Assembly (NCBI GenBank): GCA_041671125.1
Contig: JBAZCA010000001.1
Location: 200,120-264,119 of the forward strand
Source: Patescibacteria group bacterium
GTDB taxonomy: Bacteria > Patescibacteriota > Patescibacteriia > Patescibacteriales > JBAZCA01
Direction of reading: 5' to 3'
DNA length: 64,000 nucleotides
Shown: piece by piece, positions 1 to 64,000 of the stretch
Layout of the letters: every line of letters begins with the position of its first letter
Position numbering within the stretch: position 1 is the first letter of the stretch
The notes under the pieces: model-generated
What the model saw: the letters and a program-made list of their open reading frames with translations, nothing else
Told to the model about the DNA's origin: nothing
Databases searched by the model: none
Made by a program: the position numbers and the translations under genes

Positions 1-1
1 T

Positions 2-775
2 AAGTTTAAAAATAATATCTTGTATTTGTCTAAGCTCGCTTTTATTATATTCGGCCCTGCTAGTGCTATTTTTAATTTCCCGAAATAATTTTTCTAATCT
101 TTTTTCAAGTCCTTCTTTTTCAAAAGCATCTTTAAAATTCCCCATTATTTCATCAATTCCCTGAAAATAGGCTGATAATGAAGGTATTAGAATTCCCAGA
201 AAATATTCAGATATTGTTTTATTAGAATGCCAATACAAGGCTATGCCAGCGCTGAAAATTAGAATTAGCAAAACGACAATTGCCAGTGCGAAAGATCTTC
301 GTTGTCGTGAGTCCCAAACTAAATTAGACCTTTGGCAAAAAAGTATATCCAAGGGATAAGTCAAATCTTTTAAATCACCATACCAATTTTCTAAACATTT
401 TCTATCAGCTTTATATCTCCTTTCGGCAGAGGTAATTTTTTCCGGCCAACAGCTTTCCTTTGCGAGAATAAAATTCCAAGGCAAATTATAGACCGAGGTG
501 TCAAATTCTTCCTGAATCAAAGCTGCACTTTTTTTCTTATCGTTTTCAATAGATTTAATAACAAAGGCGAAAATTGACCATAAACACCCTATTATGGCTA
601 AGGGAATTATTAATTTTGTAGTAAAAAAGAAGATTAGCGGAGAAATTATTGTTAGTAATGTTGTTCCTAAAATTCTAATATTCCGGATCTTTTTAGCTTC
701 GCTATAAAGTTGCCGTTGTGCCGTAAGAAGTTTTAAATTTTGTGGTAAGTTTTGCTGAATTTTTATATTGCTCAT
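2..775 (-). CDS. CBASS-type four-TM membrane effector (S-4TM-like). Partial: the C-terminus lies beyond the left window edge. Absent from the supplied ORF track.
   Basis: Own translation of the minus strand from the ATG at 775-773 gives MSNIKIQQNLPQNLKLLTAQRQLYSEAKKIRNIRILGTTLLTIISPLIFFFTTKLIIPLAIIGCLWSIFAFVIKSIENDKKK... There are 258 sense codons and no stop before position 2, so the ORF is not closed in the window. Two hydrophobic helix pairs sit at about aa 34-72 and aa 166-211, followed by a charged helical tail. The ATG lies 6 nt after the stop of the upstream nucleotidyltransferase gene (TAA-AGAGCT-ATG). Confidence 0.6.
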   Translation of the reverse strand, partial: MSNIKIQQNLPQNLKLLTAQRQLYSEAKKIRNIRILGTTLLTIISPLIFFFTTKLIIPLAIIGCLWSIFAFVIKSIENDKKKSAALIQEEFDTSVYNLPWNFILAKESCWPEKITSAERRYKADRKCLENWYGDLKDLTYPLDILFCQRSNLVWDSRQRRSFALAIVVLLILIFSAGIALYWHSNKTISEYFLGILIPSLSAYFQGIDEIMGNFKDAFEKEGLEKRLEKLFREIKNSTSRAEYNKSELRQIQDIIFKL

Positions 776-781
776 AGCTCT

Positions 782-1663
782 TTAGTAATAATAAGAAGGG
801 AATTTATAATCAAAGACGAGATCCCACCAATCAAACGCATCTTCTGTATCGCCATCATCTTCAGCGTCAACAGCTTTCTCGGCTCTTGTAAATGCTCTCT
901 CAAGTTTTGATAATGCGTCTTTTTTTCTTTCCTCACTCGTACAAGATTCAATATATCCCGAAATGCCTATTGGGTCGACCATCGAGGCTAATTCACACTC
1001 TAACATTTCTTCAAATACATATTTAATATCGATTGGGTAAAGAATTGATGACTCTTTTGATGCATATTTGGCAACTCTCATTTCAATATAAAAGGAGGAT
1101 ATCGGCACTTTCTTATAGTATTTCCAAGCTTTTATAAATCTTATTAAAGGCTTAACCTTTAAAAATAATTCTCTCTTTAAATTTATTTTCTTAACATATT
1201 CATTATGTGCAGTTGGCCCAGCTCTCATCCACCCTCCTCCCGGAGAAGGAATGTCATAAATACTAAAGCCATTTTCACTTTTTATATAATCAGCGGGAAT
1301 TACTTCCGTTGTTTCTGAAGCATGATTTCCGAAAGGAATTACAACCGCAGGGCTATTCACATGTATACCCTTAGTGTTTGGAAATCTGTTTTCTAAAGCC
1401 TCTTTTATTTTTTTTAAACTATATGCTGAATTTTTATGCAAATTATTCGTCGGTATGCTCGCGAAATAATCGACGTCACTATATCCATATATGCTCGTTC
1501 CATGACCAATGGATCCAGTTCTAAAAAAATTTTTGAGTCCAAAATTTGTTTCAAGACATCTTTTAATTGATTCCCTATGACTCGCTAACAGTTCCGATTC
1601 AGTTTTAATTAATTTTAATTTTTTATGAAACTCATCGAATCCCTCGACAATTGTTCTAGGCAT
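782..1663 (-). CDS. SMODS / cGAS-DncV-like nucleotidyltransferase (CD-NTase-like cyclase of a type I CBASS-like cassette)
   Basis: 293-aa ORF. It carries the Pol-beta-type signature ..RTGSIGHGTSIYGYSDVDYF.. (G-S ... D-x-D) and a later acidic strand ..TEVIPADY.. The C-terminal helical part ..LIRFIKAWKYYKKVPISSFYIEM.. is typical of SMODS proteins. A 4-TM protein gene follows directly. Confidence 0.7.
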   Translation of the reverse strand: MPRTIVEGFDEFHKKLKLIKTESELLASHRESIKRCLETNFGLKNFFRTGSIGHGTSIYGYSDVDYFASIPTNNLHKNSAYSLKKIKEALENRFPNTKGIHVNSPAVVIPFGNHASETTEVIPADYIKSENGFSIYDIPSPGGGWMRAGPTAHNEYVKKINLKRELFLKVKPLIRFIKAWKYYKKVPISSFYIEMRVAKYASKESSILYPIDIKYVFEEMLECELASMVDPIGISGYIESCTSEERKKDALSKLERAFTRAEKAVDAEDDGDTEDAFDWWDLVFDYKFPSYYY

Positions 1664-1692
1664 AGATTTTAAACTGACTTTATTACACCGTC

Positions 1693-1721
1693 ATTTTCCC
1701 ACTAATATATTGATAAGTCAA
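1693..1721 (-). promoter_or_regulatory. Candidate sigma-70 promoter for the CD-NTase cassette
   Basis: The minus strand reads TTGACT, a 17-nt spacer, then GAAAAT. It sits about 30 nt upstream of the ATG at 1663. The -10 element is weak. Confidence 0.3.
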
Positions 1722-1746
1722 CAAAAATAAGGCCTTTTAGCCTTAT
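1722..1746 (-). terminator. Rho-independent terminator-like hairpin downstream of the MBL gene fragment
   Basis: The minus strand reads ATAAGGC-TAAAAG-GCCTTAT, a 7-bp stem, followed by TTTTTG. Confidence 0.5.
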
Positions 1747-1816
1747 TACATAGTTAATATAAAAAATTCTTATTTAATCTTCTCCACTATTTCAAACCTA
1801 ATTGGTATAACATTGT

Positions 1817-2107
1817 TCATAACACATGGTCATCGTGAGGGTGCGATAAAATCATCAAATCAATTTGCTTGTCCCAAGGCGGCATGACATCCGACAATCG
1901 CTCAACCAACCGGGAGTTAGGTCCCCCGTCTATTAAGATATTCTGCCCGTCCGGGGCTTTAATAAGTATCGCGTCTCCCTGGCCGACATCTAAAAAGTCC
2001 GCTTCCAGCTTTTTCGGCGGATGGTAAAAAATCCCGAACAAAAAAACCGCCCCCAAGATCGCCGCGGCGCCGGAAAAAATTATTAGCAATTTTACTCTAT
2101 GGCTCAT
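1817..2107 (-). pseudogene. Truncated ComEC/Rec2-type metallo-beta-lactamase domain gene (N-terminal 96 aa only)
   Basis: A signal-anchor helix is followed by ..FLDVGQGDAILIKAPDGQNILIDGG.. and ..ILSHPHDDH.. The ORF stops two codons after the HxHxDH motif, whereas an MBL fold needs more than 200 aa. The stop coincides with an abrupt switch to AT-rich sequence. Confidence 0.6.
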
Positions 2108-2137
2108 TTTCCCCTGGTTAACCGGTAATCATGCCGC

Positions 2138-2166
2138 GCGGAGGCGAGACGGCGTCTCGCCTCCGC
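2138..2166 (-). terminator. Perfect 13-bp GC-rich hairpin just after the stop of the 2979-aa gene
   Basis: GCGGAGGCGAGAC-GGC-GTCTCGCCTCCGC. There is no U-tract on the minus strand, so terminator function is uncertain. Confidence 0.35.
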
Positions 2167-2176
2167 TTAATTATAA

Positions 2177-5100
2177 CTATTTTATCTCTATATTTTTCCG
2201 AAGTTCCACATTCTTTTTGAGTTCCACCGGCGAAACGTCCATTGTTGTGCTGAACATTATCCAGCCGCCGTATCCGGTGCCAGCAGAATTGGTCGCGTAT
2301 GACCGGATGTAATAGGTCGTGTCGTGAGTGAATCCGGCCAAAGGCAAGGAAAAGACTCCTGTTGAAAACGACCCTGTTTCGTGCGTCTCCCAAGTACCGG
2401 TTTCGGTAAGCCCGTATTCAAAACCGCGCGCAATAACGGTTGATCCGCCAATACTGGTAATATCGGCATTGGCTGACGCGCCAGTGTCGGTTATGGAAGA
2501 AACGGCGCTGGTGGTTATATCCGGTGTCGGGTCTCTATAACCTCTGTCCGCAGTTGAAGTTTGGCTGACTGAACCGGTAGCGCTTAATATGCAGTGAAAA
2601 TACCGCCCGCTCCCGTCAGTCGGCGCGCCGGTGTCGTTGTAGGGATTAGTGATTCCTCCGCTGATATCGGAATAAGAGGCGTCTGAATCGTCGGCGGATC
2701 TTTGCCACTGGTAAGTAAGGCTTTGCGCTCCCCGATAACCCGTATCCGTGAGACTGTCGGGACTGTCGCCGGACGCGTTAAAAGCGACAACTTTATAAAC
2801 ATGAGTTGTCCCGTTGGCCGCGCTTTCGCCGGAAAGAGACAGCGCGACATATTCCTTATTCGTTCCGTCTGTGGCGCCGGCCGTTCCAGGCGTAATCACC
2901 GGGGGATCAGCGCCACTGTCATTGTATGTCGCGACGTCACCCAGGTCGCCGGAGACGCTAACATCATCCCGATAGACCCTGTAACCGGTGGCACCGGTGG
3001 ATTTAGTCCAGGTAACAACAACTTTTTCGCCGTAAGTCTCGTCAGTAGCCGCTACGTCAGATGGTTGGTCAGGAGGAAGGAGATAGTCTATACTTACCTC
3101 GGAAAGATACGGACTGACATTGGTGTCGGTTGCGGAAACAATGGCGCGATATTGGATGTAGCGGCTGTCCGTGCTGATGATGTTGGAAGTCGCCGCCGGA
3201 TCAGTAAGATAATTGGAAACCGATTCAAAATCATCCAGATATATATTTCTTCCTCCCAAGCCGTCGGTAAGGCGAAGAGTGAGATTTGTGGAAGCGTTGA
3301 TTTGATCATCCATTGCGCCGGTCAAATCCCAATATTCCCTTTGCCATTTGAAGACGGTGGCGTTCACCGTAAACCCGCCAGCAGGAAAAGTGGAACCGGC
3401 GTCCCAAGCGGATATTGTCACTGCGCCAGTGGAAGCGGCAACGGCCGTTGTTGTCCCTTGGGCGATATATTCCGTACCATTATAGTTTTCTTTGACGATG
3501 ACTTTATCACCGGTGTAGAGGTTGTCGCCTTTGTTGGTAGCGCCGTATGTTTGGGAATTGACAGTAAAGGATAAATCGTTGGTGTCAGCAATCAGATTGC
3601 CGGAGTCCAGCGACGCGGCAAAATCAATGGTGATAGGATGAGTGCGGCGACCGACTTCATAGGCTTGGCGGATTTCGGCGGCGGTACGGGCGGTATTGGA
3701 AATTCGAACTTCATCAATCAAACCGTTAAAAGCATCATTGGCATTTTGATCACCGAATATATAGGTATAGCCAGAAGGGGTATTAGGAACGCTAGCCGAT
3801 CCTGAGTAAAAAAGTGCTCCGTTAAGATAGCCGTACAACGTTCCGTTATCTCTTTTCATTACTATATGATTCCAACTGTTTGAACTTAGAGCTATATTTG
3901 TATCAACATCAATGACTCCCCCATATAAAAAGTGGATCTGGTGAGAATCACTGGAGTTCAAGTATATTCCCCAGCCCGAAGTTCCCGAATTGCCATTATA
4001 AACTAAATATTGACCATATCCCGTGCTGCTGCCGCTCCAATTAACCCATGTATCAATAGTAAAATTATTAGTTGCGGTGGTAACCACAGATCCCGTTGTG
4101 ATTTTATTTGTAGTAGCAGTATAATTTCTTGCTTTTCCAATTTTACCTTGGCTAAATGTCGTTCCAGTCGGCGTGCCATTATTTCCACTGCTTGAAGAAT
4201 CTTTGATATACGCTCCGGATCCGGATTGTTCTTCCAAATGCCAAAGTCCGACTGTATTGGCGTCCGGTTCATAATTGGCAAAAGCCGATTCACCGACTGT
4301 AGTTTCAAGATAGGTTCCCGGGCGATCGGCGGCAATATAGAACGGCAGTTTGGACGCGGAAGATAAATCAGTGGAAGAAATCGTCCGACTTAACCGATGA
4401 TCGCGTCCAGCGCGATAGGCTTCAGCGATTTCTTCGGCGGTGCGGGCTGTGTTAGAAAGTTTGATTTCGTCCATAGACCCATGAAAAAAACTTCCTCCGG
4501 CATTATCTTTACCTATAAGAAGAGAAGTGCTAATACCTCCGTTAGTCCAGGCTTTTGTTACAGAATTCTCCAGTGCTCCATCGATATAAATTTTAAGAGC
4601 CGTGCTGTCATATTGGCCAACAACAAGATGCCACTTGCCATCCGCAATGTTAGTAGTTCCTACCACCGATGCTTCAACACTGGAAGAATATATATAGACT
4701 GCCGCTTTTCCGGTTGTTTGCTCAACATAAGTTATAAAACCTTGAGCCGCGCTGCCTCGGTTATCCAAAATCGCCTGGTTACCTGCGGTATATGTTGTTT
4801 TTATCCACGTTGATGCTGAAAAATTTCCTGCGCCTATTGCCGGAATAGTAGCAGAAATGTAATCACTCGTTCCGTTAAAACTCCTTGCCTTCCCGGCAAA
4901 TCCGTCCGTAACCGTTGTTCCGGCTCCCCCCGCTATTCCATTACGCCCGTTCCCCGAAGAATCATAAGCGGTCGAACCGACCCCGACATTGGTTTCATCC
5001 AGATGCCAAAGGCCGACGGTATTGGCATCCGTTTGCGGCGCGCCTACAGAAGTCTGTAATGATCCTGTTCCCTCCTGCTTGGCCTGCGATTGTAATTTTT

Positions 5101-8100
5101 TAGTATAAGCAACCGGAGTAGTGATGCCAGAAAGGGAAGAAGAATAATTAACCGCGATGCGGCCGGATCCTCCAGCTCCCCCGTTATATCCCGATGCGAT
5201 TGTTCCTCCGGAACCGCCACTGGCAGTAACTGAACCGGAAATACCAACCGAGTTTCCGTCCAGGCGAATTGTGCCTCCACTGCCTCCTCCTGAACCCCCC
5301 GAGTACCTGGCACCGGAAACATAACAATAAAGCCCAGCTAAACCATTGTCTCCATTATTGGCAATAGATCCCGCCACGCTTATGGCATTACCGCTAATAT
5401 AAGCTATTCCTCCTCCATCGCCCTCGCCGCTAGCGCCCGAACGGCCGCAACTCCACCCGTCTCCGCCGCCGCCTCCGCCGGAGCCCAAAAAAATATTTGA
5501 TAGTTCGCTTGATCCTAACGTTCCGCCGCCTCCGCCGCCACCGGCATTAGTGCTATTGCCGTTTCCGCCAGATCCGCTTGCATAACTTCCAGAGCCGCCG
5601 TTATTTATTCCATAACCGCCTCCGCCGCCAGTTCCATAGCCTCCGCCTCCGCCGCCGCTTCCATAATTTCCAGCATAACCGCCTCCGCCACCCGCGCCTC
5701 CTAACGCGCTTCCGCTCCCTCCTGTTGAATTCACAGCGCTTCCTCCGCCAATCCCTCCCCCTCCTCCGCCTGAACCTCCGGAGGCATACCAATTGCCATT
5801 ACCGGCAGCTCCGCCAAAACTATTTCCTCCATAAGCCATTCCCGTTGATCCTGCCGTAAATCCTTTTCCTGTAACACTGACCGCTCCGCCGCTATTCACT
5901 GTTACCGTTCCATTAGATCTGAAAAACAACACTCCATTTTTCGTTCCGTTCCAGGCCGTAATAGTGAGAGTGGCCGCCGCGCTGCAACCTCCGCCTGTAT
6001 TTCCTCCGCAAACAGTAACATTTCCAAAATTTGGCACTCTTTGTACCATAATTTTTTGAGTGGTTCCGTCATAAGTATTTTTGAGAGGATAGTCGGTGAA
6101 GTTCAAATCATTAGTAGAAATAGAAGAGATAATATGAGTCTCATATTGGCCGACGGAGTTGTAGTTAGTGCTTGTTCCTTGGAGATTAATAATGAGGATT
6201 TCGTCACCCGCGGCGAGTCCAGTTGGGGTAGCGGAAACCGTGACTGATGTCTCTCCCGTTTTTTCCAAAGTGGTGTCGGAAAAATTTACCGCGTAGGCCG
6301 TAGCTCTGGCACTGCTATTGCAAACAGCTGAACCGGCGTCAGAATCCAATGTTTTGGTGCCGTTATCAATGATGCAATCCCCGTCATCGCCAGTACCAAT
6401 GTTTATTCCGCCGACTTTACTGATGGTTGAGTCTGAATTCATATAAGAATCAACCTGCCAGGCAGTTGATTCCGTATCCATTGACGCAATCTGTGTCTCC
6501 GTTCCTGCGCCTGCCGGTTTCCAGGCTTCCCAGTTATAGTCGTCAGTGGGAATGATATAATCAAGGGTAACGTCATCCAAAACCGGAGTGTCTGTACTAT
6601 CGCCGCCAAAAGCAATTTTATAATAGAAATTGGCGCTAGCGGTCCAGCCGGACAACGTGATGGTATTGTTTACCCCCGTAGTCAGTGTTTCCGAACCGGA
6701 ACCCTTGTCTTTGTTGTACCAATTAGTCCCGTCCTGGCTAAATTGGATCGTGGCGGTTGTACTGCCGGGCTTGGCGGAAAGATTATAGACAAATGAGGTA
6801 ATGGAATTCACACTGCTCACGCCCGTCAACAGGTTAGTAGAAATAACTGTGCCGGACGTTTGATAACCCACCAAGTCTCCCTGAGCGGTATATGCCGTGG
6901 GACTCGTTGTGCCGGAAGGTGCAGAGTTATAATAAACAGCTATGCGACCCGAACCGCCGGCACCACCGCCGCCAGCGTTGGAACTGCCAGTGCCACCGCT
7001 CGCTGTAACCCTTGATGTATTCAAAGTAGCTGTATTTCCTTGAATCAAAATACTTCCCCCGGAAGATCCTCCTTTTCCGCCCGTACCATATGTGCTTGAA
7101 GCTTCGGCTGCATTCGCGCCATTGGCAGTAATTGATCCGGAATTATCAACTACAAGATTATTACAAAAAATTGCAATTATCCCTCCGGAACTATTATTTA
7201 CTTGTCCCGCGCCCGGACTACCAAAATATAATTGAGAAAGATTTTCTGCTCCATAGGCAACACCTCCTGCTCCGCCTCCGCCTCCGCCGCCGCCGCCAAT
7301 AGTCCAATTTCCACAAGTATCAGCGCCATTTCCTCCGACCGTACTGCCATTTACTCCATTACAATTTCCGGTATAGCTTGCCCCTCCTTTGCCTCCGCCG
7401 CCGGCTGTTCCATATCCTCCTCCTCCGCCGCCGCCGCCTCCGCCGCCGACACCTGTTTCGTCGCCAATCACGCCAGGAGCTCCGCCTGCTGCTGAACCTC
7501 CATTTCCTCCTGCTCCACCATACCAACTTCCTCCTCCGCCGCCGCCCGATCCTCCCGCCCCGCTATAGCCGATACTTCCTCCTCCGCCACCGCCGCCAAA
7601 ATAGACATTATTGCCATTATGAGAGCTACCGCCATTACCGCTTCCGGCACCTGCGCCACCGCCGGCACCGCCGCCGCCACCATTACCGCCATAGCCAATC
7701 GCCCCTAAACCTTTAGTACCTCCGCTAGAAGCTCCGTCCACTCCGTTTTGTCCAGTACCGCCATTATTGGCGCCATTGCCTCCATCTCCACCACCGGTAG
7801 TACCCCCTGTTCCCTTGACCCCAATGGGTCTGGTGGAATATTGTCCGCCTCCGCCTCCGCCTCCGCCTCCATAAGCATAAGTACCTCTGTATGTCTCACT
7901 ATTATTATAGCCAAGCGTTTCGGCGGATACTTTTCCTCCATTATTCACTGTTGCCGTCCCATTGGCATAAAAAGCCACGATTCCGGTATAAAAACCGGCG
8001 TTGCCAGTCGGCGCAGTGGCGAGAGCATCCCATCCTGAAGCCGTGATCGTTCCCCCATTTTCCACAGTCACATTGGTATATTGAGGAATGCGCTGAACAA

Positions 8101-11100
8101 CCACTTTTTGGTTGGTATAAGAATTGCCGGAACCGTCATAGTCTTTGGTCGGAGCGGAAGTTACGTAAATATTGGCGGAAGAAACCGAGGAAACCGTCAG
8201 AACTTCATAATTGCCCACGCTGCCGTAATCAGCGGATGCACCTTGAAGATCAACCAGCAAAATTTTATCGCCGGCTACGATTCCGGGAGCGTTGGTTGTC
8301 GCGGTGATGGTCGTTCCTGATATGCCGCTCACTCTATAGGCGATGCCATCGGCGTAGGCGCTGTTGTCATCGCCGTCCGCGCCCAAACTTTCAGTGTTAA
8401 GGTTTTTACTGGCGGAAACCGTCAGCGCGCCGTCCGATCCGTCGCCGACATAAACTCCGGTTTGCAGTTTTAGTTGGCCTCCGGCAACTTGATAGTTGGA
8501 AGATGAGCCAGTGTTGATTTTAGTCGTGTCGGCATAGGAATCAGCGACAGTAGCTGATTGAGAACTGGAAGCGGAAGATGCCGTTCTTGTCTGAATTTCA
8601 ATATTCCCGGCGTTGTAGTTGACAAGAATTTCTTCGGCGGAAATGGCGCGAGAATAGACGCGAACGGAGTCAATAGTACCATTAAAATACTGTGATAAAC
8701 CATTTCTAACACCAACTAAAAGATTCGTTGAAGTTACGGAGTCAATAGTACCGCCTGCCGTATTTGAATTCTTTAAAACACCGTTAAGATAAGAATAAAT
8801 AGTAGTTCCGGAATGAACAAGCGTAAAGTGATACCACTCTCCCTGATTGGTATAGCCAAAACAAACTGTTCTCCATGTTCCGCCGTCATATGTCCAGCGA
8901 GCGCCCAATATATTTGTTCCGCAATCACCCCAATAAATCTCATAATTTGACCTGTCAGGAGATGCTTGCCTTTTGGAAATTATCTGTCCGGTCGCGGCTC
9001 CTGACAATTTAAACCAACCCTCTATAGTAAAATCGTTATTTCCTAAATCAAGACTGGAATTATTGGAAAAATCCACATAATCATTTGTCCCGTCGAACAT
9101 CAAAGCTCCCGCTCCCCATCTCCGGTTGTCCGCTGTCCAACCTGTTCCGGCGGCGGCGTCGCGCGATCCGGTGGACGCGAAGCTGGTGAGCGTTCCGTCG
9201 CAATTGGCCGGCGTTCCGCCGCAAGAAGTCCCCTCCGCGTCATTGTTGGCCGCCGTGCCGGAAGCTTCATTGAAATTCCATTGCGCCACCAGGCCAGTGG
9301 AAGAAGAAAGCGTTTCCCCGTCTCCGGTTTGATTGCCGTTTTCCGTCCATTGGATGGTCTGCCAGTCAACGCCGTTTATTCCCCCGTCAATAACCGGAGA
9401 AGTATAAATTCCATAAGGGCTCCTTTGCGCGTCAGCTTTAATTTCTTCGGGAGTGCGGGCGACATTAGAAATGCGGACTTCGTCAATGACACCGTCAAAT
9501 CTGTTGGTGCTATTATACCACTCTCCGATATACAGAGTTGCGACAGACTGGGTAGACGCGGAAATAGTAATAGCCATGGATCCTTCCAAAACACCATTGA
9601 TATATAAATAAGTTTTTGACCCGTCGCTCACCCCCGCAACATGATACCATCTGCCCGCGATTATCGTCTGGGTGCTGGTAATATCGTTAGCCGCCACAGC
9701 TTGTTTAAATACGCTGAACACAACCTTGCCGTTACTGTCCAGATAAAGAGTGTAGCCAAATTCGTTGGAAACATTTTCCTGTTTGTTAATAATAATCCTT
9801 GAAGTTGTCGCATCAGCATAAAACCAGGCTTCAGCCGTGAAAGCGCTGGCTTGATTAAAATCCAAAGAAGTGCTGTGCGCCACCGTCGCGTAATCGTTCG
9901 TTCCGTCAAAAGCTCTCGCCGCCAATCCTAATCTTTGGCTGGTTGTTTCAATTGTCGTTCCGGATTCAGTCGCGTGATTTCCGTTTCCGGAACTGTCGCA
10001 AGCATCCTGTCCGGCAGAACAGGAATCATTGGCAGTTTCATTCATATGCCAGAGTCCGACCGTATTTTTGTCCGCCGGCAGTTCGTGATAGTAGCTTTCC
10101 AGCTTCGGACTGGCTCCCGATCCGGAGTCATAAATTCTGTTTTTCACGCCTGTAAATTCACTCGACTCGTCATGCACCACACTCGGATCGATCCGAATCG
10201 GAAACTTTCTGGCCGGATCGTTGAGCCACTTTTGGGAAGGCTTAATAATCACACTATATTTCTGACTATCATCGCCAGCCAAAGCCGTTTTTATCATTGA
10301 AAATTGATTTTTTAAAATTGATTGAAAATTATTTTCGCTATCCATTCCCACTTTCTCATCCTTAATTTCTTTGATCTGCATCACAATCTCATCTGATTTA
10401 TTCCCCACTGCATCAATCATTACCGGTTTCAAAAAGTGAAAAGCGTATTTTCCTGTTTTTTTATCAACAAAAGCCGGCGAATAAATTCCTTCCGCCACCT
10501 TGATTGGTTCCACGTTTTTCCCTTCCAAAGAAAATTCCCAGACCGGCCCGACAAATTTTTTCGTCTTTTTAGACGCAAAATTTTGCGTCTCCATGGCTTT
10601 TTTGTCTTTCAAAACAATTTCTTCCTTCACGCCATGATCGATAATCTCATAAGTCAGATCGGTTTGAGGCAAAACATCTTTTATTATTAATTTATCTTTG
10701 TTAAATTTGTCTTCTTTGGAATTTTGGATTTGAGATTTATTCGTTATTTGTGATTTGTCATTTGTCATTTCAGCGTCCAACGCCATAGCCAGACTGTCAC
10801 CTCCCACCGAAAAATTCACCCACGATTTGGACGGATCTTTCTTGTCCAAAAATCCCACCTGAAAATCACGATTGATATTTTGGTATTCATACTCTCCGCC
10901 CCAACTGTTTTTTGAAATATCATAGTTTATCTTCACCGACCGATTCTTGAGCCAACGCCAAGCGAACGGCGAACCGGCTATGATTGCCAAAAGAAAAACA
11001 GTCGCCCCGATGCGCTTCCAATCAAAACGCATTTTTTTTCGGTCGACAAAAAGCAGAAAGAAACGGCGGGCTAATTTATTCATTTTTAAAACTATTTTTT

Positions 11101-11116
11101 TCATAAATATCTTCAA
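2177..11116 (-). CDS. Giant membrane-anchored surface protein with four LamG (concanavalin-A-like lectin) modules, two poly-glycine modules and C-terminal FN3/Ig-like repeats
   Basis: One uninterrupted 2979-codon ORF, with TTG at 11116 and the first ATG at 11104. The N-terminal anchor helix reads ..IGATVFLLAIIAGSPFAW.. LamG hallmarks appear four times: ..TVGLWH(M/L)xE.. or ..LVAQWNFNE.. at the start, and ..IDEVRISN(V/T)ART(P/A)(E/A)EI.. or ..IDSVRVYSRAISAEEI.. at the end. The C-terminus contains ..GYRVYRDD.. and ..LTYQWQRS.. Confidence 0.85.
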   Translation of the reverse strand: MKIFMKKIVLKMNKLARRFFLLFVDRKKMRFDWKRIGATVFLLAIIAGSPFAWRWLKNRSVKINYDISKNSWGGEYEYQNINRDFQVGFLDKKDPSKSWVNFSVGGDSLAMALDAEMTNDKSQITNKSQIQNSKEDKFNKDKLIIKDVLPQTDLTYEIIDHGVKEEIVLKDKKAMETQNFASKKTKKFVGPVWEFSLEGKNVEPIKVAEGIYSPAFVDKKTGKYAFHFLKPVMIDAVGNKSDEIVMQIKEIKDEKVGMDSENNFQSILKNQFSMIKTALAGDDSQKYSVIIKPSQKWLNDPARKFPIRIDPSVVHDESSEFTGVKNRIYDSGSGASPKLESYYHELPADKNTVGLWHMNETANDSCSAGQDACDSSGNGNHATESGTTIETTSQRLGLAARAFDGTNDYATVAHSTSLDFNQASAFTAEAWFYADATTSRIIINKQENVSNEFGYTLYLDSNGKVVFSVFKQAVAANDITSTQTIIAGRWYHVAGVSDGSKTYLYINGVLEGSMAITISASTQSVATLYIGEWYNSTNRFDGVIDEVRISNVARTPEEIKADAQRSPYGIYTSPVIDGGINGVDWQTIQWTENGNQTGDGETLSSSTGLVAQWNFNEASGTAANNDAEGTSCGGTPANCDGTLTSFASTGSRDAAAGTGWTADNRRWGAGALMFDGTNDYVDFSNNSSLDLGNNDFTIEGWFKLSGAATGQIISKRQASPDRSNYEIYWGDCGTNILGARWTYDGGTWRTVCFGYTNQGEWYHFTLVHSGTTIYSYLNGVLKNSNTAGGTIDSVTSTNLLVGVRNGLSQYFNGTIDSVRVYSRAISAEEILVNYNAGNIEIQTRTASSASSSQSATVADSYADTTKINTGSSSNYQVAGGQLKLQTGVYVGDGSDGALTVSASKNLNTESLGADGDDNSAYADGIAYRVSGISGTTITATTNAPGIVAGDKILLVDLQGASADYGSVGNYEVLTVSSVSSANIYVTSAPTKDYDGSGNSYTNQKVVVQRIPQYTNVTVENGGTITASGWDALATAPTGNAGFYTGIVAFYANGTATVNNGGKVSAETLGYNNSETYRGTYAYGGGGGGGGGQYSTRPIGVKGTGGTTGGGDGGNGANNGGTGQNGVDGASSGGTKGLGAIGYGGNGGGGGAGGGAGAGSGNGGSSHNGNNVYFGGGGGGGSIGYSGAGGSGGGGGGSWYGGAGGNGGSAAGGAPGVIGDETGVGGGGGGGGGGGYGTAGGGGKGGASYTGNCNGVNGSTVGGNGADTCGNWTIGGGGGGGGGAGGVAYGAENLSQLYFGSPGAGQVNNSSGGIIAIFCNNLVVDNSGSITANGANAAEASSTYGTGGKGGSSGGSILIQGNTATLNTSRVTASGGTGSSNAGGGGAGGSGRIAVYYNSAPSGTTSPTAYTAQGDLVGYQTSGTVISTNLLTGVSSVNSITSFVYNLSAKPGSTTATIQFSQDGTNWYNKDKGSGSETLTTGVNNTITLSGWTASANFYYKIAFGGDSTDTPVLDDVTLDYIIPTDDYNWEAWKPAGAGTETQIASMDTESTAWQVDSYMNSDSTISKVGGINIGTGDDGDCIIDNGTKTLDSDAGSAVCNSSARATAYAVNFSDTTLEKTGETSVTVSATPTGLAAGDEILIINLQGTSTNYNSVGQYETHIISSISTNDLNFTDYPLKNTYDGTTQKIMVQRVPNFGNVTVCGGNTGGGCSAAATLTITAWNGTKNGVLFFRSNGTVTVNSGGAVSVTGKGFTAGSTGMAYGGNSFGGAAGNGNWYASGGSGGGGGGIGGGSAVNSTGGSGSALGGAGGGGGYAGNYGSGGGGGGYGTGGGGGYGINNGGSGSYASGSGGNGNSTNAGGGGGGGTLGSSELSNIFLGSGGGGGGDGWSCGRSGASGEGDGGGIAYISGNAISVAGSIANNGDNGLAGLYCYVSGARYSGGSGGGSGGTIRLDGNSVGISGSVTASGGSGGTIASGYNGGAGGSGRIAVNYSSSLSGITTPVAYTKKLQSQAKQEGTGSLQTSVGAPQTDANTVGLWHLDETNVGVGSTAYDSSGNGRNGIAGGAGTTVTDGFAGKARSFNGTSDYISATIPAIGAGNFSASTWIKTTYTAGNQAILDNRGSAAQGFITYVEQTTGKAAVYIYSSSVEASVVGTTNIADGKWHLVVGQYDSTALKIYIDGALENSVTKAWTNGGISTSLLIGKDNAGGSFFHGSMDEIKLSNTARTAEEIAEAYRAGRDHRLSRTISSTDLSSASKLPFYIAADRPGTYLETTVGESAFANYEPDANTVGLWHLEEQSGSGAYIKDSSSSGNNGTPTGTTFSQGKIGKARNYTATTNKITTGSVVTTATNNFTIDTWVNWSGSSTGYGQYLVYNGNSGTSGWGIYLNSSDSHQIHFLYGGVIDVDTNIALSSNSWNHIVMKRDNGTLYGYLNGALFYSGSASVPNTPSGYTYIFGDQNANDAFNGLIDEVRISNTARTAAEIRQAYEVGRRTHPITIDFAASLDSGNLIADTNDLSFTVNSQTYGATNKGDNLYTGDKVIVKENYNGTEYIAQGTTTAVAASTGAVTISAWDAGSTFPAGGFTVNATVFKWQREYWDLTGAMDDQINASTNLTLRLTDGLGGRNIYLDDFESVSNYLTDPAATSNIISTDSRYIQYRAIVSATDTNVSPYLSEVSIDYLLPPDQPSDVAATDETYGEKVVVTWTKSTGATGYRVYRDDVSVSGDLGDVATYNDSGADPPVITPGTAGATDGTNKEYVALSLSGESAANGTTHVYKVVAFNASGDSPDSLTDTGYRGAQSLTYQWQRSADDSDASYSDISGGITNPYNDTGAPTDGSGRYFHCILSATGSVSQTSTADRGYRDPTPDITTSAVSSITDTGASANADITSIGGSTVIARGFEYGLTETGTWETHETGSFSTGVFSLPLAGFTHDTTYYIRSYATNSAGTGYGGWIMFSTTMDVSPVELKKNVELRKNIEIK
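3640..4260 (-). other. LamG module 4 (approximate bounds)
   Basis: Runs from ..TVGLWHLEE.. to ..FNGLIDEVRISNTARTAAEIRQAY.. Confidence 0.7.
4390..5030 (-). other. LamG module 3 (approximate bounds)
   Basis: Runs from ..TVGLWHLDE.. to ..FHGSMDEIKLSNTARTAEEIAEAY.. Confidence 0.7.
5140..6420 (-). repeat. Intragenic module copy 2: beta-rich segment plus a poly-glycine block of about 240 aa
   Basis: ..YETHIISSIST..QKIMVQRVPNFGNVTV.. is followed by runs of G and ends ..GGAGGSGRIAVNYSS. It is collinear with copy 1. Confidence 0.7.
6925..8480 (-). repeat. Intragenic module copy 1: beta-rich segment plus a poly-glycine block of about 320 aa
   Basis: ..YEVLTVSSVSS..QKVVVQRIPQYTNVTV.. is followed by runs of G (GGGGGGGGG and similar) and ends ..GGAGGSGRIAVYYNS. 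Confidence 0.7.
8600..9300 (-). other. LamG module 2 (approximate bounds)
   Basis: Runs from ..LVAQWNFNE.. to ..FNGTIDSVRVYSRAISAEEILVNY.. Confidence 0.65.
9415..10070 (-). other. LamG module 1 (approximate bounds)
   Basis: Runs from ..TVGLWHMNE.. to ..FDGVIDEVRISNVARTPEEIKADAQ.. Confidence 0.7.
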
Positions 11117-11132
11117 TTATATATAAATAAAA

Positions 11133-11830
11133 TTACTTCGCGCACCTGAACCCGACGTCGTCCATCGCTTCGTGCGGGGCGTGCGAAAGATCCAGCGAAT
11201 AAATTCCATTTTCTCCCCGGACAAAGCCGCGGACTTTGTCCGATGACTCTCCGGTGATGATTTTGCCTATTCCATTGTCAGTGTCATTCATATAATACGG
11301 CGGACGGATGTTGCCGAGCGATTTGTAGGAAAAAACGTTTCCATATTCTTCCCAGCCGCCCGCTCCCGCCAAAGGCATATCTTCCTGGTTTACGATTCCC
11401 CTGGTCCATTCGCCCATACCGGCTAATTCATATATCATATTCCCGTTAGTCAGGATAAAGGGCGTGGAGCTGGCCGATTCGGCAAGATTCGCCGCGGTTG
11501 ACGTCGCCAGCTGTAAACCGTAAATATTCGGATCAATATCATTACCCTCTGCCCGGATAATATTATCCGCGATGGTGAGCCATTCTGAATCGCTCATTAA
11601 ATGATAGCCTTGCCCAAGGCTCTGGCATCTTATGTCCGCCTCGCCTTGGCTGATTCCTGTCCAAACCGGATAGCTGTTATCAACAATATTCGCTAAATTC
11701 GTTTCTGATCCGTTTTCATTCGCGAGTTTAACCATGACGCAGAAGCCCGGAAGCGTTCCGTATTCAGCCGAACCCGGAATCCAGGTAAATCCTTCATCGC
11801 AATAACCTTCATAAGCTCCGGCGACGACTT
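11133..11830 (-). other. C-terminal C-type-lectin-fold-like domain (FGE-sulfatase / DUF1566-like)
   Basis: ..WTGISQGEADIRCQSLGQGYHLMSDSEWLTIADNI.. with the terminal ..VGFRCAK. Confidence 0.45.
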
Positions 11831-14800
11831 TGCCTTCAACTCCTAAATCGCCTAAAGTATCATCAACTTTCTCGTCCAGCCGGGAAGAGCAGGCACCGGA
11901 AGAGCAGACTAATATCCGACCGTCAACTTCAAGCTCCCCGACGATTGCCACTTTACCTCCTGAGGTTATGTTCATAATGGAAACTTCGCCGGATTTAAAG
12001 TCAGCGACATCGCCCGAACCGATCTGATTAACGATAAAGGCGGTTTGGGCTGTCGTAGAGGCGGTTTTAATTTCCATAATCGCGACTTCGGTAGTCGTGG
12101 CGGATGTAATAATGGTCACAGTCGCGCCGCCGTCAGCTCCAAACCTGCCGTCTCGTCTGTTATCCAATATCTCCGCCGTAGAGCTCGCCAGTTCATCCAG
12201 TCTGCCGTTAACCACTAACCATTGGTCGCTAAGCAACAGCGTTTGATTATTGATAATTGAAAAATTATTGATCATTGATAATTGCGCGTCCGCCAAAGCT
12301 TTAGCGACGGCGGAAAAATTGAAAATTTCGTCCCTTAATTCATAATTCTTAATTCTTAATTCTTCTATTTTACTGGTAAGATCATCGGTGGTGACAGTTA
12401 ACTCGGTTGAAAGCATAAACAACTTCGGATCTACAATTTCCCCGATTTTTGAATCTAAATTAAGCTGTTCCACGGCCGAGGCGATTAGCCGATTAACTTC
12501 ATCTTCAATCGCCATATCCGCCACCCGGTCGGAAACCAATTTTTCCACTTCTTCAACGGCTAAGGATTTATTGCGGCGGGAAATAAGGACTTTAATCTTT
12601 CCGGTTCCTTCCAGTTTTGATTCAAGAGCTATGCCGACGGTTGAATCGCCGCCTTCGGCGCGCATGGCATAGCCGGGCGTGGATGAGGCTGAAGTCAGGG
12701 AGTCGCCAACTCTAACAGGTCCGTTTTCGGCTGAGACAAAAGCGTCAACCTGGCCGAGCATGCCGACGATAGCGTAGCCGGAAGGATTTAGGGCAATTTC
12801 TTTTGAATTATTACCAACGATTGAAGGCTGGGTTGATACTATGCCCATAACGTTGTTATCCGCCCCCCGATCGCACCTCTTTACGCCGTTCTCCCTCGTT
12901 ATGTCAATACAAACTACTTCGCCTGATTTTAAATCCGAATCCGCTGTTTTAAAATACTCAGCGTAGTCGGCGCCGGTAGCGTATGCCCCGACCGCGTAAA
13001 CCGTTCCGGCCACTGTTGCCCCGGTGCAGGTATCATTATTGTCAACGCATAAATATCCATTGGCGATTTTGACGTTTTTTCCGGAAGCGGCTGAACCGAT
13101 ATGCAAACCGGCGGAAGGACTCGTCGTCCCGATGCCGATGTTGCCACTCTTATCAATCAGCAAACGAGTTGTCCCTGCTGCTATCGGGTCGCCCGCTAAA
13201 GCATTACTCGTTTTTATTGCAAAATCTCCATAAGCAGTAGAATTAGCGCCAATAAACCAATTTCTGCTATCTACTTGTGAAAAGGTTGTGTCTAATCTAA
13301 TACCAGAAGAGGTGTCTGCTCCAGTAAATCTAGCCGAGGGGACACCCGTAGCTGTACTGATAACATCAATTTTATATCCCGGACTCGTCGTCCCGATCCC
13401 CACATTCCCACTGCTCCCTTCTACAAACAGTTTGTCATTGAGGTTGATGTCCACGTCCGTGCCGTCACCCAGTTTGACATAGTCTTGCGCTCCTTTGTAG
13501 AGATCAAGAAGATATTTGCCGCCGATGTAACCGCGGAAGCGGTTATCGTCAAAACTAAGAGTTGTGTCAGTGTCGTCGTTGTGGTGGATGAATTGATTGA
13601 TGCCCAGGTCTCCATTAACATCCAACTCGTAGTCGGGATTGGTCGTCCCGATGCCCAGATAGCCGGAGTTAAGGACAGTGATTTTTTCCGCTCCGGCGCC
13701 GTCAAAGAGGTTAAAAATCGGATTGGTTCCGTCGCCTTTGACTGAGAGCCTGGCGGTCGGGGAAGTCGTCCCGATGCCGACGTTGCCGCTGGAATCAATC
13801 CGCAGTCTTTCCAGTCCGTTGGTGGAAAAATTGAGCGTATCCGCGCCGCTGGACCAGAGGCCGGTATTCAGGTCAGACCGGAAGGCGAGGCCGGGGTCGG
13901 CGGCCGAGCCGGAGCCGAAGGCAATCTTGCCGTTGACGTCAAGAAGCGCCAGCGGGATGGCGGTGTTAACGCCGACATTGCCTCCGGCGTAGTTGATGCC
14001 GCCAGTAGCTTGCGCCCAATAGCCGGCGCTGCTGCCGCTTCCATTGAGAGAGACGGCGATTCTGGCGGTAACCGTGTCGGCGCTGTTATTATAAAAGCGC
14101 ACCGTATTGGAATCCTGAATCCGAAGCTGGTATTGGGATTGTTCATACGTCACAGTGATGCCGTTCACCGCTGGAGTGAGGCCGGTGGTGGTTTCCATTC
14201 CCACGGCAAAATCCAGGGTTTCAGTGGAACCGACGGCGTAGCCTCCGGAAGATTCCTGCTGGGCGTCGGTGAGGGCGTTCATTTCCGTGCCGGTCATTTG
14301 ATTGGCGGTAACTTGCATAGCTTGATCCAACGCTCCGGCTTGGGTGTTGGTAGTAGCGGCTGTCCAAGTAACGCTCGTTAGTCCGGTGGCCGTGTTGGCG
14401 TTGTATTGCCAGGTGCCGGAGTTGTTTCGGGCAATCGGACGCCAGCCGGCGTTTCCGTCGGTGTTGTCATATATTTTCCAGGTGGAACGGTCATCATATG
14501 AAACGGCGTAATGGATGGTTTCTCCATTGGTGGTTTCGGTGACGGCGATGGAGTTGATATTGGTCCAGTAGGAGGAATCCAGTTGGTTGGTGTCGGTGGT
14601 GGTGGTGATGTAGAGGGAGTCGATGGGAGAAAAAATGCTTTCAAATACATGGATGTTAAGCCCATAATTGCCATTTCCCACATTGACATAGGCAAGCTTG
14701 TTGTTGGGAAAATAGGTTATTGCCAGCGAACCAAGGGTAGTGCTATAGACAGCGCCGAGATCGATAGGATTTTTTGCATCAATAGTTATGTTCGTGCCGC

Positions 14801-17800
14801 TCACGGCAAGATTGAGGTAATAATAATTGGAACCGGATGATTTATACGCCACGCCGACATCAGTGGAATTATACGCGGCAATTGCCGGAAAATAGGTAGC
14901 CGCGCTGTTGAAAGTAGTTTCCGTGCCGTAACTGACATTCACACCGGAGGCTGTTGCTACAATGGCCTTGCCAAAAGTGTCGGAATCGCGGTAAGCGATG
15001 ATGGCTTTGTCGGTAGTAAGTTGGGTGGCGGAGATATGGGTGCTGGCCGTTCCATTGAATTGCGTTTCCGTGCCAAAAGTGATTGTAGCAGTAGAAACGG
15101 AAGCCACAATGGCTTTGCCTAAAGCATCGGAATCCTGGTAAGTAATGATGGCTTTGTCGGTGGTGAGTTGGGTGGCGGAGATATAGCTGGTATCTGTTCC
15201 ATTGAATTGCGCTTGCGTGCCAAAAGTGATGGTTGTACCGGAAACGGAAGCGACCCTGGCGTAACCAAAAGCGTCGTAATGTTTGTAAGCGATAATGGCT
15301 TTGTCGGTGGTGAGTTGGGTGACGGAGATATAAGGAGTGTTGGTATAAGTGGAAGAATTGAAAATAGCTGCCGCGCCAAAAGTGATGGTTGTACCGGAAA
15401 CGGAAGCCACAATGGCCTTGCCAGTGTAACTGCCAGCACTCTCAAAATAAGCGATAATGGCTTTGTCGGTAGACAATTTGGCAGTGGAAATTCCAAGCAT
15501 AGAAGCACCAGCATTAAAAGAAACGCGAGTCCCATAGGTAACCGTAGTTCCGGAAACAGAAGCCACTACTGCATATCCAGCAGTGGTTCCTGCATAAGCA
15601 ATTAAAACTTTATCGCTTGAAAGTTGAGTTGCTGACACCGGATAAGAACTAGTATACAAAGAATAACTAAATGGCTCGTCAGCTCCATAGGAAATAGTAG
15701 TGTCGGATACATCCGCCACTCTTCCTGTTGAATTATTACTGCCATTGACAGAAGCAATAACTAAAGCCTTATCCGTGTCCGCTTTCCCTACCGCTGTGAA
15801 TCCAACAATGCTGGAAAAATAACTGGCTTCCGCGCCGTAGGTGATGGTTGTGCCGGAAACGGAAGCGACAATGCTTTTGCCAAAAGTATCGGAATCCTTG
15901 TAAACGATGATAGCTTTGTCGGTGGTGAGTTGGGTGGCGGAGATATAGGTAGTATCTGTTCCATTAAATTGTACTTCCGCGCCGTAGGTGATGGTTGTGC
16001 CGGAAATGGAAGCCACAATGGCTTTGCCGAAATTATCGGAATCCCGGTAAGCGATGATGGCTTTGTCGGTGGTGAGTTGGGTGGCGGAGATATAGCTGAA
16101 AGACGTATTGAATTGCGCTTCCGCACCGTAGGTGATGGTTGTGCCGGAAACGGAAGCCACAACGGCCTTGCCATAGCCATCGGAATCCTCTTTGTAAGCG
16201 ATGATGGCTTTGTCGGTGGTGAGTTGGGTGGCGGAAATCTCGCTGGTAGCCGCATTGAATTGCGCTTCCGCACCGTAGGTGATGGTTGTGCCGGAAACGG
16301 AAGCCACAATGGCCTTACCAAAAGTATCGGAATCCCGGTAAGCGATGATGGCTTTGTCGGTGGTGAGTTGGGTGGCGGAGATAAGGATGGTAGTCGCTCC
16401 ATTGAATTGCGCTTCCGTGCCGTAGGTGATGGTTGTGCCGGAAACGGAAGCCACAATGGCTTTGCCTAAAGTATCGGCGCTAGTGTCCTGATAGGTGATG
16501 ATAGCTTTATCGGTATCAATCTTGGCAACCGAAACGTAATCAATTCTGGTCGAATTAAACACAACCGGCGTGCCGTAGGTTACGGACGACCCGGAAATAG
16601 TGGCTACAACCGCGGTACCAAAATAACCATATTCCGCATAAGCGACTAAAACTTTATTTGCGCTGATTTGAACAGCGGAAATATAATTGGTACTTCCCGT
16701 AAAATAAACTCCCGTTTTTATCTTTCCATTATCCTGGCTGGCTTTGAAATCATTAAGCGCCAACTGTTCCAAGCTATTGTAATCCTTCATCGCCTGTCCG
16801 GTCATTTCCCAACTGCCCGAGGCGATGGGGTCGGTGTTGGTGAAAGCCGTTACCACCGTGGCGGTGATGGTGGTTTGAGCGGCCGGGTCGTCGTTGATAA
16901 TCACTTCCCCGCCGTTCCCTGTAATTCTCATGCCTTTTTTCACCTTGGCGTTGTCGTTCCAGTTGCCACTTCCCAGAGTGAGTGTTATGTCTCCGGTGGT
17001 GGCGCTGGGAGTGAGAGTTGTTGCGTAGGCCAGGTTGTCCAGATCATAGTTAGATTCGTCAACGATATCCATATCCAAAGAATCATCCGTATTGGAATCT
17101 CCCGTAGCGGAAAGGGTGCTGACATTTTGCCAGACTGTGCCGTTGGAAACCCAAGCATCGGCAACGACATCGGTGGTATTTTGTCCGTGGGTTACGTCCA
17201 AGTATCCTCCGGCAGCGACCAGACCGGAGTTGGTGTAAAGTTGATAATCTGAATCAACGCCGCCGCTTCCCAGCGCCAGCCAACTGCCGCCGCTGTTTTT
17301 GTATTCCAAAGTTCCACTGTTGTCCCGGATGCCATAGCCGTCCGAACCGTCAATACTGCCAAAATTGAAATAACCCGAAGCCGCTATCCCTAAATTTCCA
17401 TTGACATCCAGAGTATGGCTTGGAGTGCTAGTGCCTATGCCGATGTTTCCTCCATTGTCAAACAAAACGGAATCAGCCAAAGTGGTGGCTGTGCCGAATT
17501 TTGGCAAATAACCTATAGTTCCCGATCCCCCCATGCCGGCGGTTAAGAGGGCGCCGTTGACATAGTAGTTGCCGCTGATGTTGATGTCCCCGGCGACATC
17601 CAGTTCATAATTCGGATCCGTCGTCCCGATGCCAACGTTGCCGGCGGTTCGGTAGATATCCGCGCCGGAAACGCTCCAGTTTGAGCCGGTGCCGGGTGAG
17701 AGAAGTACGCCGTTGGAATAAATTTCCGTGGCGTTAAGCGTTCCGGCAACGTTTAGCTTGTAAGCGCTGACAGACGTCGTCCCGATCCCCACATTCCCAC

Positions 17801-20800
17801 TGCTCCCTTCTACAAACAGTTTGTCATTGAGGTTGATGTCCACGTCCGTGCCGTCACCCAGTTTGACATAGTCTTGCGCTCCTTTGTAGAGATCAAGAAG
17901 ATATTTGCCGCCGATGTAACCGCGGAAGCGGTTATCGTCAAAACTAAGAGTTGTGTCAGTGTCGTCGTTGTGGTGGATGAATTGATTGATGCCCAGGTCT
18001 CCATTAACATCCAACTCGTAGTCGGGATTGGTCGTCCCGATGCCCAGATAGCCGGAGTTAAGGACAGTGATTTTTTCCGCTCCGGCGCCGTCAAAGAGGT
18101 TAAAAATCGGATTGGTTCCGTCGCCTTTGACTGAGAGCCTGGCGGTCGGGGAAGTCGTCCCGATGCCGACGTTGCCGCTGGAATCAATCCGCAGTCTTTC
18201 CAGTCCGTTGGTGGAAAAATTGAGCGTATCCGCGCCGCTGGACCAGAGGCCGGTATTCAGGTCAGACCGGAAGGCGAGGCCGGGGTCGGCGGCCGAGCCG
18301 GAGCCGAAGGCAATCTTGCCGTTGACGTCAAGAAGCGCCAGCGGGATGGCGGTGTTAACGCCGACATTGCCTCCGGCGTAGTTGATGCCGCCAGTAGCTT
18401 GCGCCCAATAGCCGGCGCTGCTGCCGCTTCCATTGAGAGAGACGGCGATTCTGGCGGTAACCGTGTCGGCGCTGTTATTATAAAAGCGCACCGTATTGGA
18501 ATCCTGAATCCGAAGCTGGTATTGGGATTGTTCATACGTCACAGTGATGCCGTTCACCGCTGGAGTGAGGCCGGTGGTGGTTTCCATTCCCACGGCAAAA
18601 TCCAGGGTTTCAGTGGAACCGACGGCGTAGCCTCCGGAAGATTCCTGCTGGGCGTCGGTGAGGGCGTTCATTTCCGTGCCGGTCATTTGATTGGCGGTAA
18701 CTTGCATAGCTTGGTCGAGGGCTCCGGCTTGGGTGTTAGTGGTAGCCGCTGTCCAGGTAACGCTCGTTAGTCCGGTGGCCGTGTTGGCGTTGTATTGCCA
18801 GGTGCCGGAGTTGTTTCGGGCAATGGGGCGCCAGCCGGCGTCTCCGTCGGTATTGTCGTAGATTTTCCAGGTGGCACGATCGTCATATGAGACGGCGTAG
18901 TCGATGGTTTCTCCATTGGTGGTTTCGGTGGCGGCAATGGAATTGATGTTGGTCCAGTAGGAGGAATCAAGTTGATTGGTGTCGGTGGTGGCGGTGATGT
19001 AGAGGGAGTCGATGGGAGAGAATTGGTTTTCAATGAGGTGGACATTGGCGCCATAGTTACTTGAATCTAAACTTATGTAATACAAGCTGTGGTCATTGGC
19101 ATAAGCGGCCGCGGGATAGGAACCGCCATAGCCATCATACATGGAACCCAAATCCAGCCCTTCGTCATCAGCCGACAAAGTGGTTCCGTTAACCGCCAGA
19201 TTTTTTACATAAATATTGCCTCCGGTTTGCCAATAGACCACGGAAGCTTGATTGGATCCGGGCGAGGTCAGCGCGGGAGCTTGAGTTATAGCCGCGTCGC
19301 TAAAAGTCGTTTCCCCTCCGAAAGTAACCGTTGTCCCGGAGACCGAAGCCGTGATGGCATGGCCATACGCACTATCGCCGGTATCACTATAGGCGATGAT
19401 AGCTTTGTCAGTGTCAACCTTAACGACGGAGTTATAATAAGTAGCCGCGGCATTGAAATTTACCGCCGATCCATAGGTAATGGTTGTACCGGAAACCGAG
19501 GCGACAATAGCATACCCGTAATAGCTGGCAGAAGGAGAAAAAGCGATAAGAGCTTTGTCGGTAGTAAGTTGAGTGGCGGAGATATATAACGTATTGGCGC
19601 CACTATTAAAAATAGTTTCTGCTCCATAAGTAATTGTAGTGCCGGAAACCGAGGCGACAATGGCATGGCCGAAATAACTATCGACGTTATCTGCGAAAGC
19701 AATAATAGCTTTGTTGGTTCCAAGCGGAGCGGCGGAAACATATATTGTATATGTTGAATTGAAAGCTACCGTCGCTCCAAGACTTACGGTTGTTCCCGAA
19801 ACTGAAGCGACAACAGCACTGCCGGTGCTGCTTGATGCCTTAAAAGCAATAAGGGCTTTGTTGGTATCCAGCTTGACCAAGGAAATATATTCGGCGGCGG
19901 CGGTGTAGAATGAAACCGGCGCGCCGTAGGTTACGGTTGACCCGGAAACCGTCCCCACTTTGACAAAACCTGCTCCAAACGCTCCCTGATAGGCGACCAA
20001 TACCTTATCAGTGTCAATTTGAGCGGCGGAAAAATAGAAATAGTCTGTGTCATAATAGTATCCGAATGGCTCGTCCGCGCCTAATGAAATCGTTGTCCCG
20101 GAAACACTCGCCACTCTTCCGGTTGATACACCCGCGTTGTACGCGCCAATCACCAAGGCTTTGTCCGTGTCGGATTTGGCAACCGCGGTATAATATGTAT
20201 AGTTGGAAAAATACGTTGATTCCGCTCCGTAGGAAATCGTCGTACCGGAAACCGAGGCCGTGATGGCATGGCCGTAACTGGAATCGCCGTCATCCCGGTA
20301 AGTGATAATGGCTTTGTCAGCGCCGAGCGGAGCGGAGGAGACACTTTGGGAAGAGGCGGAGTTAAAAGTCGCCTCCGTTCCATAGGAAACAACGGTTCCG
20401 GAAATTGAGGCCACTCTGGCATAGCCCGCACCTCCGGCCTGATACGCGATAATGGCTTTATCAGATCCCAACGGCGCGACGGAAACAAAGGAAGTTGCCA
20501 CCGATTTAAACGCTACTGCTGAACCATAGGAAATCGTCGTGCCGGAAACTGTTGCCACGATAGCATTGCCATAAGAAGAAGCGCCAGCATAAGTGATAAG
20601 GGCTTTGTCGGTGCCGATTTGGGCGGCGGAAATATAAGTGGCGACAACGGAAAACTGAACCGCCGAGCCATAAGTGATGGTAGTGCCGGAAACCGAGGCG
20701 ACGATAGCATTGCCGTAATTGGAAGAATTATCATAAGCAATAATCGCTTTGTCGGTACCGAGTTGAGCGACGGAAATGTAAGCAGTACTCATAACAGTAG

Positions 20801-23800
20801 AGAACAGAGCTACTGCTCCATAGGTGATGGTTGTGCCGGAGATTGTTGCCACGATAGCATTGCCGTAACCTGTAGAATTGTTTCTATAAGCAATAATGGC
20901 TTTGTCGGTACCAAGTGAAGCAATGGAAATGTAGGAAGTATTGCCGGAATAAAAGGTAACCGGCGTGCTATAGGTTACGGTTGACCCGGAAACCGTTGCC
21001 ACCACCGCTTTTCCATAATAACTATTATCATAATCCGAATAAGCCACTAGAATCTTGTTGGTGTCTATTTGGGTAGCATACATTGGACTATCGCCAGCAA
21101 CGCTCGCCCCCGTTTTCATCCTCCCCTGATCCTGGCTATCCTTGAAATCATTCAAAACCAACTGTTCCAAACTGTTGTAATCTTTCATCGCTTGTCCGGT
21201 CATTTCCCAACTGCCCGAAGCGATGGCATCGGTGTTGGAAAAAGCCGTTACCACGGTGGCGGTGATGGTAGTTTGGGCCGCCGGGTCGGCGTTGATGATG
21301 GCCTCTCCCCCGTTGCCGGTAATTCTCATCCCTTTTTTCACTTTGGCGTTGGTGTTCCAGTTGCCGCTGCCCAAAGTGAGCGTTACGTCTCCGGTAGTGG
21401 CGCTCGGAGTGAGGGTAGTGGAGTAGGCTAAGTTTTCTATGTCATAATTTGCTTCATCAGCGATATCCATATCCAAAGAATCATCTGTGTTGGAGTCTCC
21501 GGTGGCGGAAAGAGTGCTGACATTTTGCCAGACTGTGCCGTTGGAAACCCAGGCATCGGCAACGACATCGGTGGTGTTTTGTCCGTGATTGACATCCAAG
21601 TATCCGCCGGGAGCCACCAGGCCGGAGTTGGTGTAGAGGTCATAATCAGAACTGCCGCTACCGGAACCGATAGCCAGCCAACTGCCGCCGCTGTTTTTGT
21701 ATTCCAAAGTTCCACTGTTGTCCCGGATGCCATAGCCGGAAGTCCCGACGGCTGATCCAAAATTTAAATAACGGCTGGCTCCCGATAATATAACGTCTCC
21801 GTTAACGTCCAAAAGAGCCAAAGGTTCCGTCGTCCCGATGCCGACGTTGCCATTCTCGTCTATCTTTAAAGCTACGTCCGCGCCGCTTCCTATCGTTGTT
21901 ACAGCTCCGGCTACGTTAGGGGTGATGCTTAAATTTCCGGCGGCGCTGACGAGAAAATCAACGTAATGCGTCGCGTCATAACCTAGTGTGAGCTGGTTTC
22001 CATCGGAAGAAAAAACCGAAAGCTTTGAAGCCGGACTGGTCGTCCCTATCCCGACGTTGCCGATTGAGCTCATAAACAGGGATGAGGTGGCCTGGGCAAG
22101 ACCATTATCGTCGCCGACGATCATGTAGCCCTTGGCCAGGAAAATATCGGAAATGGCGTTGTACCAGTCATCGTCAACGTCCAGCTGATTTCCGGTCCAG
22201 GTTAAATGATTGCCGTCGGTAATCCGGTTGGACGGGACATCGTAGAAAGCGTTCCAGTTGGTAGTGGAAGCAGTCAGCGGTATATTGTAGCCATCGGTAA
22301 GAGTTAGGAGTCCGGTTCCGGTATCATAATCCAGTCCGGCCGCACCGTTAGTTAAAATATTCAAAGAAGAGGTGGCAATATCTTCCCAGCTCGCGCCGTT
22401 GTAGTAGATCAGTCCTCCATAGGCTACGCCGATTACGTCAACATCGGTCAAATCATCTAAAGTCGCGACCGCGCTGGAATCGCCCCAGTAAAGATTACCT
22501 AAACCGTTAGTCAGGAGCGACTGGCCCGTAGTTCCGTCCGCGCCGGGTAATGTCCAGACTATATCAGAAGTCATAGTGGAAGTGGCCTTCAGTCCGGCGT
22601 AATTCATTCCGCCGGTTCTTAATTCATAAAACCTGAGTTCACCCTGATTTTCTATGGCGGCGTTGCCGTTCACGTCCAAGAGAGCCAGTATCGGCGTAGA
22701 AGTCCCGATGCCGACGTTGCCGGAAATATATGCAGTGCCGTTTACGTCAAAAGTAGCATTATGATCGGCTGAATTGATTGCAACTTTTCCATTAGTATCA
22801 ATTGAAAAATCGGCATAACCGCCATCTCCATTCTTTCTTCCAATGTATAAATTAGTTGCTGATGAAGACAATGCCCCAACTATGCCTCCAGTATCTCCAA
22901 CCCATTCAAGAGCATTATTAGCCGCAGTTGTACTAAACCGAGAAGCAACACCTGAAGGAGCACTTACTTCTAGTCGGTATCCAGGACTCGTCGTCCCGAT
23001 GCCGACGTTGCCGGAGTTTAAAATTCTCATGGCTTCGGTCGCGCCGTTATCGCCAACTTTAAAAATCATATCCGCGCCGGTTATGCCGGTTACGGAAGTG
23101 GTCTGCAGGATCAGTCCGTCAGCCGCGTTAGCTCCGCCAATAAGAGTCTGGCCTCCCGATCTTCCGGCTAGCAGGGCGTATTGAAGATGATCGTCGGCGA
23201 TAAGGCCGGCTAAATTTGAATGATAAGCCAGTCCGGCAGGATTAAAATTATTGGAAAAAGCGCTTTCTACCGTATTAATGGCGGCGTTATTTTTTTGGAT
23301 AATAACCCTGCCGATTAAAACTCCGGCGCCGGTAATGGAGGGCGGAAGGTCCTGCGGCGCTCCTTCGGCTTGGGCGGCGGTTACACTGGCATAATCTCCC
23401 CGGCCGTAAACCGTGGACAGTTTAGGTATAGTCCCTAAAACTATATACATCCAATGAACGCCGTAGTTGCCGTCAGTCAAAGCCGCTAAACCGCCGTCGC
23501 CGTCATCATAAGAGGTGTTGTCAACCTGCTTTTCGCCTTCAATATGCGTCCAGCCTCCGGCGCCGTTCCGATAATGGGAATCAAAAACGCGATCAACCGT
23601 TGCTCCGGCCGCCGAAGTGTCAAAAGCGCCATGATCAATCCGTAAAAGCGAGTAGTAAAAACCGCCGGCCGAAACCAATAAGTAGCGATTGCTGTTTCCC
23701 AAAAGCGATCCGCCGCTAACATGAGAAAAAGGTTCGGTTTCATAATTTTTTCTCCGCAGTTTTCTGTTCGCATCAATATTTTGGTTCCGACCGTCTAAAA

Positions 23801-26800
23801 TAGACAGCTCGGTTCCCTCCCGGACAACGGTGTAGAGATGGCATTTATTAAGGCAGTTGTAATCGCTTGAAACCGTAGAAGTCTCTACCGCCGGATTGCC
23901 TGAATTATAACTTACAAAAATGTAGTTGGTGGTGTTGTCGGTTAAAGCTAAATTATTCGCCGCCGGAAAATCAACGCTTTTTAAGGGAGCGGTGTCGGAA
24001 GCAGAAGTCCGAAGCATCGCTTCTCCGGCGGAAATATCAACTGTCCCGTCGCCGTTATCGGTGATGCCGCCTCCGAAAACGACTCCGGCGCTCCAGATAT
24101 AATCATAAGCGCCGTTCAGGTTGGTTATCACTGACGGACTTCCAACCGTGGGAACTGCTACGTCCGAAAGGCTGATTGTCGTCCAGGCCGGAGCTCCCAA
24201 CCCGTCGGATTTAAGAAAACCCGCCGCCGCCGCCAGTCTGGACGGCAATCCGGACGCTCCGCCATAAAGAATATCCCCTAAAGCCGTCATGGGATTGGCA
24301 ATCAGCGTTCCGGTTAAAGGCAAAGTAAGAGTGGTATCGCCGATTGTGGTAAATGTAAGCGAGTTAGCGCCGAAGTTAACTGTTTTATTGTCTTCTCCGG
24401 CAAGAACTAAACTGTTGTTAACCGTAAAAATTTTTCCGTCAGCGATCGTTAATGTCGCGCCGCCGGACGGAGCGGTAATAGTAATTTTGTTATAAGTTCC
24501 TCCGGTAATGTTGCCGTCCAAATTAAAATTTCCGCCGACATAATAGCTTCCGGTTGTCGTCGCGTTCCCGCTATGATAAAAACCGCCGTCAAAAAAACTG
24601 TCGCCGACAACGCTAAATCTTCTTGACGGCGTCGTCGTTCCTATGCCAACGTTACCGCCGTCCAAAATCGTGAACACATTGCTCAATCCGTCATATAAAT
24701 CAAGGATGTTTCCGGCGTCGTTTTGGGTTATGGTGAGCGCCGAAGCGGTAGAAGAAGCCGCGGTTATCGCGACCGTCCCCCCGTCATTAATTACGAAACG
24801 ATCAGTTCCGTTATCTTTAAACTCCGCCAGCCTGCCGGTTCCATCGTAATTTAAAACAATGGCCGGCGTTGCTGAAGCGCTGTTTATCGTCATCTGCCGG
24901 CTGTTTATAACTATCTCGTCAGTTGTTGAAGCATAGCCCAAGGTTAAAAGGCTATTTATAGTATCAAGGCTGATATTATTTCTCGTCCCGTCGCCGTAAG
25001 TAAAAGCCGTCGTTGAGGCCGAACTGCCGCGGAGCGCTCCGGCGAGGTATATATCTCCGGTGAGAGTCGTCGTTCCGGTCCAGCTCGTATTGCCGGTTAC
25101 AATAAGGTCACCGGTTATGGAAGTATTGCCCGTTATGCCGACATCTCCGGCAATAGTTGTCGTTCCGGTAAGGGTGGTATCTCCAGTAACGGCAAGATTG
25201 CCGGTAAAAGCTGAATCACCGGTTGTATTAACGCCCGCCGTAATGGTGATTATGTCGTCAGTCGTATTAACCGAAAAAGTATCGTCCGTCCCGTCAGACA
25301 CCGTTAAAGCGGAAGTGGAAGATTCGCTTATTGTCAAAACATTATTTATGGCAACGGCGCCGCTTACGACAAGGCTTGATCCAAAAGTCGCGCTTCCGTT
25401 TATATTCGCCGGGCCGTCCGTGCTTATTCCGCCTTTGCCGGACGATAGTCCGTAAGCGCTCATAAGACCGCCGACGCCGAGCGACGAAAAGAATGAGTGG
25501 CCGGCGGAAAAAGTTCCGTAAACATCAAGGTTGCCTCCGACTATTTCGTTGCCCTGAATATAGGCGTCTTTTAAGACGGTTAACTTTTCTCTCGCTGTTA
25601 TGTTGTTGGCGTAAACATCATTTAAATTCAGGTCTCCGGAAAATTCCGCCGCCCCCTCTACCCGAAGAGAATTGACTGACAGGGCGCCATGCACGTCCAT
25701 ATCATCTTCAACAGTAAGATTGCCAAAATCGTTATAGATCCCCTTCCTGAAATCCGCCCCTTCGGCCGAAACCAGCCCGCCGTTAAACCTGGCTGTTTTT
25801 CCGACGACGAGGTTGCCGTCAAACTCGGCATTGCCTTTAACTGAAACCGCTATTTTCCCCGGCCCGGGCTTGGCGTTTACTTTATTTGCCCATAATCCCC
25901 CGCTTACGTTCAAGTCCCCTTTAACCGTATTGCCGGTTATAACCCGGGTAACCGAAATAGCCGGGCCGTAAGTTTTTGACTGCGACGGGACAGCCGCGAT
26001 TTTTTCTCCGGCCACGTCCTGCCTGCTTCTTTCGGTATCACCATCAACAAAAGCGGGCTTGCACTGCGTAGCTTCAGCGAAGCAGTGTTCAAAATTTTTG
26101 TACAGGGTATTTTCCGGATAGTTGTAAACCTGAGCGTACTCCAGGGCGAATTTTTTCTTAACCTTATCCGGGATAATTAAATCCAAAGTCCTGGCGTAGA
26201 TATCTTCAGCCGACCAAAACGACCGGCCGGATTCGCGAGCCAGGTACTTTCCGCTTAAATCTTTGTAACGAATAATTGAACGGTTGGTATTTTCCAGGTT
26301 TTCGCCCAGTCCGGAAAAAGCTTTTTCCGCCGAGACCGAAACCCGGGCCAAGCCGTCCATCGCCCCGATCGCGAGGTTGCCGGCGGCGATTCCGGATTTT
26401 AACAGTATTCTGTCCAGTCCGATCCGAATATTCCCTAAAGCGGTTTTATTGCCGTCCGCTATCTTCTTTGGATTAAGCGCGTCCCCGGCTCGGGCAATAC
26501 TCTCAATAGCTTTTCCAGCGGACGAGTTAAAACCGTCTTTTGCCCCGCTTAAAGCTCCTGCTATTTCACCGGCGGTTTTTTCCGAAGTAGCGCCAAGGTT
26601 GTTTTTAGCGGCGCCCAAGGCTTCGGCTGCTTCTTTGCCGGTTTTCGTTAAATTATCGCCAGCCGAATTTTTTGTTTGCTTAAGGCTTTGCGAGAGAGTG
26701 AATGACATTTCATCCGCGAGCGGGGCCGGATTAAGCAAAGCCTTTTTAGAGTCAACTGAACGGGCGATTTTATTAATGCCGGATTTCAAAGCTGATGAGG

Positions 26801-28088
26801 CGTTATTCATCGCTCCGGAAATATTCCGCGCCGCGCGGGAAAAACTTCGGGCTATAACAGAGGCTGTTTTTTCCTGGCCGCCTTTTAGTCCGGCCGCCAG
26901 TTCTCCAGTCGCGCGGCTTAAAGCTGTTAATACGCTTTTTGTCCGGCTAGCCGTAATCGCGGCAAGAGCGTTAACCCGGCTTAAGGCGCCCCCGGCGGCT
27001 GAACCGGTCAAATCAGCTGATTTTTTTCCGGCGCCGGTTAAACTATTAAAAACTGACAAGGCAATATCGCGTCCTTTTAAGCCGGCATCTTCGGTCATGC
27101 CGACGGTCTTTTCAGAAGCGCCCGAAATGCCTTTTGAAAGAATGCCTACCGCGTTTCGGCTGTTTACTCCAACCGCTCCGGCGATCTCCTTTGCTTTGCC
27201 GGCCGCCTGGCCGGAAACATCCGCGGCTTTTCCCGCGGCCAATTTGCCATCAGCGCCAAACTCCGAAACCGCCAAGCTGGCGGTATTACTCAAATTTTCT
27301 CCGGAGCGAAAAACCAGACCGGCCATATCAGTTGTTTTTTGCTTTGAAAATCCGGCGGAGCTTTTGGTCAGTTCTCCGGCGCGGTTAACAGCTTCTTCCA
27401 CTTCCCTAAACCCGCTAAACGCCAGCCGGGAAATTCCTGAGGCGTCAAAGCTAAAATCAAAGTTTCCGGCTAAAAGAGTCGCGCCTTCCATAAAAGAATT
27501 GATTTTTTTTCCGACCGTTTCGATTCCGGCTTTAGCCAGCTCTTTGCCTGGTATAATTTTATCTTTGGTAATTTCTTTTAAACCCCGGGCAATAGCTTTC
27601 TTTTCACTTTCAAGCCGTTGGCCGTATTCTTTTACCCCGTCCAGGTTCAGCCCGAGCGCCGCGCCGCGGAAAGAGCGGGCAACGGATTTTCCCATTCTTT
27701 CAAAATCGGCGAATACCTCGGGCGAGTAGCGAAAAACCATGAAAAAAATAACCGCCATTATCACGGCCATGGCCGGAGACTGGATATTGAATATTATTTT
27801 AGGACCGGTTATCCCTGATTGCCCGTTTCGCGCGGTTTCCAGAGAACGCTCATCCGCCATAGTTTTGGCCTCAACGGATTTTTTCTCCTGGGCATGGCGT
27901 TCCAAATATTCATTAAACCACTCCCGGGTGGTAAAAAAGTTCCGGCCGACGCGCCTGGCTTTAAGGCTTTTTCTCTGGACTAAAATAGAAAGATAGGCCG
28001 CGCTATAGGGGCCCTCTTTGGCAAACTGCCGAAGCGGTAAAAGCTTCTTTAAATCTTCACTTTTCTCTTCATTCCTCTGGACAAGCAT
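11133..28088 (-). CDS. Giant (5651 aa) single-pass membrane protein with a cytoplasmic HTH and a fibrous extracellular region (beta-helix, tail-fibre-like repeats, duplicated 1463-aa module, lectin-like C-terminus)
   Basis: One uninterrupted ORF whose stop lies 16 nt upstream of the start of the 2979-aa gene. About 16 copies of the motif (S/G)GN(V/I)GIGT(T/S)xP...L(D/S)V are present. Beta-helix-like repeats include ..TGNLAVTGDTTLTGTTTIAGDVGITGNTSITGDLIVTGNTSWTG.. See the sub-features listed below. Confidence 0.85.
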   Translation of the reverse strand: MLVQRNEEKSEDLKKLLPLRQFAKEGPYSAAYLSILVQRKSLKARRVGRNFFTTREWFNEYLERHAQEKKSVEAKTMADERSLETARNGQSGITGPKIIFNIQSPAMAVIMAVIFFMVFRYSPEVFADFERMGKSVARSFRGAALGLNLDGVKEYGQRLESEKKAIARGLKEITKDKIIPGKELAKAGIETVGKKINSFMEGATLLAGNFDFSFDASGISRLAFSGFREVEEAVNRAGELTKSSAGFSKQKTTDMAGLVFRSGENLSNTASLAVSEFGADGKLAAGKAADVSGQAAGKAKEIAGAVGVNSRNAVGILSKGISGASEKTVGMTEDAGLKGRDIALSVFNSLTGAGKKSADLTGSAAGGALSRVNALAAITASRTKSVLTALSRATGELAAGLKGGQEKTASVIARSFSRAARNISGAMNNASSALKSGINKIARSVDSKKALLNPAPLADEMSFTLSQSLKQTKNSAGDNLTKTGKEAAEALGAAKNNLGATSEKTAGEIAGALSGAKDGFNSSAGKAIESIARAGDALNPKKIADGNKTALGNIRIGLDRILLKSGIAAGNLAIGAMDGLARVSVSAEKAFSGLGENLENTNRSIIRYKDLSGKYLARESGRSFWSAEDIYARTLDLIIPDKVKKKFALEYAQVYNYPENTLYKNFEHCFAEATQCKPAFVDGDTERSRQDVAGEKIAAVPSQSKTYGPAISVTRVITGNTVKGDLNVSGGLWANKVNAKPGPGKIAVSVKGNAEFDGNLVVGKTARFNGGLVSAEGADFRKGIYNDFGNLTVEDDMDVHGALSVNSLRVEGAAEFSGDLNLNDVYANNITAREKLTVLKDAYIQGNEIVGGNLDVYGTFSAGHSFFSSLGVGGLMSAYGLSSGKGGISTDGPANINGSATFGSSLVVSGAVAINNVLTISESSTSALTVSDGTDDTFSVNTTDDIITITAGVNTTGDSAFTGNLAVTGDTTLTGTTTIAGDVGITGNTSITGDLIVTGNTSWTGTTTLTGDIYLAGALRGSSASTTAFTYGDGTRNNISLDTINSLLTLGYASTTDEIVINSRQMTINSASATPAIVLNYDGTGRLAEFKDNGTDRFVINDGGTVAITAASSTASALTITQNDAGNILDLYDGLSNVFTILDGGNVGIGTTTPSRRFSVVGDSFFDGGFYHSGNATTTGSYYVGGNFNLDGNITGGTYNKITITAPSGGATLTIADGKIFTVNNSLVLAGEDNKTVNFGANSLTFTTIGDTTLTLPLTGTLIANPMTALGDILYGGASGLPSRLAAAAGFLKSDGLGAPAWTTISLSDVAVPTVGSPSVITNLNGAYDYIWSAGVVFGGGITDNGDGTVDISAGEAMLRTSASDTAPLKSVDFPAANNLALTDNTTNYIFVSYNSGNPAVETSTVSSDYNCLNKCHLYTVVREGTELSILDGRNQNIDANRKLRRKNYETEPFSHVSGGSLLGNSNRYLLVSAGGFYYSLLRIDHGAFDTSAAGATVDRVFDSHYRNGAGGWTHIEGEKQVDNTSYDDGDGGLAALTDGNYGVHWMYIVLGTIPKLSTVYGRGDYASVTAAQAEGAPQDLPPSITGAGVLIGRVIIQKNNAAINTVESAFSNNFNPAGLAYHSNLAGLIADDHLQYALLAGRSGGQTLIGGANAADGLILQTTSVTGITGADMIFKVGDNGATEAMRILNSGNVGIGTTSPGYRLEVSAPSGVASRFSTTAANNALEWVGDTGGIVGALSSSATNLYIGRKNGDGGYADFSIDTNGKVAINSADHNATFDVNGTAYISGNVGIGTSTPILALLDVNGNAAIENQGELRFYELRTGGMNYAGLKATSTMTSDIVWTLPGADGTTGQSLLTNGLGNLYWGDSSAVATLDDLTDVDVIGVAYGGLIYYNGASWEDIATSSLNILTNGAAGLDYDTGTGLLTLTDGYNIPLTASTTNWNAFYDVPSNRITDGNHLTWTGNQLDVDDDWYNAISDIFLAKGYMIVGDDNGLAQATSSLFMSSIGNVGIGTTSPASKLSVFSSDGNQLTLGYDATHYVDFLVSAAGNLSITPNVAGAVTTIGSGADVALKIDENGNVGIGTTEPLALLDVNGDVILSGASRYLNFGSAVGTSGYGIRDNSGTLEYKNSGGSWLAIGSGSGSSDYDLYTNSGLVAPGGYLDVNHGQNTTDVVADAWVSNGTVWQNVSTLSATGDSNTDDSLDMDIADEANYDIENLAYSTTLTPSATTGDVTLTLGSGNWNTNAKVKKGMRITGNGGEAIINADPAAQTTITATVVTAFSNTDAIASGSWEMTGQAMKDYNSLEQLVLNDFKDSQDQGRMKTGASVAGDSPMYATQIDTNKILVAYSDYDNSYYGKAVVATVSGSTVTYSTPVTFYSGNTSYISIASLGTDKAIIAYRNNSTGYGNAIVATISGTTITYGAVALFSTVMSTAYISVAQLGTDKAIIAYDNSSNYGNAIVASVSGTTITYGSAVQFSVVATYISAAQIGTDKALITYAGASSYGNAIVATVSGTTISYGSAVAFKSVATSFVSVAPLGSDKAIIAYQAGGAGYARVASISGTVVSYGTEATFNSASSQSVSSAPLGADKAIITYRDDGDSSYGHAITASVSGTTISYGAESTYFSNYTYYTAVAKSDTDKALVIGAYNAGVSTGRVASVSGTTISLGADEPFGYYYDTDYFYFSAAQIDTDKVLVAYQGAFGAGFVKVGTVSGSTVTYGAPVSFYTAAAEYISLVKLDTNKALIAFKASSSTGSAVVASVSGTTVSLGATVAFNSTYTIYVSAAPLGTNKAIIAFADNVDSYFGHAIVASVSGTTITYGAETIFNSGANTLYISATQLTTDKALIAFSPSASYYGYAIVASVSGTTITYGSAVNFNAAATYYNSVVKVDTDKAIIAYSDTGDSAYGHAITASVSGTTVTFGGETTFSDAAITQAPALTSPGSNQASVVYWQTGGNIYVKNLAVNGTTLSADDEGLDLGSMYDGYGGSYPAAAYANDHSLYYISLDSSNYGANVHLIENQFSPIDSLYITATTDTNQLDSSYWTNINSIAATETTNGETIDYAVSYDDRATWKIYDNTDGDAGWRPIARNNSGTWQYNANTATGLTSVTWTAATTNTQAGALDQAMQVTANQMTGTEMNALTDAQQESSGGYAVGSTETLDFAVGMETTTGLTPAVNGITVTYEQSQYQLRIQDSNTVRFYNNSADTVTARIAVSLNGSGSSAGYWAQATGGINYAGGNVGVNTAIPLALLDVNGKIAFGSGSAADPGLAFRSDLNTGLWSSGADTLNFSTNGLERLRIDSSGNVGIGTTSPTARLSVKGDGTNPIFNLFDGAGAEKITVLNSGYLGIGTTNPDYELDVNGDLGINQFIHHNDDTDTTLSFDDNRFRGYIGGKYLLDLYKGAQDYVKLGDGTDVDINLNDKLFVEGSSGNVGIGTTSVSAYKLNVAGTLNATEIYSNGVLLSPGTGSNWSVSGADIYRTAGNVGIGTTDPNYELDVAGDINISGNYYVNGALLTAGMGGSGTIGYLPKFGTATTLADSVLFDNGGNIGIGTSTPSHTLDVNGNLGIAASGYFNFGSIDGSDGYGIRDNSGTLEYKNSGGSWLALGSGGVDSDYQLYTNSGLVAAGGYLDVTHGQNTTDVVADAWVSNGTVWQNVSTLSATGDSNTDDSLDMDIVDESNYDLDNLAYATTLTPSATTGDITLTLGSGNWNDNAKVKKGMRITGNGGEVIINDDPAAQTTITATVVTAFTNTDPIASGSWEMTGQAMKDYNSLEQLALNDFKASQDNGKIKTGVYFTGSTNYISAVQISANKVLVAYAEYGYFGTAVVATISGSSVTYGTPVVFNSTRIDYVSVAKIDTDKAIITYQDTSADTLGKAIVASVSGTTITYGTEAQFNGATTILISATQLTTDKAIIAYRDSDTFGKAIVASVSGTTITYGAEAQFNAATSEISATQLTTDKAIIAYKEDSDGYGKAVVASVSGTTITYGAEAQFNTSFSYISATQLTTDKAIIAYRDSDNFGKAIVASISGTTITYGAEVQFNGTDTTYISATQLTTDKAIIVYKDSDTFGKSIVASVSGTTITYGAEASYFSSIVGFTAVGKADTDKALVIASVNGSNNSTGRVADVSDTTISYGADEPFSYSLYTSSYPVSATQLSSDKVLIAYAGTTAGYAVVASVSGTTVTYGTRVSFNAGASMLGISTAKLSTDKAIIAYFESAGSYTGKAIVASVSGTTITFGAAAIFNSSTYTNTPYISVTQLTTDKAIIAYKHYDAFGYARVASVSGTTITFGTQAQFNGTDTSYISATQLTTDKAIITYQDSDALGKAIVASVSTATITFGTETQFNGTASTHISATQLTTDKAIIAYRDSDTFGKAIVATASGVNVSYGTETTFNSAATYFPAIAAYNSTDVGVAYKSSGSNYYYLNLAVSGTNITIDAKNPIDLGAVYSTTLGSLAITYFPNNKLAYVNVGNGNYGLNIHVFESIFSPIDSLYITTTTDTNQLDSSYWTNINSIAVTETTNGETIHYAVSYDDRSTWKIYDNTDGNAGWRPIARNNSGTWQYNANTATGLTSVTWTAATTNTQAGALDQAMQVTANQMTGTEMNALTDAQQESSGGYAVGSTETLDFAVGMETTTGLTPAVNGITVTYEQSQYQLRIQDSNTVRFYNNSADTVTARIAVSLNGSGSSAGYWAQATGGINYAGGNVGVNTAIPLALLDVNGKIAFGSGSAADPGLAFRSDLNTGLWSSGADTLNFSTNGLERLRIDSSGNVGIGTTSPTARLSVKGDGTNPIFNLFDGAGAEKITVLNSGYLGIGTTNPDYELDVNGDLGINQFIHHNDDTDTTLSFDDNRFRGYIGGKYLLDLYKGAQDYVKLGDGTDVDINLNDKLFVEGSSGNVGIGTTSPGYKIDVISTATGVPSARFTGADTSSGIRLDTTFSQVDSRNWFIGANSTAYGDFAIKTSNALAGDPIAAGTTRLLIDKSGNIGIGTTSPSAGLHIGSAASGKNVKIANGYLCVDNNDTCTGATVAGTVYAVGAYATGADYAEYFKTADSDLKSGEVVCIDITRENGVKRCDRGADNNVMGIVSTQPSIVGNNSKEIALNPSGYAIVGMLGQVDAFVSAENGPVRVGDSLTSASSTPGYAMRAEGGDSTVGIALESKLEGTGKIKVLISRRNKSLAVEEVEKLVSDRVADMAIEDEVNRLIASAVEQLNLDSKIGEIVDPKLFMLSTELTVTTDDLTSKIEELRIKNYELRDEIFNFSAVAKALADAQLSMINNFSIINNQTLLLSDQWLVVNGRLDELASSTAEILDNRRDGRFGADGGATVTIITSATTTEVAIMEIKTASTTAQTAFIVNQIGSGDVADFKSGEVSIMNITSGGKVAIVGELEVDGRILVCSSGACSSRLDEKVDDTLGDLGVEGKVVAGAYEGYCDEGFTWIPGSAEYGTLPGFCVMVKLANENGSETNLANIVDNSYPVWTGISQGEADIRCQSLGQGYHLMSDSEWLTIADNIIRAEGNDIDPNIYGLQLATSTAANLAESASSTPFILTNGNMIYELAGMGEWTRGIVNQEDMPLAGAGGWEEYGNVFSYKSLGNIRPPYYMNDTDNGIGKIITGESSDKVRGFVRGENGIYSLDLSHAPHEAMDDVGFRCAK
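12580..12990 (-). other. Tail-fibre / pre-neck-appendage-like C-terminal segment (possible Peptidase_G2 or intramolecular-chaperone type)
   Basis: ..GAYATGADYAEYFKTADSDLKSGEVVCID...VMGIVSTQPSIVGN.. This was recognised from memory of phage fibre proteins and was not HMM-verified. Confidence 0.35.
13386..17400 (-). repeat. Large intragenic module, copy B (C-proximal). The upper bound is approximate.
   Basis: 13386-14324 is identical to 17775-18713 by direct comparison; the first mismatch is at 14325/18714. Similarity continues at a lower level through the repeat array and the ..GYGIRDNSGTLEYKNSGGSWLA.. segment. Confidence 0.9.
14760..16710 (-). repeat. Array B: 13 tandem units of about 48-49 aa, several nearly identical at nucleotide level
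   Basis: The anchor GCTTTGTCGGTGG recurs (with G or A immediately 5-prime) at 15912, 16059, 16206 and 16350, giving spacings of 147, 147 and 144 nt. Peptide units read ..GKAIVASVSGTTITYGAEAQFN...ISATQLTTDKAIIAYRDSDTF.. Confidence 0.85.
17775..21790 (-). repeat. Large intragenic module, copy A (N-proximal). The upper bound is approximate.
   Basis: Collinear with 13386-17400 at a constant offset of 4389 nt (1463 codons, in frame). Confidence 0.9.
19150..21095 (-). repeat. Array A: 13 tandem units of about 45-50 aa
   Basis: The unit consensus is roughly G.A(I/V)VA(S/T)VSGTT(I/V)(T/S)YG....F......Y(I/V)S...L.TDKA(I/L)IA(Y/F). Thirteen (V/I)SG(T/S)T cores were counted. Confidence 0.8.
27726..28088 (-). 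other. N-terminal excisionase/MerR-like HTH (about aa 15-65) followed by a single TM helix (about aa 104-121)
   Basis: ..LLPLRQFAKEGPYSAAYLSILVQRKSLKARRVGRNFFTTREWFNEYLE.. fits the HTH_17-type pattern. The TM helix reads ..SPAMAVIMAVIFFMVFRY.. Confidence 0.55.
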
Positions 28089-28202
28089 GGGGAAAATTTT
28101 TGAGAAAAAACGATGTTAAAAAATTCTATTTAATATTAGCTATTATTCTGACTCTTTAATTATCAAATTATTATCCTGATATCGCTGTCTTACTTATCCA
28201 CA

Positions 28203-28231
28203 ATTATAACAAAATTTTTCCAATGCCGCAA
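28203..28231 (-). promoter_or_regulatory. Candidate promoter of the giant-gene operon
   Basis: The minus strand reads TTGCGG, the 17-nt spacer cattggaaaaattttgt, then TATAAT. This is an extended -10 (TGtTATAAT) about 115 nt upstream of the ATG at 28088. Confidence 0.55.
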
Positions 28232-28243
28232 TTAATTAATTTG

Positions 28244-28340
28244 CGTGTGAGCAAATTATCCCGAGCCTGAAAGCGAGGGATCTCTCGTGTGAGCAAATTA
28301 TCCCGAGCCTGAAAGCGAGGGATCTCTCGTGTGAGCAAAA
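28244..28340. repeat. 2.3 tandem copies of a 42-bp unit immediately upstream of the candidate promoter
   Basis: The unit CGTGTGAGCAAATTATCCCGAGCCTGAAAGCGAGGGATCTCT occurs at 28244-28285 and is identical at 28286-28327. A partial unit CGTGTGAGCAAA sits at 28328-28339. Each unit holds an imperfect palindrome, ATCCC..GC-CTGAAA-GC..GGGAT. Confidence 0.9.
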
Positions 28341-28348
28341 CTACCAAA

Positions 28349-28369
28349 AAACCCTCTTGGCGAGGGTTT
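28349..28369 (-). terminator. Rho-independent terminator
   Basis: The minus strand reads AACCCTC-GCCAA-GAGGGTT followed by TTTTGG. Confidence 0.7.
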
Positions 28370-28385
28370 AAAAAAGATAGGTAAA

Positions 28386-28404
28386 GACGCCCCGCCGGGG
28401 CGTC
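28386..28404 (-). terminator. GC-rich hairpin directly after the stop of the O-antigen-ligase-like gene
   Basis: GACGCCCC-GCC-GGGGCGTC. On the minus strand it is followed by TTTACCTATCTTTTTT. Confidence 0.6.
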
Positions 28405-28406
28405 TC

Positions 28407-29900
28407 TCAATCTTCCAATTTCAGCCGCAAAACCAGGGCCGGTATTAAGAAAGATAACAATACGCCAAAATGGAGGCTCATCCAAAAATGGTCAAAGACC
28501 ATCATAACAGCCAGCGATGCCATAATTGCCGTGCCAAATACGGCCGCATTCTTGCCTTTACCTAAACATGTGTCATTCCCTTCCAATTCAACCGACCGCG
28601 AAGCAGGGACGAGCGCAAACAGGCTATAAAATACAGCCAGCAAAAACCCGATAAAAGCTGTTAATCCGAAGAGTCCAGTCTCAGCGAAGACAAGCAAAAA
28701 CGCATTGTGGACCGGCTGAAAATCCCAGGCATAAAGATTGACGATTGACCCGCCCGAAACGCTGCGCGTATCGCTGCGGGCGGGCGATTGACGATTGACG
28801 ATTTCTGATCTTTGACTCCTTAGTTGTGCCAGACTGTAATTCCCTATTCCAACACCAGTAAGCGGAGATGATTTTATAATCTCCCAAGCCTCTTTTGAAG
28901 AACTTATTCTTTCGGTAATTGATCGGTTTTCCAGCCTGCCCTCGCCCTTAATCCTGACGACAACAAGATCGTCGTAAAGGCCGAAAAAAGCGAAAAAAAC
29001 CAAACCAAGAATAAGAATTGTCTCAAGCATAGCTTTGCGGGCTAATAGATTTTTTCGGAGCAAAACGCCGGTAAAAATTATCACGTATCCGACCGTAAAT
29101 CCGAGCCAGGCGCTTCTTGAAAATGAAGCCAGCATGGCGATAAAACAAAGCGTTAAAACGGCAATGGATATGCGTTTTTCAATCCCTTGCTTCAACCGCC
29201 GACTAAGCAAGAAATAAAGGCAAAAAAGGCCTGCTCCGGCCATGGCCGCGCCTAAAATATTCGGGTGTGGCAGGGCTCCGTAAGCCCTGAGCCAGCGCTC
29301 AGGCAACTCTCCGGGATTAGAGACTTCAATGACTGATACGCCAAGCTCTTCCGCTTTATGCAAAGCCATGCCAAACCATTTTGAAGAAAAATCAGACTGG
29401 CTAAAAAACTGCCAGACAGCGATACCGGCCTGGACTGACAATCCAAGGCCGAGAAAGAAGAAAAGTTTCAGAATATTATAGTTTGAAAAGACGACTAAAA
29501 AAAACAGAAAAACACCCTCAAAAATCCAGCCGAGCCTATAGACCGCCAGTATCCTGTCCTCCGCCCCGATAACCGACAACGCGGAAACGACTATAAAAAG
29601 TAAGCCCAAAATCAGTGGGGAGTAAAACTTTAAATTTCTATTTGTAATTTTTAATTTTAAATTTTTAATTTTAAATTTTGCGAATAACAAAAAAGCTTGG
29701 ACGAGCAGTAGAAAAATAAACACAAAATCAATAGCGTATAACGAGATTGTTCCGTATTCAAAATATCCGCCAGCCAACTCTCCCGGAGTAATAATTAACC
29801 GGGTTTGAAATGAGACGAGGAGTGCCAGTAAATACAGGGCTAAACTCGAAAGCTTAGTCCATTTTAGACGAAAAATGTTTAATTCTGGCATAATAATCAA
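28407..29900 (-). CDS. O-antigen ligase / polymerase family (Wzy_C-like) polytopic membrane protein
   Basis: Many TM helices, with the motifs ..SFSRSAWLGFTVGYVI.. and ..HNAFLLVFAETGLFGL.. typical of the family. Confidence 0.7.
   Translation of the reverse strand: MIIMPELNIFRLKWTKLSSLALYLLALLVSFQTRLIITPGELAGGYFEYGTISLYAIDFVFIFLLLVQAFLLFAKFKIKNLKLKITNRNLKFYSPLILGLLFIVVSALSVIGAEDRILAVYRLGWIFEGVFLFFLVVFSNYNILKLFFFLGLGLSVQAGIAVWQFFSQSDFSSKWFGMALHKAEELGVSVIEVSNPGELPERWLRAYGALPHPNILGAAMAGAGLFCLYFLLSRRLKQGIEKRISIAVLTLCFIAMLASFSRSAWLGFTVGYVIIFTGVLLRKNLLARKAMLETILILGLVFFAFFGLYDDLVVVRIKGEGRLENRSITERISSSKEAWEIIKSSPLTGVGIGNYSLAQLRSQRSEIVNRQSPARSDTRSVSGGSIVNLYAWDFQPVHNAFLLVFAETGLFGLTAFIGFLLAVFYSLFALVPASRSVELEGNDTCLGKGKNAAVFGTAIMASLAVMMVFDHFWMSLHFGVLLSFLIPALVLRLKLED
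28736..28806. repeat. Composite element inside the CDS: heptamer direct repeats flanking a GC hairpin
   Basis: (GATTGAC)x2 - CCCGCCCG...CGGGCGGG - (GATTGAC)x2 GATTTCT. It encodes ..IVNRQSPARSDTRSVSGGSIVN.. Confidence 0.8.
29628..29682. repeat. AT-rich period-7 element in frame in the ligase-like gene (encodes KFKIKNLKLKITNRNLK)
   Basis: The coding-strand 50-mer AAAATTTAAAATTAAAAATTTAAAATTAAAAATTACAAATAGAAATTTAAA matches 46/50 with the element at 56104-56163. Confidence 0.85.
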
Positions 29901-29954
29901 TTTATTATTATCATCCTATTATCAAATATATTGGAATTTAGAAACACATTTTTT

Positions 29955-29987
29955 CTCCCCCTTAGTAAGGGGGAGGCTAGGAGGGGG
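29955..29987. repeat. C5/G5 hairpin element in the intergenic spacer
   Basis: CTCCCCCTTA-G-TAAGGGGGAG plus a second G-arm GAGGGGGT, preceded by T6. Confidence 0.7.
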
Positions 29988-30000
29988 TAAGTTATACATT

Positions 30001-31002
30001 TCATTTTTCCATCCCTGATAGAACTTGCCGGGTTCTTTTTTTCCATTCCGCGCGATACATTTTTCTCCGATCATTAACGTGAAGTTTGATAATGCCTTTA
30101 TCAACGAACACATCGGTCCCCTGGTTAAGTTTTTCTCTTATTGCCGGAGGAAATATCTTAAGCTGAAAATTCATTATCAGCGGTTCCAGCCATCCGGCCA
30201 GCGGCTCAATGACTTCCCCGGTCATAGCGGCTAAAATAGAGCGCTCAACCCTGACTTCCCCGGCCGGCGAAACGGGTTCGCAATTAGGCAGAATTTCCTT
30301 TAACCAGCCGTTGGCCTCGCATAGCTTCCGGAAAATATCCCCTCTTTCATAAAGAGGCGTGAATCCGGCGAGCCAATAATAAAAACAAATATCCTCCTGG
30401 CCGGACAAAAATTCCAGCCCCAGCCGGTCTTCGGAAATAAAAAAACTCAGACAAATCCTGTCCTTGGTTTTCCCTTTAGTCGGCCGAAGGCCGAGCATTG
30501 CCATCAGGCCGGCGCAAAAAAACCTTGTGATCCAAATTCTGTTTTTAGAGGTTACTATGATAAAATCAATATCGCTTTCTTTTTTAAAATTCCGCGATCC
30601 CATAACATTGCCCAAGGCGATCATTTTTATCCAGGGCAGGGCGGAGAAAAGCCTGATAATTTTTTTCGCCCGGCTGATTTTTCGGCCTGAACGGTTAAAG
30701 CGCCGAAGCCTTTCCGCAATAATACTTTCCCTTCCCTCTAAGAAATAGAAACCGTTCTTCCGGCCAAAAATGTTTTCACGCAATAGCTCTTCTAAAAGAG
30801 AATCAATATTCGTAATTCGTAATTCGTAATTCGTAATTTTATTGACAGTCGATGACCCGGCTAATCCGCAATCAACCTGAGGCAAATATAAATATCTGTG
30901 AACCTCAAAAAGAGTCAGGGGATAATCAAACAAGTCAAAAAAAGCAACCGTTTTTATGATTGCCTCCTTAATACCATTTTTTCCGTTCTTAACATCGCCC
31001 AT
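30001..31002 (-). CDS. Hypothetical protein with a Pol-beta-type nucleotidyltransferase-like motif
   Basis: ..GNVMGSRNFKKESDIDFIIV.. (G-S ... D-I-D). The N-terminus ..AFFDLFDYPLTLFEVHRYL.. was not recognised as a named family. Confidence 0.4.
   Translation of the reverse strand: MGDVKNGKNGIKEAIIKTVAFFDLFDYPLTLFEVHRYLYLPQVDCGLAGSSTVNKITNYELRITNIDSLLEELLRENIFGRKNGFYFLEGRESIIAERLRRFNRSGRKISRAKKIIRLFSALPWIKMIALGNVMGSRNFKKESDIDFIIVTSKNRIWITRFFCAGLMAMLGLRPTKGKTKDRICLSFFISEDRLGLEFLSGQEDICFYYWLAGFTPLYERGDIFRKLCEANGWLKEILPNCEPVSPAGEVRVERSILAAMTGEVIEPLAGWLEPLIMNFQLKIFPPAIREKLNQGTDVFVDKGIIKLHVNDRRKMYRAEWKKRTRQVLSGMEK
30811..30838. repeat. (CGTAATT)x4 heptanucleotide tract inside the CDS
   Basis: Four exact units at 30811, 30818, 30825 and 30832. 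They encode ..KITNYELRITN.. Confidence 0.95.
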
Positions 31003-31025
31003 CAGTATAATTTAATTTATTTAAA

Positions 31026-32177
31026 CTACTCAATCGCCGGCTTGTCAATCAGCACTACTTCCACGCTTGCCTCTCCTCCGGTTACGCGAACCACGTCCTT
31101 ATCAATCTTCTTAAACTCCTTATAGGCGTTATTGTAATGGCTCACGGTAGTGGACATACTCGTTCCGAGCTTTCTCATAAATTCATCATAACCGGCGATA
31201 TGCCGCCCGAGCTTTTCAATATTCGTTCTGATAGTCTTTGCCGATTCCTCAATCTGCATGGCCCGGAGCCCGTAAAGGACTGTTTGGAGGTAAGCGAGAA
31301 ACGAAGTCGGGGAAACTATAATTACTTTCTTGTCGCAAAAAGCATACTCTATTAAATCGCGGGTGTTAATCTGGACCGCTCCGACTTTATTGACCAATAA
31401 GTCATAATAAATCGCTTCCGAAGGGATGAACATAAAAGCAAAATCAAGCGTCCCCTCCCCCGGCTTAATATATTTCGCGGTCTCGTCTATCCTCGCCTTA
31501 AGATCCTGCTTAAAAGCCTTTTGGAATTTTTCTTTTTCTTTGGCGTCGCCCGAGCTTAATATCTTTTCATAATTTTCCAAAGAAAATTTTGAGTCAACCG
31601 GCACGATCTTTTCTTTAACGAACACTACGGCGTCCACGATGGAACCATCCTTAAAAGCGTATTGCATCTGGTAAGAATTGGGCGGCAAAACATTTTTTAA
31701 AGTCTCTTCAAGAAAAAATTCGCCTAAAACTCCCCGCTGTTTCGGGTTCCTGAAAATATCCTGAAGGTTCTGCAGTTGGGCGGAAAAGTCAACCACCTGC
31801 TTATTAGTCTCGTCCAGCTTAGTCAGTTTTTCGGTCACGTCGGATATGAGCTTTGCCGAATTGCTGGCGATAGCGTGAGCCGTCCGCATGGTCTGCCCCA
31901 GCTGATCCTGGGTTGTCCTGAATTGTTCTTCGGTCGTCCGGTGCGTCTCGGAAAGCTTAAAGTCCATGGACTGCCGCAATTCCTTATTCTGCTCGTTTAA
32001 ATTAGCAAGCCTTTCCATCATGGCGGCGAACTTCTCTTCCCCTCCGCCGTCCTTTTTCTTAAGCAAAAGAAAAAATACCCCGATTATGCCGATGATTATG
32101 AATCCCAATAAAATAGCCAAGAGAACTTCCATATTTTGATTACCTATATAAAGTAAAAACTGACGCATATCCAGCAT
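31026..32177 (-). CDS. rmuC: DNA recombination protein RmuC
   Basis: N-terminal TM helix, a coiled coil, then ..NPKQRGVLGEFFLEETLKNVLP...VDAVVF...PVDSKFSLENY.. The start could instead be the internal Met at 32132. Confidence 0.85.
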   Translation of the reverse strand: MLDMRQFLLYIGNQNMEVLLAILLGFIIIGIIGVFFLLLKKKDGGGEEKFAAMMERLANLNEQNKELRQSMDFKLSETHRTTEEQFRTTQDQLGQTMRTAHAIASNSAKLISDVTEKLTKLDETNKQVVDFSAQLQNLQDIFRNPKQRGVLGEFFLEETLKNVLPPNSYQMQYAFKDGSIVDAVVFVKEKIVPVDSKFSLENYEKILSSGDAKEKEKFQKAFKQDLKARIDETAKYIKPGEGTLDFAFMFIPSEAIYYDLLVNKVGAVQINTRDLIEYAFCDKKVIIVSPTSFLAYLQTVLYGLRAMQIEESAKTIRTNIEKLGRHIAGYDEFMRKLGTSMSTTVSHYNNAYKEFKKIDKDVVRVTGGEASVEVVLIDKPAIE

Positions 32178-32235
32178 ATCACAGTCTTTCCGGCGCCCGC
32201 AAGCCCTCGTTCCCTAAAAAATTCACGGGCAAGCC

Positions 32236-32264
32236 TTGCCAGGGTCATGGATTTAAGTTATAAT
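32236..32264 (+). promoter_or_regulatory. Candidate sigma-70 promoter of uvrA
   Basis: TTGCCA, the 17-nt spacer gggtcatggatttaagt, then TATAAT, 44 nt upstream of the ATG at 32309. Confidence 0.6.
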
Positions 32265-32308
32265 AATTTCTATTAATTTAACATCCCTTTACCGCTCAAT
32301 TTCTCTCC

Positions 32309-35236
32309 ATGAAAAATTCCATTATCATCAAAGGTGCGCGGGTGCACAACCTGAAAAACGTTTCACTGGAAATTCCCCGCGACAAACTCATAGTCATCAC
32401 CGGACTTTCCGGCTCGGGAAAATCATCCCTGGCTTTTGACACGATTTACGCCGAAGGCCAGCGCCGCTACGTTGAATCGCTTTCGGCCTACGCCCGCCAA
32501 TTTATCGGCCTTATGGATAAGCCGGACGTTGACCTGATAGAAGGGCTTTCCCCGGCCATCTCTATTGACCAAAAGTCCACCTCTCATAATCCCCGTTCTA
32601 CGGTCGGCACGGTTACGGAAATTTACGATTACTTAAGGCTGCTTTTCGCCCGCGTCGGCGATCCGCATTGCCCGAAGTGCGGACGAAAAATCAGCACCTA
32701 CTCCATAGACGAAATTACCGGCAACATCCTGAAAAATTATTCCGGCCGGGATATATATGTATTGGCGCCGATTATTAAAGATAAAAAAGGCGAACATAAA
32801 AATATTCTCCCCAACCTGCGCAAAGCCGGTTTTAACCGGGTGCGTTTTGACGGGAATATTATGAGCCTGGAACAGGCCGAAGACCAAAACGTGGATAAAA
32901 ACAAAAGGCACGCGGTTGAAATTATTATTGATCGGCTTTCGGTTTCAGCGGATAAGGATGACCAGGCGAGATTATCCGAATCCGTGGAAAAAGCCCTGGA
33001 TCTCGCCAACGGATTGGTTACGATAGCCTGCCTGCCCCCTCCCCATGAGCGGAGTGATGGGGGGAGGGTTGGGGAGGGGGTTTTTGGGAAAAAAACCGGG
33101 GGTGAGGGTCAACCGGACAAAGTCGGCGAGCGCGTCTATTCCCGGCTTTTCGCCTGCCCGGATTGCGGTATAAGCCTCCCGGAAATTGAACCCCGCCTTT
33201 TTTCTTTTAACAATCCCTACGGCGCCTGCCCGGATTGCTCGGGACTCGGCACAAAACTGGAAGTGGATCCCGATCTGGTATTAAATCAAAACCTGACAAT
33301 AGCCCAGGGCGCCATCCGCCCCTGGTCGCACGGAACAACCGGATCCCAATCCTGGCTGTTGCGGATTCTTGGCACGGTAGCGGAAAAAAACGGCTTTGAC
33401 CTGAATACGCCGATTCATAAACTAAGTCCTAAACAGCTCCATATCGTCCTTTATGGCACCGGAGAAAAAAATTATAATGTTGACTACCAAAGCGATCGCT
33501 TTTCCGGCCAACTGACGACCGAATTTGAAGGCGTAATTCCCAATATTGAAAGGCGGTATAAGCAAACCGAATCGGATTTCATCAGAAAAGAAATTGAAGG
33601 CTTTATGCGAGTCCTTAACTGCCCGGCTTGTGAAGGAAAACGGCTAAAAAAAGAAGTTCTCTTTGTCCTTGTAGAAGGCCGTTCAATCCATGATATCGCC
33701 TCCTTATCCATTGAAGAGGCGTCCAAATTTTTTGAACAGCTGGAAAAAAGCAAAAACCAGAGCGCTAAAAACAAAAAAATCGCCAGCCAGGTAATAAAAG
33801 AAATTAAATCGCGGCTCCAATTCCTTTTGAATGTCGGCCTGAATTATCTTACCTTAAGCCGGGCGGCTAACACCCTTTCCGGCGGCGAAGCCCAGCGCAT
33901 CCGCCTCGCCACCCAAATCGGTTCAAAGCTGGTCGGCGTCCTTTACATTTTAGACGAACCGTCCATCGGCCTCCACCAACGGGATAACGCCAAGCTGATA
34001 AACACACTGAAAAACCTCCGGGACATCGGCAACACGGTCATTATCGTTGAGCATGATAGGGAAACGATTGAAACCGCCGATTTTATCGTTGACGTCGGCC
34101 CCGGCGCCGGCGAACACGGTGGCCGGATAGTGGCGTCCGGCACTTTTAACCAAATCCTTAAATCCGCTAACTCCATCACCGGCAATTATCTTTCAGGTAA
34201 AAAAACCATCCCAGCGCCGAAAAAATTTCGGACCGGATCGGGTCAAGCGTTAAAAATAATCGGCGCGGCCGAAAATAACCTAAAAAATATTGACGTGGAA
34301 ATTCCTTTGGGAAAATTCACGGCCATCACCGGCGTATCCGGCTCGGGAAAATCAACACTCTTGGATGATATCCTTTCCCGCGCCCTGGCCGCTAAATTTT
34401 ACCGGGCAAAGACCGCTCCCGGAAAACACGTCCGGATTGAAGGGACCGGCTTTATCAATAAGGTGATAAATATTGACCAGTCCCCTATCGGCCGGACGCC
34501 GCGCTCCAATCCGGCTACCTACACCGGCTGTTTTACCCCCATCCGCGAACTCTATGCTTCCCTGCCCGAAGCGAAAATCCGGGGCTATAAAGCCGGCCGC
34601 TTTTCCTTTAACGTTACCGGCGGACGGTGCGAAGCCTGCTCCGGCGACGGTCTGATTAAGATTGAAATGCAATTCCTGCCCGACGTTTACGTTGAATGCG
34701 AAGTCTGCCGCGGCACCCGGTACAATAAAGAAGCGCTGGAAATCCATTACAAGGAAAAAAATATTTCCGATGTCCTTAGAATGACGGTTGAAGAAGCTTC
34801 CGTATTCTTTAGAAATATTCCGAATGTAAACCAGAAACTCCAAACCCTGCTTGAAGTCGGCCTCGGCTATGTCCGGCTCGGCCAGTCGGCGACGACGCTT
34901 TCCGGCGGAGAAGCCCAGCGGGTAAAACTCTCAACCGAACTTTCCCGGCGCGATACCGGCCAGACGCTCTACATCCTTGACGAGCCGACTACCGGACTCC
35001 ATTTTGACGACATAAAAAGACTGCTCGGCGTCTTGCAAAAGCTGGTGGATAAAGGCAACACGGTTTTAATTATTGAGCACAACCTGGACGTAATCAAATC
35101 CGTTGACTGGATAATTGACCTCGGCCCCGAAGGCGGTGATAAGGGCGGGGAGATAATCGCCCAGGGCACGCCGCGCGACGTCGCCAAAGTAAAAAAGAGT
35201 TATACCGGACAATACCTAAAAAAATTACTAAATTAA
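32309..35236 (+). CDS. uvrA: Excinuclease ABC subunit A
   Basis: Two ABC ATPase modules ([12 protein letters not shown] and [11 protein letters not shown], each with LSGGEAQR), zinc modules CPxC and the conserved ..[20 protein letters not shown].. Confidence 0.97.
33035..33085. repeat. C5/G5 hairpin plus T5 element embedded in frame in uvrA
   Basis: CCCCCTCCCCA-tgagcggagtga-TGGGGGGAGGG-TTGGGGAGGGGG-TTTTT. It encodes ..[19 protein letters not shown].. Confidence 0.75.
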
Positions 35237-35293
35237 AAATTACGAATTATAAATTTAAAATTTTTAATTCGTAATTCGTAATTTTTAATTCTT
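35232..35293. terminator. AT-rich inverted-repeat / period-7 element between convergent uvrA and the phosphoesterase gene (possible bidirectional terminator)
   Basis: AAAAATTACGAATT ... AATTCGTAATTCGTAATTTTT, with AATTCGT units at 35266 and 35273. Confidence 0.45.
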
Positions 35294-35317
35294 GCTTATT
35301 CCATCGTTTTATCTTAT

Positions 35318-35878
35318 CTAACCCTCTAATAATTCCAACAGCATTAATTCAATTCCGCCTGTCTCACTATCCCAAACCGCGAAAGTGGCTTTCTGAAAAA
35401 CCCCGCCCAAGGTACCAGGATTGGCGGCGGTAATGCCTTTAATTTTCTCTAGCCACGGCTTATGGGTATGGCCGTAAAAAATAATGTCGCAACCAGCCGA
35501 TCCGGCTGATTTTTTACCGGCTGAGTGTTTCTCGCGACACAAAGCCAGGACATTTTTTATAAAAGCGGGTTCGTGGCAGAGCCCGATTTTTTTTTCACCG
35601 ATTTCGGTTACTCCATAGCGCCCAAGATACTTGATATTAGAATATTTTTTAACTTCCGTCTCTTCATATATTTCCATGTTCCCTCTTACGAGATGAATAA
35701 CGCCAACCTGCCCAGCGGGGAAACGAAAAAAATTTTTTCCCAAATACTCCAAAGTTTCGGCGTTGGTTACGTCGCCGCAACAAACCGCTTCCTGAATATC
35801 ATTAGCGCCCGCCCAGTTAAGAAATTTTTTTAGATTTATCAGGTTATCGTGGATGTCGGATATAACGGCGATTTTCAT
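35318..35878 (-). CDS. Metallophosphoesterase (YfcE/MJ0936-like)
   Basis: MKIAVISDIHDN.., ..CCGDV.., ..GNME.., ..GHTH.. The ATG at 35878 overlaps the upstream stop as ATGA. Confidence 0.8.
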   Translation of the reverse strand: MKIAVISDIHDNLINLKKFLNWAGANDIQEAVCCGDVTNAETLEYLGKNFFRFPAGQVGVIHLVRGNMEIYEETEVKKYSNIKYLGRYGVTEIGEKKIGLCHEPAFIKNVLALCREKHSAGKKSAGSAGCDIIFYGHTHKPWLEKIKGITAANPGTLGGVFQKATFAVWDSETGGIELMLLELLEG

Positions 35879-37011
35879 AGCAAGAAGTTCCAAACCTCGT
35901 AAATAATTCCGGCCATAAACAGGGAAAAAATCATCCCTAGAAAAAGCCGGCCAGGTTTATGTCTAAAAAAAGACAATTTCTTTTTTTCCTTTTCCATTTT
36001 CCGAAAAATCAGGATTAGGATAATTCCAGTAAATCCGCCGGAAATCGCTCCGACAAAACTGATGACGCCGATAAAGTTATTAAAACCGGCGAGGTAAAAC
36101 GCGTAAGGGATAAAAAAAGCCAACGCCCAGGATATTTTTTTACCCATTCCGTAATCCCGGCAAAAAGTGTCTTTGATATTTTCGGCGACAGCGAAAAATG
36201 AGGTGGCGATAACCAGGAGTCCGAGGATCAGCGAAATAAGGACGATTTTTCCGTCCATGACGTTCCAGAGCCCTTTTAAAGCGTCCGGAGTGGTTTCTCC
36301 CCCGGTTACCGCGGCGGTGATCAGGCTAAAAATTATAATCAAAGCGATAGAAAAAAAAGTGCCGAGACTGATTGCGGTTTTTAAGCTTTTCCTTTTTTTA
36401 TTTAAAATTTCCGCCGCTAGCGGGATAACTCCGCCGCCGTCAAAAGCGAATAAAATCGCGCCAAAAGGCAGTAGCGCGTATTTCCAGTTAACGAGGGTCA
36501 GGTTAGCCGGATCAGCAAACTCAAGGCTCCTTTTAATTACTAGCGCCATGATAATAACCAGCGCCGCGGTAAGGTAAAACTCAAAGCGGGCTATCGTCTT
36601 TATCCCGAAAAAAACAACCGCGGCCGCGATAAAAAATAATATTGAAGCGTAAAAAACTTCGCTCCCTCCCCAGGCCGGAGAAAAAAGCTGGTGGGCGAAA
36701 ACCCCGCCGACGATAATATAGGCGAGCATAGCGCCGTAATTACCGATCATGGTAACGGCGAGGGTAAGGTGCTTCCCGGCCGGGCCGAAATAATTGTTGG
36801 CGTGCCCGGGAAGCCGGTGATAGCCCGGATTGTCGCAAATGACCGCCGCGTAAAGGAGATGGATAAAATACTGGGCCGTCCCGATTACAGCGACTAAAAC
36901 GAGACAAGGCCAGATCCCGGCTTTAATAAAAAGATACGGCAGGCCGAACATGCCCACTCCGATTATATAACCAACCATCGCCGCGAGAGCCTGAAAAAAA
37001 TTTTTAGACAT
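35875..37011 (-). CDS. Amino-acid-transporter-like polytopic membrane protein
   Basis: About 11 hydrophobic helices. The N-terminal ..GYIIGVGMFGLPYLF.. resembles the Aa_trans / Trp-Tyr permease families. Confidence 0.5.
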   Translation of the reverse strand: MSKNFFQALAAMVGYIIGVGMFGLPYLFIKAGIWPCLVLVAVIGTAQYFIHLLYAAVICDNPGYHRLPGHANNYFGPAGKHLTLAVTMIGNYGAMLAYIIVGGVFAHQLFSPAWGGSEVFYASILFFIAAAVVFFGIKTIARFEFYLTAALVIIMALVIKRSLEFADPANLTLVNWKYALLPFGAILFAFDGGGVIPLAAEILNKKRKSLKTAISLGTFFSIALIIIFSLITAAVTGGETTPDALKGLWNVMDGKIVLISLILGLLVIATSFFAVAENIKDTFCRDYGMGKKISWALAFFIPYAFYLAGFNNFIGVISFVGAISGGFTGIILILIFRKMEKEKKKLSFFRHKPGRLFLGMIFSLFMAGIIYEVWNFLL

Positions 37012-37012
37012 A

Positions 37013-38842
37013 CTATTGTTTTAACTCAATTATGCCGTTCGCGCTAATCTGTTCCTTAACTTTTTCGTCCAGGCTTGACCAGTCAATAAACTTAACGAAA
37101 AATTCATCCTTGGCTGAACCGGACATAAGCCCTGGACGGCTTCCGGACGATTTAAGAGGAATAAGAAAAATCCGGATTTTATTTTTGTTATAAGCGATTC
37201 CGGCGGCCAGCCCTTCCTGCGTATCCGGCGAAAAATATTGGTCAAAAACGAAATTGCCGAGCGAATAAAAAATCGGCTTATTTTTGTAAATCTCCATTCC
37301 CTGAACAACATGCGGATGATGGCCGATAATCATATCGGCTCCGGCGTCAACGAGCGTCCGGCCGGTTTCTTTCTGCACGGCTCCGGCCGCGTGCTCATAC
37401 TCGGTTCCCCAGTGGATATTAACTACGGCCAGGTCGGATTGTTTCTTGAGCTCACTGACGATTTTTTCGGCTTCAGCCAAATCAAATTTCTTATAGACCA
37501 TGCTGAAACCGGCCATCCCGATTTTTAATCCGTTCTTTTCCACTATTGTCGCGCTGCACTCTCCGGCTTCGGCGTCCTGGCATCCTGAAAAACTAAAACC
37601 CATGGTTTGCAAATTCTTTCCCGTCTCTATTATACCACGCTGACCCTGATCGGAAAAATGATTATTGGCCAGGTTAAAAAAGTTAAAATTGTATTTTTTT
37701 AGCCCGCCTATAAGCTCCGGGCTGAAAGCGAAATCATAAGCGTTGGCCGGAGAATAATGCGCGCCTTTGTCCGTTACCGCGCCCTCCAGGTTGGCTGAAA
37801 TTATATCCATTCCCTGAAAAAACCTTTGTTCTTCGCCGGCCAGCTCGGAAAAAAGGCTTTCCAAGCCGTCCTTTTTAATTTTCTCCCCGACATGCCGATC
37901 CAGCATGAGGTCGCCGAAAAAAAGAAAAGTCGCCCCTGGGTCAGGCTCTTTTTTTCCGCGGTAAAAATAGTAAAACAAATGGCTGGTTGAAGGCGCGTCA
38001 ATATTGCCCGCCAGCTCGCCGGAATTAGTATGAAAAACCAGTTCAGCTTTTTCCGCCTCTCTTAACTGAGCGAATTTTAAGATCGTATAAACCGAAGCCG
38101 GCGAATCAATTTCCAGGCGATAGATTTCGTTCATGGTAAAATTTTCAATTACCTTCCGGCTTTTTTCATCATGCAATTCGGCCGTTGCGAAAGACTGATA
38201 ATGAGAAAAGTCCGCGCTGGCTAAAACAAGCGTATTTCCTCTTTCAGTATACTGGAAAATTTTTTCCGCCAGAATTTCTGACTCTCCGGCCGTAACATTC
38301 GGCTTCAGTATTACGGGAATAATTTTCGCCTGAGGAAAATGTTCCCTGATTATCGGGGTTAAAGCCGTTACCGACGGTTCGTTCGCGATTACCTCATCAT
38401 CCTCTCCCGCCAAACCGGTTTTTAAAACTTCCTTTACCAGTCCCAATCCTTCATCATCTTCCCTGTCCGTTGTTTTAGGAAACGCGATTTTATATTTTCC
38501 CCGGCTGAAATGGTTGGGGCAGATTAAAATTATCTCATCATAATCCTTGCCAGCCAGCCGCGAAAGATAAGATTCTATTTCTTCCCGGACGATTAAGTGA
38601 TGAGGCAGTATGCCGCCCAGCGCTTTATTCCCGTTATCCGAAAAATTCTTATCTTCTGAAGACCGCGAGCGATTCATTTCTCCGCCGAAAAAAACGCCGC
38701 TCAAAAAGTTTTTATCCGGACTTTTGGAAATTTCAAAAAATAGATAAACTAATAATCCTGCCTGTAAAAAAGCAAGCAGGATTAAAGTTAGAATAAGAAT
38801 TTTGGTTTTAGGCATACTACTTAATGAATCGCTCCGCCCCAT
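37013..38842 (-). CDS. Fusion protein: Memo/AmmeMemoRadiSam-B-like N-domain plus CapA (PGA_cap) metallophosphatase C-domain
   Basis: N-domain: ..GGILPHHLIV.., ..ILICPNHF.. and ..SADFSHYQ.. C-domain: ..LFFGDLMLDRH.., ..NLANNHFSDQG.., ..VNIHWGTEY.., ..IIGHHPHVVQG.. and ..YSLGNFVFDQ.. The start may instead be the ATG at 38815, which begins the signal anchor MPKTKILILTL... Confidence 0.7.
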   Translation of the reverse strand: MGRSDSLSSMPKTKILILTLILLAFLQAGLLVYLFFEISKSPDKNFLSGVFFGGEMNRSRSSEDKNFSDNGNKALGGILPHHLIVREEIESYLSRLAGKDYDEIILICPNHFSRGKYKIAFPKTTDREDDEGLGLVKEVLKTGLAGEDDEVIANEPSVTALTPIIREHFPQAKIIPVILKPNVTAGESEILAEKIFQYTERGNTLVLASADFSHYQSFATAELHDEKSRKVIENFTMNEIYRLEIDSPASVYTILKFAQLREAEKAELVFHTNSGELAGNIDAPSTSHLFYYFYRGKKEPDPGATFLFFGDLMLDRHVGEKIKKDGLESLFSELAGEEQRFFQGMDIISANLEGAVTDKGAHYSPANAYDFAFSPELIGGLKKYNFNFFNLANNHFSDQGQRGIIETGKNLQTMGFSFSGCQDAEAGECSATIVEKNGLKIGMAGFSMVYKKFDLAEAEKIVSELKKQSDLAVVNIHWGTEYEHAAGAVQKETGRTLVDAGADMIIGHHPHVVQGMEIYKNKPIFYSLGNFVFDQYFSPDTQEGLAAGIAYNKNKIRIFLIPLKSSGSRPGLMSGSAKDEFFVKFIDWSSLDEKVKEQISANGIIELKQ

Positions 38843-40581
38843 TCAACAACCGTAAAGCCGATTCTTTCTTTGCCCGCGAGCCTTTGCTCAGGCGCGCTTA
38901 TTTTTTCGTCCAATCCTTCAAAATCCATAAATACCCGGATAACCGTATCCGGTCTTGGACTTACTTCAAGCGGCGCCAGCCGGTCAAATTCCTTTTGCGG
39001 AACAAAAGTTATGAAATAATAATTTTTGTCCCTCATTCTCGGTTCCCAAAAATCAATGAATTCATCCGCTTCTTTTTTTATCAATCCCTGCCGGTACAAT
39101 GCTTTCCCGAGAAAACTTTTTACATCCTCTCTCGCAACGACAAAACCCTCTCTCGGGCGGCGGTAATTCAAGCCGTATCCCTCCCAAAAAAGATAATTGT
39201 AATTTTTCCCGTCGCCGTAGTTATAAATTTGTCCTTCAGGAGAAGCGCTTACCAGCCATCCGTTATTATAGGCCGGCTCGGTAAGCTTAAATCCGCCGGC
39301 GGGATGGACTTTAACCGAAACGTCCGACTGCCTTTCCGGATAAAGATAAATAACCGGCTTGCCGCACTCCACGGCCGGAAGAAACTGAATATTTAAAAAC
39401 AGCAGGTAGTTGCCGAATGGATCCTTCCAGAAAATAACCGGTTTTCCTGACGAAAAAAGCGTATAGCTTATTTTGTCGTTGATTATTTTAGCATTCTCAT
39501 TAAAACTCGGGTAATAATTATCATAAATTGGTTTCAGGATTGTCCCGGCTTCTTTTGAATTAACGTCTTTAAACCCGTATATTTTATCTCCATTTCCGGT
39601 CGCGCCGATAACATCCAAATCAGAATCTTCTCCCTCGTATTTATCATAACAATACGCTCCGCAACCGCCGATTTTTTTTGTTTCGTACTCAAACTCGCTC
39701 CTTTTTCCGCCGGACCAAATAATATCCAGCCGACTGCCAACTTCGCCGACCCCTTTTTCTTCTACAAACGGCAATTCATAATCATACGCCCTTAAAGTCC
39801 CGTCATTATTCCTCGCCCAAAAACAGTAATTCTTGTCAACATATATTTTTTTATCTCCGCTGTAGGAAAAAACCGCTGTTAAGTCGTTCATTTCCTGGTA
39901 AAAGCGGCCGCCCCAGGAATCATCCGCCGCTTTTAGGCTGATATCCGAACCGGGAATCTTAATTTTAGCCGGCGGATTAAGGTTGGAAATCTCTATCTTG
40001 TCATTTAAAATAAAAAAATTATCCGAAAAATTAGTATCAGATAAAAGAACCAGTCTATCGCCGTCTTTAATAAATCGCTCAAAGCTTTCGCCCATCTCCG
40101 AAACTATTAGCAGATAAAGACCTTTGTCCTTGTAAGGTCCTTTGGCTATTGTTCCGGTTTTGTAGATGCTATAAAGATTATATTCCTCTTCTTGCCCCGT
40201 AAAGTTTTCCAGTTTTTCCCCGTTTAGCGCTTTTCGCGTATTTTCCGTAAGCTCCTCTCCTTTCCAGATTTCCTGCGGCCATTCATACCAATCCACCAGT
40301 ATGTCGCCATCCGCATCATCCGTTATTAAGGGCTGATTCGGATTATTTTGGCTATTTTCCTGGTTAAATTCATCACCGGCCGGATTTTGGTCTTCGTTTT
40401 TCGCAATATCCGCCGAATCGCCGGATTCTTTATTATCAGCAAAGTTATCTTTTACGCTAACATCTTTCTTTCCGGCTTTCTGCTGATAGATATAATAAGC
40501 CGTAGCGCCGTTTGAAATGAGGAGCAAAATTACTACCAACGGCAATAAGACTTTCTTAAAATTTATTGTTTTCCAGTCCAT
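38821..40581 (-). CDS. Hypothetical membrane-anchored / secreted protein
   Basis: 586-aa ORF with an N-terminal TM helix and an acidic low-complexity linker. No family was recognised. Confidence 0.5.
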   Translation of the reverse strand: MDWKTINFKKVLLPLVVILLLISNGATAYYIYQQKAGKKDVSVKDNFADNKESGDSADIAKNEDQNPAGDEFNQENSQNNPNQPLITDDADGDILVDWYEWPQEIWKGEELTENTRKALNGEKLENFTGQEEEYNLYSIYKTGTIAKGPYKDKGLYLLIVSEMGESFERFIKDGDRLVLLSDTNFSDNFFILNDKIEISNLNPPAKIKIPGSDISLKAADDSWGGRFYQEMNDLTAVFSYSGDKKIYVDKNYCFWARNNDGTLRAYDYELPFVEEKGVGEVGSRLDIIWSGGKRSEFEYETKKIGGCGAYCYDKYEGEDSDLDVIGATGNGDKIYGFKDVNSKEAGTILKPIYDNYYPSFNENAKIINDKISYTLFSSGKPVIFWKDPFGNYLLFLNIQFLPAVECGKPVIYLYPERQSDVSVKVHPAGGFKLTEPAYNNGWLVSASPEGQIYNYGDGKNYNYLFWEGYGLNYRRPREGFVVAREDVKSFLGKALYRQGLIKKEADEFIDFWEPRMRDKNYYFITFVPQKEFDRLAPLEVSPRPDTVIRVFMDFEGLDEKISAPEQRLAGKERIGFTVVEWGGAIH

Positions 40582-40592
40582 AAATTTTGAGT

Positions 40593-41165
40593 TTAATTTC
40601 TTCTGATTTTTATCTCGTAAGCGATTTGTTCAATCTTTCTTAAATTGGTTTTTGCCTGGTCGTATTTAGTCCTTAAGTAGCCGGTCATATCAAACTCAAC
40701 CAGCTCGGCCATGACAGCGTTAATCATCCCTTTAACCCGCTCGGCTTCGGAAATTTTTCCCCGCGCCGCTTCGTTAGTCGCGAGGCGTACGAGCTCGCCG
40801 GTAAGGTCGCAGATGCCGCCGATGTAGCTTTCAATCCCGACTTTCAGTTTAGGAATTTTGTCTATCTTTTCGCCGGACAAAAGTTTAAAATACATTTTCG
40901 CCTCAACATATTCTTCCATGGCCGCCTTAAAAGAGCCTTCCTCGTAAAGCCGGGCGCTGGAAAATTTTTTATCAAGGTAGATGAGTTTTTCTTCAATTTC
41001 CTTTAATGATTCCCCGGCTTTTTTCCGGTCTTCCCGGTGCAGGGAAAAAATCACCCGCTTTGAATCATGAAGAATCTGGTTAGCGAGGCTTATGATCTGC
41101 CTTCTCTCGGCTTCGTGCCGGTCATAATCTTTTTTTAACTGGGCGAAAAACTTTTTGTTCAGCAT
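40593..41165 (-). CDS. Translin family protein
   Basis: The C-terminal pattern ..IESYIGGICDLTGELVRLATNEAARG....LRTKYDQAKTNLRKIEQIAYEIKIR aligns by eye with the translin ..DYLSGVL.LASELSRL....LRKRYDGLKYDVKKVEEVVYDLSIRG. Confidence 0.65.
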   Translation of the reverse strand: MLNKKFFAQLKKDYDRHEAERRQIISLANQILHDSKRVIFSLHREDRKKAGESLKEIEEKLIYLDKKFSSARLYEEGSFKAAMEEYVEAKMYFKLLSGEKIDKIPKLKVGIESYIGGICDLTGELVRLATNEAARGKISEAERVKGMINAVMAELVEFDMTGYLRTKYDQAKTNLRKIEQIAYEIKIRRN

Positions 41166-41212
41166 ATTTATTTTATGCGTAACGTAATGCGTTATGCGTT
41201 ATGCGAAATAAT

Positions 41213-42928
41213 TTACTCTGCGACCCTAAATACCTCTTCTACGCTCGTTATCCCTTTTAACGCTTTTATAAGGCCGTCCTGGGCCATGGTTAAATAGCCT
41301 TTTTGCCGGGCATATTCGCGCATGTCGTATTCGGAAATATTGCCGGACAGGATTATTTTTTCCAGTTCTTCGGACATGATTACGATCTCAAAAATTCCCG
41401 CCCGTCCTTTGTAGCCGATTCCCTGACATTTCTCACAGCCCTTGCCATGATAAAATTTCAGGCTGGCGCCGTCACGCGAAAGGTTAATTTCGCCGCGGTA
41501 TTCTTCTTTAATTTTTAATAACGTTTCCATAACCCGAGCCATTGTTTCCGGCTCCAGTTTAACTTCTTCTTTGCAGGTTTCGCAGATCCGCCGGATCAGC
41601 CGCTGGCCGATTATCGCGTTGATGGCCGGGGCGAGAAGAAAAGGCTTTACCCCGAGCGAAAGAAAGCGCGGGATAGCGCCGGCCGCGTCGTTGGTGTGGA
41701 TGGTTGAGAGGACCATGTGGCCGGTTAAGGCCGCCTGGATAGCAGTATCAGCGGTTTCCAGGTCGCGGATTTCGCCGACCATAATGATGTCCGGATCCTG
41801 GCGGACTATGGAGCGGAGGGCTTTGGCAAAGGTATAAAATTCCCCGGTCTGGGACTGGTTGACGCCTGAGAGTTGGTATTCAATCGGATCTTCAATAGTG
41901 ATGATTTTAACTTCCGGCTTGTTCAATTTTTTCATGGCCGCGTAAAGGGTTGTTGTTTTTCCCGAACCAGTCGGCCCGGTCGTAATAACCATGCCGTTCG
42001 GGCGTTCAATCTGTTTTTTCAGCCGCTCATAAGCATCACCTACGAGCCCTAAATCGGAAAAATCAAGGCCGACTTTTGAGGACTGCAGAAGCCGCATAAC
42101 CACACTCTCCCCGCCGTAGGACGTCGGAAGAAAAGACGCCCGGATATCCAGCCGGTCGCCTTTTAAAAAGATGGACATCCGCCCGTCCTGGGGCTTGTTG
42201 GCGATATTGATTTTCACGCCAGTCAAAAGTTTTAAGCGGGATATTACTTTTGCCCAGGCCTCTTCTTTTAAAATCGCCGCGTCGTGCAAAATCCCGTCCA
42301 CCCGGAAACGGACTTTAACGTCTTTTTCTTCCCTTTCAATATGGACGTCGGAAGCGCTTAGCTGGATGGCTGAAGCGATGATGATAGTAACGATTTCGGT
42401 TGTTCCGGAAACATTTATTTTTTCCTCAAGCTCCCTGAAATTTTTAAACTGATCCTGGTAGCGCAGAAGATCGTCCTCGGAAATGACCACCCCTTTGATA
42501 ATCTTATTAACCTTCGGCAGGTTCCGGTAACAGCCCAAAAGATAGTCAAAGCTGTGGCCGGACGCGAGATACAGCCGGACTTCGCTGAAATATTTTTTTT
42601 TGAGCTCCTCTTTTAAAGCCAGGACCTTATCGGTCGGCTCGGTCGTTGCCATTAAAATATTCTTTCCGTCGTAAAAAAAGCAGGCGGCTCTAAGCTCCGC
42701 GGCTCTCGGCTCCGGAACGAGCTTCAGGGCTTCCTGGCTCACCGGCGTGCCGATCAGGTTTATAAAGGGAAGCCCGAGCGCCTGGGCGTTTCCTTTTATC
42801 GCCCGTTCAGTATCCTTTATTTTCAGCTCTGCCTCTTTTTCCTTTAGTTTTGATCCGGCGCCGTCGTCGCTCTTAACCTTGCCTTCGTCAATCAGGTCTT
42901 CAATGGATGAAAATGAGTCTTTAGGCAT
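41213..42928 (-). CDS. pilB: Type IV pilus assembly / type II secretion ATPase (GspE/PilB family)
   Basis: Walker A ..GPTGSGKTTTLYA.., ..DPDIIMVGEIRD.., ..GHMVLSTIHTN.. and the C-terminal tetracysteine CETC...CEKC. Confidence 0.9.
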   Translation of the reverse strand: MPKDSFSSIEDLIDEGKVKSDDGAGSKLKEKEAELKIKDTERAIKGNAQALGLPFINLIGTPVSQEALKLVPEPRAAELRAACFFYDGKNILMATTEPTDKVLALKEELKKKYFSEVRLYLASGHSFDYLLGCYRNLPKVNKIIKGVVISEDDLLRYQDQFKNFRELEEKINVSGTTEIVTIIIASAIQLSASDVHIEREEKDVKVRFRVDGILHDAAILKEEAWAKVISRLKLLTGVKINIANKPQDGRMSIFLKGDRLDIRASFLPTSYGGESVVMRLLQSSKVGLDFSDLGLVGDAYERLKKQIERPNGMVITTGPTGSGKTTTLYAAMKKLNKPEVKIITIEDPIEYQLSGVNQSQTGEFYTFAKALRSIVRQDPDIIMVGEIRDLETADTAIQAALTGHMVLSTIHTNDAAGAIPRFLSLGVKPFLLAPAINAIIGQRLIRRICETCKEEVKLEPETMARVMETLLKIKEEYRGEINLSRDGASLKFYHGKGCEKCQGIGYKGRAGIFEIVIMSEELEKIILSGNISEYDMREYARQKGYLTMAQDGLIKALKGITSVEEVFRVAE

Positions 42929-42994
42929 ATAGGAAATGTTATTGAGATGGCAGTAAAACTAATTTTGCAACCATATCATTTTTTACCTTTTTCC

Positions 42995-43023
42995 ATTATA
43001 GCAGACGCCGGGAATAAAATGAA
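42995..43023 (-). promoter_or_regulatory. Candidate promoter of pilB
   Basis: The minus strand reads TTCATT, a 17-nt spacer, then TGcTATAAT (an extended -10), 67 nt upstream of the ATG. Confidence 0.45.
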
Positions 43024-43040
43024 TGGGCCAGGAACCCTAA

Positions 43041-43067
43041 AACGCGAAAAGCTCCGCAGTGCGGAGC
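43041..43067 (-). terminator. Rho-independent terminator after tRNA-Pro
   Basis: The minus strand reads GCTCCGCA-C-TGCGGAGC followed by TTTTCGCGTTTT. Confidence 0.65.
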
Positions 43068-43089
43068 CTGATCAATTTATCGCGATTTA

Positions 43090-43139
43090 GCAAATCGTCA
43101 ATCGCAAATCGTCAATCGCAAATCGCAAATCGTAAATCC
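43090..43139. repeat. Period-7 tract (CAAATCG / TCAATCG units) abutting the tRNA 3-prime end
   Basis: caaatcgtcaatcgcaaatcgtcaatcgcaaatcgcaaatcgtaaatcc. Confidence 0.85.
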
Positions 43140-43143
43140 TATG

Positions 43144-43214
43144 TCGGGCTGCTGGGAATCGAACCCAGTCTACACCCACCCGAAGGGCGCGTACTACCGG
43201 TATACTACAGCCCG
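43144..43214 (-). tRNA. tRNA-Pro (anticodon CGG)
   Basis: Hand-folded cloverleaf: acceptor CGGGCTG/CAGCCCG, D-arm GTAT-ACCGGTA-GTAC, anticodon arm CGCCC-TTCGGGT-GGGTG (U33, CGG, G37) and T-arm CTGGG-TTCGATT-CCCAG. The discriminator is A and no CCA is encoded. Confidence 0.9.
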
Positions 43215-43303
43215 CGTATTTATATTGCTCTATTTAATCATTATTCTTATCTTAAATCAAGGCGACAGACAGGATTTACGCGCTTGCGCGTAAATTTTCC
43301 CTC

Positions 43304-43451
43304 TTGTCATCCTGACCCCGAGTTCTCGGGGGAAGGATCTGCGAACGCGATAGTTAATCCAAAGGTTGCTCTATAGATAAAATCAGTCTATAAATTGACC
43401 GGCAATTTAGTTATTATGTCCGTAGATCCTTCGCTCTGCTCAGGATGACAA
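43304..43451. repeat. Pair of inverted GTCATCCTGA...GAAGGATCT-type hairpin elements flanking a 77-nt AT-rich core (candidate structured RNA or MITE-like element)
   Basis: TTGTCATCCTGA (43304-43315) pairs with TCAGGATGACAA (43440-43451). GAAGGATCTGCG (43332-43343) pairs with CGTAGATCCTTC (43421-43432, one G-U). An inner hairpin CCCCGAG-TT-CTCGGGG sits at 43316-43331. Confidence 0.7.
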
Positions 43452-43556
43452 AAAGTGAAGGGCACCTGAATGGAAAAATGAGTTTATCAATCAAGTGCGT
43501 AAATTGTACAAGAAAAAGGAAAAATAAGTCCATGATAAAATTTCGGTAATGATTGA

Positions 43557-43601
43557 GGCCATTGGGTTCACGCGAGTTTTATCTGCGCGATCCCAATGGC
43601 C
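43557..43601 (-). terminator. Long hairpin immediately after the sigma-factor stop codon
   Basis: GGCCATTGGG ... CCCAATGGCC gives a 10-bp outer stem, with an inner CGCG/CGCG pairing. There is no clear U-tract. Confidence 0.4.
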
Positions 43602-43608
43602 TCGGTTT

Positions 43609-44409
43609 CTATTTATAAGCACTCCATTTTCCGGAGTCGCCTATCTTTCCTCTCGGACAACAGCCTGGGAGGTCGTCTTTCTTGAGCTTCTTAGCCAGCC
43701 GGGTTCGCAGTTTTAAAACGGCCTTGGTATGGATCTGAGAGATCCGGGTCTCCGTATAGCCCAGGACCGTGCCAATTTCCTTCATGGTGAGCTCTTCGTA
43801 ATAGTAAAGCGCCAGGACCAGTTGCTCCTTCTCGGCGAGGGTGGAGATGGCTTCGGTCAGGTGACCTTTGATCTCCTGCCAGTAGACCTTTTCAAAGAGC
43901 TCGTCGGATTCGGTCCCGAGATGGTCTATATACTTGTTCTTGGTGATGACCTCGTGGACGTCCTCCGACAACAGGGAAATCCCCTTAATTTCGTCCAACA
44001 GCTTGTGATATTCGTCCATGCCGATACCGAGCTCTTGGACGATCTGCTCGTCCGACGGATGAGCTCCCAGCTTCTGTTCCAATGCCACGAATGCCTTTTC
44101 CAGCTCGTTGCTTTTTCGTCTCAATGAGCGGGGTATCCAGTCCATGGAACGGATCTCGTCCAGCATGGCGCCTCTTACCCGGATTCTGGCGTAGGTCTCA
44201 AACTGAGCACCCTGGGAGACATCAAACTTGTCTATGGCGTCGATGAGTCCTATGATTCCCGCATTGAAAAGGTCATCCACTTGAACGCTGTCCGGCAGGC
44301 GGGCAACCAGCCTCAGAGCAATGTATTTGACCAGGTCGCAATAACGGAGGATATGAAATCCTCTCGTTTCCGCGACTTCCTTGGGCCGCCGCCTTCTCAA
44401 TGTTTCCAT
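43609..44409 (-). CDS. RNA polymerase sigma factor, FliA/WhiG (sigma-28) family
   Basis: ..LVKYIALRLVARLPDSVQVDDLFNAGIIGLIDAIDKFD...FETYARIRVRGAMLDEIRSMDWIPRSLRRK.. closely follows the FliA region 2-3 pattern. The start was chosen at METLRRR.. (44409) because AAGGAGGG lies 5 nt upstream. The longer ORF to 44487 is unlikely. Confidence 0.85.
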   Translation of the reverse strand: METLRRRRPKEVAETRGFHILRYCDLVKYIALRLVARLPDSVQVDDLFNAGIIGLIDAIDKFDVSQGAQFETYARIRVRGAMLDEIRSMDWIPRSLRRKSNELEKAFVALEQKLGAHPSDEQIVQELGIGMDEYHKLLDEIKGISLLSEDVHEVITKNKYIDHLGTESDELFEKVYWQEIKGHLTEAISTLAEKEQLVLALYYYEELTMKEIGTVLGYTETRISQIHTKAVLKLRTRLAKKLKKDDLPGCCPRGKIGDSGKWSAYK

Positions 44410-44621
44410 TTCTTCCCTCCTTTGCTCCAATAGGAGCTGAAAAAGCCAAATCCAAACATCCCGCAAAATCGCGAAACAAACAAACAAATATTTTAATTAA
44501 AAAGATCGCAAAATATAAAAACATCTTAACCCAAAAGTTAAGACGGAATTACCAAGTTAAAATAACCCCGGTATTACAAAATCAATTATAAAACTTTTAA
44601 CTTTTCACTTTTAGCTTTTAA

Positions 44622-45032
44622 CTACTTCCCCCGATCCATGGCCTCATTGGCTAATCGGTCGGCTTCCTTGTTTTTTTCCCTCGGAATATGCGTAAACTTA
44701 ACCTTTTTAAAACCTAAAGTCAAGTTATGGACTTTTAAAAATAACGGCGCGATTCCTTCGTTTTTTACCTTATACTCGCGCTTTAATTGTTTAACAACCA
44801 GCTCCGAGTCAAGATAAAAATCAAGCTCTTCCGGGTTAAAAACCCGGGCTTTTTCTAAGGCCGCGATAACCGCTTTATACTCGGCCTGATTATTAGTGGC
44901 CACGCCCAGGAATTCAGACACAATAAAAACTTCAGCGCCATCGGGATCGTAAGCAATCGCGCCAATCCCCGCCGGCCCCGGATTGCCCCGCGCCCCTCCG
45001 TCGGTGTAGATAGTTATTTTCGCGAAACTCAT
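44622..45032 (-). CDS. rnhA: Ribonuclease HI
   Basis: ..IYTDGGARGNPGPAGIG.., ..NNQAEYKAVIAALE.., ..DSELVVKQL.. and ..NKEADRLAN.. supply the DEDD catalytic residues. Confidence 0.9.
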   Translation of the reverse strand: MSFAKITIYTDGGARGNPGPAGIGAIAYDPDGAEVFIVSEFLGVATNNQAEYKAVIAALEKARVFNPEELDFYLDSELVVKQLKREYKVKNEGIAPLFLKVHNLTLGFKKVKFTHIPREKNKEADRLANEAMDRGK

Positions 45033-45105
45033 AACTCATAACTCATAACTCATAACTCAGCCCGTAACTTAAAAACGTTACGGGTTATGAGTTATGAGTT
45101 ACGAG
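45029..45105. repeat. 77-bp palindrome built from heptamer repeats, containing the rnhA start codon and the recJ stop codon
   Basis: (CTCATAA)x4 CTCAG CCCGTAAC ttaaaaac GTTACGGG (TTATGAG)x2 TTACGAG. The inner stem is 8 bp and the outer stem is about 21 bp with 1 mismatch. Confidence 0.9.
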
Positions 45106-46837
45106 ATTTTATATCTATAATCTTCAATTGCGCTTCCCGCCTCCCGTTATACTCATTAATCTCCGGATAATAAACCAGGTTAATTTTATCGCCAATCCTT
45201 AAATCTTTGCGTTCCGCCGCCTGGCCGAAACCGATGGCGTTAATCAGACCGGAATTTTCACTCTTTAACCTTAGTTTCAGATGCTGATTATCAGCGCCCA
45301 TTCTCATAATATCCATGACAGTAATACCTTTGGAAACGAACTTCGGCTTCTCATTCCCCGCCCCGAACGGCGCGAATTTTTCCAGCTCTTTTATAAACTC
45401 CTCGTTTATTTCAGAAAGGTCAATTTCCGCGTCAACTTTAATCTTCGGCCGGAGGTTTAGTTTTCCGAGCTCGCTTTCGGCGATTGCTTCCATCATTTTT
45501 TTAAAACCTTCAAGGTTTTCTTTTTTAAAAGAAAAACCGCAGGCCGCCGGATGACCGCCGTACTTGTCCAAATATTGTGAACAGCGCTCAACGGCATGGA
45601 TCAGATTAAATTCCTCTATACTCCGGCCCGAACCTTTCCATTCCCCTCCCTGTCCGACCGTGATTACGAGAGCCGGAAGATAATACCTTTCCGCGATCCG
45701 GCCGGCAATGAGGCCGACCACGCCTTCATTCCAGGCTTCCTTTTCAATTCCTTTATCCGCGACGGCGATAATAATCTTTTTACTGGCGCGATCCGAGTCG
45801 ACTTCCAGATCGGCGATGATTTCTTCGGTGATTTTCTCTGTAATCATCTGGCGCTCTATGTTCCTTCCGTTCAACGAACCGGCTAGAGCTTTGGCTTCTT
45901 TAGAATCGCGGGTAATAAGGAGCTCGTAAGCCGTGTTAGCGTGATCAAGCCGTCCGGCCGCGTTAAGCCTGGGCCCGAGCTGGAAGCCGATATTCCAGCT
46001 GTCAAGCGTCCGGCCGTTATTTATCTGCGAAATATTAATTAATTCTTTTAATCCAACGCGCCTGTTTTTATTTAAAACTTCCAGCCCTTTTTTTACGAGA
46101 ATCCTATTTTCGCCCCGCAAAATTACCATATCAGTAACCGTGCCGATAGCCACTAAATCCAAAATCCTTTCTTTTAATTTTTCCTTATCTTCCCCGCTGA
46201 GACTGGACGCGGCGATAACTGCCGACGCGAGCTTAAAAGCCGTTCCTACGCCGGCCAAAGATTTAAACGGATATTTTTCTTCCGGAAGATTGGCGTTGAT
46301 TATGAGGCAATCAGGCCAGGCTTTTTTTTCTTCCGGCGCCGAATGGTGGTCAGTAACAATCACATCCAGTCCGAGCTCTTTCGCGTACCGGACCTCGGCC
46401 GCGTTGCGGATTCCCGTATCCACGGTTATTACCAGTTTGACGCCGTTATTTTTCGCTTCTTCCAAAGCGCCCTTATTTAAGCCGTAACCTTCGGTCGTCC
46501 GGAACGGGATATAGACTCCTGTGTCGGCCTTTAAGGTGTTAAGTGTTTCGGTCATGACAGCGGAAGCCGTAACCCCGTCGGCATCGTAATCGCCGTAAAC
46601 GAGAATTTTATTTTTTTCCTTTATATGCCTGATGATAAGCGGAACGGCCGCCGCCATGTCGTTGAATTCAGCCGGGTCATGGAGTTTTTCGTAGCCGTCG
46701 TTTAAAAACTCCTCCATCTCTTCCCCGGAATTAAGCCCCCGGTTAAAAAGCAATTGTAAAATAACCCGATTATGTTCGGGGTATTTTTTTATTATTTCAT
46801 CACTAATTTCCGGCGCGATTTGCCACTTTTTTTTCAT
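45092..46837 (-). CDS. recJ: Single-stranded-DNA-specific exonuclease RecJ
   Basis: DHH motifs ..VYGDYDADGVTASAV.., ..ITVDTGI.. and ..VIVTDHH.., plus the DHHA1 motif ..GGHPAACGF.. Confidence 0.92.
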   Translation of the reverse strand: MKKKWQIAPEISDEIIKKYPEHNRVILQLLFNRGLNSGEEMEEFLNDGYEKLHDPAEFNDMAAAVPLIIRHIKEKNKILVYGDYDADGVTASAVMTETLNTLKADTGVYIPFRTTEGYGLNKGALEEAKNNGVKLVITVDTGIRNAAEVRYAKELGLDVIVTDHHSAPEEKKAWPDCLIINANLPEEKYPFKSLAGVGTAFKLASAVIAASSLSGEDKEKLKERILDLVAIGTVTDMVILRGENRILVKKGLEVLNKNRRVGLKELINISQINNGRTLDSWNIGFQLGPRLNAAGRLDHANTAYELLITRDSKEAKALAGSLNGRNIERQMITEKITEEIIADLEVDSDRASKKIIIAVADKGIEKEAWNEGVVGLIAGRIAERYYLPALVITVGQGGEWKGSGRSIEEFNLIHAVERCSQYLDKYGGHPAACGFSFKKENLEGFKKMMEAIAESELGKLNLRPKIKVDAEIDLSEINEEFIKELEKFAPFGAGNEKPKFVSKGITVMDIMRMGADNQHLKLRLKSENSGLINAIGFGQAAERKDLRIGDKINLVYYPEINEYNGRREAQLKIIDIKSRNS

Positions 46838-46869
46838 ATATACTGATTCAAGAATAACACATCGCCACC

Positions 46870-46971
46870 TTACATGAAAGCCATGCCAACGCTAAAGATT
46901 ATCATGGAAATGATAATCATGACGCTAAGGATCGCCCAGACGATTTTTACGATTTTCTTTTGCTTGGCCAT
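46870..46971 (-). CDS. Possible 33-aa small membrane protein (not in the ORF track)
   Basis: Own translation gives MAKQKKIVKIVWAILSVMIIISMIIFSVGMAFM*. It has one hydrophobic helix after a basic N-terminus and lies in the recJ-lepA spacer. Confidence 0.3.
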   Translation of the reverse strand: MAKQKKIVKIVWAILSVMIIISMIIFSVGMAFM

Positions 46972-47089
46972 AAATAGAATTTTTAATTCTATAATTTTAT
47001 AATTTTTAAACCAATACCTTAATTATTAATGTTTAAAAATTCAAGCATTAAGAAATTATTTAAAAATTACAAAATTAAAAATTATAAAA

Positions 47090-48982
47090 TTACCTCTTTA
47101 GTATCTTTATAAAAGTATCGCTCGGTATTTCAACTCTCCCTTTGCCGTGCTCCATCATCTTCTTCTTTCCTTTCTTCTGCTTTTCTAAAAGCTTTCTCTT
47201 CCTCGTAACGTCCCCGCCGTAGAGCTTGGCGGTTACATCCTTGCGCATAGCGGAGAGCCTTTCGGAGGCGATTACTTTTCCGCCGATGGCCGCCTGAAGT
47301 TTTATCATGAACATCTGCCTCGGCAGGGTTTCTTTTAAAGTCTCCACCACTTCCTTGCCCCGCCGGAAAGCTTCGTCCCGGTAAACGATCATGGAAAGCG
47401 ATTCCACCTCGTCTTCGGCAACCAATATATCCATCTTAACGACATCGGCCGGACGATAGCCGGAAAACTCATAATTGACCGAAGCGTAACCCGAACTCAC
47501 GCTTTTTATCTTATCATAAAAATCGGTCAGGATCGTCGCCATGGGCGCCGTGTAATGAAGGATCGCCCGGGTAACATTGATGAATTCGGTATTTTTGTAA
47601 ATACCCCTTTTATCCTGAATTAAATTCATGGCCGCGCCCATGTATTCCTTGGGAATAATAACATCCAGAGTAACCCACGGCTCTTCAATTTTTTCAATTT
47701 GGGAAAAATCGGGTAATTCGTGCGGGCTATGGATTATGAGCGCCCCGTCGCTGTCAAGGTTTTTCAGGCGGCGCTGGTCCAGTGATTTAACTGATTTTAA
47801 AAAGACCCGGTAAGCGACGCTCGGGGTGGTAACGACGATATTGAGGTTATACTCGCGCTTGAGCCTTTCCTGAAAAATTTCAAGGTGCAAAAGCCCTAAA
47901 AATCCGCAGCGGAAACCAAACCCCAAAGCGTCCGAATGCTCAGGTTCATAAGTAAGAGCTGCGTCGTTTAATTTTAACTTTTCCATGGCTTCCCGCAACT
48001 GCTGGTACTCATTGCCTTCCTGGGGAAAAATTCCCGCGAACACCATGGGCTTTACTTCTTTATAGCCCTTTAAAGGCGCGACCGGAACATTCAATCCGAT
48101 CCCCCCCTGCGCCGCGGCATTAACATTAGTGATCGTATCGCCCACCCGGCATTCATTAACGTTCTTAAATCCGGTAGCGATGTAGCCAATCTCTCCGGCT
48201 TTTAATTCGCCGGTTGATTTATAGTCCGGAGTAAAAATTCCAACGTCCGTAGCCTCGCTTTTCGCCCTGGTCGCCATCAAATAAATCTTTTCACCCTTTT
48301 TTATTTTCCCCTCCATCACCCGGATAAAAGCGAGCACCCCCCGGTACTCGTCATAAGTTGAATCAAAAATTAACGCCCTAAGCGGTTTTTCATAGATAGA
48401 CCGGTCATTTCCTCCGCCGGCGCTTTTCGCGCTCGGTGCTGAAACATGATTAACCACCGCCTGCAGAATATCCGTGACACCCTCTCCGGTCTTTCCCGAC
48501 GCACTTATGATTTCCTCTTTTTTGCAACCGATTAATTCTATGATTTCATTTTTTGTTTTTTCCACGTCAGCGGCCGGCAAATCAATTTTATTCACCACCG
48601 GAATAATGGTAAGATTTTCTTCCAAAGCCAAATACAGGTTGGCGAGCGTTTGCGCCTGGATACCCTGAGTCGCGTCCACAAGCAAAATCGCCCCTTCTAC
48701 GGCCGCCAAAGAACGCGAGACTTCGTAAGTAAAATCAACGTGTCCGGGAGTGTCAATGAGGTTAAATAGATATTCTTCGCCGCCGCTGGATTTAAATTTC
48801 ATGGAGACCGGCTGAAGTTTAATAGTAATGCCCCGTTCGCGCTCAAGATCCATCCGATCCAAAACCTGATCCTTCATTTTCCTTTTTTCAATCGTTCCGG
48901 TAATCTCCAGCATCCGGTCGGCCAGGGTGCTTTTTCCGTGATCTATGTGGGCGATAATACAAAAATTCCTGATGTTTTTCAT
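47090..48982 (-). CDS. lepA: Translation elongation factor 4 (LepA)
   Basis: ..IRNFCIIAHIDHGKSTLADR.., ..DTPGHVDF.. and ..NKIDL.., with the LepA-specific C-terminus ..LYGGDVTRKRKLLEKQKKGKKKM.. Confidence 0.95.
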   Translation of the reverse strand: MKNIRNFCIIAHIDHGKSTLADRMLEITGTIEKRKMKDQVLDRMDLERERGITIKLQPVSMKFKSSGGEEYLFNLIDTPGHVDFTYEVSRSLAAVEGAILLVDATQGIQAQTLANLYLALEENLTIIPVVNKIDLPAADVEKTKNEIIELIGCKKEEIISASGKTGEGVTDILQAVVNHVSAPSAKSAGGGNDRSIYEKPLRALIFDSTYDEYRGVLAFIRVMEGKIKKGEKIYLMATRAKSEATDVGIFTPDYKSTGELKAGEIGYIATGFKNVNECRVGDTITNVNAAAQGGIGLNVPVAPLKGYKEVKPMVFAGIFPQEGNEYQQLREAMEKLKLNDAALTYEPEHSDALGFGFRCGFLGLLHLEIFQERLKREYNLNIVVTTPSVAYRVFLKSVKSLDQRRLKNLDSDGALIIHSPHELPDFSQIEKIEEPWVTLDVIIPKEYMGAAMNLIQDKRGIYKNTEFINVTRAILHYTAPMATILTDFYDKIKSVSSGYASVNYEFSGYRPADVVKMDILVAEDEVESLSMIVYRDEAFRRGKEVVETLKETLPRQMFMIKLQAAIGGKVIASERLSAMRKDVTAKLYGGDVTRKRKLLEKQKKGKKKMMEHGKGRVEIPSDTFIKILKR

Positions 48983-49022
48983 GTCAATTTTAGCGTTATT
49001 ATCCTGTTTTTATGTTACAGGC

Positions 49023-49054
49023 AAGCAGGGAACAAAAATATTTGTTCCCTGCTT
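49023..49054. terminator. Perfect 14-bp hairpin between dapB and lepA
   Basis: AAGCAGGGAACAAA-aata-TTTGTTCCCTGCTT. A T-rich tail is present on the plus side only. Confidence 0.4.
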
Positions 49055-49099
49055 TTCGTCTACCATTCTTCGTCTCCCCTTCTTATTTTTTAAACCAAG

Positions 49100-49924
49100 C
49101 TAGTTTATCCCCAATACATCCCGCATATCATATAATCCAGGCGGTTGGTTTACTATCCATTTAGCCGCCCGGATGGCGCCTCGGGCAAATGTGTCCCGGC
49201 TCGCGGCCCGGTGCGTAAGCTCAAGGCGCTCCCCGAGTCCGCCGAAAATAACCGTATGGTCGCCGACAATATCCCCGGCTCTTATCGTCTGGATGCCGAT
49301 TTCTTTTTTCGTCCGCTCGCCGATAAGTCCATGGCGCGAATACACGGCCGTTTCGCCCAAATTCCTTTCCAAGGCTTTTGCTAAGACTTCGGCCAGTTTC
49401 ATGGCCGTTCCCGACGGCGCATCTTTTTTAAACCTATGATGGGCTTCAATTATTTCCGCGTCATACTCATCGCCTAAAAGTTTCGCCGCCTCGGCCGCCA
49501 GTTTAAATAAGACATTCACACCGAGGCTCATGTTCGGAGCGAGCACGACAGGAATATTTTTCGCCAGTTCTCGCGCTTCGTCCATCTGACCGACAGAAAA
49601 ACCGGTAGAACCGATTACAATTGATTTTCCGGCTTTGGCCGCGGCGCTAAGATGCTTAAGCGACGCCTCGGCATTAGTAAAATCAATAATTACGTCGCAA
49701 TCATTAATGGCTTCTTCCACGTTTCCGGCGGTTAATTTACCGGTCGGCGTTCCGCCGATAATTTCCGCCAAATCTTTTTTAGCTTTGGCATGACCCGGCG
49801 ATTCAAAACCCCCGGCCAGCTCAACGCCTTCGGTTTCTCCTAAAAGCTGGGCGATCCGCGATCCCATTCTTCCACCGATTCCGGCCACGGCAACGCTGAT
49901 TATATTATTTTTATCTGCAAACAT
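49100..49924 (-). CDS. dapB: 4-hydroxy-tetrahydrodipicolinate reductase
   Basis: ..VAVAGIGGRMG.., ..EAHHRFKKDAPSGTA.. and ..RAGDIVGDHTVIF.. Confidence 0.9.
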   Translation of the reverse strand: MFADKNNIISVAVAGIGGRMGSRIAQLLGETEGVELAGGFESPGHAKAKKDLAEIIGGTPTGKLTAGNVEEAINDCDVIIDFTNAEASLKHLSAAAKAGKSIVIGSTGFSVGQMDEARELAKNIPVVLAPNMSLGVNVLFKLAAEAAKLLGDEYDAEIIEAHHRFKKDAPSGTAMKLAEVLAKALERNLGETAVYSRHGLIGERTKKEIGIQTIRAGDIVGDHTVIFGGLGERLELTHRAASRDTFARGAIRAAKWIVNQPPGLYDMRDVLGIN

Positions 49925-49944
49925 AAATAATTCAAAAATTAAAA

Positions 49945-50856
49945 TTAAATCAACCCGTGTTTTTCCATTACTTCTTTCAGTTTACTCCGGTTAACTTCGG
50001 CCATCGGAACGAGCGGCAGGCGCATTTCACCGGATTCCAGCTTGCCCATCATGGCGAGCGCCGTTTTTACCGGCCCGGGATTGGTTTCATAAAACATGGC
50101 GTGGCAAAGGGGCAGAAGTTTATAATAGAGTTTCCGGGCTGTTTCATGATTGTCGGCGAAAAATTCATCGCATAACGCCGACATGTCGCGCGGCGCGACG
50201 TTTGAAGTAACTGAAATGACTCCGCGCCCGCCGACGCATAAAAGCGGATAAACAAGCGAATCTTCACCGGACAAGACAATAAAATCCTCACCGCATAACC
50301 CGATAATATCAGTCGCCTGCTTCATGCTGCCGGAGGCTTCTTTTATCCCGATGATGTTGGTGATTTTAGCGAGCCGAGCGACTGTCGCCGGATCTATGCA
50401 CACACCGGTCCGTCCCGGGACATTATAGAGGATTATCGGGATATCAACGCTTTCGGCGATTTTTTTAAAATGTTGATAGAGTCCTTCCTGCGTCGGCTTA
50501 TTGTAATAGGGAGTAATAATAAGAGCTGCGTCAGCGCCCTCGTCCTTGGCCTTTTTAGTAAGCTTTAGGGCTTCGACCGTATTGTTAGATCCGGTGCCGG
50601 CGATTACCAAAATCCGACCCTTAACCTGGTCAATAGCGATTTCAATTACCCGATTATGTTCATCATGGGTAAGAGTAGCTGACTCGCCCGTGGTTCCGCA
50701 GGGGATAATGGCCTTTATTCCCCCGGCAATCTGGAACTCAATTAATTCCCGGAATTTTTCCTCATCCACTTCGCCGTTTTTAAAAGGCGTAACAATAGCG
50801 GTCATAGCGCCGGAAAATTTTTCTTTTAATAACCCTGGTTCTTGAGAACTTGTCAT
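49945..50856 (-). CDS. dapA: 4-hydroxy-tetrahydrodipicolinate synthase
   Basis: ..GAMTAIVTPF.., ..PCGTTGESATLT.., ..ITPYYNKP.. and ..YNVPGRTG.., with the catalytic-Lys region ..IIGIKEASG.. The start was chosen at the Met at 50856. The 26 extra upstream codons look non-native. Confidence 0.9.
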   Translation of the reverse strand: MTSSQEPGLLKEKFSGAMTAIVTPFKNGEVDEEKFRELIEFQIAGGIKAIIPCGTTGESATLTHDEHNRVIEIAIDQVKGRILVIAGTGSNNTVEALKLTKKAKDEGADAALIITPYYNKPTQEGLYQHFKKIAESVDIPIILYNVPGRTGVCIDPATVARLAKITNIIGIKEASGSMKQATDIIGLCGEDFIVLSGEDSLVYPLLCVGGRGVISVTSNVAPRDMSALCDEFFADNHETARKLYYKLLPLCHAMFYETNPGPVKTALAMMGKLESGEMRLPLVPMAEVNRSKLKEVMEKHGLI

Positions 50857-50987
50857 ATTATTTAGATCGCCCCGTGAAAGACAGAGCAAAAAATTAAGAG
50901 CAAGCCTATATTTCATAATTATCACACAAATCATAAATAAGCAAGCTAAAAAGGTTGATTTTATTGTTGAATGAGGGTATATTAAAA

Positions 50988-51090
50988 TTAATTTCCAATT
51001 TCCAATTTCTAATTTCTAATAACTTAAAAATTATAAATTTAGTCATTGAAAATTGTTTAAAAATTACAAAATTAAAAATTAAAAATTTTA
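50988..51090. repeat. Period-7 AT-rich tracts in the dapA-lysA divergent spacer
   Basis: (AATTTCC)x2 (AATTTCT)x2 at 50990-51017. The 26-mer TTTAAAAATTACAAAATTAAAAATTA at 51056-51081 is identical to 47059-47084. Confidence 0.85.
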
Positions 51091-51094
51091 AACC

Positions 51095-52429
51095 ATGCCC
51101 ATACCTAAAGACTTTAAAAACCGAGCCTTTCCGCTTCTGCCGAAAATACTAAAAGACTTCAGGCCTAAGCTTTACGGCAGGAATTCAACCGGACTGGATG
51201 CCGCTCTTTCCCCGGGTTTTCATCTTTACGACGAAAAAGGCATCCGCGAACGCTTAAGGCTCATGAAAAAACTTTTCTTTACCGAGCACCCGGGAATGGA
51301 ATTTTTCGCCGTTAAAGCCAACCCTAATAACGCCCTTTTGAAAATCATTAAGGACGAAGGTTTTGGGCTGGACTGTTCTTCCCCGGCTGAGCTCGTTCGG
51401 GCGCGAATGCTAGGCTTCCCGAAGGAAAAAATAATGTTCAGTTCCAATAATACCAACCCGGATTTTTATGAAGCCGTTATGGACACCGGCTGTATTTTAA
51501 ATCTTGACGACATAAGCTATATAGACAAACTGCCTTATATGCCCGAACGGATCTGTTTCCGCTACAATCCGGGCCCGGGAAAAAGCGAAGGATCTAATGA
51601 ATTTGTCGGCAATCCGGTTGACCAGAAATACGGAGTGCGCCACGACCAGATCGTTTCAGCTTACCGCAAAGCTAAAGAAAAAGGAGTAAAAATTTTCGGG
51701 CTGCACACAATGTTTGCCACTAATTGCCTGGACGCCATTGCTTTGGGCGGCATTGCAAAAATGCAGTTAGAGATAGTGGAAGAAATCCAGACCGCGCTGG
51801 ATATAAAATTTGAATTCGTCAATATCGGCGGCGGCATCGGCATTGAATATCGCTACGGCGAGGAACCATTAAACGTTCCTCTCGTCGCCCAAATGACCAA
51901 TAAAGCGTTTTCCGATTTTAAAATTAAGCATGGCTATACCCCCCTGCTTTACGCTGAATTCGGGCGCTGGATCGTCGGCCCTTTTGGCATGCTGGTCGGC
52001 CGGGCAGTCAATAGAATGAATAAATACAAAAATTTTTCCGGCGTTGATTTTTGCGACTGGGCGGATATCGCCCGGATGGTCATTTACCCGGCCTATCACG
52101 AGGTTAGCGTCTTAACGCCGGATGGCAGGGAAAAATTTACAGCCGATGGAAGTGAAGCGATTTCTCTGGTCGGGCCGCTTTGCGAAAACCGGCACATGGT
52201 TTCCGATCGTAAACTGCCGAAAATTTCCGAAGGCGATATTATTGTCGTCCATGACACCGGCGCCCACGGGCTGGCCATGAAAATGAACTATAACGGCTGG
52301 ACCGCTTCGCAGGAACTGCTTTTGCGTCCGGATAATTCGGTTTTAAGAATCAGCCGGGCCGAAACAATAGGCGACTTAATGAAAACCGAACTGGACATGG
52401 AAGGACAAGAATTAACGGTTAAATACTAA
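51095..52429 (+). CDS. lysA: PLP-dependent group IV decarboxylase, probable diaminopimelate decarboxylase
   Basis: The ..FFAVKANPN.. PLP-lysine motif, ..NIGGGIGI.. and ..GPLCE.. are present. Its position next to the dap genes supports the call. Confidence 0.7.
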   Translation: MPIPKDFKNRAFPLLPKILKDFRPKLYGRNSTGLDAALSPGFHLYDEKGIRERLRLMKKLFFTEHPGMEFFAVKANPNNALLKIIKDEGFGLDCSSPAELVRARMLGFPKEKIMFSSNNTNPDFYEAVMDTGCILNLDDISYIDKLPYMPERICFRYNPGPGKSEGSNEFVGNPVDQKYGVRHDQIVSAYRKAKEKGVKIFGLHTMFATNCLDAIALGGIAKMQLEIVEEIQTALDIKFEFVNIGGGIGIEYRYGEEPLNVPLVAQMTNKAFSDFKIKHGYTPLLYAEFGRWIVGPFGMLVGRAVNRMNKYKNFSGVDFCDWADIARMVIYPAYHEVSVLTPDGREKFTADGSEAISLVGPLCENRHMVSDRKLPKISEGDIIVVHDTGAHGLAMKMNYNGWTASQELLLRPDNSVLRISRAETIGDLMKTELDMEGQELTVKY

Positions 52430-52441
52430 ACAACCCATATT

Positions 52442-53674
52442 ATGCTAAACTCATGGCTACCTCAGGGCGGCGAAAATATTTTTCAAAAAGTTAAACGGGA
52501 GCGGGACGAGGCTCTTAAAAAAGGCATAAAGCTTTGGCCGCTCTCATTCGGCCAGCCGGCCGGAGCGGCGCTTCTTTCGGCGAGAAAAAAAGCGGGCGAA
52601 GCCGTTATGAGCGAAGAAGAGTCAATGCACGAATACCAGGATAACGGCTCGCCCGGAGTAAAAGATTTTGCCAAAAGATTTATTAGCGCCCACTTTAATT
52701 CCGAAATTGCGAAAAAAATATCAGCCGCGGACGACGCTGGCCGGCTTGACTTTCTCCCTACCCCGGGAACAAAATCCATGCTCGGCCTGATTCCAATGGC
52801 TTCGGGACTGATCCGCAAAAACAATGAAAACCAAGCTCATAACCCGAAGTTAAGAGTCGCGACCATGACCGAACCCGGCTATCCTACTCCGGCGGTCTGG
52901 TGCGATTATCTCGGAGCCGATAACTACGCTTTAAAAACCAATCCAAAAAATGATTTTATTTTTTCCTTAAAGGACATATTGCCCGGCACCAGCCTGATTA
53001 TGGCCAATTATCCGCATAACCCGTCCGGCCAGATAGCGGATAAAAAATTCTGGCGCGAACTTTGCGCGTTTTGTTCTGAACACGGTATTCGCTTATTCAA
53101 CGACGCGGCTTACGCGATTTTAACTTTTACGGACACCGCTTCCATGCTGGCGGAAACAGCGATAGAATTCCCGGAATTATCCTGGGCTGAAGCCTATTCT
53201 TCATCAAAAGTCATTGCCAACGGCACGGGCTGGCGGATTGGCGCTATTGCCGGCTCCCGCGATTTCATGGCCGATATCCGGACGATTAAAGGCAATACTG
53301 ACTCGGGTTTTTTCGCCCCGGCCGCCGCCGGAGTTTTAGCGTCGCTAGAAGAAGACATGGAAGGAATAATAAAAAACCGGGACATGTACGCCCGGCGGCT
53401 TAAACTACTGATAAAACTTTTAACCGAACGCGGCATGCGGCCGGCCGTAATTCCCAAAGCGACGTTTTTCACGATTTGGCTTACCCCGAAAATCGCCTTT
53501 GGAAAGGCGGTCAAATCCGCCGCGGAATTTAATAAGCTGATGATTGAGAAAACCGGCGTCGTCGGCATCCCCTTTGAGCCTTACCTCCGTTATACCGTAA
53601 CTAATCCGATTGAAAACGAAGAATGGACAGAAGCGATTATTAAAGCCTTTGACCAAGCCAAAATATCTTATTAA
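52442..53674 (+). CDS. Class I/II aminotransferase, possibly LL-diaminopimelate aminotransferase by context
   Basis: ..NYPHNPSG.., ..NDAAYA.. and ..YSSSKVIANGTGWRIGAIAG.. (PLP lysine). It sits downstream of lysA and opposite dapA and dapB. Confidence 0.55.
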   Translation: MLNSWLPQGGENIFQKVKRERDEALKKGIKLWPLSFGQPAGAALLSARKKAGEAVMSEEESMHEYQDNGSPGVKDFAKRFISAHFNSEIAKKISAADDAGRLDFLPTPGTKSMLGLIPMASGLIRKNNENQAHNPKLRVATMTEPGYPTPAVWCDYLGADNYALKTNPKNDFIFSLKDILPGTSLIMANYPHNPSGQIADKKFWRELCAFCSEHGIRLFNDAAYAILTFTDTASMLAETAIEFPELSWAEAYSSSKVIANGTGWRIGAIAGSRDFMADIRTIKGNTDSGFFAPAAAGVLASLEEDMEGIIKNRDMYARRLKLLIKLLTERGMRPAVIPKATFFTIWLTPKIAFGKAVKSAAEFNKLMIEKTGVVGIPFEPYLRYTVTNPIENEEWTEAIIKAFDQAKISY

Positions 53675-53685
53675 GCACAATAACA

Positions 53686-53812
53686 AATTACCAATTATCA
53701 ATGATCAATTTTCAATGAATCAATTTTTTAATTTTCAAAACTGATTTTAAAAAACATTGGAAAATTTAAAATTGAAAATTCATTGGTCATTGAAAATTGG
53801 TAATTGATAATT
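53686..53812. repeat. AT-rich imperfect palindromic intergenic element (family member 1)
   Basis: It shares ATTACCAATTATCAAT (53687-53702) and AAATTCATTGGTCATTGAAAATTG (53776-53799) with 58641-58656 and 58728-58751. The arms are reverse complements at word level (TTTTCAATG/CATTGAAAA, CCAATTATCAAT/ATTGATAATTGG). Confidence 0.8.
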
Positions 53813-53815
53813 GAT

Positions 53816-55543
53816 TTAGATTCCTCTCGCCTCGCCCTTGTCTTCGGTTTCCAGCTTAGACCAGGGTAGGCGGCGCTTAAAAGAATTCCAAAAAGCGAAA
53901 AATTCTTCGCTTTGCAAAAGGCGGCAGAATAGAAGAAAAACCGCGATGCCGCCGAGTCCCGAGAAAAGTCCCTGGAACGCCACGCCGAGAAATGTATCCA
54001 TGTCTATAAACGGCCAGACCACGAGTTTTAACCCCTGGACGGACAGGCCGCAGGCAACGGAAGCGAGAATAATTTTCAACGTTGAAACCAATATCCTTTT
54101 CTCGTCCAACTTTCCGGTCTCCATTCTGAGATAAATCCAAAGCAGGATAAAGTTAATGGTACTGGAAATGGAAAAAGCCAAAGCCAGGCCGGCGACGCCC
54201 AAAGGAAGACAAGCGCTTACTCCGCCAAAAGGGCTGAACATTACTCTGCACGACATAATTTTAGGAAGCCAAAGGCAGAGCCCGGTATTCATGGCCACGG
54301 AAAACAAGCCGATGTAAAAAGGCGTCCGGCTGTCGTGCCGGGCGTAAAAAACCCGAACCAGAAGCGGCATGAGCGCCTGCGCTAGAAGGCCGATAGTAAA
54401 AAAAGCTAGGGTATCAATAGTCATAATCGTATCCTCCCAGTCAAAATGGCCGGAACCAAGGATTACCCGGACAATCTGCGCCCGCAAAGTGAGGAGCAGG
54501 ACGGCGGAAGGAATAATAAAAAAAATAATTTGTCTGGCGGCTAAAGAAAAACTTTCCACTAATTTTTCACGATGAAAAGCCTCCCGCGCCAGCGTCGGAA
54601 AAACCGCGACGGCGTAAGAAATCCCGAAAATTCCAACCGGAAACGATTGTAAATTATTAGCAAGATTAAATACCGTGAGCGAACCGCTCTTCAGGGTTGA
54701 GGCGATGATAGTTAAAACTACGAGGTTAATCTGGGTTATGGCGAGCGACATGGTCCGCGGCCCCATCATCCGCATAATTTTCCGCAAATTCTTTTCTTTC
54801 CAGTCAAGTATAAAACGATAGCGAAAACCGAGGCTCCGGACCGAAGGCCATTGGACGAGCATGTGAAGTAGCGCGCCGAGCGTTACGCCCCAAGCCAGGC
54901 CGTGGACGCCGAAAAAAGGTGTTAAAAACAAAGCGCCTAAAATTATCCCGACGTTGTAAAAAACCGGCGCTAAAGAATAAATAAAAAAACGCCTAAACGA
55001 CTGGAGGATGCCGCCGAGTACTGAAGAGACCCCTAAAAATATCGGCGATAAAAACATGATTCGCGTAAGGCTCACGGTAAGCGCTAACTTCTCCCCGCTG
55101 AATCCCGGAGTGATGAGGCGGGTTAAAAACGGCGCGGCAATTATTCCAATAGCGGACAATATAATCAGGCTTACGGCCAGTAAATTTAAAATGTTGCTGG
55201 CGAGCAACCAGGCTTCGGCGTTTCCGTCTTTTTTCTCATTGCCGTTCTGTTTTTTTTCCAAAAATTTTTCGCGTCTTTCGTCTTTCTTTCCGTGTTTTAG
55301 CAAGGAGGTAAAAACCGGGATAAATCCGGCTGACAGAGCGCCTAAAACCAACAAGTTAAAAATTAAATCCGGCACGCGAAAAGCGGCATAATAAATATCC
55401 AAAGTATCGCCGGCGCCGAACTCGCTCGCGAGAATCCTATCCCTGAATATCCCCAAAAGCCGGCTGACTAACGAAAAAAAAGCCACCATGGCGGCCGCCA
55501 GGGTGATGCTGTTAATTTCCCCGTTTAGAATTTTTTTAATCAT
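53816..55543 (-). CDS. murJ: Lipid II flippase MurJ
   Basis: ..SRLLGIFRDRILASEFGAGDTLDIYYAAFRVPDLIFNLLVLGALSAGFIPVF.. The start ATG at 55543 overlaps the upstream stop as ATGA. Confidence 0.9.
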   Translation of the reverse strand: MIKKILNGEINSITLAAAMVAFFSLVSRLLGIFRDRILASEFGAGDTLDIYYAAFRVPDLIFNLLVLGALSAGFIPVFTSLLKHGKKDERREKFLEKKQNGNEKKDGNAEAWLLASNILNLLAVSLIILSAIGIIAAPFLTRLITPGFSGEKLALTVSLTRIMFLSPIFLGVSSVLGGILQSFRRFFIYSLAPVFYNVGIILGALFLTPFFGVHGLAWGVTLGALLHMLVQWPSVRSLGFRYRFILDWKEKNLRKIMRMMGPRTMSLAITQINLVVLTIIASTLKSGSLTVFNLANNLQSFPVGIFGISYAVAVFPTLAREAFHREKLVESFSLAARQIIFFIIPSAVLLLTLRAQIVRVILGSGHFDWEDTIMTIDTLAFFTIGLLAQALMPLLVRVFYARHDSRTPFYIGLFSVAMNTGLCLWLPKIMSCRVMFSPFGGVSACLPLGVAGLALAFSISSTINFILLWIYLRMETGKLDEKRILVSTLKIILASVACGLSVQGLKLVVWPFIDMDTFLGVAFQGLFSGLGGIAVFLLFCRLLQSEEFFAFWNSFKRRLPWSKLETEDKGEARGI

Positions 55544-56715
55544 AACAAATCTTTGATAATTTCCTTTGTCTTTGCGGCAATAGAGTCCCAATCGTAGTTA
55601 TTTTGAACCAATCTTTTTCCGTTTTCAATTATTTTCTTCCTCAGATAAAAATCATCTAAAAGAAGAATTATTTTTTCCTTTATTGACGCCGGGTTGCTCG
55701 CCTCGCAAAAAACCCCTGTTTCATTATCTTTTAAAAAATCCGGAATCCCGCCGACTGGCGTGGCGATAACCGGAATCCCGGCCGCCATGGCTTCTAAAAA
55801 AACATTTCCCAACCCCTCGCTAAGGGACGGGCGGATAAAAACATCGCTTATCCAAAGATATCGCGGCACTTCATTATGCGGAACGCTTCCCAGGAACAAA
55901 ATTCTTTCTTTCAGGTTTAGTTCTTCCGAAAGCTCTTTAAGCCGGCCTTCCAATTCTCCACCGCCAATAACCAATAATTTACATTTAGGCTCGGGTTTTT
56001 CCTTCAGAAGTAACTCCATCGCTCTTATCAAATCCTCAATCCCGTTCTTTTTCACCAATCTGGAAACGGTAATCACAACTCTTTCACTCTCCCCTATTCC
56101 TAATTTAGATTTTAAATTTTGATTTGTAATTTTTAATTTTGAATTTTTAATTTTGAATTTTCTTATGTCTACCCCGTTCGGCACGATCGCTATCTCGCAT
56201 CTCGCCCCGGACGAAACCGCGCGTTTTTTTAAGCTCGCGCTAATGGCGGTAATATAGTCGGCCTTTTTTATCGCCAGCCTGTGGATTGGCTGTACAAAAA
56301 TTTTGAACAGGGCCTCATTATCCAGCGCGTAGCGCTTAAGATGCTCTTCCTCATCTCCCTCCTGCATGTTAAGCAGGAGTTTTTTTTCCGGAAAAAACAT
56401 TTTAAAAAAAGAAGCTGCTAAGCTTCCCTGGCTGGCCATAATTGACCAGGCTACGGAATAATTATTTTTTCGGTTAAGGCTTAAAGCTTTAAAGAACCCG
56501 AAAAAAGGAAGCAAAAACTTATCCAGTTTAGTTCCAAAGCCAACGCGAAAAACATTTACCCGGCCAATCTTTTCCTGTCGGGGCAAAACCCTGTCCAGCC
56601 TGGCGGTAATCAAATCAAATTCAATATCCTTAATCCTGCCGGTAATCTCCTTAACCGCGATTTCCGCTCCGCCAATAAGCGGCAGGTAAGCCGTGGAAAA
56701 AATCAAAACTTTCAT
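55540..56715 (-). CDS. Glycosyltransferase family 4
   Basis: ..GGAEI.., ..VSRLVKKNGI.., ..LVIGGGELE.. and ..RPSLSEGLGNVFLEAMAAGIPVIAT.. (EX7E). Confidence 0.85.
   Translation of the reverse strand: MKVLIFSTAYLPLIGGAEIAVKEITGRIKDIEFDLITARLDRVLPRQEKIGRVNVFRVGFGTKLDKFLLPFFGFFKALSLNRKNNYSVAWSIMASQGSLAASFFKMFFPEKKLLLNMQEGDEEEHLKRYALDNEALFKIFVQPIHRLAIKKADYITAISASLKKRAVSSGARCEIAIVPNGVDIRKFKIKNSKLKITNQNLKSKLGIGESERVVITVSRLVKKNGIEDLIRAMELLLKEKPEPKCKLLVIGGGELEGRLKELSEELNLKERILFLGSVPHNEVPRYLWISDVFIRPSLSEGLGNVFLEAMAAGIPVIATPVGGIPDFLKDNETGVFCEASNPASIKEKIILLLDDFYLRKKIIENGKRLVQNNYDWDSIAAKTKEIIKDLL
56104..56163. repeat. AT-rich period-7 element in frame in the GT4 gene (encodes KFKIKNSKLKITNQNLK)
   Basis: The coding-strand 50-mer AAAATTCAAAATTAAAAATTCAAAATTAAAAATTACAAATCAAAATTTAAA matches 46/50 with 29628-29682. 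Confidence 0.85.
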
Positions 56716-56725
56716 TTATAAACGA

Positions 56726-57658
56726 TTAAATTACGGTTTTAAAATATTCAACCGTCTTTTTAAGACCGTCTTCCAAAAGAACTTTCGGCTCCCAGCCAAG
56801 CATTTTTCTCGCGAGAGCAATATCCGGTTTTCTCCGCCGGGGATCGTCCTCAGGCAGGTTTTTATAAACTATTTTGCTTTTGGAGGCGCAAATTTCAATA
56901 ACCTTTTCAGCCAGTTCTTTGATGGTAAATTCTCCCTCGTTTCCAAGATTAACCGGACCGATAAATCCTTTATCGTTTTCAATCATCTTTATCATGCCAG
57001 CGACCAGGTCATCAACATACTGGAAAGAGCGGGTCTGCGATCCGTCGCCGTAAATGGTGATGTCTTTATTTTTCAGAGCCTGGACAATAAAATTAGAAAC
57101 CACCCGGCCGTCGTTTATCGCCATATTCGGCCCGTAAGTATTAAAAATCCGGACAACGCGGATTGGAAGTTTGTGCTCTCGCCAGTAGTCAAAAAAGAGG
57201 GTTTCGGCGCACCGTTTCCCTTCGTCATAGCAGGAGCGCGGCCCGACCGGATTTACGTTCCCCCAGTATGATTCAACCTGAGGATGGACTTCCGGATCAC
57301 CGTAAACCTCGGAAGTGGAAGCCTGAAGGATTTTCGCGTTAAGCCTTTTAGCGAGGCCAAGCATATTAATTGACCCGTGGACAGAGGTCTTCGTCGTCTG
57401 CACCGGGTCAGACTGATAATGGATAGGCGAAGCCGGACAGGCCAGGTTATAAATTTCGTCCACTTCAATGTAAAGCGGAAAAGTAATGTCATGCCTTACC
57501 AGTTCAAAAAGTTTGTTATCCAGCAAATCCAAAACGTTTTCCTTATTGCCGGTAAAAAAATTGTCAGCGCAAACTACCTCATTTCCCCGCTTTAAAAGTT
57601 CGCGGCAGAGGTGCGACCCGATAAATCCGGCGCCGCCGGTAACTAAAATACGCTTCAT
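56726..57658 (-). CDS. UDP-glucuronate decarboxylase (UDP-xylose synthase)
   Basis: ..[14 protein letters not shown].., ..[14 protein letters not shown].., ..STSEVYGDP.. and ..[11 protein letters not shown].. are highly characteristic of UXS enzymes. Confidence 0.88.
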
Positions 57659-57677
57659 AAACTAACAATCAATTTAT

Positions 57678-57721
57678 CCGCCTTTGGCGGAAAAATTGTA
57701 AATTGATAATTGATAATTGGA
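57678..57721. repeat. Small GC hairpin plus period-7 AT tract between the epimerase and UXS genes
   Basis: CCGCC-TTT-GGCGG is followed by AATTG recurring at 57694, 57701, 57708 and 57715. Confidence 0.8.
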
Positions 57722-58624
57722 TTATATTCCCATCTCTTTCTTATACTCCACAATCCATTCAGGAAGATTGACGGCCGGCTCCCAACCGAGAAGCTCTTTA
57801 GCGAGGCTCGTATCGGCGAGCGTCTCGCGCGGTTCAATCCTCGGCGCGATATGTTCAGACGGGCCGCCGATCATGGCCGCCAGTTCGTTGACGCTGAAGT
57901 TATGACCCCGGCCGATATTAATCACCTCGCCTTTTACGGCTTTATCGCTTTCGGCCGCGAGGATATTGGCCCGGACCGCGTCAATCACCGAAGTATAATC
58001 CCTTTTCTGTTCCCCGTCGCCGGTTATGGTCATGGGCTTATTTTCCAGTCTCTGCTTAACAAAAATTCCCATCACCAGGCAATAGGCTCCTTCGGTTGCC
58101 TGCCTTTTGCCGTAAATATTAAAGTACCGGAGCGAGACCGTTGGCAATCCGTAAATTTCCGAAAACAGCCGACAATAAAGTTCGCCGACGTATTTCTGCA
58201 GCCCGTAGGGGCTTAAAGGGCTGACCGGCATTTTTTCGTTCAGGGGCATCTCGGTCTGGTTGCCGTAGGCTGACGATGAAGCGCTATAAACAACTTTCTT
58301 AACTTTGGCGTCGCGGGCGGCGATAAGGACGTTTAAAGTACCGTTCAGGTTTATTTCATTGGAAGTCGCCGGGTCTTCAATGGAAGGCTGGACCCGGGGA
58401 AAAGCGGCCAGGTGAAAAACATAATCCACCCCACTAAACAAAGGCTTTATGGTTTCAAAGTTCCGGATGTCAGCTTTATAAAACTTGGCTCCCGGATTAA
58501 TATTATCTTTATTCCCGGTAGACAAATTATCTATAATAACCACCTCATCCCCCCGTTCTATAAGGGCGTCAACTAAATTTGATCCGATAAATCCGGCTCC
58601 GCCGGTGACTACGCATTTAGCCAT
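57722..58624 (-). CDS. NAD-dependent nucleotide-sugar epimerase/dehydratase (GalE-like)
   Basis: ..[13 protein letters not shown].., ..SSSAYG.. and ..YGLQKY.. (YxxxK). Confidence 0.8.
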   Translation of the reverse strand: MAKCVVTGGAGFIGSNLVDALIERGDEVVIIDNLSTGNKDNINPGAKFYKADIRNFETIKPLFSGVDYVFHLAAFPRVQPSIEDPATSNEINLNGTLNVLIAARDAKVKKVVYSASSSAYGNQTEMPLNEKMPVSPLSPYGLQKYVGELYCRLFSEIYGLPTVSLRYFNIYGKRQATEGAYCLVMGIFVKQRLENKPMTITGDGEQKRDYTSVIDAVRANILAAESDKAVKGEVINIGRGHNFSVNELAAMIGGPSEHIAPRIEPRETLADTSLAKELLGWEPAVNLPEWIVEYKKEMGI

Positions 58625-58635
58625 AATGTATTAAT

Positions 58636-58762
58636 TTTCAATTACCAATTATCAATTTACAATAAATTTTCAATGTTTTAATTTTTCAATTTTTAAACAT
58701 TTGAAAATTGAAGAATTGTTTAATTGGAAATTCATTGGTCATTGAAAATTGATAATTGATCA
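58636..58762. repeat. AT-rich imperfect palindromic intergenic element (family member 2)
   Basis: See 53686-53812. The 16-mer and the 24-mer are shared exactly. Confidence 0.8.
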
Positions 58763-58789
58763 TTTTTTAGAATAAGCTTGCAATTTCTC

Positions 58790-59647
58790 TTATTTTTTCA
58801 TGTTTAGTATTTCATCGCCATATACTCCAACGAGCAAGTCTAAATCCTTGCCGCTCTTTATGAGTAAGCCGTTATTTTTATCCTTCATCGCGTTTAAAAA
58901 AGCCAGTCCCTCCTTATCTCCCACCAAATCTTTATAAAGCGAGGTAAGGGCGGCAAAATCTTTTATAAAGCAATGACCTCCGGCTCCCCTGCCGGTCTGG
59001 TGGATCGGCTGAAGATGGGTGCTGCCGAGCCTCGGGTCGGCGCCAATCGCGTCCCGCACGTTTTCCCATTTACATCCGAGCTTATCGGCGATATCATAAA
59101 GCAAATTAACAAAAACGACTTTTAACGCCAAGAGTCCGTTACCGGCGTATTTTATCAATTCAGCTTCCCGGGAAAAACAGACGAGCCCGAAAGGCGCAAA
59201 AGGCAAAACCTCCATCACTTCTTTGGCTTTCTTCTTAAAAGTTTCATCAAGGCTCGGTATCCCGACAATATTGCGGTTAGGATTGGCGGCGTCATAAGCG
59301 GCCGAAGCTTCGGAGAGGAACTCCGGGGAATGGACGACAAAAATTTTTCGGTTTTCCGCCTGGATTGATTCGGTCGTGCCCGGCAGGATGGTTGATTTGA
59401 TTACGGCGATTTTCCCTTCGCCGACTTCTTTAATAGCTTTCCTTAAGATGCTGTCGTCAAAACCGTCGGGCGTGGTCGGCGTCGGCACGGCGATAAAAAC
59501 GATATCGCAGTCTTTTACTTTTTCCCGATTTCTAACATAAGGCTCTTCTAATGAGTAGCGCACCACCTCATAGCCCCTTTTTTCAAAATCGTCGGCATAA
59601 TTTTTCCCGATCCAACCCTGGCCGATAAATCCGATAAGTTTACCCAT
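58790..59647 (-). CDS. Nucleotide-sugar (UDP-glucose) 6-dehydrogenase family, unusually short form (285 aa)
   Basis: ..GFIGQGWIG.., ..VFIAVPTPT.., ..IKSTILPGTT.., ..HSPEFLSEASA.. and the catalytic-Cys motif ..GAGGHCFIKD.. The ORF ends about 50 aa after this motif, where canonical enzymes carry a C-terminal domain of about 100 aa. Confidence 0.65.
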   Translation of the reverse strand: MGKLIGFIGQGWIGKNYADDFEKRGYEVVRYSLEEPYVRNREKVKDCDIVFIAVPTPTTPDGFDDSILRKAIKEVGEGKIAVIKSTILPGTTESIQAENRKIFVVHSPEFLSEASAAYDAANPNRNIVGIPSLDETFKKKAKEVMEVLPFAPFGLVCFSREAELIKYAGNGLLALKVVFVNLLYDIADKLGCKWENVRDAIGADPRLGSTHLQPIHQTGRGAGGHCFIKDFAALTSLYKDLVGDKEGLAFLNAMKDKNNGLLIKSGKDLDLLVGVYGDEILNMKK

Positions 59648-59786
59648 AAGTTTGATTCTTACTGATTATTATTCTATTATTATGTAAAAGGCGGTAAAAG
59701 TCAAAAATTATAATCCGGGACGCGCGACACATAACCAGTCTGCTGAATTGCTTTAAAGCTGACATGAACATTGTGCGTTATATGTT

Positions 59787-61043
59787 ATGCGAAAAAAAAT
59801 CCTCTACCTCATCACCCAATCCGAAACAGGCGGCGCCCAGCGCTATGTTTTTGATTTGGCCAAAAACCTAAAAGAAGAGTATGACATAAGTGTCGCTTTT
59901 GGCCCGCTTCGCTGGAGCTATGGCGAAGCGGGCCAGCAAAGCGAGGCGAGGAAGCCGGGTAAAACCAGCGAACTGGCAAAAACCTTAAAAAATGAAAATA
60001 TTCCCTATTATATTATCCCCCATCTTAAAAGGGACATTTCACCTTTCAATGATGTAGCCGCGATTTCTGAAATTGTTGCGTTGCTAAAAACAATTCAACC
60101 GGAAATATTACACCTAAACAGCTCAAAAATCTCCATCCTCGGCTCCTTGGCGGGCTTATTTATAAAATTAAAAATTAAAAATTGTAAATTAAAAATTGTA
60201 TATACCGCCCACGGCTGGGTCTTTAACGAACCCATGTCATTTCTAAAAAAACTCTTTTATAAATGGACGGAAAAAATTACCGCGCGTTTTAAGGATAAAA
60301 TTATCTGCGTTTCCGAATTTGACCGGCAAGCCGCCTTAAAAGAAAAAATCGCCCCGCCCGAAAAATTAATCACAATCCATAATGGCATTGGACCGATCAA
60401 CTTTTTATCGCGGGAACAAGCGCGGAAAGAAATTGAATTTAGAATTAAGAATTTAGAATTAAGAGCGCAGAATAAAATTATTATCGGTTCTGTCGGTAAT
60501 TTATATAAAACCAAGGGCTATGAATATCTCATTGAGGCCGCCAAAATCCTAAAAGAAAAATTCTTAATTCCCCGTCTCGCCCTCGGCGAGCCGAGGCGGG
60601 TTAATTCTAAATTTTTAATTTTTATAATTGGCGAGGGTAAAGAAAGAAAAAAACTGGAAGCGCTAATTAAAAAAAACAATCTTGAAGATATGGTTATTCT
60701 GGCTGGCCGGATTCCGGACGCCGCGAGACTGCTCAAAGCTTTTGATATTTATGTTTGTTCCTCAGTCAAGGAAGGTTTATCCTACACTTTAATTGAAGCT
60801 CTGCGAGCCGGACTGCCGATCGTTGCCACTAATGCCGGCGGCAATCCTGAAATTATCGCGGGCGCCGCGGACGGAGCGCTTATTCCGGTCAAAGACGCGA
60901 AAACGCTCGCCAGCCAAATTGAAAAATTCATCAAAGACAAAATCCCGGCCCGGGAACTTTCATCTCTCAGACAAAAAAACCCCCAGGAATTCACACTTGA
61001 TAAAATGATAAAAAAGACAAAAGAAATTTACAATAGTCTATGA
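59787..61043 (+). CDS. Glycosyltransferase family 4 with three AT-rich repeat-encoded insertions
   Basis: ..GGAQRY.., ..SVGNLYKTKGY.., ..IIGEGKERKKLE.. and ..SSVKEGLSYTLIEALRAGLPIVAT.. Confidence 0.85.
   Translation: MRKKILYLITQSETGGAQRYVFDLAKNLKEEYDISVAFGPLRWSYGEAGQQSEARKPGKTSELAKTLKNENIPYYIIPHLKRDISPFNDVAAISEIVALLKTIQPEILHLNSSKISILGSLAGLFIKLKIKNCKLKIVYTAHGWVFNEPMSFLKKLFYKWTEKITARFKDKIICVSEFDRQAALKEKIAPPEKLITIHNGIGPINFLSREQARKEIEFRIKNLELRAQNKIIIGSVGNLYKTKGYEYLIEAAKILKEKFLIPRLALGEPRRVNSKFLIFIIGEGKERKKLEALIKKNNLEDMVILAGRIPDAARLLKAFDIYVCSSVKEGLSYTLIEALRAGLPIVATNAGGNPEIIAGAADGALIPVKDAKTLASQIEKFIKDKIPARELSSLRQKNPQEFTLDKMIKKTKEIYNSL
60163..60200. repeat. Period-7 AT tract in frame (encodes KLKIKNCKLKIV)
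   Basis: aaaattaaaaattaaaaattgtaaattaaaaattgta belongs to the same word family as 29628-29682 and 56104-56163. Confidence 0.8.
60434..60463. repeat. (AATTTAG AATTAAG)x2 period-7 tract in frame (encodes EFRIKNLELR)
   Basis: It is related to the AATTCTT tract at 12335-12365 in the giant gene, which encodes ELRIKNYELR. Confidence 0.8.
60581..60628. repeat. GC hairpin plus period-7 AT tract in frame (encodes ..LGEPRRVNSKFLIFII..)
   Basis: CCTCGGC-GA-GCCGAGG is followed by ttaattc taaattt ttaattt ttataat. Confidence 0.7.
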
Positions 61044-61060
61044 CTCTATGACTCTATGAG
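61037..61060. repeat. (CTATGACT)x2 CTATGAGA octamer tract containing both convergent stop codons
   Basis: The GT4 gene ends ..AGT CTA TGA at 61043. The rarA gene ends with a stop at 61038-61040. The two genes therefore overlap by 6 nt inside the repeat. Confidence 0.9.
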
Positions 61061-62288
61061 ACAAATATTTCTTCCCTTTAATCTTATCCGGCAAATACTC
61101 CTGCTCTTCTTTATAATTATAATCAGGCGAATACTTATAGCCGGCGCCATAACCCAAATCCTTCATCAAACCGGTCGGGGAGTTCCGGATATGGAGCGGC
61201 ACCGGCAGGTTACCAAGCTCCCTGACGTCTCTTTCGGCATTGCCGTAAGCAATATATAGCTCATTGGATTTCTTGCATTTCGCAAGATAGGTAACGGCTT
61301 GGGCGAGTACTACTCCGCACTCGGGCATCCCGATAAAATGACAGGCCTGATAAGCGGCGACGGCCTGTTCCAGCGCCCGGGAATTGGCAAGCCCGATGTC
61401 TTCGGACGCGAACCGCACCAGCCGTCTCGCCACGTATAAAGGATCTTCCCCGCCGGAAAGCATCCGGGCGAGATAATAAAGAGCCGCGTCCGCGTCCGAA
61501 CCGCGCATAGATTTATGCAGAGCGGAAATAATATTGTAATGTTCTTCGCCGTCCTTGTCGTACATGAGGTGGGATTTCTGGAAAGCCTCTTCAATTTCTT
61601 TCCCGCCGATTTTGCCCGCTATGCCGCTTAAATATTCAAGCGCGTTTAAGGCCGCGCGGGCGTCGCCGTTTGACATCCTGGCGATTAATTTTATATCGCC
61701 ATCGGCGATTTCAACTTTTTTTCCGCCAAGCCCGTGTTCTTCATCAGCCAAAGCCCTTTTAATAATTGTTTCCAGCTCGCTTCCGGAAAGCTGGTCTAAA
61801 ACAAAAACCCGGCAACGCGAAAGAAGCGCCGGCCGGATTTCAAAACTTGGATTCTCGGTTGTCGTGCCGATAAAAACTATAGTTCCGTCTTCAATGTGCG
61901 GAAGCAGGGCGTCCTGTTGGGCTTTGTTCCAGCGGTGGATCTCGTCAATAAAAAGCACGGTTTTTTTGTCGTATAAAAGGTTCTCCCTTGCCCGGTCAAT
62001 TATTTTCCTTAAATCGCGCACGCCGCTCGTAACAGCCGAAAACTGGATAAACTCAGCCTTTAAGTATCCTGAAAAAAGCCGAGCCAGCGTCGTTTTTCCC
62101 GATCCCGGCGGACCCCATAAAATCATGGACGGAGCCTCGCCGGCTTCAATCGCTTTCCTGAGCATGGCATTTTTGCCCGCCACTTTTTCCTGCCCGACAA
62201 TCTCTTCTAGAACGCGGGGGCGCATCCGGTCGGCCAAAGGCGCGAATTTTCTTTTATCCTTTTCCATATTTTTTACGCCGCTTATCAT
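61038..62288 (-). CDS. rarA: Replication-associated recombination protein A (RarA/MgsA AAA+ ATPase)
   Basis: ..PLADRMRP.., ..LWGPPGSGKTTLA.., ..LFIDEIHRWNK.. and ..GDAR.. The alternative start is the Met at 62267. Either start overlaps the 3-prime end of uppS. Confidence 0.9.
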   Translation of the reverse strand: MISGVKNMEKDKRKFAPLADRMRPRVLEEIVGQEKVAGKNAMLRKAIEAGEAPSMILWGPPGSGKTTLARLFSGYLKAEFIQFSAVTSGVRDLRKIIDRARENLLYDKKTVLFIDEIHRWNKAQQDALLPHIEDGTIVFIGTTTENPSFEIRPALLSRCRVFVLDQLSGSELETIIKRALADEEHGLGGKKVEIADGDIKLIARMSNGDARAALNALEYLSGIAGKIGGKEIEEAFQKSHLMYDKDGEEHYNIISALHKSMRGSDADAALYYLARMLSGGEDPLYVARRLVRFASEDIGLANSRALEQAVAAYQACHFIGMPECGVVLAQAVTYLAKCKKSNELYIAYGNAERDVRELGNLPVPLHIRNSPTGLMKDLGYGAGYKYSPDYNYKEEQEYLPDKIKGKKYLSHRVIES

Positions 62289-62985
62289 ATTCCCTTAAAA
62301 GGAGATCCGCGTCAGATAGTTCAAATTCCGGCCAATGTTTGTTCATAAAAATTAGCTCACTCAAAAGGCTTTGCCATAAAAGGAAGCCTGAATTTTTCTC
62401 TTCCCCGGAAAAACGGACAATTAAATCAATATCCGGCAGTTCGCCGTCATAAAGGTATTTCCGTATCATCCCGCCATGAATCCGGTCTTCTTCAGAAACG
62501 TGTTCCGGATCCGCTTTTAGAGACAGACTCTTAACCATTTTCCTAACCGCGTCAATGATTTCGGTCCGACCGTTATAATTCAGGCAGACATTAATCGTTC
62601 CGGCTTTGCCGCCTTTAGTCGCGTCCATGGTTTCTTTGATAATTTGAGGTAAATCGCCGGGCAACTCGCCGACGCGTCCGCCAAAAACAAGGCGATAATT
62701 CTTTTCCACCGCGTCTTTGGCGGCTTCTTCAATGTTCTGCCTTAAAAGTTTCATTAAAAAATTCACCTCTTCCGGGCTCCGGCCCCAATTTTCCGCCGGA
62801 AAAACGAGAAAAGAAATGACCGCGACTCCTTTGCCGAAAAACCAAAGCGGACAAAGGTTCATTTTTTCAAGGGCTTTAAAATGACCTTCACTGTCAGGCA
62901 GGCGCCTTTCCCGCGCCCAGCGCCGGTTACCGTCCATGATGATACCTATATGGCCGGGAATATTTTTTAATTCGCTTGCGGGCAT
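62254..62985 (-). CDS. uppS: Isoprenyl transferase (undecaprenyl-diphosphate synthase)
   Basis: ..HIGIIMDGNRRWA.. and ..RFSGEEKNSGFLLWQ.. Confidence 0.92.
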   Translation of the reverse strand: MPASELKNIPGHIGIIMDGNRRWARERRLPDSEGHFKALEKMNLCPLWFFGKGVAVISFLVFPAENWGRSPEEVNFLMKLLRQNIEEAAKDAVEKNYRLVFGGRVGELPGDLPQIIKETMDATKGGKAGTINVCLNYNGRTEIIDAVRKMVKSLSLKADPEHVSEEDRIHGGMIRKYLYDGELPDIDLIVRFSGEEKNSGFLLWQSLLSELIFMNKHWPEFELSDADLLLREYDKRRKKYGKG

Positions 62986-62986
62986 G

Positions 62987-63271
62987 TTATTTTGTTTTCG
63001 CGGTTATCTTTATTAATTTTATTTTTTCCGCCTTTCCGCTAATAATTTTTACGCCTCCTTTGCTCGCGTGAAACTCCTGTTCAAAAAATTTGAACAGCTC
63101 GGCATTAGCCTTCCCCTTCTCGGGCGGAGCGGCAATATCTATCTTAACGGTTTTTCCTTCTTCGCCGGACATAACTTCTTTCACGGCCGTACGCCCCGCA
63201 TTAGGCCGGACTTTAACCCGCATATATACCTCCCCCTTTTTTTCCAATGTTTTTTTAAATTCTTCCAACAT
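62987..63271 (-). CDS. yggU: DUF167 / YggU family protein
   Basis: ..VKVRPNAGRTAV.., ..IDIAAPPEKGKANAEL.. and ..VKIISGKAEKIKLIKI. Confidence 0.8.
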   Translation of the reverse strand: MLEEFKKTLEKKGEVYMRVKVRPNAGRTAVKEVMSGEEGKTVKIDIAAPPEKGKANAELFKFFEQEFHASKGGVKIISGKAEKIKLIKITAKTK

Positions 63272-63339
63272 ACCCTGCTAACATCTGAATTAAAAACACC
63301 CGTTAACTGATTCAATTTGACAAAAACATAGATCAGATC

Positions 63340-64000
63340 TTAATCCTGTTTCTCGCTGAATAAAATCGCGTTAGGGATGTCCCGGCCGGGTCCGGCCATA
63401 TACTCGTCGTTATACCATACGGCGTTTGAGTAGCCGCCGTCAAGGTTTAAAGCGTATTCAACGCCAAAAGTTTTCATAATATCGGCTAATTCCGGAACAG
63501 TAGCGTTATAGGCGGCGATGAGATAAAGCTTATTATTTAAGTAGCCAATGGCATTCCGGACAGCCTTGGTTTCCATCTGTTTTTTGTCCATTTCCCATTC
63601 TATCAGGTAATTCATGTAGTCCTGGATAAGCCGGGGCTTGTTGCCGATGGCCGCCTGGATTTTTACCCCGTAGTTTTTTTCAAAATCGGCCACGCTTTTA
63701 AATTCCCGGCTGTCCTTAAAGTAATAAAATTTATTATTAGCGTCAAAAACAAATATCGGCCCGGTGGTCCAGTACTTGCACTGATCTTCGTTGATCATTA
63801 CCCCGAGCCGGCTATTATAGACCGGGTAAAAATAATAATTATAATTACAGCTTGAGGATGAGCAGAAATAAGTGCCGTTGATTCCGGCAAAGGCGCTGTT
63901 GTCCAAGGCGAATTTAGCTAAGGACTTGGCCGGACAATTTTTTTCGCAGTTCGCGCCGCTCGCGGTATCGGTGATAATTTTCAGGTTGGGGTTTAATAGA
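63340..64000 (-). CDS. Phosphodiester glycosidase (DUF2233/NAGPA-like) family protein. Partial: the N-terminus lies beyond the right window edge.
   Basis: ..AGINGTYF.. and ..YALNLDGGYSNAVWYN.. are present. The reading frame stays open upstream of the track's TTG start through position 64000 (own translation ..IITDTASGANCEKNCPAKSLAKFA-LDNSAF..). Confidence 0.65.
   Translation of the reverse strand, partial: LLNPNLKIITDTASGANCEKNCPAKSLAKFALDNSAFAGINGTYFCSSSSCNYNYYFYPVYNSRLGVMINEDQCKYWTTGPIFVFDANNKFYYFKDSREFKSVADFEKNYGVKIQAAIGNKPRLIQDYMNYLIEWEMDKKQMETKAVRNAIGYLNNKLYLIAAYNATVPELADIMKTFGVEYALNLDGGYSNAVWYNDEYMAGPGRDIPNAILFSEKQD

What the first reader, a model, noticed from the sequence alone, without database searches (positions are those of the whole stretch)
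29628..29682. The same roughly 50-nt AT-rich element (46/50 identical) is read in the same frame in two unrelated genes
The coding-strand sequence at 29628-29682 (O-antigen-ligase-like gene) and at 56104-56163 (GT4 glycosyltransferase) differ at 4 of 50 positions. They encode KFKIKNLKLKITNRNLK and KFKIKNSKLKITNQNLK. A third relative at 60163-60200, in a different GT4 on the plus strand, encodes KLKIKNCKLKIV in the same relative frame. Related 26-mers occur in spacers and are identical at 47059-47084 and 51056-51081.

Nucleotide-level identity between unrelated genes implies recent copying. It could be a mobile mini-insertion or recombination between repeats. The consistent frame suggests either selection on the encoded basic amphipathic peptide or a frame-constrained insertion mechanism.
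Basis: seen in the sequence. Interest (0 to 1): 0.6.

Follow-up and report, generated by a model that had tools for sequence, protein, structure and literature searches.

The report
Seven-base repeat arrays inside genes
The shared 50-base "element" is a run of 7-base tandem repeats of a kind that litters this Patescibacteria genome (and many other bacteria); it survives in tolerant protein loops only in the one reading frame that has no stop codon, so it is a fairly ordinary repeat, not a frame-aware mobile insert.

Summary
29629-29679 (Wzy/O-antigen-ligase gene) and 56111-56161 (GT4 gene) are 47/51 identical and encode the quoted peptides.

Both are imperfect heptanucleotide tandem arrays, (AAAATTW)n. 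They are two of 28 period-7 arrays in the window. These arrays cover 13.8% of spacer bases against 0.7% of coding bases.

The shared frame is forced: it is the only stop-free sense frame. All four within-array differences fall in the two codons where a pure array would read TAA, or at the 14-nt paralogue of one of them.

Orthologues carry different heptamer arrays at the same loops: (AATTTTC)n plus a GC hairpin, (GAAATTW)6, (AGATTTC)6. These loops are array hot spots, not conserved peptides.

The core 23-mer occurs in at least 116 loci across many phyla. An unrelated Firmicute array matches as well as the two copies match each other, so near-identity does not prove recent copying. Copying between arrays remains plausible.

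I found no terminal repeats, target duplications, transposase or length polymorphism.

Verdict: a new member of a known kind (heptanucleotide simple-sequence repeats), of moderate interest.

The parts
29629..29679 (-). Array A: (AAAATTT/AAAATTA)n heptanucleotide array, 7.3 units, translated as KFKIKNLKLKITNRNLK. It lies in the loop between the second and third hydrophobic segments of the Wzy_C protein.
   Evidence: TRF; alignment and six-frame translation; only stop-free sense frame; orthologue alignment A2
56111..56161 (-). Array B: (AAAATTC/AAAATTA)n array (TRF 56104/56110-56161), 47/51 identical to A, translated as KFKIKNSKLKITNQNLK. It lies in the inter-domain linker after the NGVD motif of GT4a.
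   Evidence: orthologue alignment A1; codon alignment; AF2 model, residues 185-202, pLDDT 67-83
60164..60197 (+). Array C: (AAAATTA)n array with TGT at the stop-critical codon, translated IKLKIKNCKLKI. It lies in an N-domain loop of GT4b. Relatives L002 and L004 carry a (CATTACGCGTTCCA)2 array at the same site.
60435..60464 (+). (GAATTTA/GAATTAA)n array in GT4b, translated EFRIKNLELR. It is an 8-codon insertion relative to L002 and L004.
60601..60624 (+). Array of the same family read on its T-rich strand (VNSKFLIFI) in GT4b.
28785..28803 (-). (AATCGTC)2.7 array in a second variable loop of the Wzy_C gene (EIVNRQS). Relative L129 has (GAAATYA)n there (EIRNQKLEIR).
30808..30838 (-). Perfect (ACGAATT)4.4 array inside the hypothetical ORF 30001-31002 (KITNYELRITN). 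All three sense frames are open.
28407..29900 (-). Host gene 1: Wzy_C / O-antigen-ligase family ORF. The likely start is the ATG at 29891. PGAP calls only 400 aa, starting after the array.
   Evidence: Pfam; homologues cover the N-terminus; start discrepancy
55540..56715 (-). Host gene 2: GT4 glycosyltransferase (GT4a).
59787..61043 (+). Host gene 3: GT4 glycosyltransferase (GT4b), carrying three arrays.
46978..47091 (.). Spacer element of the same AAAATTN family, with inverted arms 46978-47010 and 47059-47091. It contains the 26-mer 47059-47084.
   Evidence: (I25)
50990..51087 (.). Spacer arrays (AATTTCC)4.4 and (TTAAAAA)4.3 between dapA and lysA. They contain the identical 26-mer 51056-51081. 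Relatives have other heptamer arrays at this spacer.
35220..35291 (.). Palindromic pair of heptamer arrays between the convergent genes uvrA and 35318-35893. Arms are 90% complementary.
   Evidence: I24; z -6.3
45025..45108 (.). (AACTCAT)n / (ATGAGTT)n inverted arrays around a GC core, forming a hairpin of -42 kcal/mol.
   Evidence: I18; z -8.2
53686..53820 (.). Composite ~135-nt hairpin element built of AATTNNC / GNNAATT arrays. It is copy 1 of a dispersed pair.
58640..58771 (.). Copy 2 of the composite element (111/127 identities to copy 1). It is absent from the orthologous 6-13-nt spacers of L002 and L004.
43090..43138 (-). (GATTTGC/GATTGAC)7 array directly 3' of tRNA-Pro (43143-43214), followed by an intrinsic-terminator-like hairpin.

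Best explanation
The 'element' is an imperfect heptanucleotide simple-sequence-repeat array, (AAAATTW)n with a 14-nt super-unit. It belongs to a genome-wide population of 7-nt-period arrays in this Patescibacteria genome.

How the arrays behave:
- They arise and turn over mainly in spacers. There they are often paired as inverted arms or flank GC hairpins.
- They persist in coding DNA only where the protein tolerates extra residues: the GT-B inter-domain linker, a Wzy loop between membrane segments, and loops of GT4b and of the giant proteins.
- They persist only in a frame without stop codons.

Why the frame and peptide coincide:
- Seven is coprime to three, so a pure AAAATTA array puts TAA in every frame within 21 nt.
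- A translated copy must therefore carry escape substitutions. Its frame and its Lys/Ile/Asn/Leu peptide then follow automatically from the DNA.

Why A and B are so alike:
- Both sit close to the same default array sequence, which recurs in many phyla.
- They differ exactly at the stop-critical codons.

Shown: the arrays and their statistics; the forced frame; different arrays at the same sites in orthologues; cross-phylum recurrence of the core sequence; and the placement of the A/B differences.

Inferred:
- Growth and homogenisation by replication slippage or template switching.
- Some templated copying between arrays within a genome.
- The peptide being a tolerated by-product.
For: Arrays and their distribution:
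- TRF finds period 7/14 in all three copies.
- Periods 7 and 14 dominate all periods from 2 to 15.
- There are 28 period-7 arrays with many different units. They cover 448/3251 spacer bases against 413/59239 coding bases, and 10 of 17 spacers of at least 40 nt have one.

Frame:
- In every AT-rich coding array the frame used is the only stop-free sense frame.
- A pure (AAAATTA)n in the register of A and B has in-frame TAA at two codons. The four within-array A/B differences are TTA/TCA and AGA/CAA at those two codons, plus TTT/TTC at the 14-nt paralogue. Copy C uses TGT at the first critical codon.

Orthologues:
- At the GT4a linker: L002 (84% aa, flanks 19/19 codons identical) has (AATTTTC)n plus the hairpin CCTGCCTACCGGACAGGCAGG. 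L123 has (GAAATTW)6 and L124 has (AGATTTC)5.9.
- The Wzy loop is equally variable.

Cross-phylum recurrence:
- The exact pattern ATTNAAAATTAAAAATTACAAAT is in at least 116 loci of Bacteroidota, Cyanobacteria, Planctomycetota, Patescibacteria, Firmicutes and others.
- The best unrelated hit matches the A/B flanks 25/30, the same as A against B.
- Of those 116 copies, 15 lie in long ORFs. All are on the A-rich strand and in the two stop-free frames.

Other:
- The array peptide maps to the lower-confidence inter-domain linker of an otherwise confident GT-B model.
- Literature: heptameric SSRs are the over-represented class in many bacteria and are concentrated in spacers (PMC4679880 and PMC4692102, both citing Mrazek 2007).
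Against: - A and B share two deviations from the pure array that stop avoidance does not require (ACA, and AAT in the tail). This hints at common descent rather than pure convergence.
- In close relatives the same two genes again share an array type. (AATTTTC) arms of 14 + 21 nt are identical in L002 GT4a and L129 Wzy. If these come from one lineage, this points to copying between the two loci.
- Other genomes show many different units side by side, so there is no simple single 'default'.
- No direct evidence of slippage was found. Five arrays show no indel between 99%-identical contigs, and there is no 7-aa length variation within 90% protein clusters.
- Why the unit length is 7, and why an AATT core is present in 70% of units against 10-18% expected, is not explained.
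Confidence: 0.68

Rival explanations
1. A recent templated copy between the two loci, or from a common donor array, by ectopic gene conversion or template switching between dispersed arrays. On this view the arrays in Wzy and GT4a co-evolve as a pair.
For: - 47/51 identity, including two shared deviations that are not required for stop avoidance.
- A and B are each other's best match inside the window.
- In relatives L002 (GT4a) and L129 (Wzy), the same two sites again share identical array arms around different GC hairpins.
- A 23-nt array-plus-hairpin string is identical between a window spacer (57677) and the L129 coding loop.
- The two ~135-nt spacer elements are 111/127 identical and absent from relatives.
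Against: - A copy of an already translated array would carry the same stop-escape substitutions. A and B differ at both critical codons.
- Equally good matches exist in unrelated phyla.
- L129 and L002 cannot be shown to be one genome.
- Other genomes hold many different units at different sites.
Confidence: 0.3
2. A discrete selfish mini-element, like a Rickettsia palindromic element or a MITE, that inserts in frame into unrelated genes.
For: - Lineage-specific presence in loops of unrelated genes.
- Composite array-plus-hairpin modules occur both in spacers and, translated, in coding loops of relatives.
- A 15-aa hairpin-encoded segment is present or absent among proteins at least 90% identical (P0140 vs P0265).
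Against: - A and B have no inverted termini, no secondary structure (z +0.75 to +1.2) and no target-site duplication.
- Their ends are not constant.
- The orthologous sites already hold other arrays.
- No transposase or Y1/RAYT gene is in the window.
Confidence: 0.1
3. Phase-variation switches. Gain or loss of one 7-nt unit would frameshift envelope-glycan genes on and off, as in neuO-type contingency loci.
For: - Heptanucleotide arrays sit in a Wzy gene and two GT4 genes.
- Some arrays are perfect: (ACGAATT)4.4 at 30808-30838 and (AGATTTC)5.9 in L124.
- Arrays at the same site stay repeat-like across distant orthologues, which implies ongoing unit turnover.
Against: - A, B and C are imperfect (77-85% matches).
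- There are no indels in five arrays between 99%-identical contigs.
- No frameshifted or 7-aa-variant alleles appear in clusters.
- Most arrays are in spacers next to housekeeping genes.
Confidence: 0.08
4. The basic amphipathic peptide (KxKIKNxKLKI) is itself selected, for example for membrane or nucleotide-sugar interaction, and the DNA similarity follows from that.
For: - Orthologues of GT4a often show [KR]F.I.[ND][LF] heptads in the linker.
- The Wzy loop is Lys-rich.
- Part of the linker is predicted helical.
Against: - The same DNA is common in non-coding spacers (101 of 116 copies are non-coding).
- Close relatives replace the peptide with unrelated sequence (FLPTGQAGNFQFSI in L002; FRQRRIRLGRT in L129).
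- The peptide is just the translation of the default array in its only open frame.
Confidence: 0.05

Closest known systems
Long simple sequence repeats with heptanucleotide units in prokaryotes (Mrazek, Guo & Shah 2007, as summarised in PMC4679880 and PMC4692102)
   Same: Head-to-tail 7-nt units, dispersed over the genome, far more frequent than other unit lengths, and strongly enriched in spacers. Polymerase slippage is the proposed origin.
   Different: - The host is a Patescibacteria MAG, for which I found no description in the paper library.
- The units are AT-rich with an AATT core.
- Many arrays are paired as hairpin arms.
- Several are translated inside conserved enzymes.
Cyanobacterial STRR heptamers (Calothrix PCC 7601; mentioned in PMC4692102) and GGGNATC repeats of Xanthomonas and Nostoc (PMC4692102)
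   Same: Families of tandem heptamers, typically about 4 units, lying near gene ends in spacers.
   Different: - The named units (CCCCAGT, TTGGTCA, CAACAGT, GGGAATC) are absent as tandems from the window.
- There is no G-quadruplex potential.
- The STRR unit sequences are quoted from my own knowledge.
TAACTGA direct repeats of Beggiatoaceae, Cyanobacteria and Bacteroidetes (MacGregor 2015, PMC4679880)
   Same: - A heptamer array family spread over distant phyla.
- Mostly intergenic and close to gene ends.
- One orientation has stops in all frames; the other is occasionally translated at protein peripheries as a 7-aa repeat.
   Different: - The unit is different (no TAACTGA tandems).
- Here many different units coexist.
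- No preference for lying upstream of start codons was seen.
neuO poly-psi heptanucleotide VNTR (AAGACTC)n of E. coli K1 (own knowledge; listed as PMC13001214)
   Same: A 7-nt tandem repeat translated inside a surface-polysaccharide-modifying gene, where three units equal one 7-aa repeat.
   Different: neuO has perfect repeats with documented copy-number switching. Here the arrays are imperfect and no length variation was found.
Rickettsia palindromic elements (Ogata et al. 2000; own knowledge) and REP/MITE-type elements
   Same: Short repeated DNA found in frame in unrelated genes, tolerated in surface loops. Relatives' arrays include GC hairpins that are translated.
   Different: A, B and C are not palindromic and have no fixed ends or target duplications. 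No mobilising gene was seen.

Membership tests
Heptanucleotide simple sequence repeat (LSSR) | Head-to-tail tandem copies of a 5-11 nt unit, longer than expected by chance | tested here: met
   TRF gives period 7 with 7.3, 7.4 and 4.9 copies. Periods 7 and 14 are hugely enriched over other periods. The motif has 34 matches against 0.34 expected.
Heptanucleotide simple sequence repeat (LSSR) | Over-representation in non-coding DNA | tested here: met
   Arrays cover 13.8% of spacer bases against 0.70% of coding bases.
Heptanucleotide simple sequence repeat (LSSR) | Copy-number change by slippage (length polymorphism) | tested here: inconclusive
   There are no indels in 5 arrays between 99%-identical contigs and none within 90% clusters. 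However, unit turnover at conserved sites and concerted T/C variants within A and B imply dynamics over longer times.
Named heptamer families (STRR1-3, TAACTGA, GGGAATC, neuO AAGACTC) | The specific unit sequence | tested here: not met
   No tandem of 2 or more units with at most 1 mismatch for any of them in the window.
Rickettsia-palindromic-element-like / MITE | Palindromic structure or terminal inverted repeats | tested here: not met
   A and B fold no better than shuffles (z +1.17 and +0.75). No inverted termini are present.
Rickettsia-palindromic-element-like / MITE | Target-site duplication and constant element ends | tested here: not met
   The flanks of A, B and C share nothing beyond the repeat itself. 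Array lengths differ.
Rickettsia-palindromic-element-like / MITE | In-frame presence in unrelated genes at loops | tested here: met
   Wzy loop, GT4a linker and GT4b loop.
Phase-variable contingency locus | Perfect or near-perfect repeat tract in or just upstream of the ORF | tested here: not met
   A, B and C show 77-85% matches. Only 30808-30838, in a hypothetical ORF, is perfect.
Phase-variable contingency locus | Population heterogeneity in unit number, giving on and off frames | not testable with these tools
   No reads are available. The window's proteins are singleton clusters from two MAG records. The flank-anchored metagenome scan found only the L002-type allele.
Diversity-generating retroelement target | A nearby reverse transcriptase and a template repeat with A-specific differences | tested here: not met
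   The only RT-like hit is an RNase H/RVT_3 ORF. The A/B differences are T/C, AG/CA.

The most novel reading that the evidence does not exclude
AATT-cored heptamer arrays, with or without GC hairpins, would form a copy-prone, RPE-like repeat system in Patescibacteria. The system would colonise both spacers and a fixed set of permissive protein loops. Arrays in unrelated envelope genes (the Wzy loop and the GT4 linker) would be kept alike within each genome by inter-array conversion, and might act as coordinated frameshift switches for the cell surface. The recurrence of the same ~31-nt array in many phyla would then reflect a shared, still unknown generating mechanism rather than drift.
Probability: 0.15. 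Interest if true: 0.65.

Novelty: new member of a known kind. Interest (0 to 1): 0.38.

Why it matters
It removes a tempting false lead. The same frame and the same peptide in unrelated genes can be a trivial consequence of stop codons in an AT-rich 7-nt repeat.

It also documents several further points:
- Ultra-small Patescibacteria genomes, despite being 93% coding here, are peppered with heptanucleotide arrays.
- The same protein loops host such arrays across the phylum, with complete turnover of the unit sequence.
- Annotation pipelines can mis-start genes at the arrays. PGAP truncates the Wzy gene by 94 residues.

If arrays in different genes really exchange sequence or slip, they would be a source of rapid surface-glycan variation in organisms that cannot yet be cultured.

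Tried and rejected
- **Chance.** Rejected by shuffles.
- **Allele search.** A flank-anchored scan of the metagenome collection for alternative GT4a linker alleles found only one contig, an L002-type allele, and so gave no polymorphism data.
- **Length variation in clusters.** I looked for 7-aa length variants inside 90% protein clusters of 10 orthologues. None occurred at array sites. The only variant was a 15-aa GC-hairpin-encoded segment. The window's own proteins are singleton clusters.
- **L001.** It proved to be the same contig as the window (100% identity), so it is uninformative.
- **Frameshift allele.** The truncated Wzy protein P0278 is not a frameshift. Its contig simply changes to unrelated sequence exactly at the array start, by chimera or rearrangement.
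- **Leader or UTR role.** Cross-phylum copies lie within 40 nt of gene starts or stops in all four orientations (25, 32, 34 and 18 cases), with no preference.
- **Known RNA families.** Only tRNA-Pro was found.
- **Transposase or RAYT in the window.** None.
- **Named heptamer families.** Absent.
- **Literature.** Searches for heptanucleotide or SSR repeats in Patescibacteria/CPR returned nothing relevant.
- **Genome-wide single unit type.** Rejected, because L123 and L124 carry many different units.
Full report
**1. Observation**

Read on the coding (minus) strand, 29629-29679 and 56111-56161 align without gaps at 47 of 51 positions.
- The first lies in ORF 28407-29900, a Wzy_C / O-antigen-ligase family protein (Pfam E 4.5e-17).
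- The second lies in ORF 55540-56715, a GT4 glycosyltransferase (E 6.5e-47).
- A shorter relative at 60164-60197 lies in a second GT4, ORF 59787-61043.

A degenerate 20-mer of the motif occurs 34 times in the window against 0.34 expected from shuffles.

**2. What the sequence is**

Tandem Repeats Finder reports every copy as a period-7 array. The three arrays have 7.3, 7.4 and 4.9 units at 77-85% matches, with a 14-nt super-unit.

They are not special within the window.
- There are 28 period-7 arrays with many different units, including ACGAATT, GATAATT, GCAAATC, AACTCAT, AATTTTC and GGAAATT.
- Periods 7 and 14 dwarf every other period from 2 to 15.
- Arrays cover 13.8% of spacer bases but 0.70% of coding bases. 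Ten of 17 spacers of at least 40 nt carry at least one.
- 70% of units contain an AATT core, against 10-18% expected for AT-rich heptamers.

In spacers the arrays are often arranged as inverted arms that fold into long hairpins. Examples are 35231-35290, 45025-45108, 46978-47091, 53686-53820 and 58640-58771, with z scores from -3.8 to -8.2. The coding arrays A and B are unstructured.

The genome is a Patescibacteria MAG (source names; contigs).

**3. Why the frame is the same**

In each AT-rich coding array, the frame in use is the only stop-free frame on the sense strand.

A pure (AAAATTA)n array, in the register and frame of A and B, would contain in-frame TAA at two codons. The four within-array differences between A and B fall as follows:
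- TTA versus TCA at the first critical codon.
- AGA versus CAA at the second critical codon.
- TTT versus TTC at the position 14 nt upstream of the first, which is its paralogue in the super-unit.

Copy C has TGT at the first critical codon. A, B and C are therefore the same idealised array with three different stop-escape solutions.

The rule generalises. The exact 23-mer shared by A and B was retrieved in 116 copies from other organisms. Of these, 101 are non-coding. The 15 inside long ORFs are all on the A-rich strand and use only the two stop-free frames, giving LKIKNYK or [L/S]KLKITN. Neither peptide selection nor a frame-aware insertion mechanism is needed.

**4. Orthologues: hot spots, not conserved peptides**

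For GT4a, 26 orthologues from Patescibacteria align well on both sides of the array. They are hypervariable in the linker after the NGVD motif, with heptad-like peptides such as KFEIRNLKFEIRNL, RFQISDFRFKISDF and ELRITNYELR. The DNA confirms arrays at that site.
- L123 has (GAAATTW)6 and L124 has (AGATTTC)5.9.
- In the close relative L002 (84% aa), the 19 codons before the array are identical to the window. The linker, however, is (AATTTTC)2 - CCTGCCTACCGGACAGGCAGG - (AATTTTC)2.6.

GT4b carries (AAAATTA)n in the window, where L002 and L004 carry (CATTACGCGTTCCA)2. GT4b also has an extra 8-codon (GAATTWA)n insertion.

The Wzy loop between the second and third hydrophobic segments is equally variable.
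- The close relative L129 has (AATTTTC)2, then two GC hairpins, then (AATTTTC)2.6(AATTTCW)n.
- L128 has no array there.

An AlphaFold model of GT4a has mean pLDDT 89. It places residues 185-202 in the inter-domain linker, at pLDDT 67-83.

The segments are therefore translated, tolerated, lineage-specific fillings of permissive loops. The sites recur across the phylum, but the sequences do not.

**5. Does the identity mean recent copying?**

These come from Bacteroidota, Cyanobacteria, Planctomycetota, Patescibacteria, Firmicutes, Ignavibacteria, Verrucomicrobia and others, often several per genome. My rough expectation for such a 22-base AT-rich word in the 596-Gb collection is about ten or fewer. 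This is an estimate of my own, not a tool result.

Outside the 23-mer, the best unrelated copy (Alkaliphilus, L051) matches A or B at 25 of 30 flank positions, exactly as well as A matches B. Four more hits reach 22-24. Arrays of this vocabulary can therefore be near-identical without direct descent.

Some evidence points the other way.
- A and B share two deviations from the pure array that stop avoidance does not require.
- In the relatives, L002 GT4a and L129 Wzy again share identical array arms (14 + 21 nt) around different hairpins.
- A 23-nt array-plus-hairpin string is identical between window spacer 57677 and the L129 coding loop.
- The two ~135-nt spacer elements are 111/127 identical and missing from the orthologous spacers of relatives.

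I conclude that templated copying between arrays probably happens in this lineage. I also conclude that the A/B identity alone does not demonstrate it. A and B were not copied from one another as finished coding segments, because they differ at both stop-critical codons. One scenario that fits is patchy conversion from the many non-coding arrays, with selection rejecting tracts that bring in TAA. This scenario is inference.

**6. Dynamics**

No length change was seen at any of five arrays between two contigs that are 99.1% identical over 10 kb (L122 and L002). None was seen at array sites within 90% protein clusters. The arrays are therefore not hypermutable on that scale.

They are nonetheless completely replaced between relatives at 84-93% identity. 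They also remain repeat-like at the same site across orthologues that are only 58% identical. This requires continuing homogenisation over longer times.

The window's own population could not be examined. L001 is the same contig, the window's proteins are singleton clusters, and the metagenome scan did not contain this allele.

**7. Comparison with known systems**

Heptameric simple sequence repeats are the over-represented SSR class in many bacteria. They are concentrated in spacers, and polymerase slippage has been proposed as the cause (Mrazek 2007, as summarised in PMC4679880 and PMC4692102). Described families include:
- cyanobacterial STRRs;
- GGGNATC repeats of Xanthomonas and Nostoc (PMC4692102);
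- TAACTGA repeats of Beggiatoaceae, Cyanobacteria and Bacteroidetes. One orientation of these has stops in all frames, and the other is occasionally translated at protein peripheries (PMC4679880).

None of the named units occurs in the window. I found no description of such repeats for Patescibacteria.

The neuO heptanucleotide VNTR and Rickettsia palindromic elements are functional analogues of the two more exciting readings, phase switch and in-frame selfish element. Both comparisons rest on my own knowledge. Their defining features (perfect polymorphic tracts; palindromy and fixed ends) were tested and not met, or could not be tested.

**8. Verdict**

The finding is a real repeat, correctly seen. 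It belongs to a known kind, the heptanucleotide SSR arrays, and is a new member in a new host. The frame coincidence is explained by stop codons.

Several features are worth a note, though not a high score:
- conserved array sites in enzyme loops with full unit turnover;
- stop-escape substitutions as the only differences between copies;
- translated GC hairpins in relatives;
- recurrence of one ~31-nt array across phyla.

I rate interest at 0.38.

Noticed in passing
L002:10570-10590; L129:2233-2262; proteins P0140 vs P0265: GC-rich hairpins (CCTGCCTACCGGACAGGCAGG; TCCGCCAAAGGCGGA; TCCGCCTCGGGCGGA) sit inside heptamer arrays within coding loops of relatives and are translated (LPTGQAG, FRQRRIRLGRT). 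A 15-aa segment of this kind (PAYRQAG...) is present or absent among Wzy proteins at least 90% identical. The hairpin TCCGCCAAAGGCGGA, with its left arm, also occurs in the window spacer at 57677.
   Followed up: partly
Genome-contig loci L006-L121: The exact 23-mer ATTNAAAATTAAAAATTACAAAT is found in at least 116 loci of many phyla. It is usually part of a stereotyped ~31-nt AATTAAAAATTAAAAATTACAAATTAAAAATT. Several copies occur per genome in some Bacteroidales, Paludibacteraceae and Planctomycetota MAGs. The reason for this recurrence is unexplained.
   Followed up: partly
window 28407-29900: Gene-start discrepancy. NCBI/PGAP annotates the Wzy protein as 400 aa, starting just after the AT-rich array. 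JGI/ENA aa through it. Orthologues support the long form.
   Followed up: yes
window 43090-43214: tRNA-Pro(CGG) at 43143-43214 (-) is followed directly by a (GATTTGC/GATTGAC)7 array and then an intrinsic-terminator-like hairpin (GGCTCCGCACTGCGGAGC + TTTT).
   Followed up: partly
window 28244-28339: A perfect 42-nt tandem repeat (2.3 copies, 100% identical; 42 = 6 x 7) lies in the spacer between the 5651-aa ORF and the Wzy gene.
   Followed up: no
window 2177-11116 and 11133-28088: Two adjacent giant ORFs (2979 and 5651 aa) on the minus strand have internal 147-150-nt tandem modules (14959-16477, 20657-21002). They carry three heptamer arrays of their own (10746, 12243, 12334).
   Followed up: no
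window 40593-41165: An ORF with a Translin-family domain (E 3.2e-22). To my knowledge this family is mostly eukaryotic and archaeal and binds single-stranded repeat DNA/RNA, which makes it curious in a genome full of short repeats.
   Followed up: no
window 1-2000 (ORF 782-1663): A low-GC segment (34% against about 47-50% elsewhere) carries a SMODS nucleotidyltransferase-domain ORF (E 5.4e-12). It may be a defence-island fragment.
   Followed up: no
L125:414-450 vs L126:3277: A 1.66-kb contig is 100% identical to the Falkowbacteria Wzy gene from the first base of its heptamer array onward and unrelated upstream. The breakpoint (assembly chimera or rearrangement) lies exactly at the array.
   Followed up: partly
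window 55705-56717 vs L002: GT4a is 93% identical in DNA to L002, while the neighbouring genes are 83-87% identical and GT4b is 73%. Divergence along this glycan locus is uneven (possibly recombination), even though the GT4a linker array is completely replaced.
   Followed up: no
window 59767-59805, 41181-41219, 45074-45112: A small family of (GTTATGC/GTTATGA)-type arrays. One of them overlaps the start codon of GT4b (ATG at 59787).
   Followed up: no
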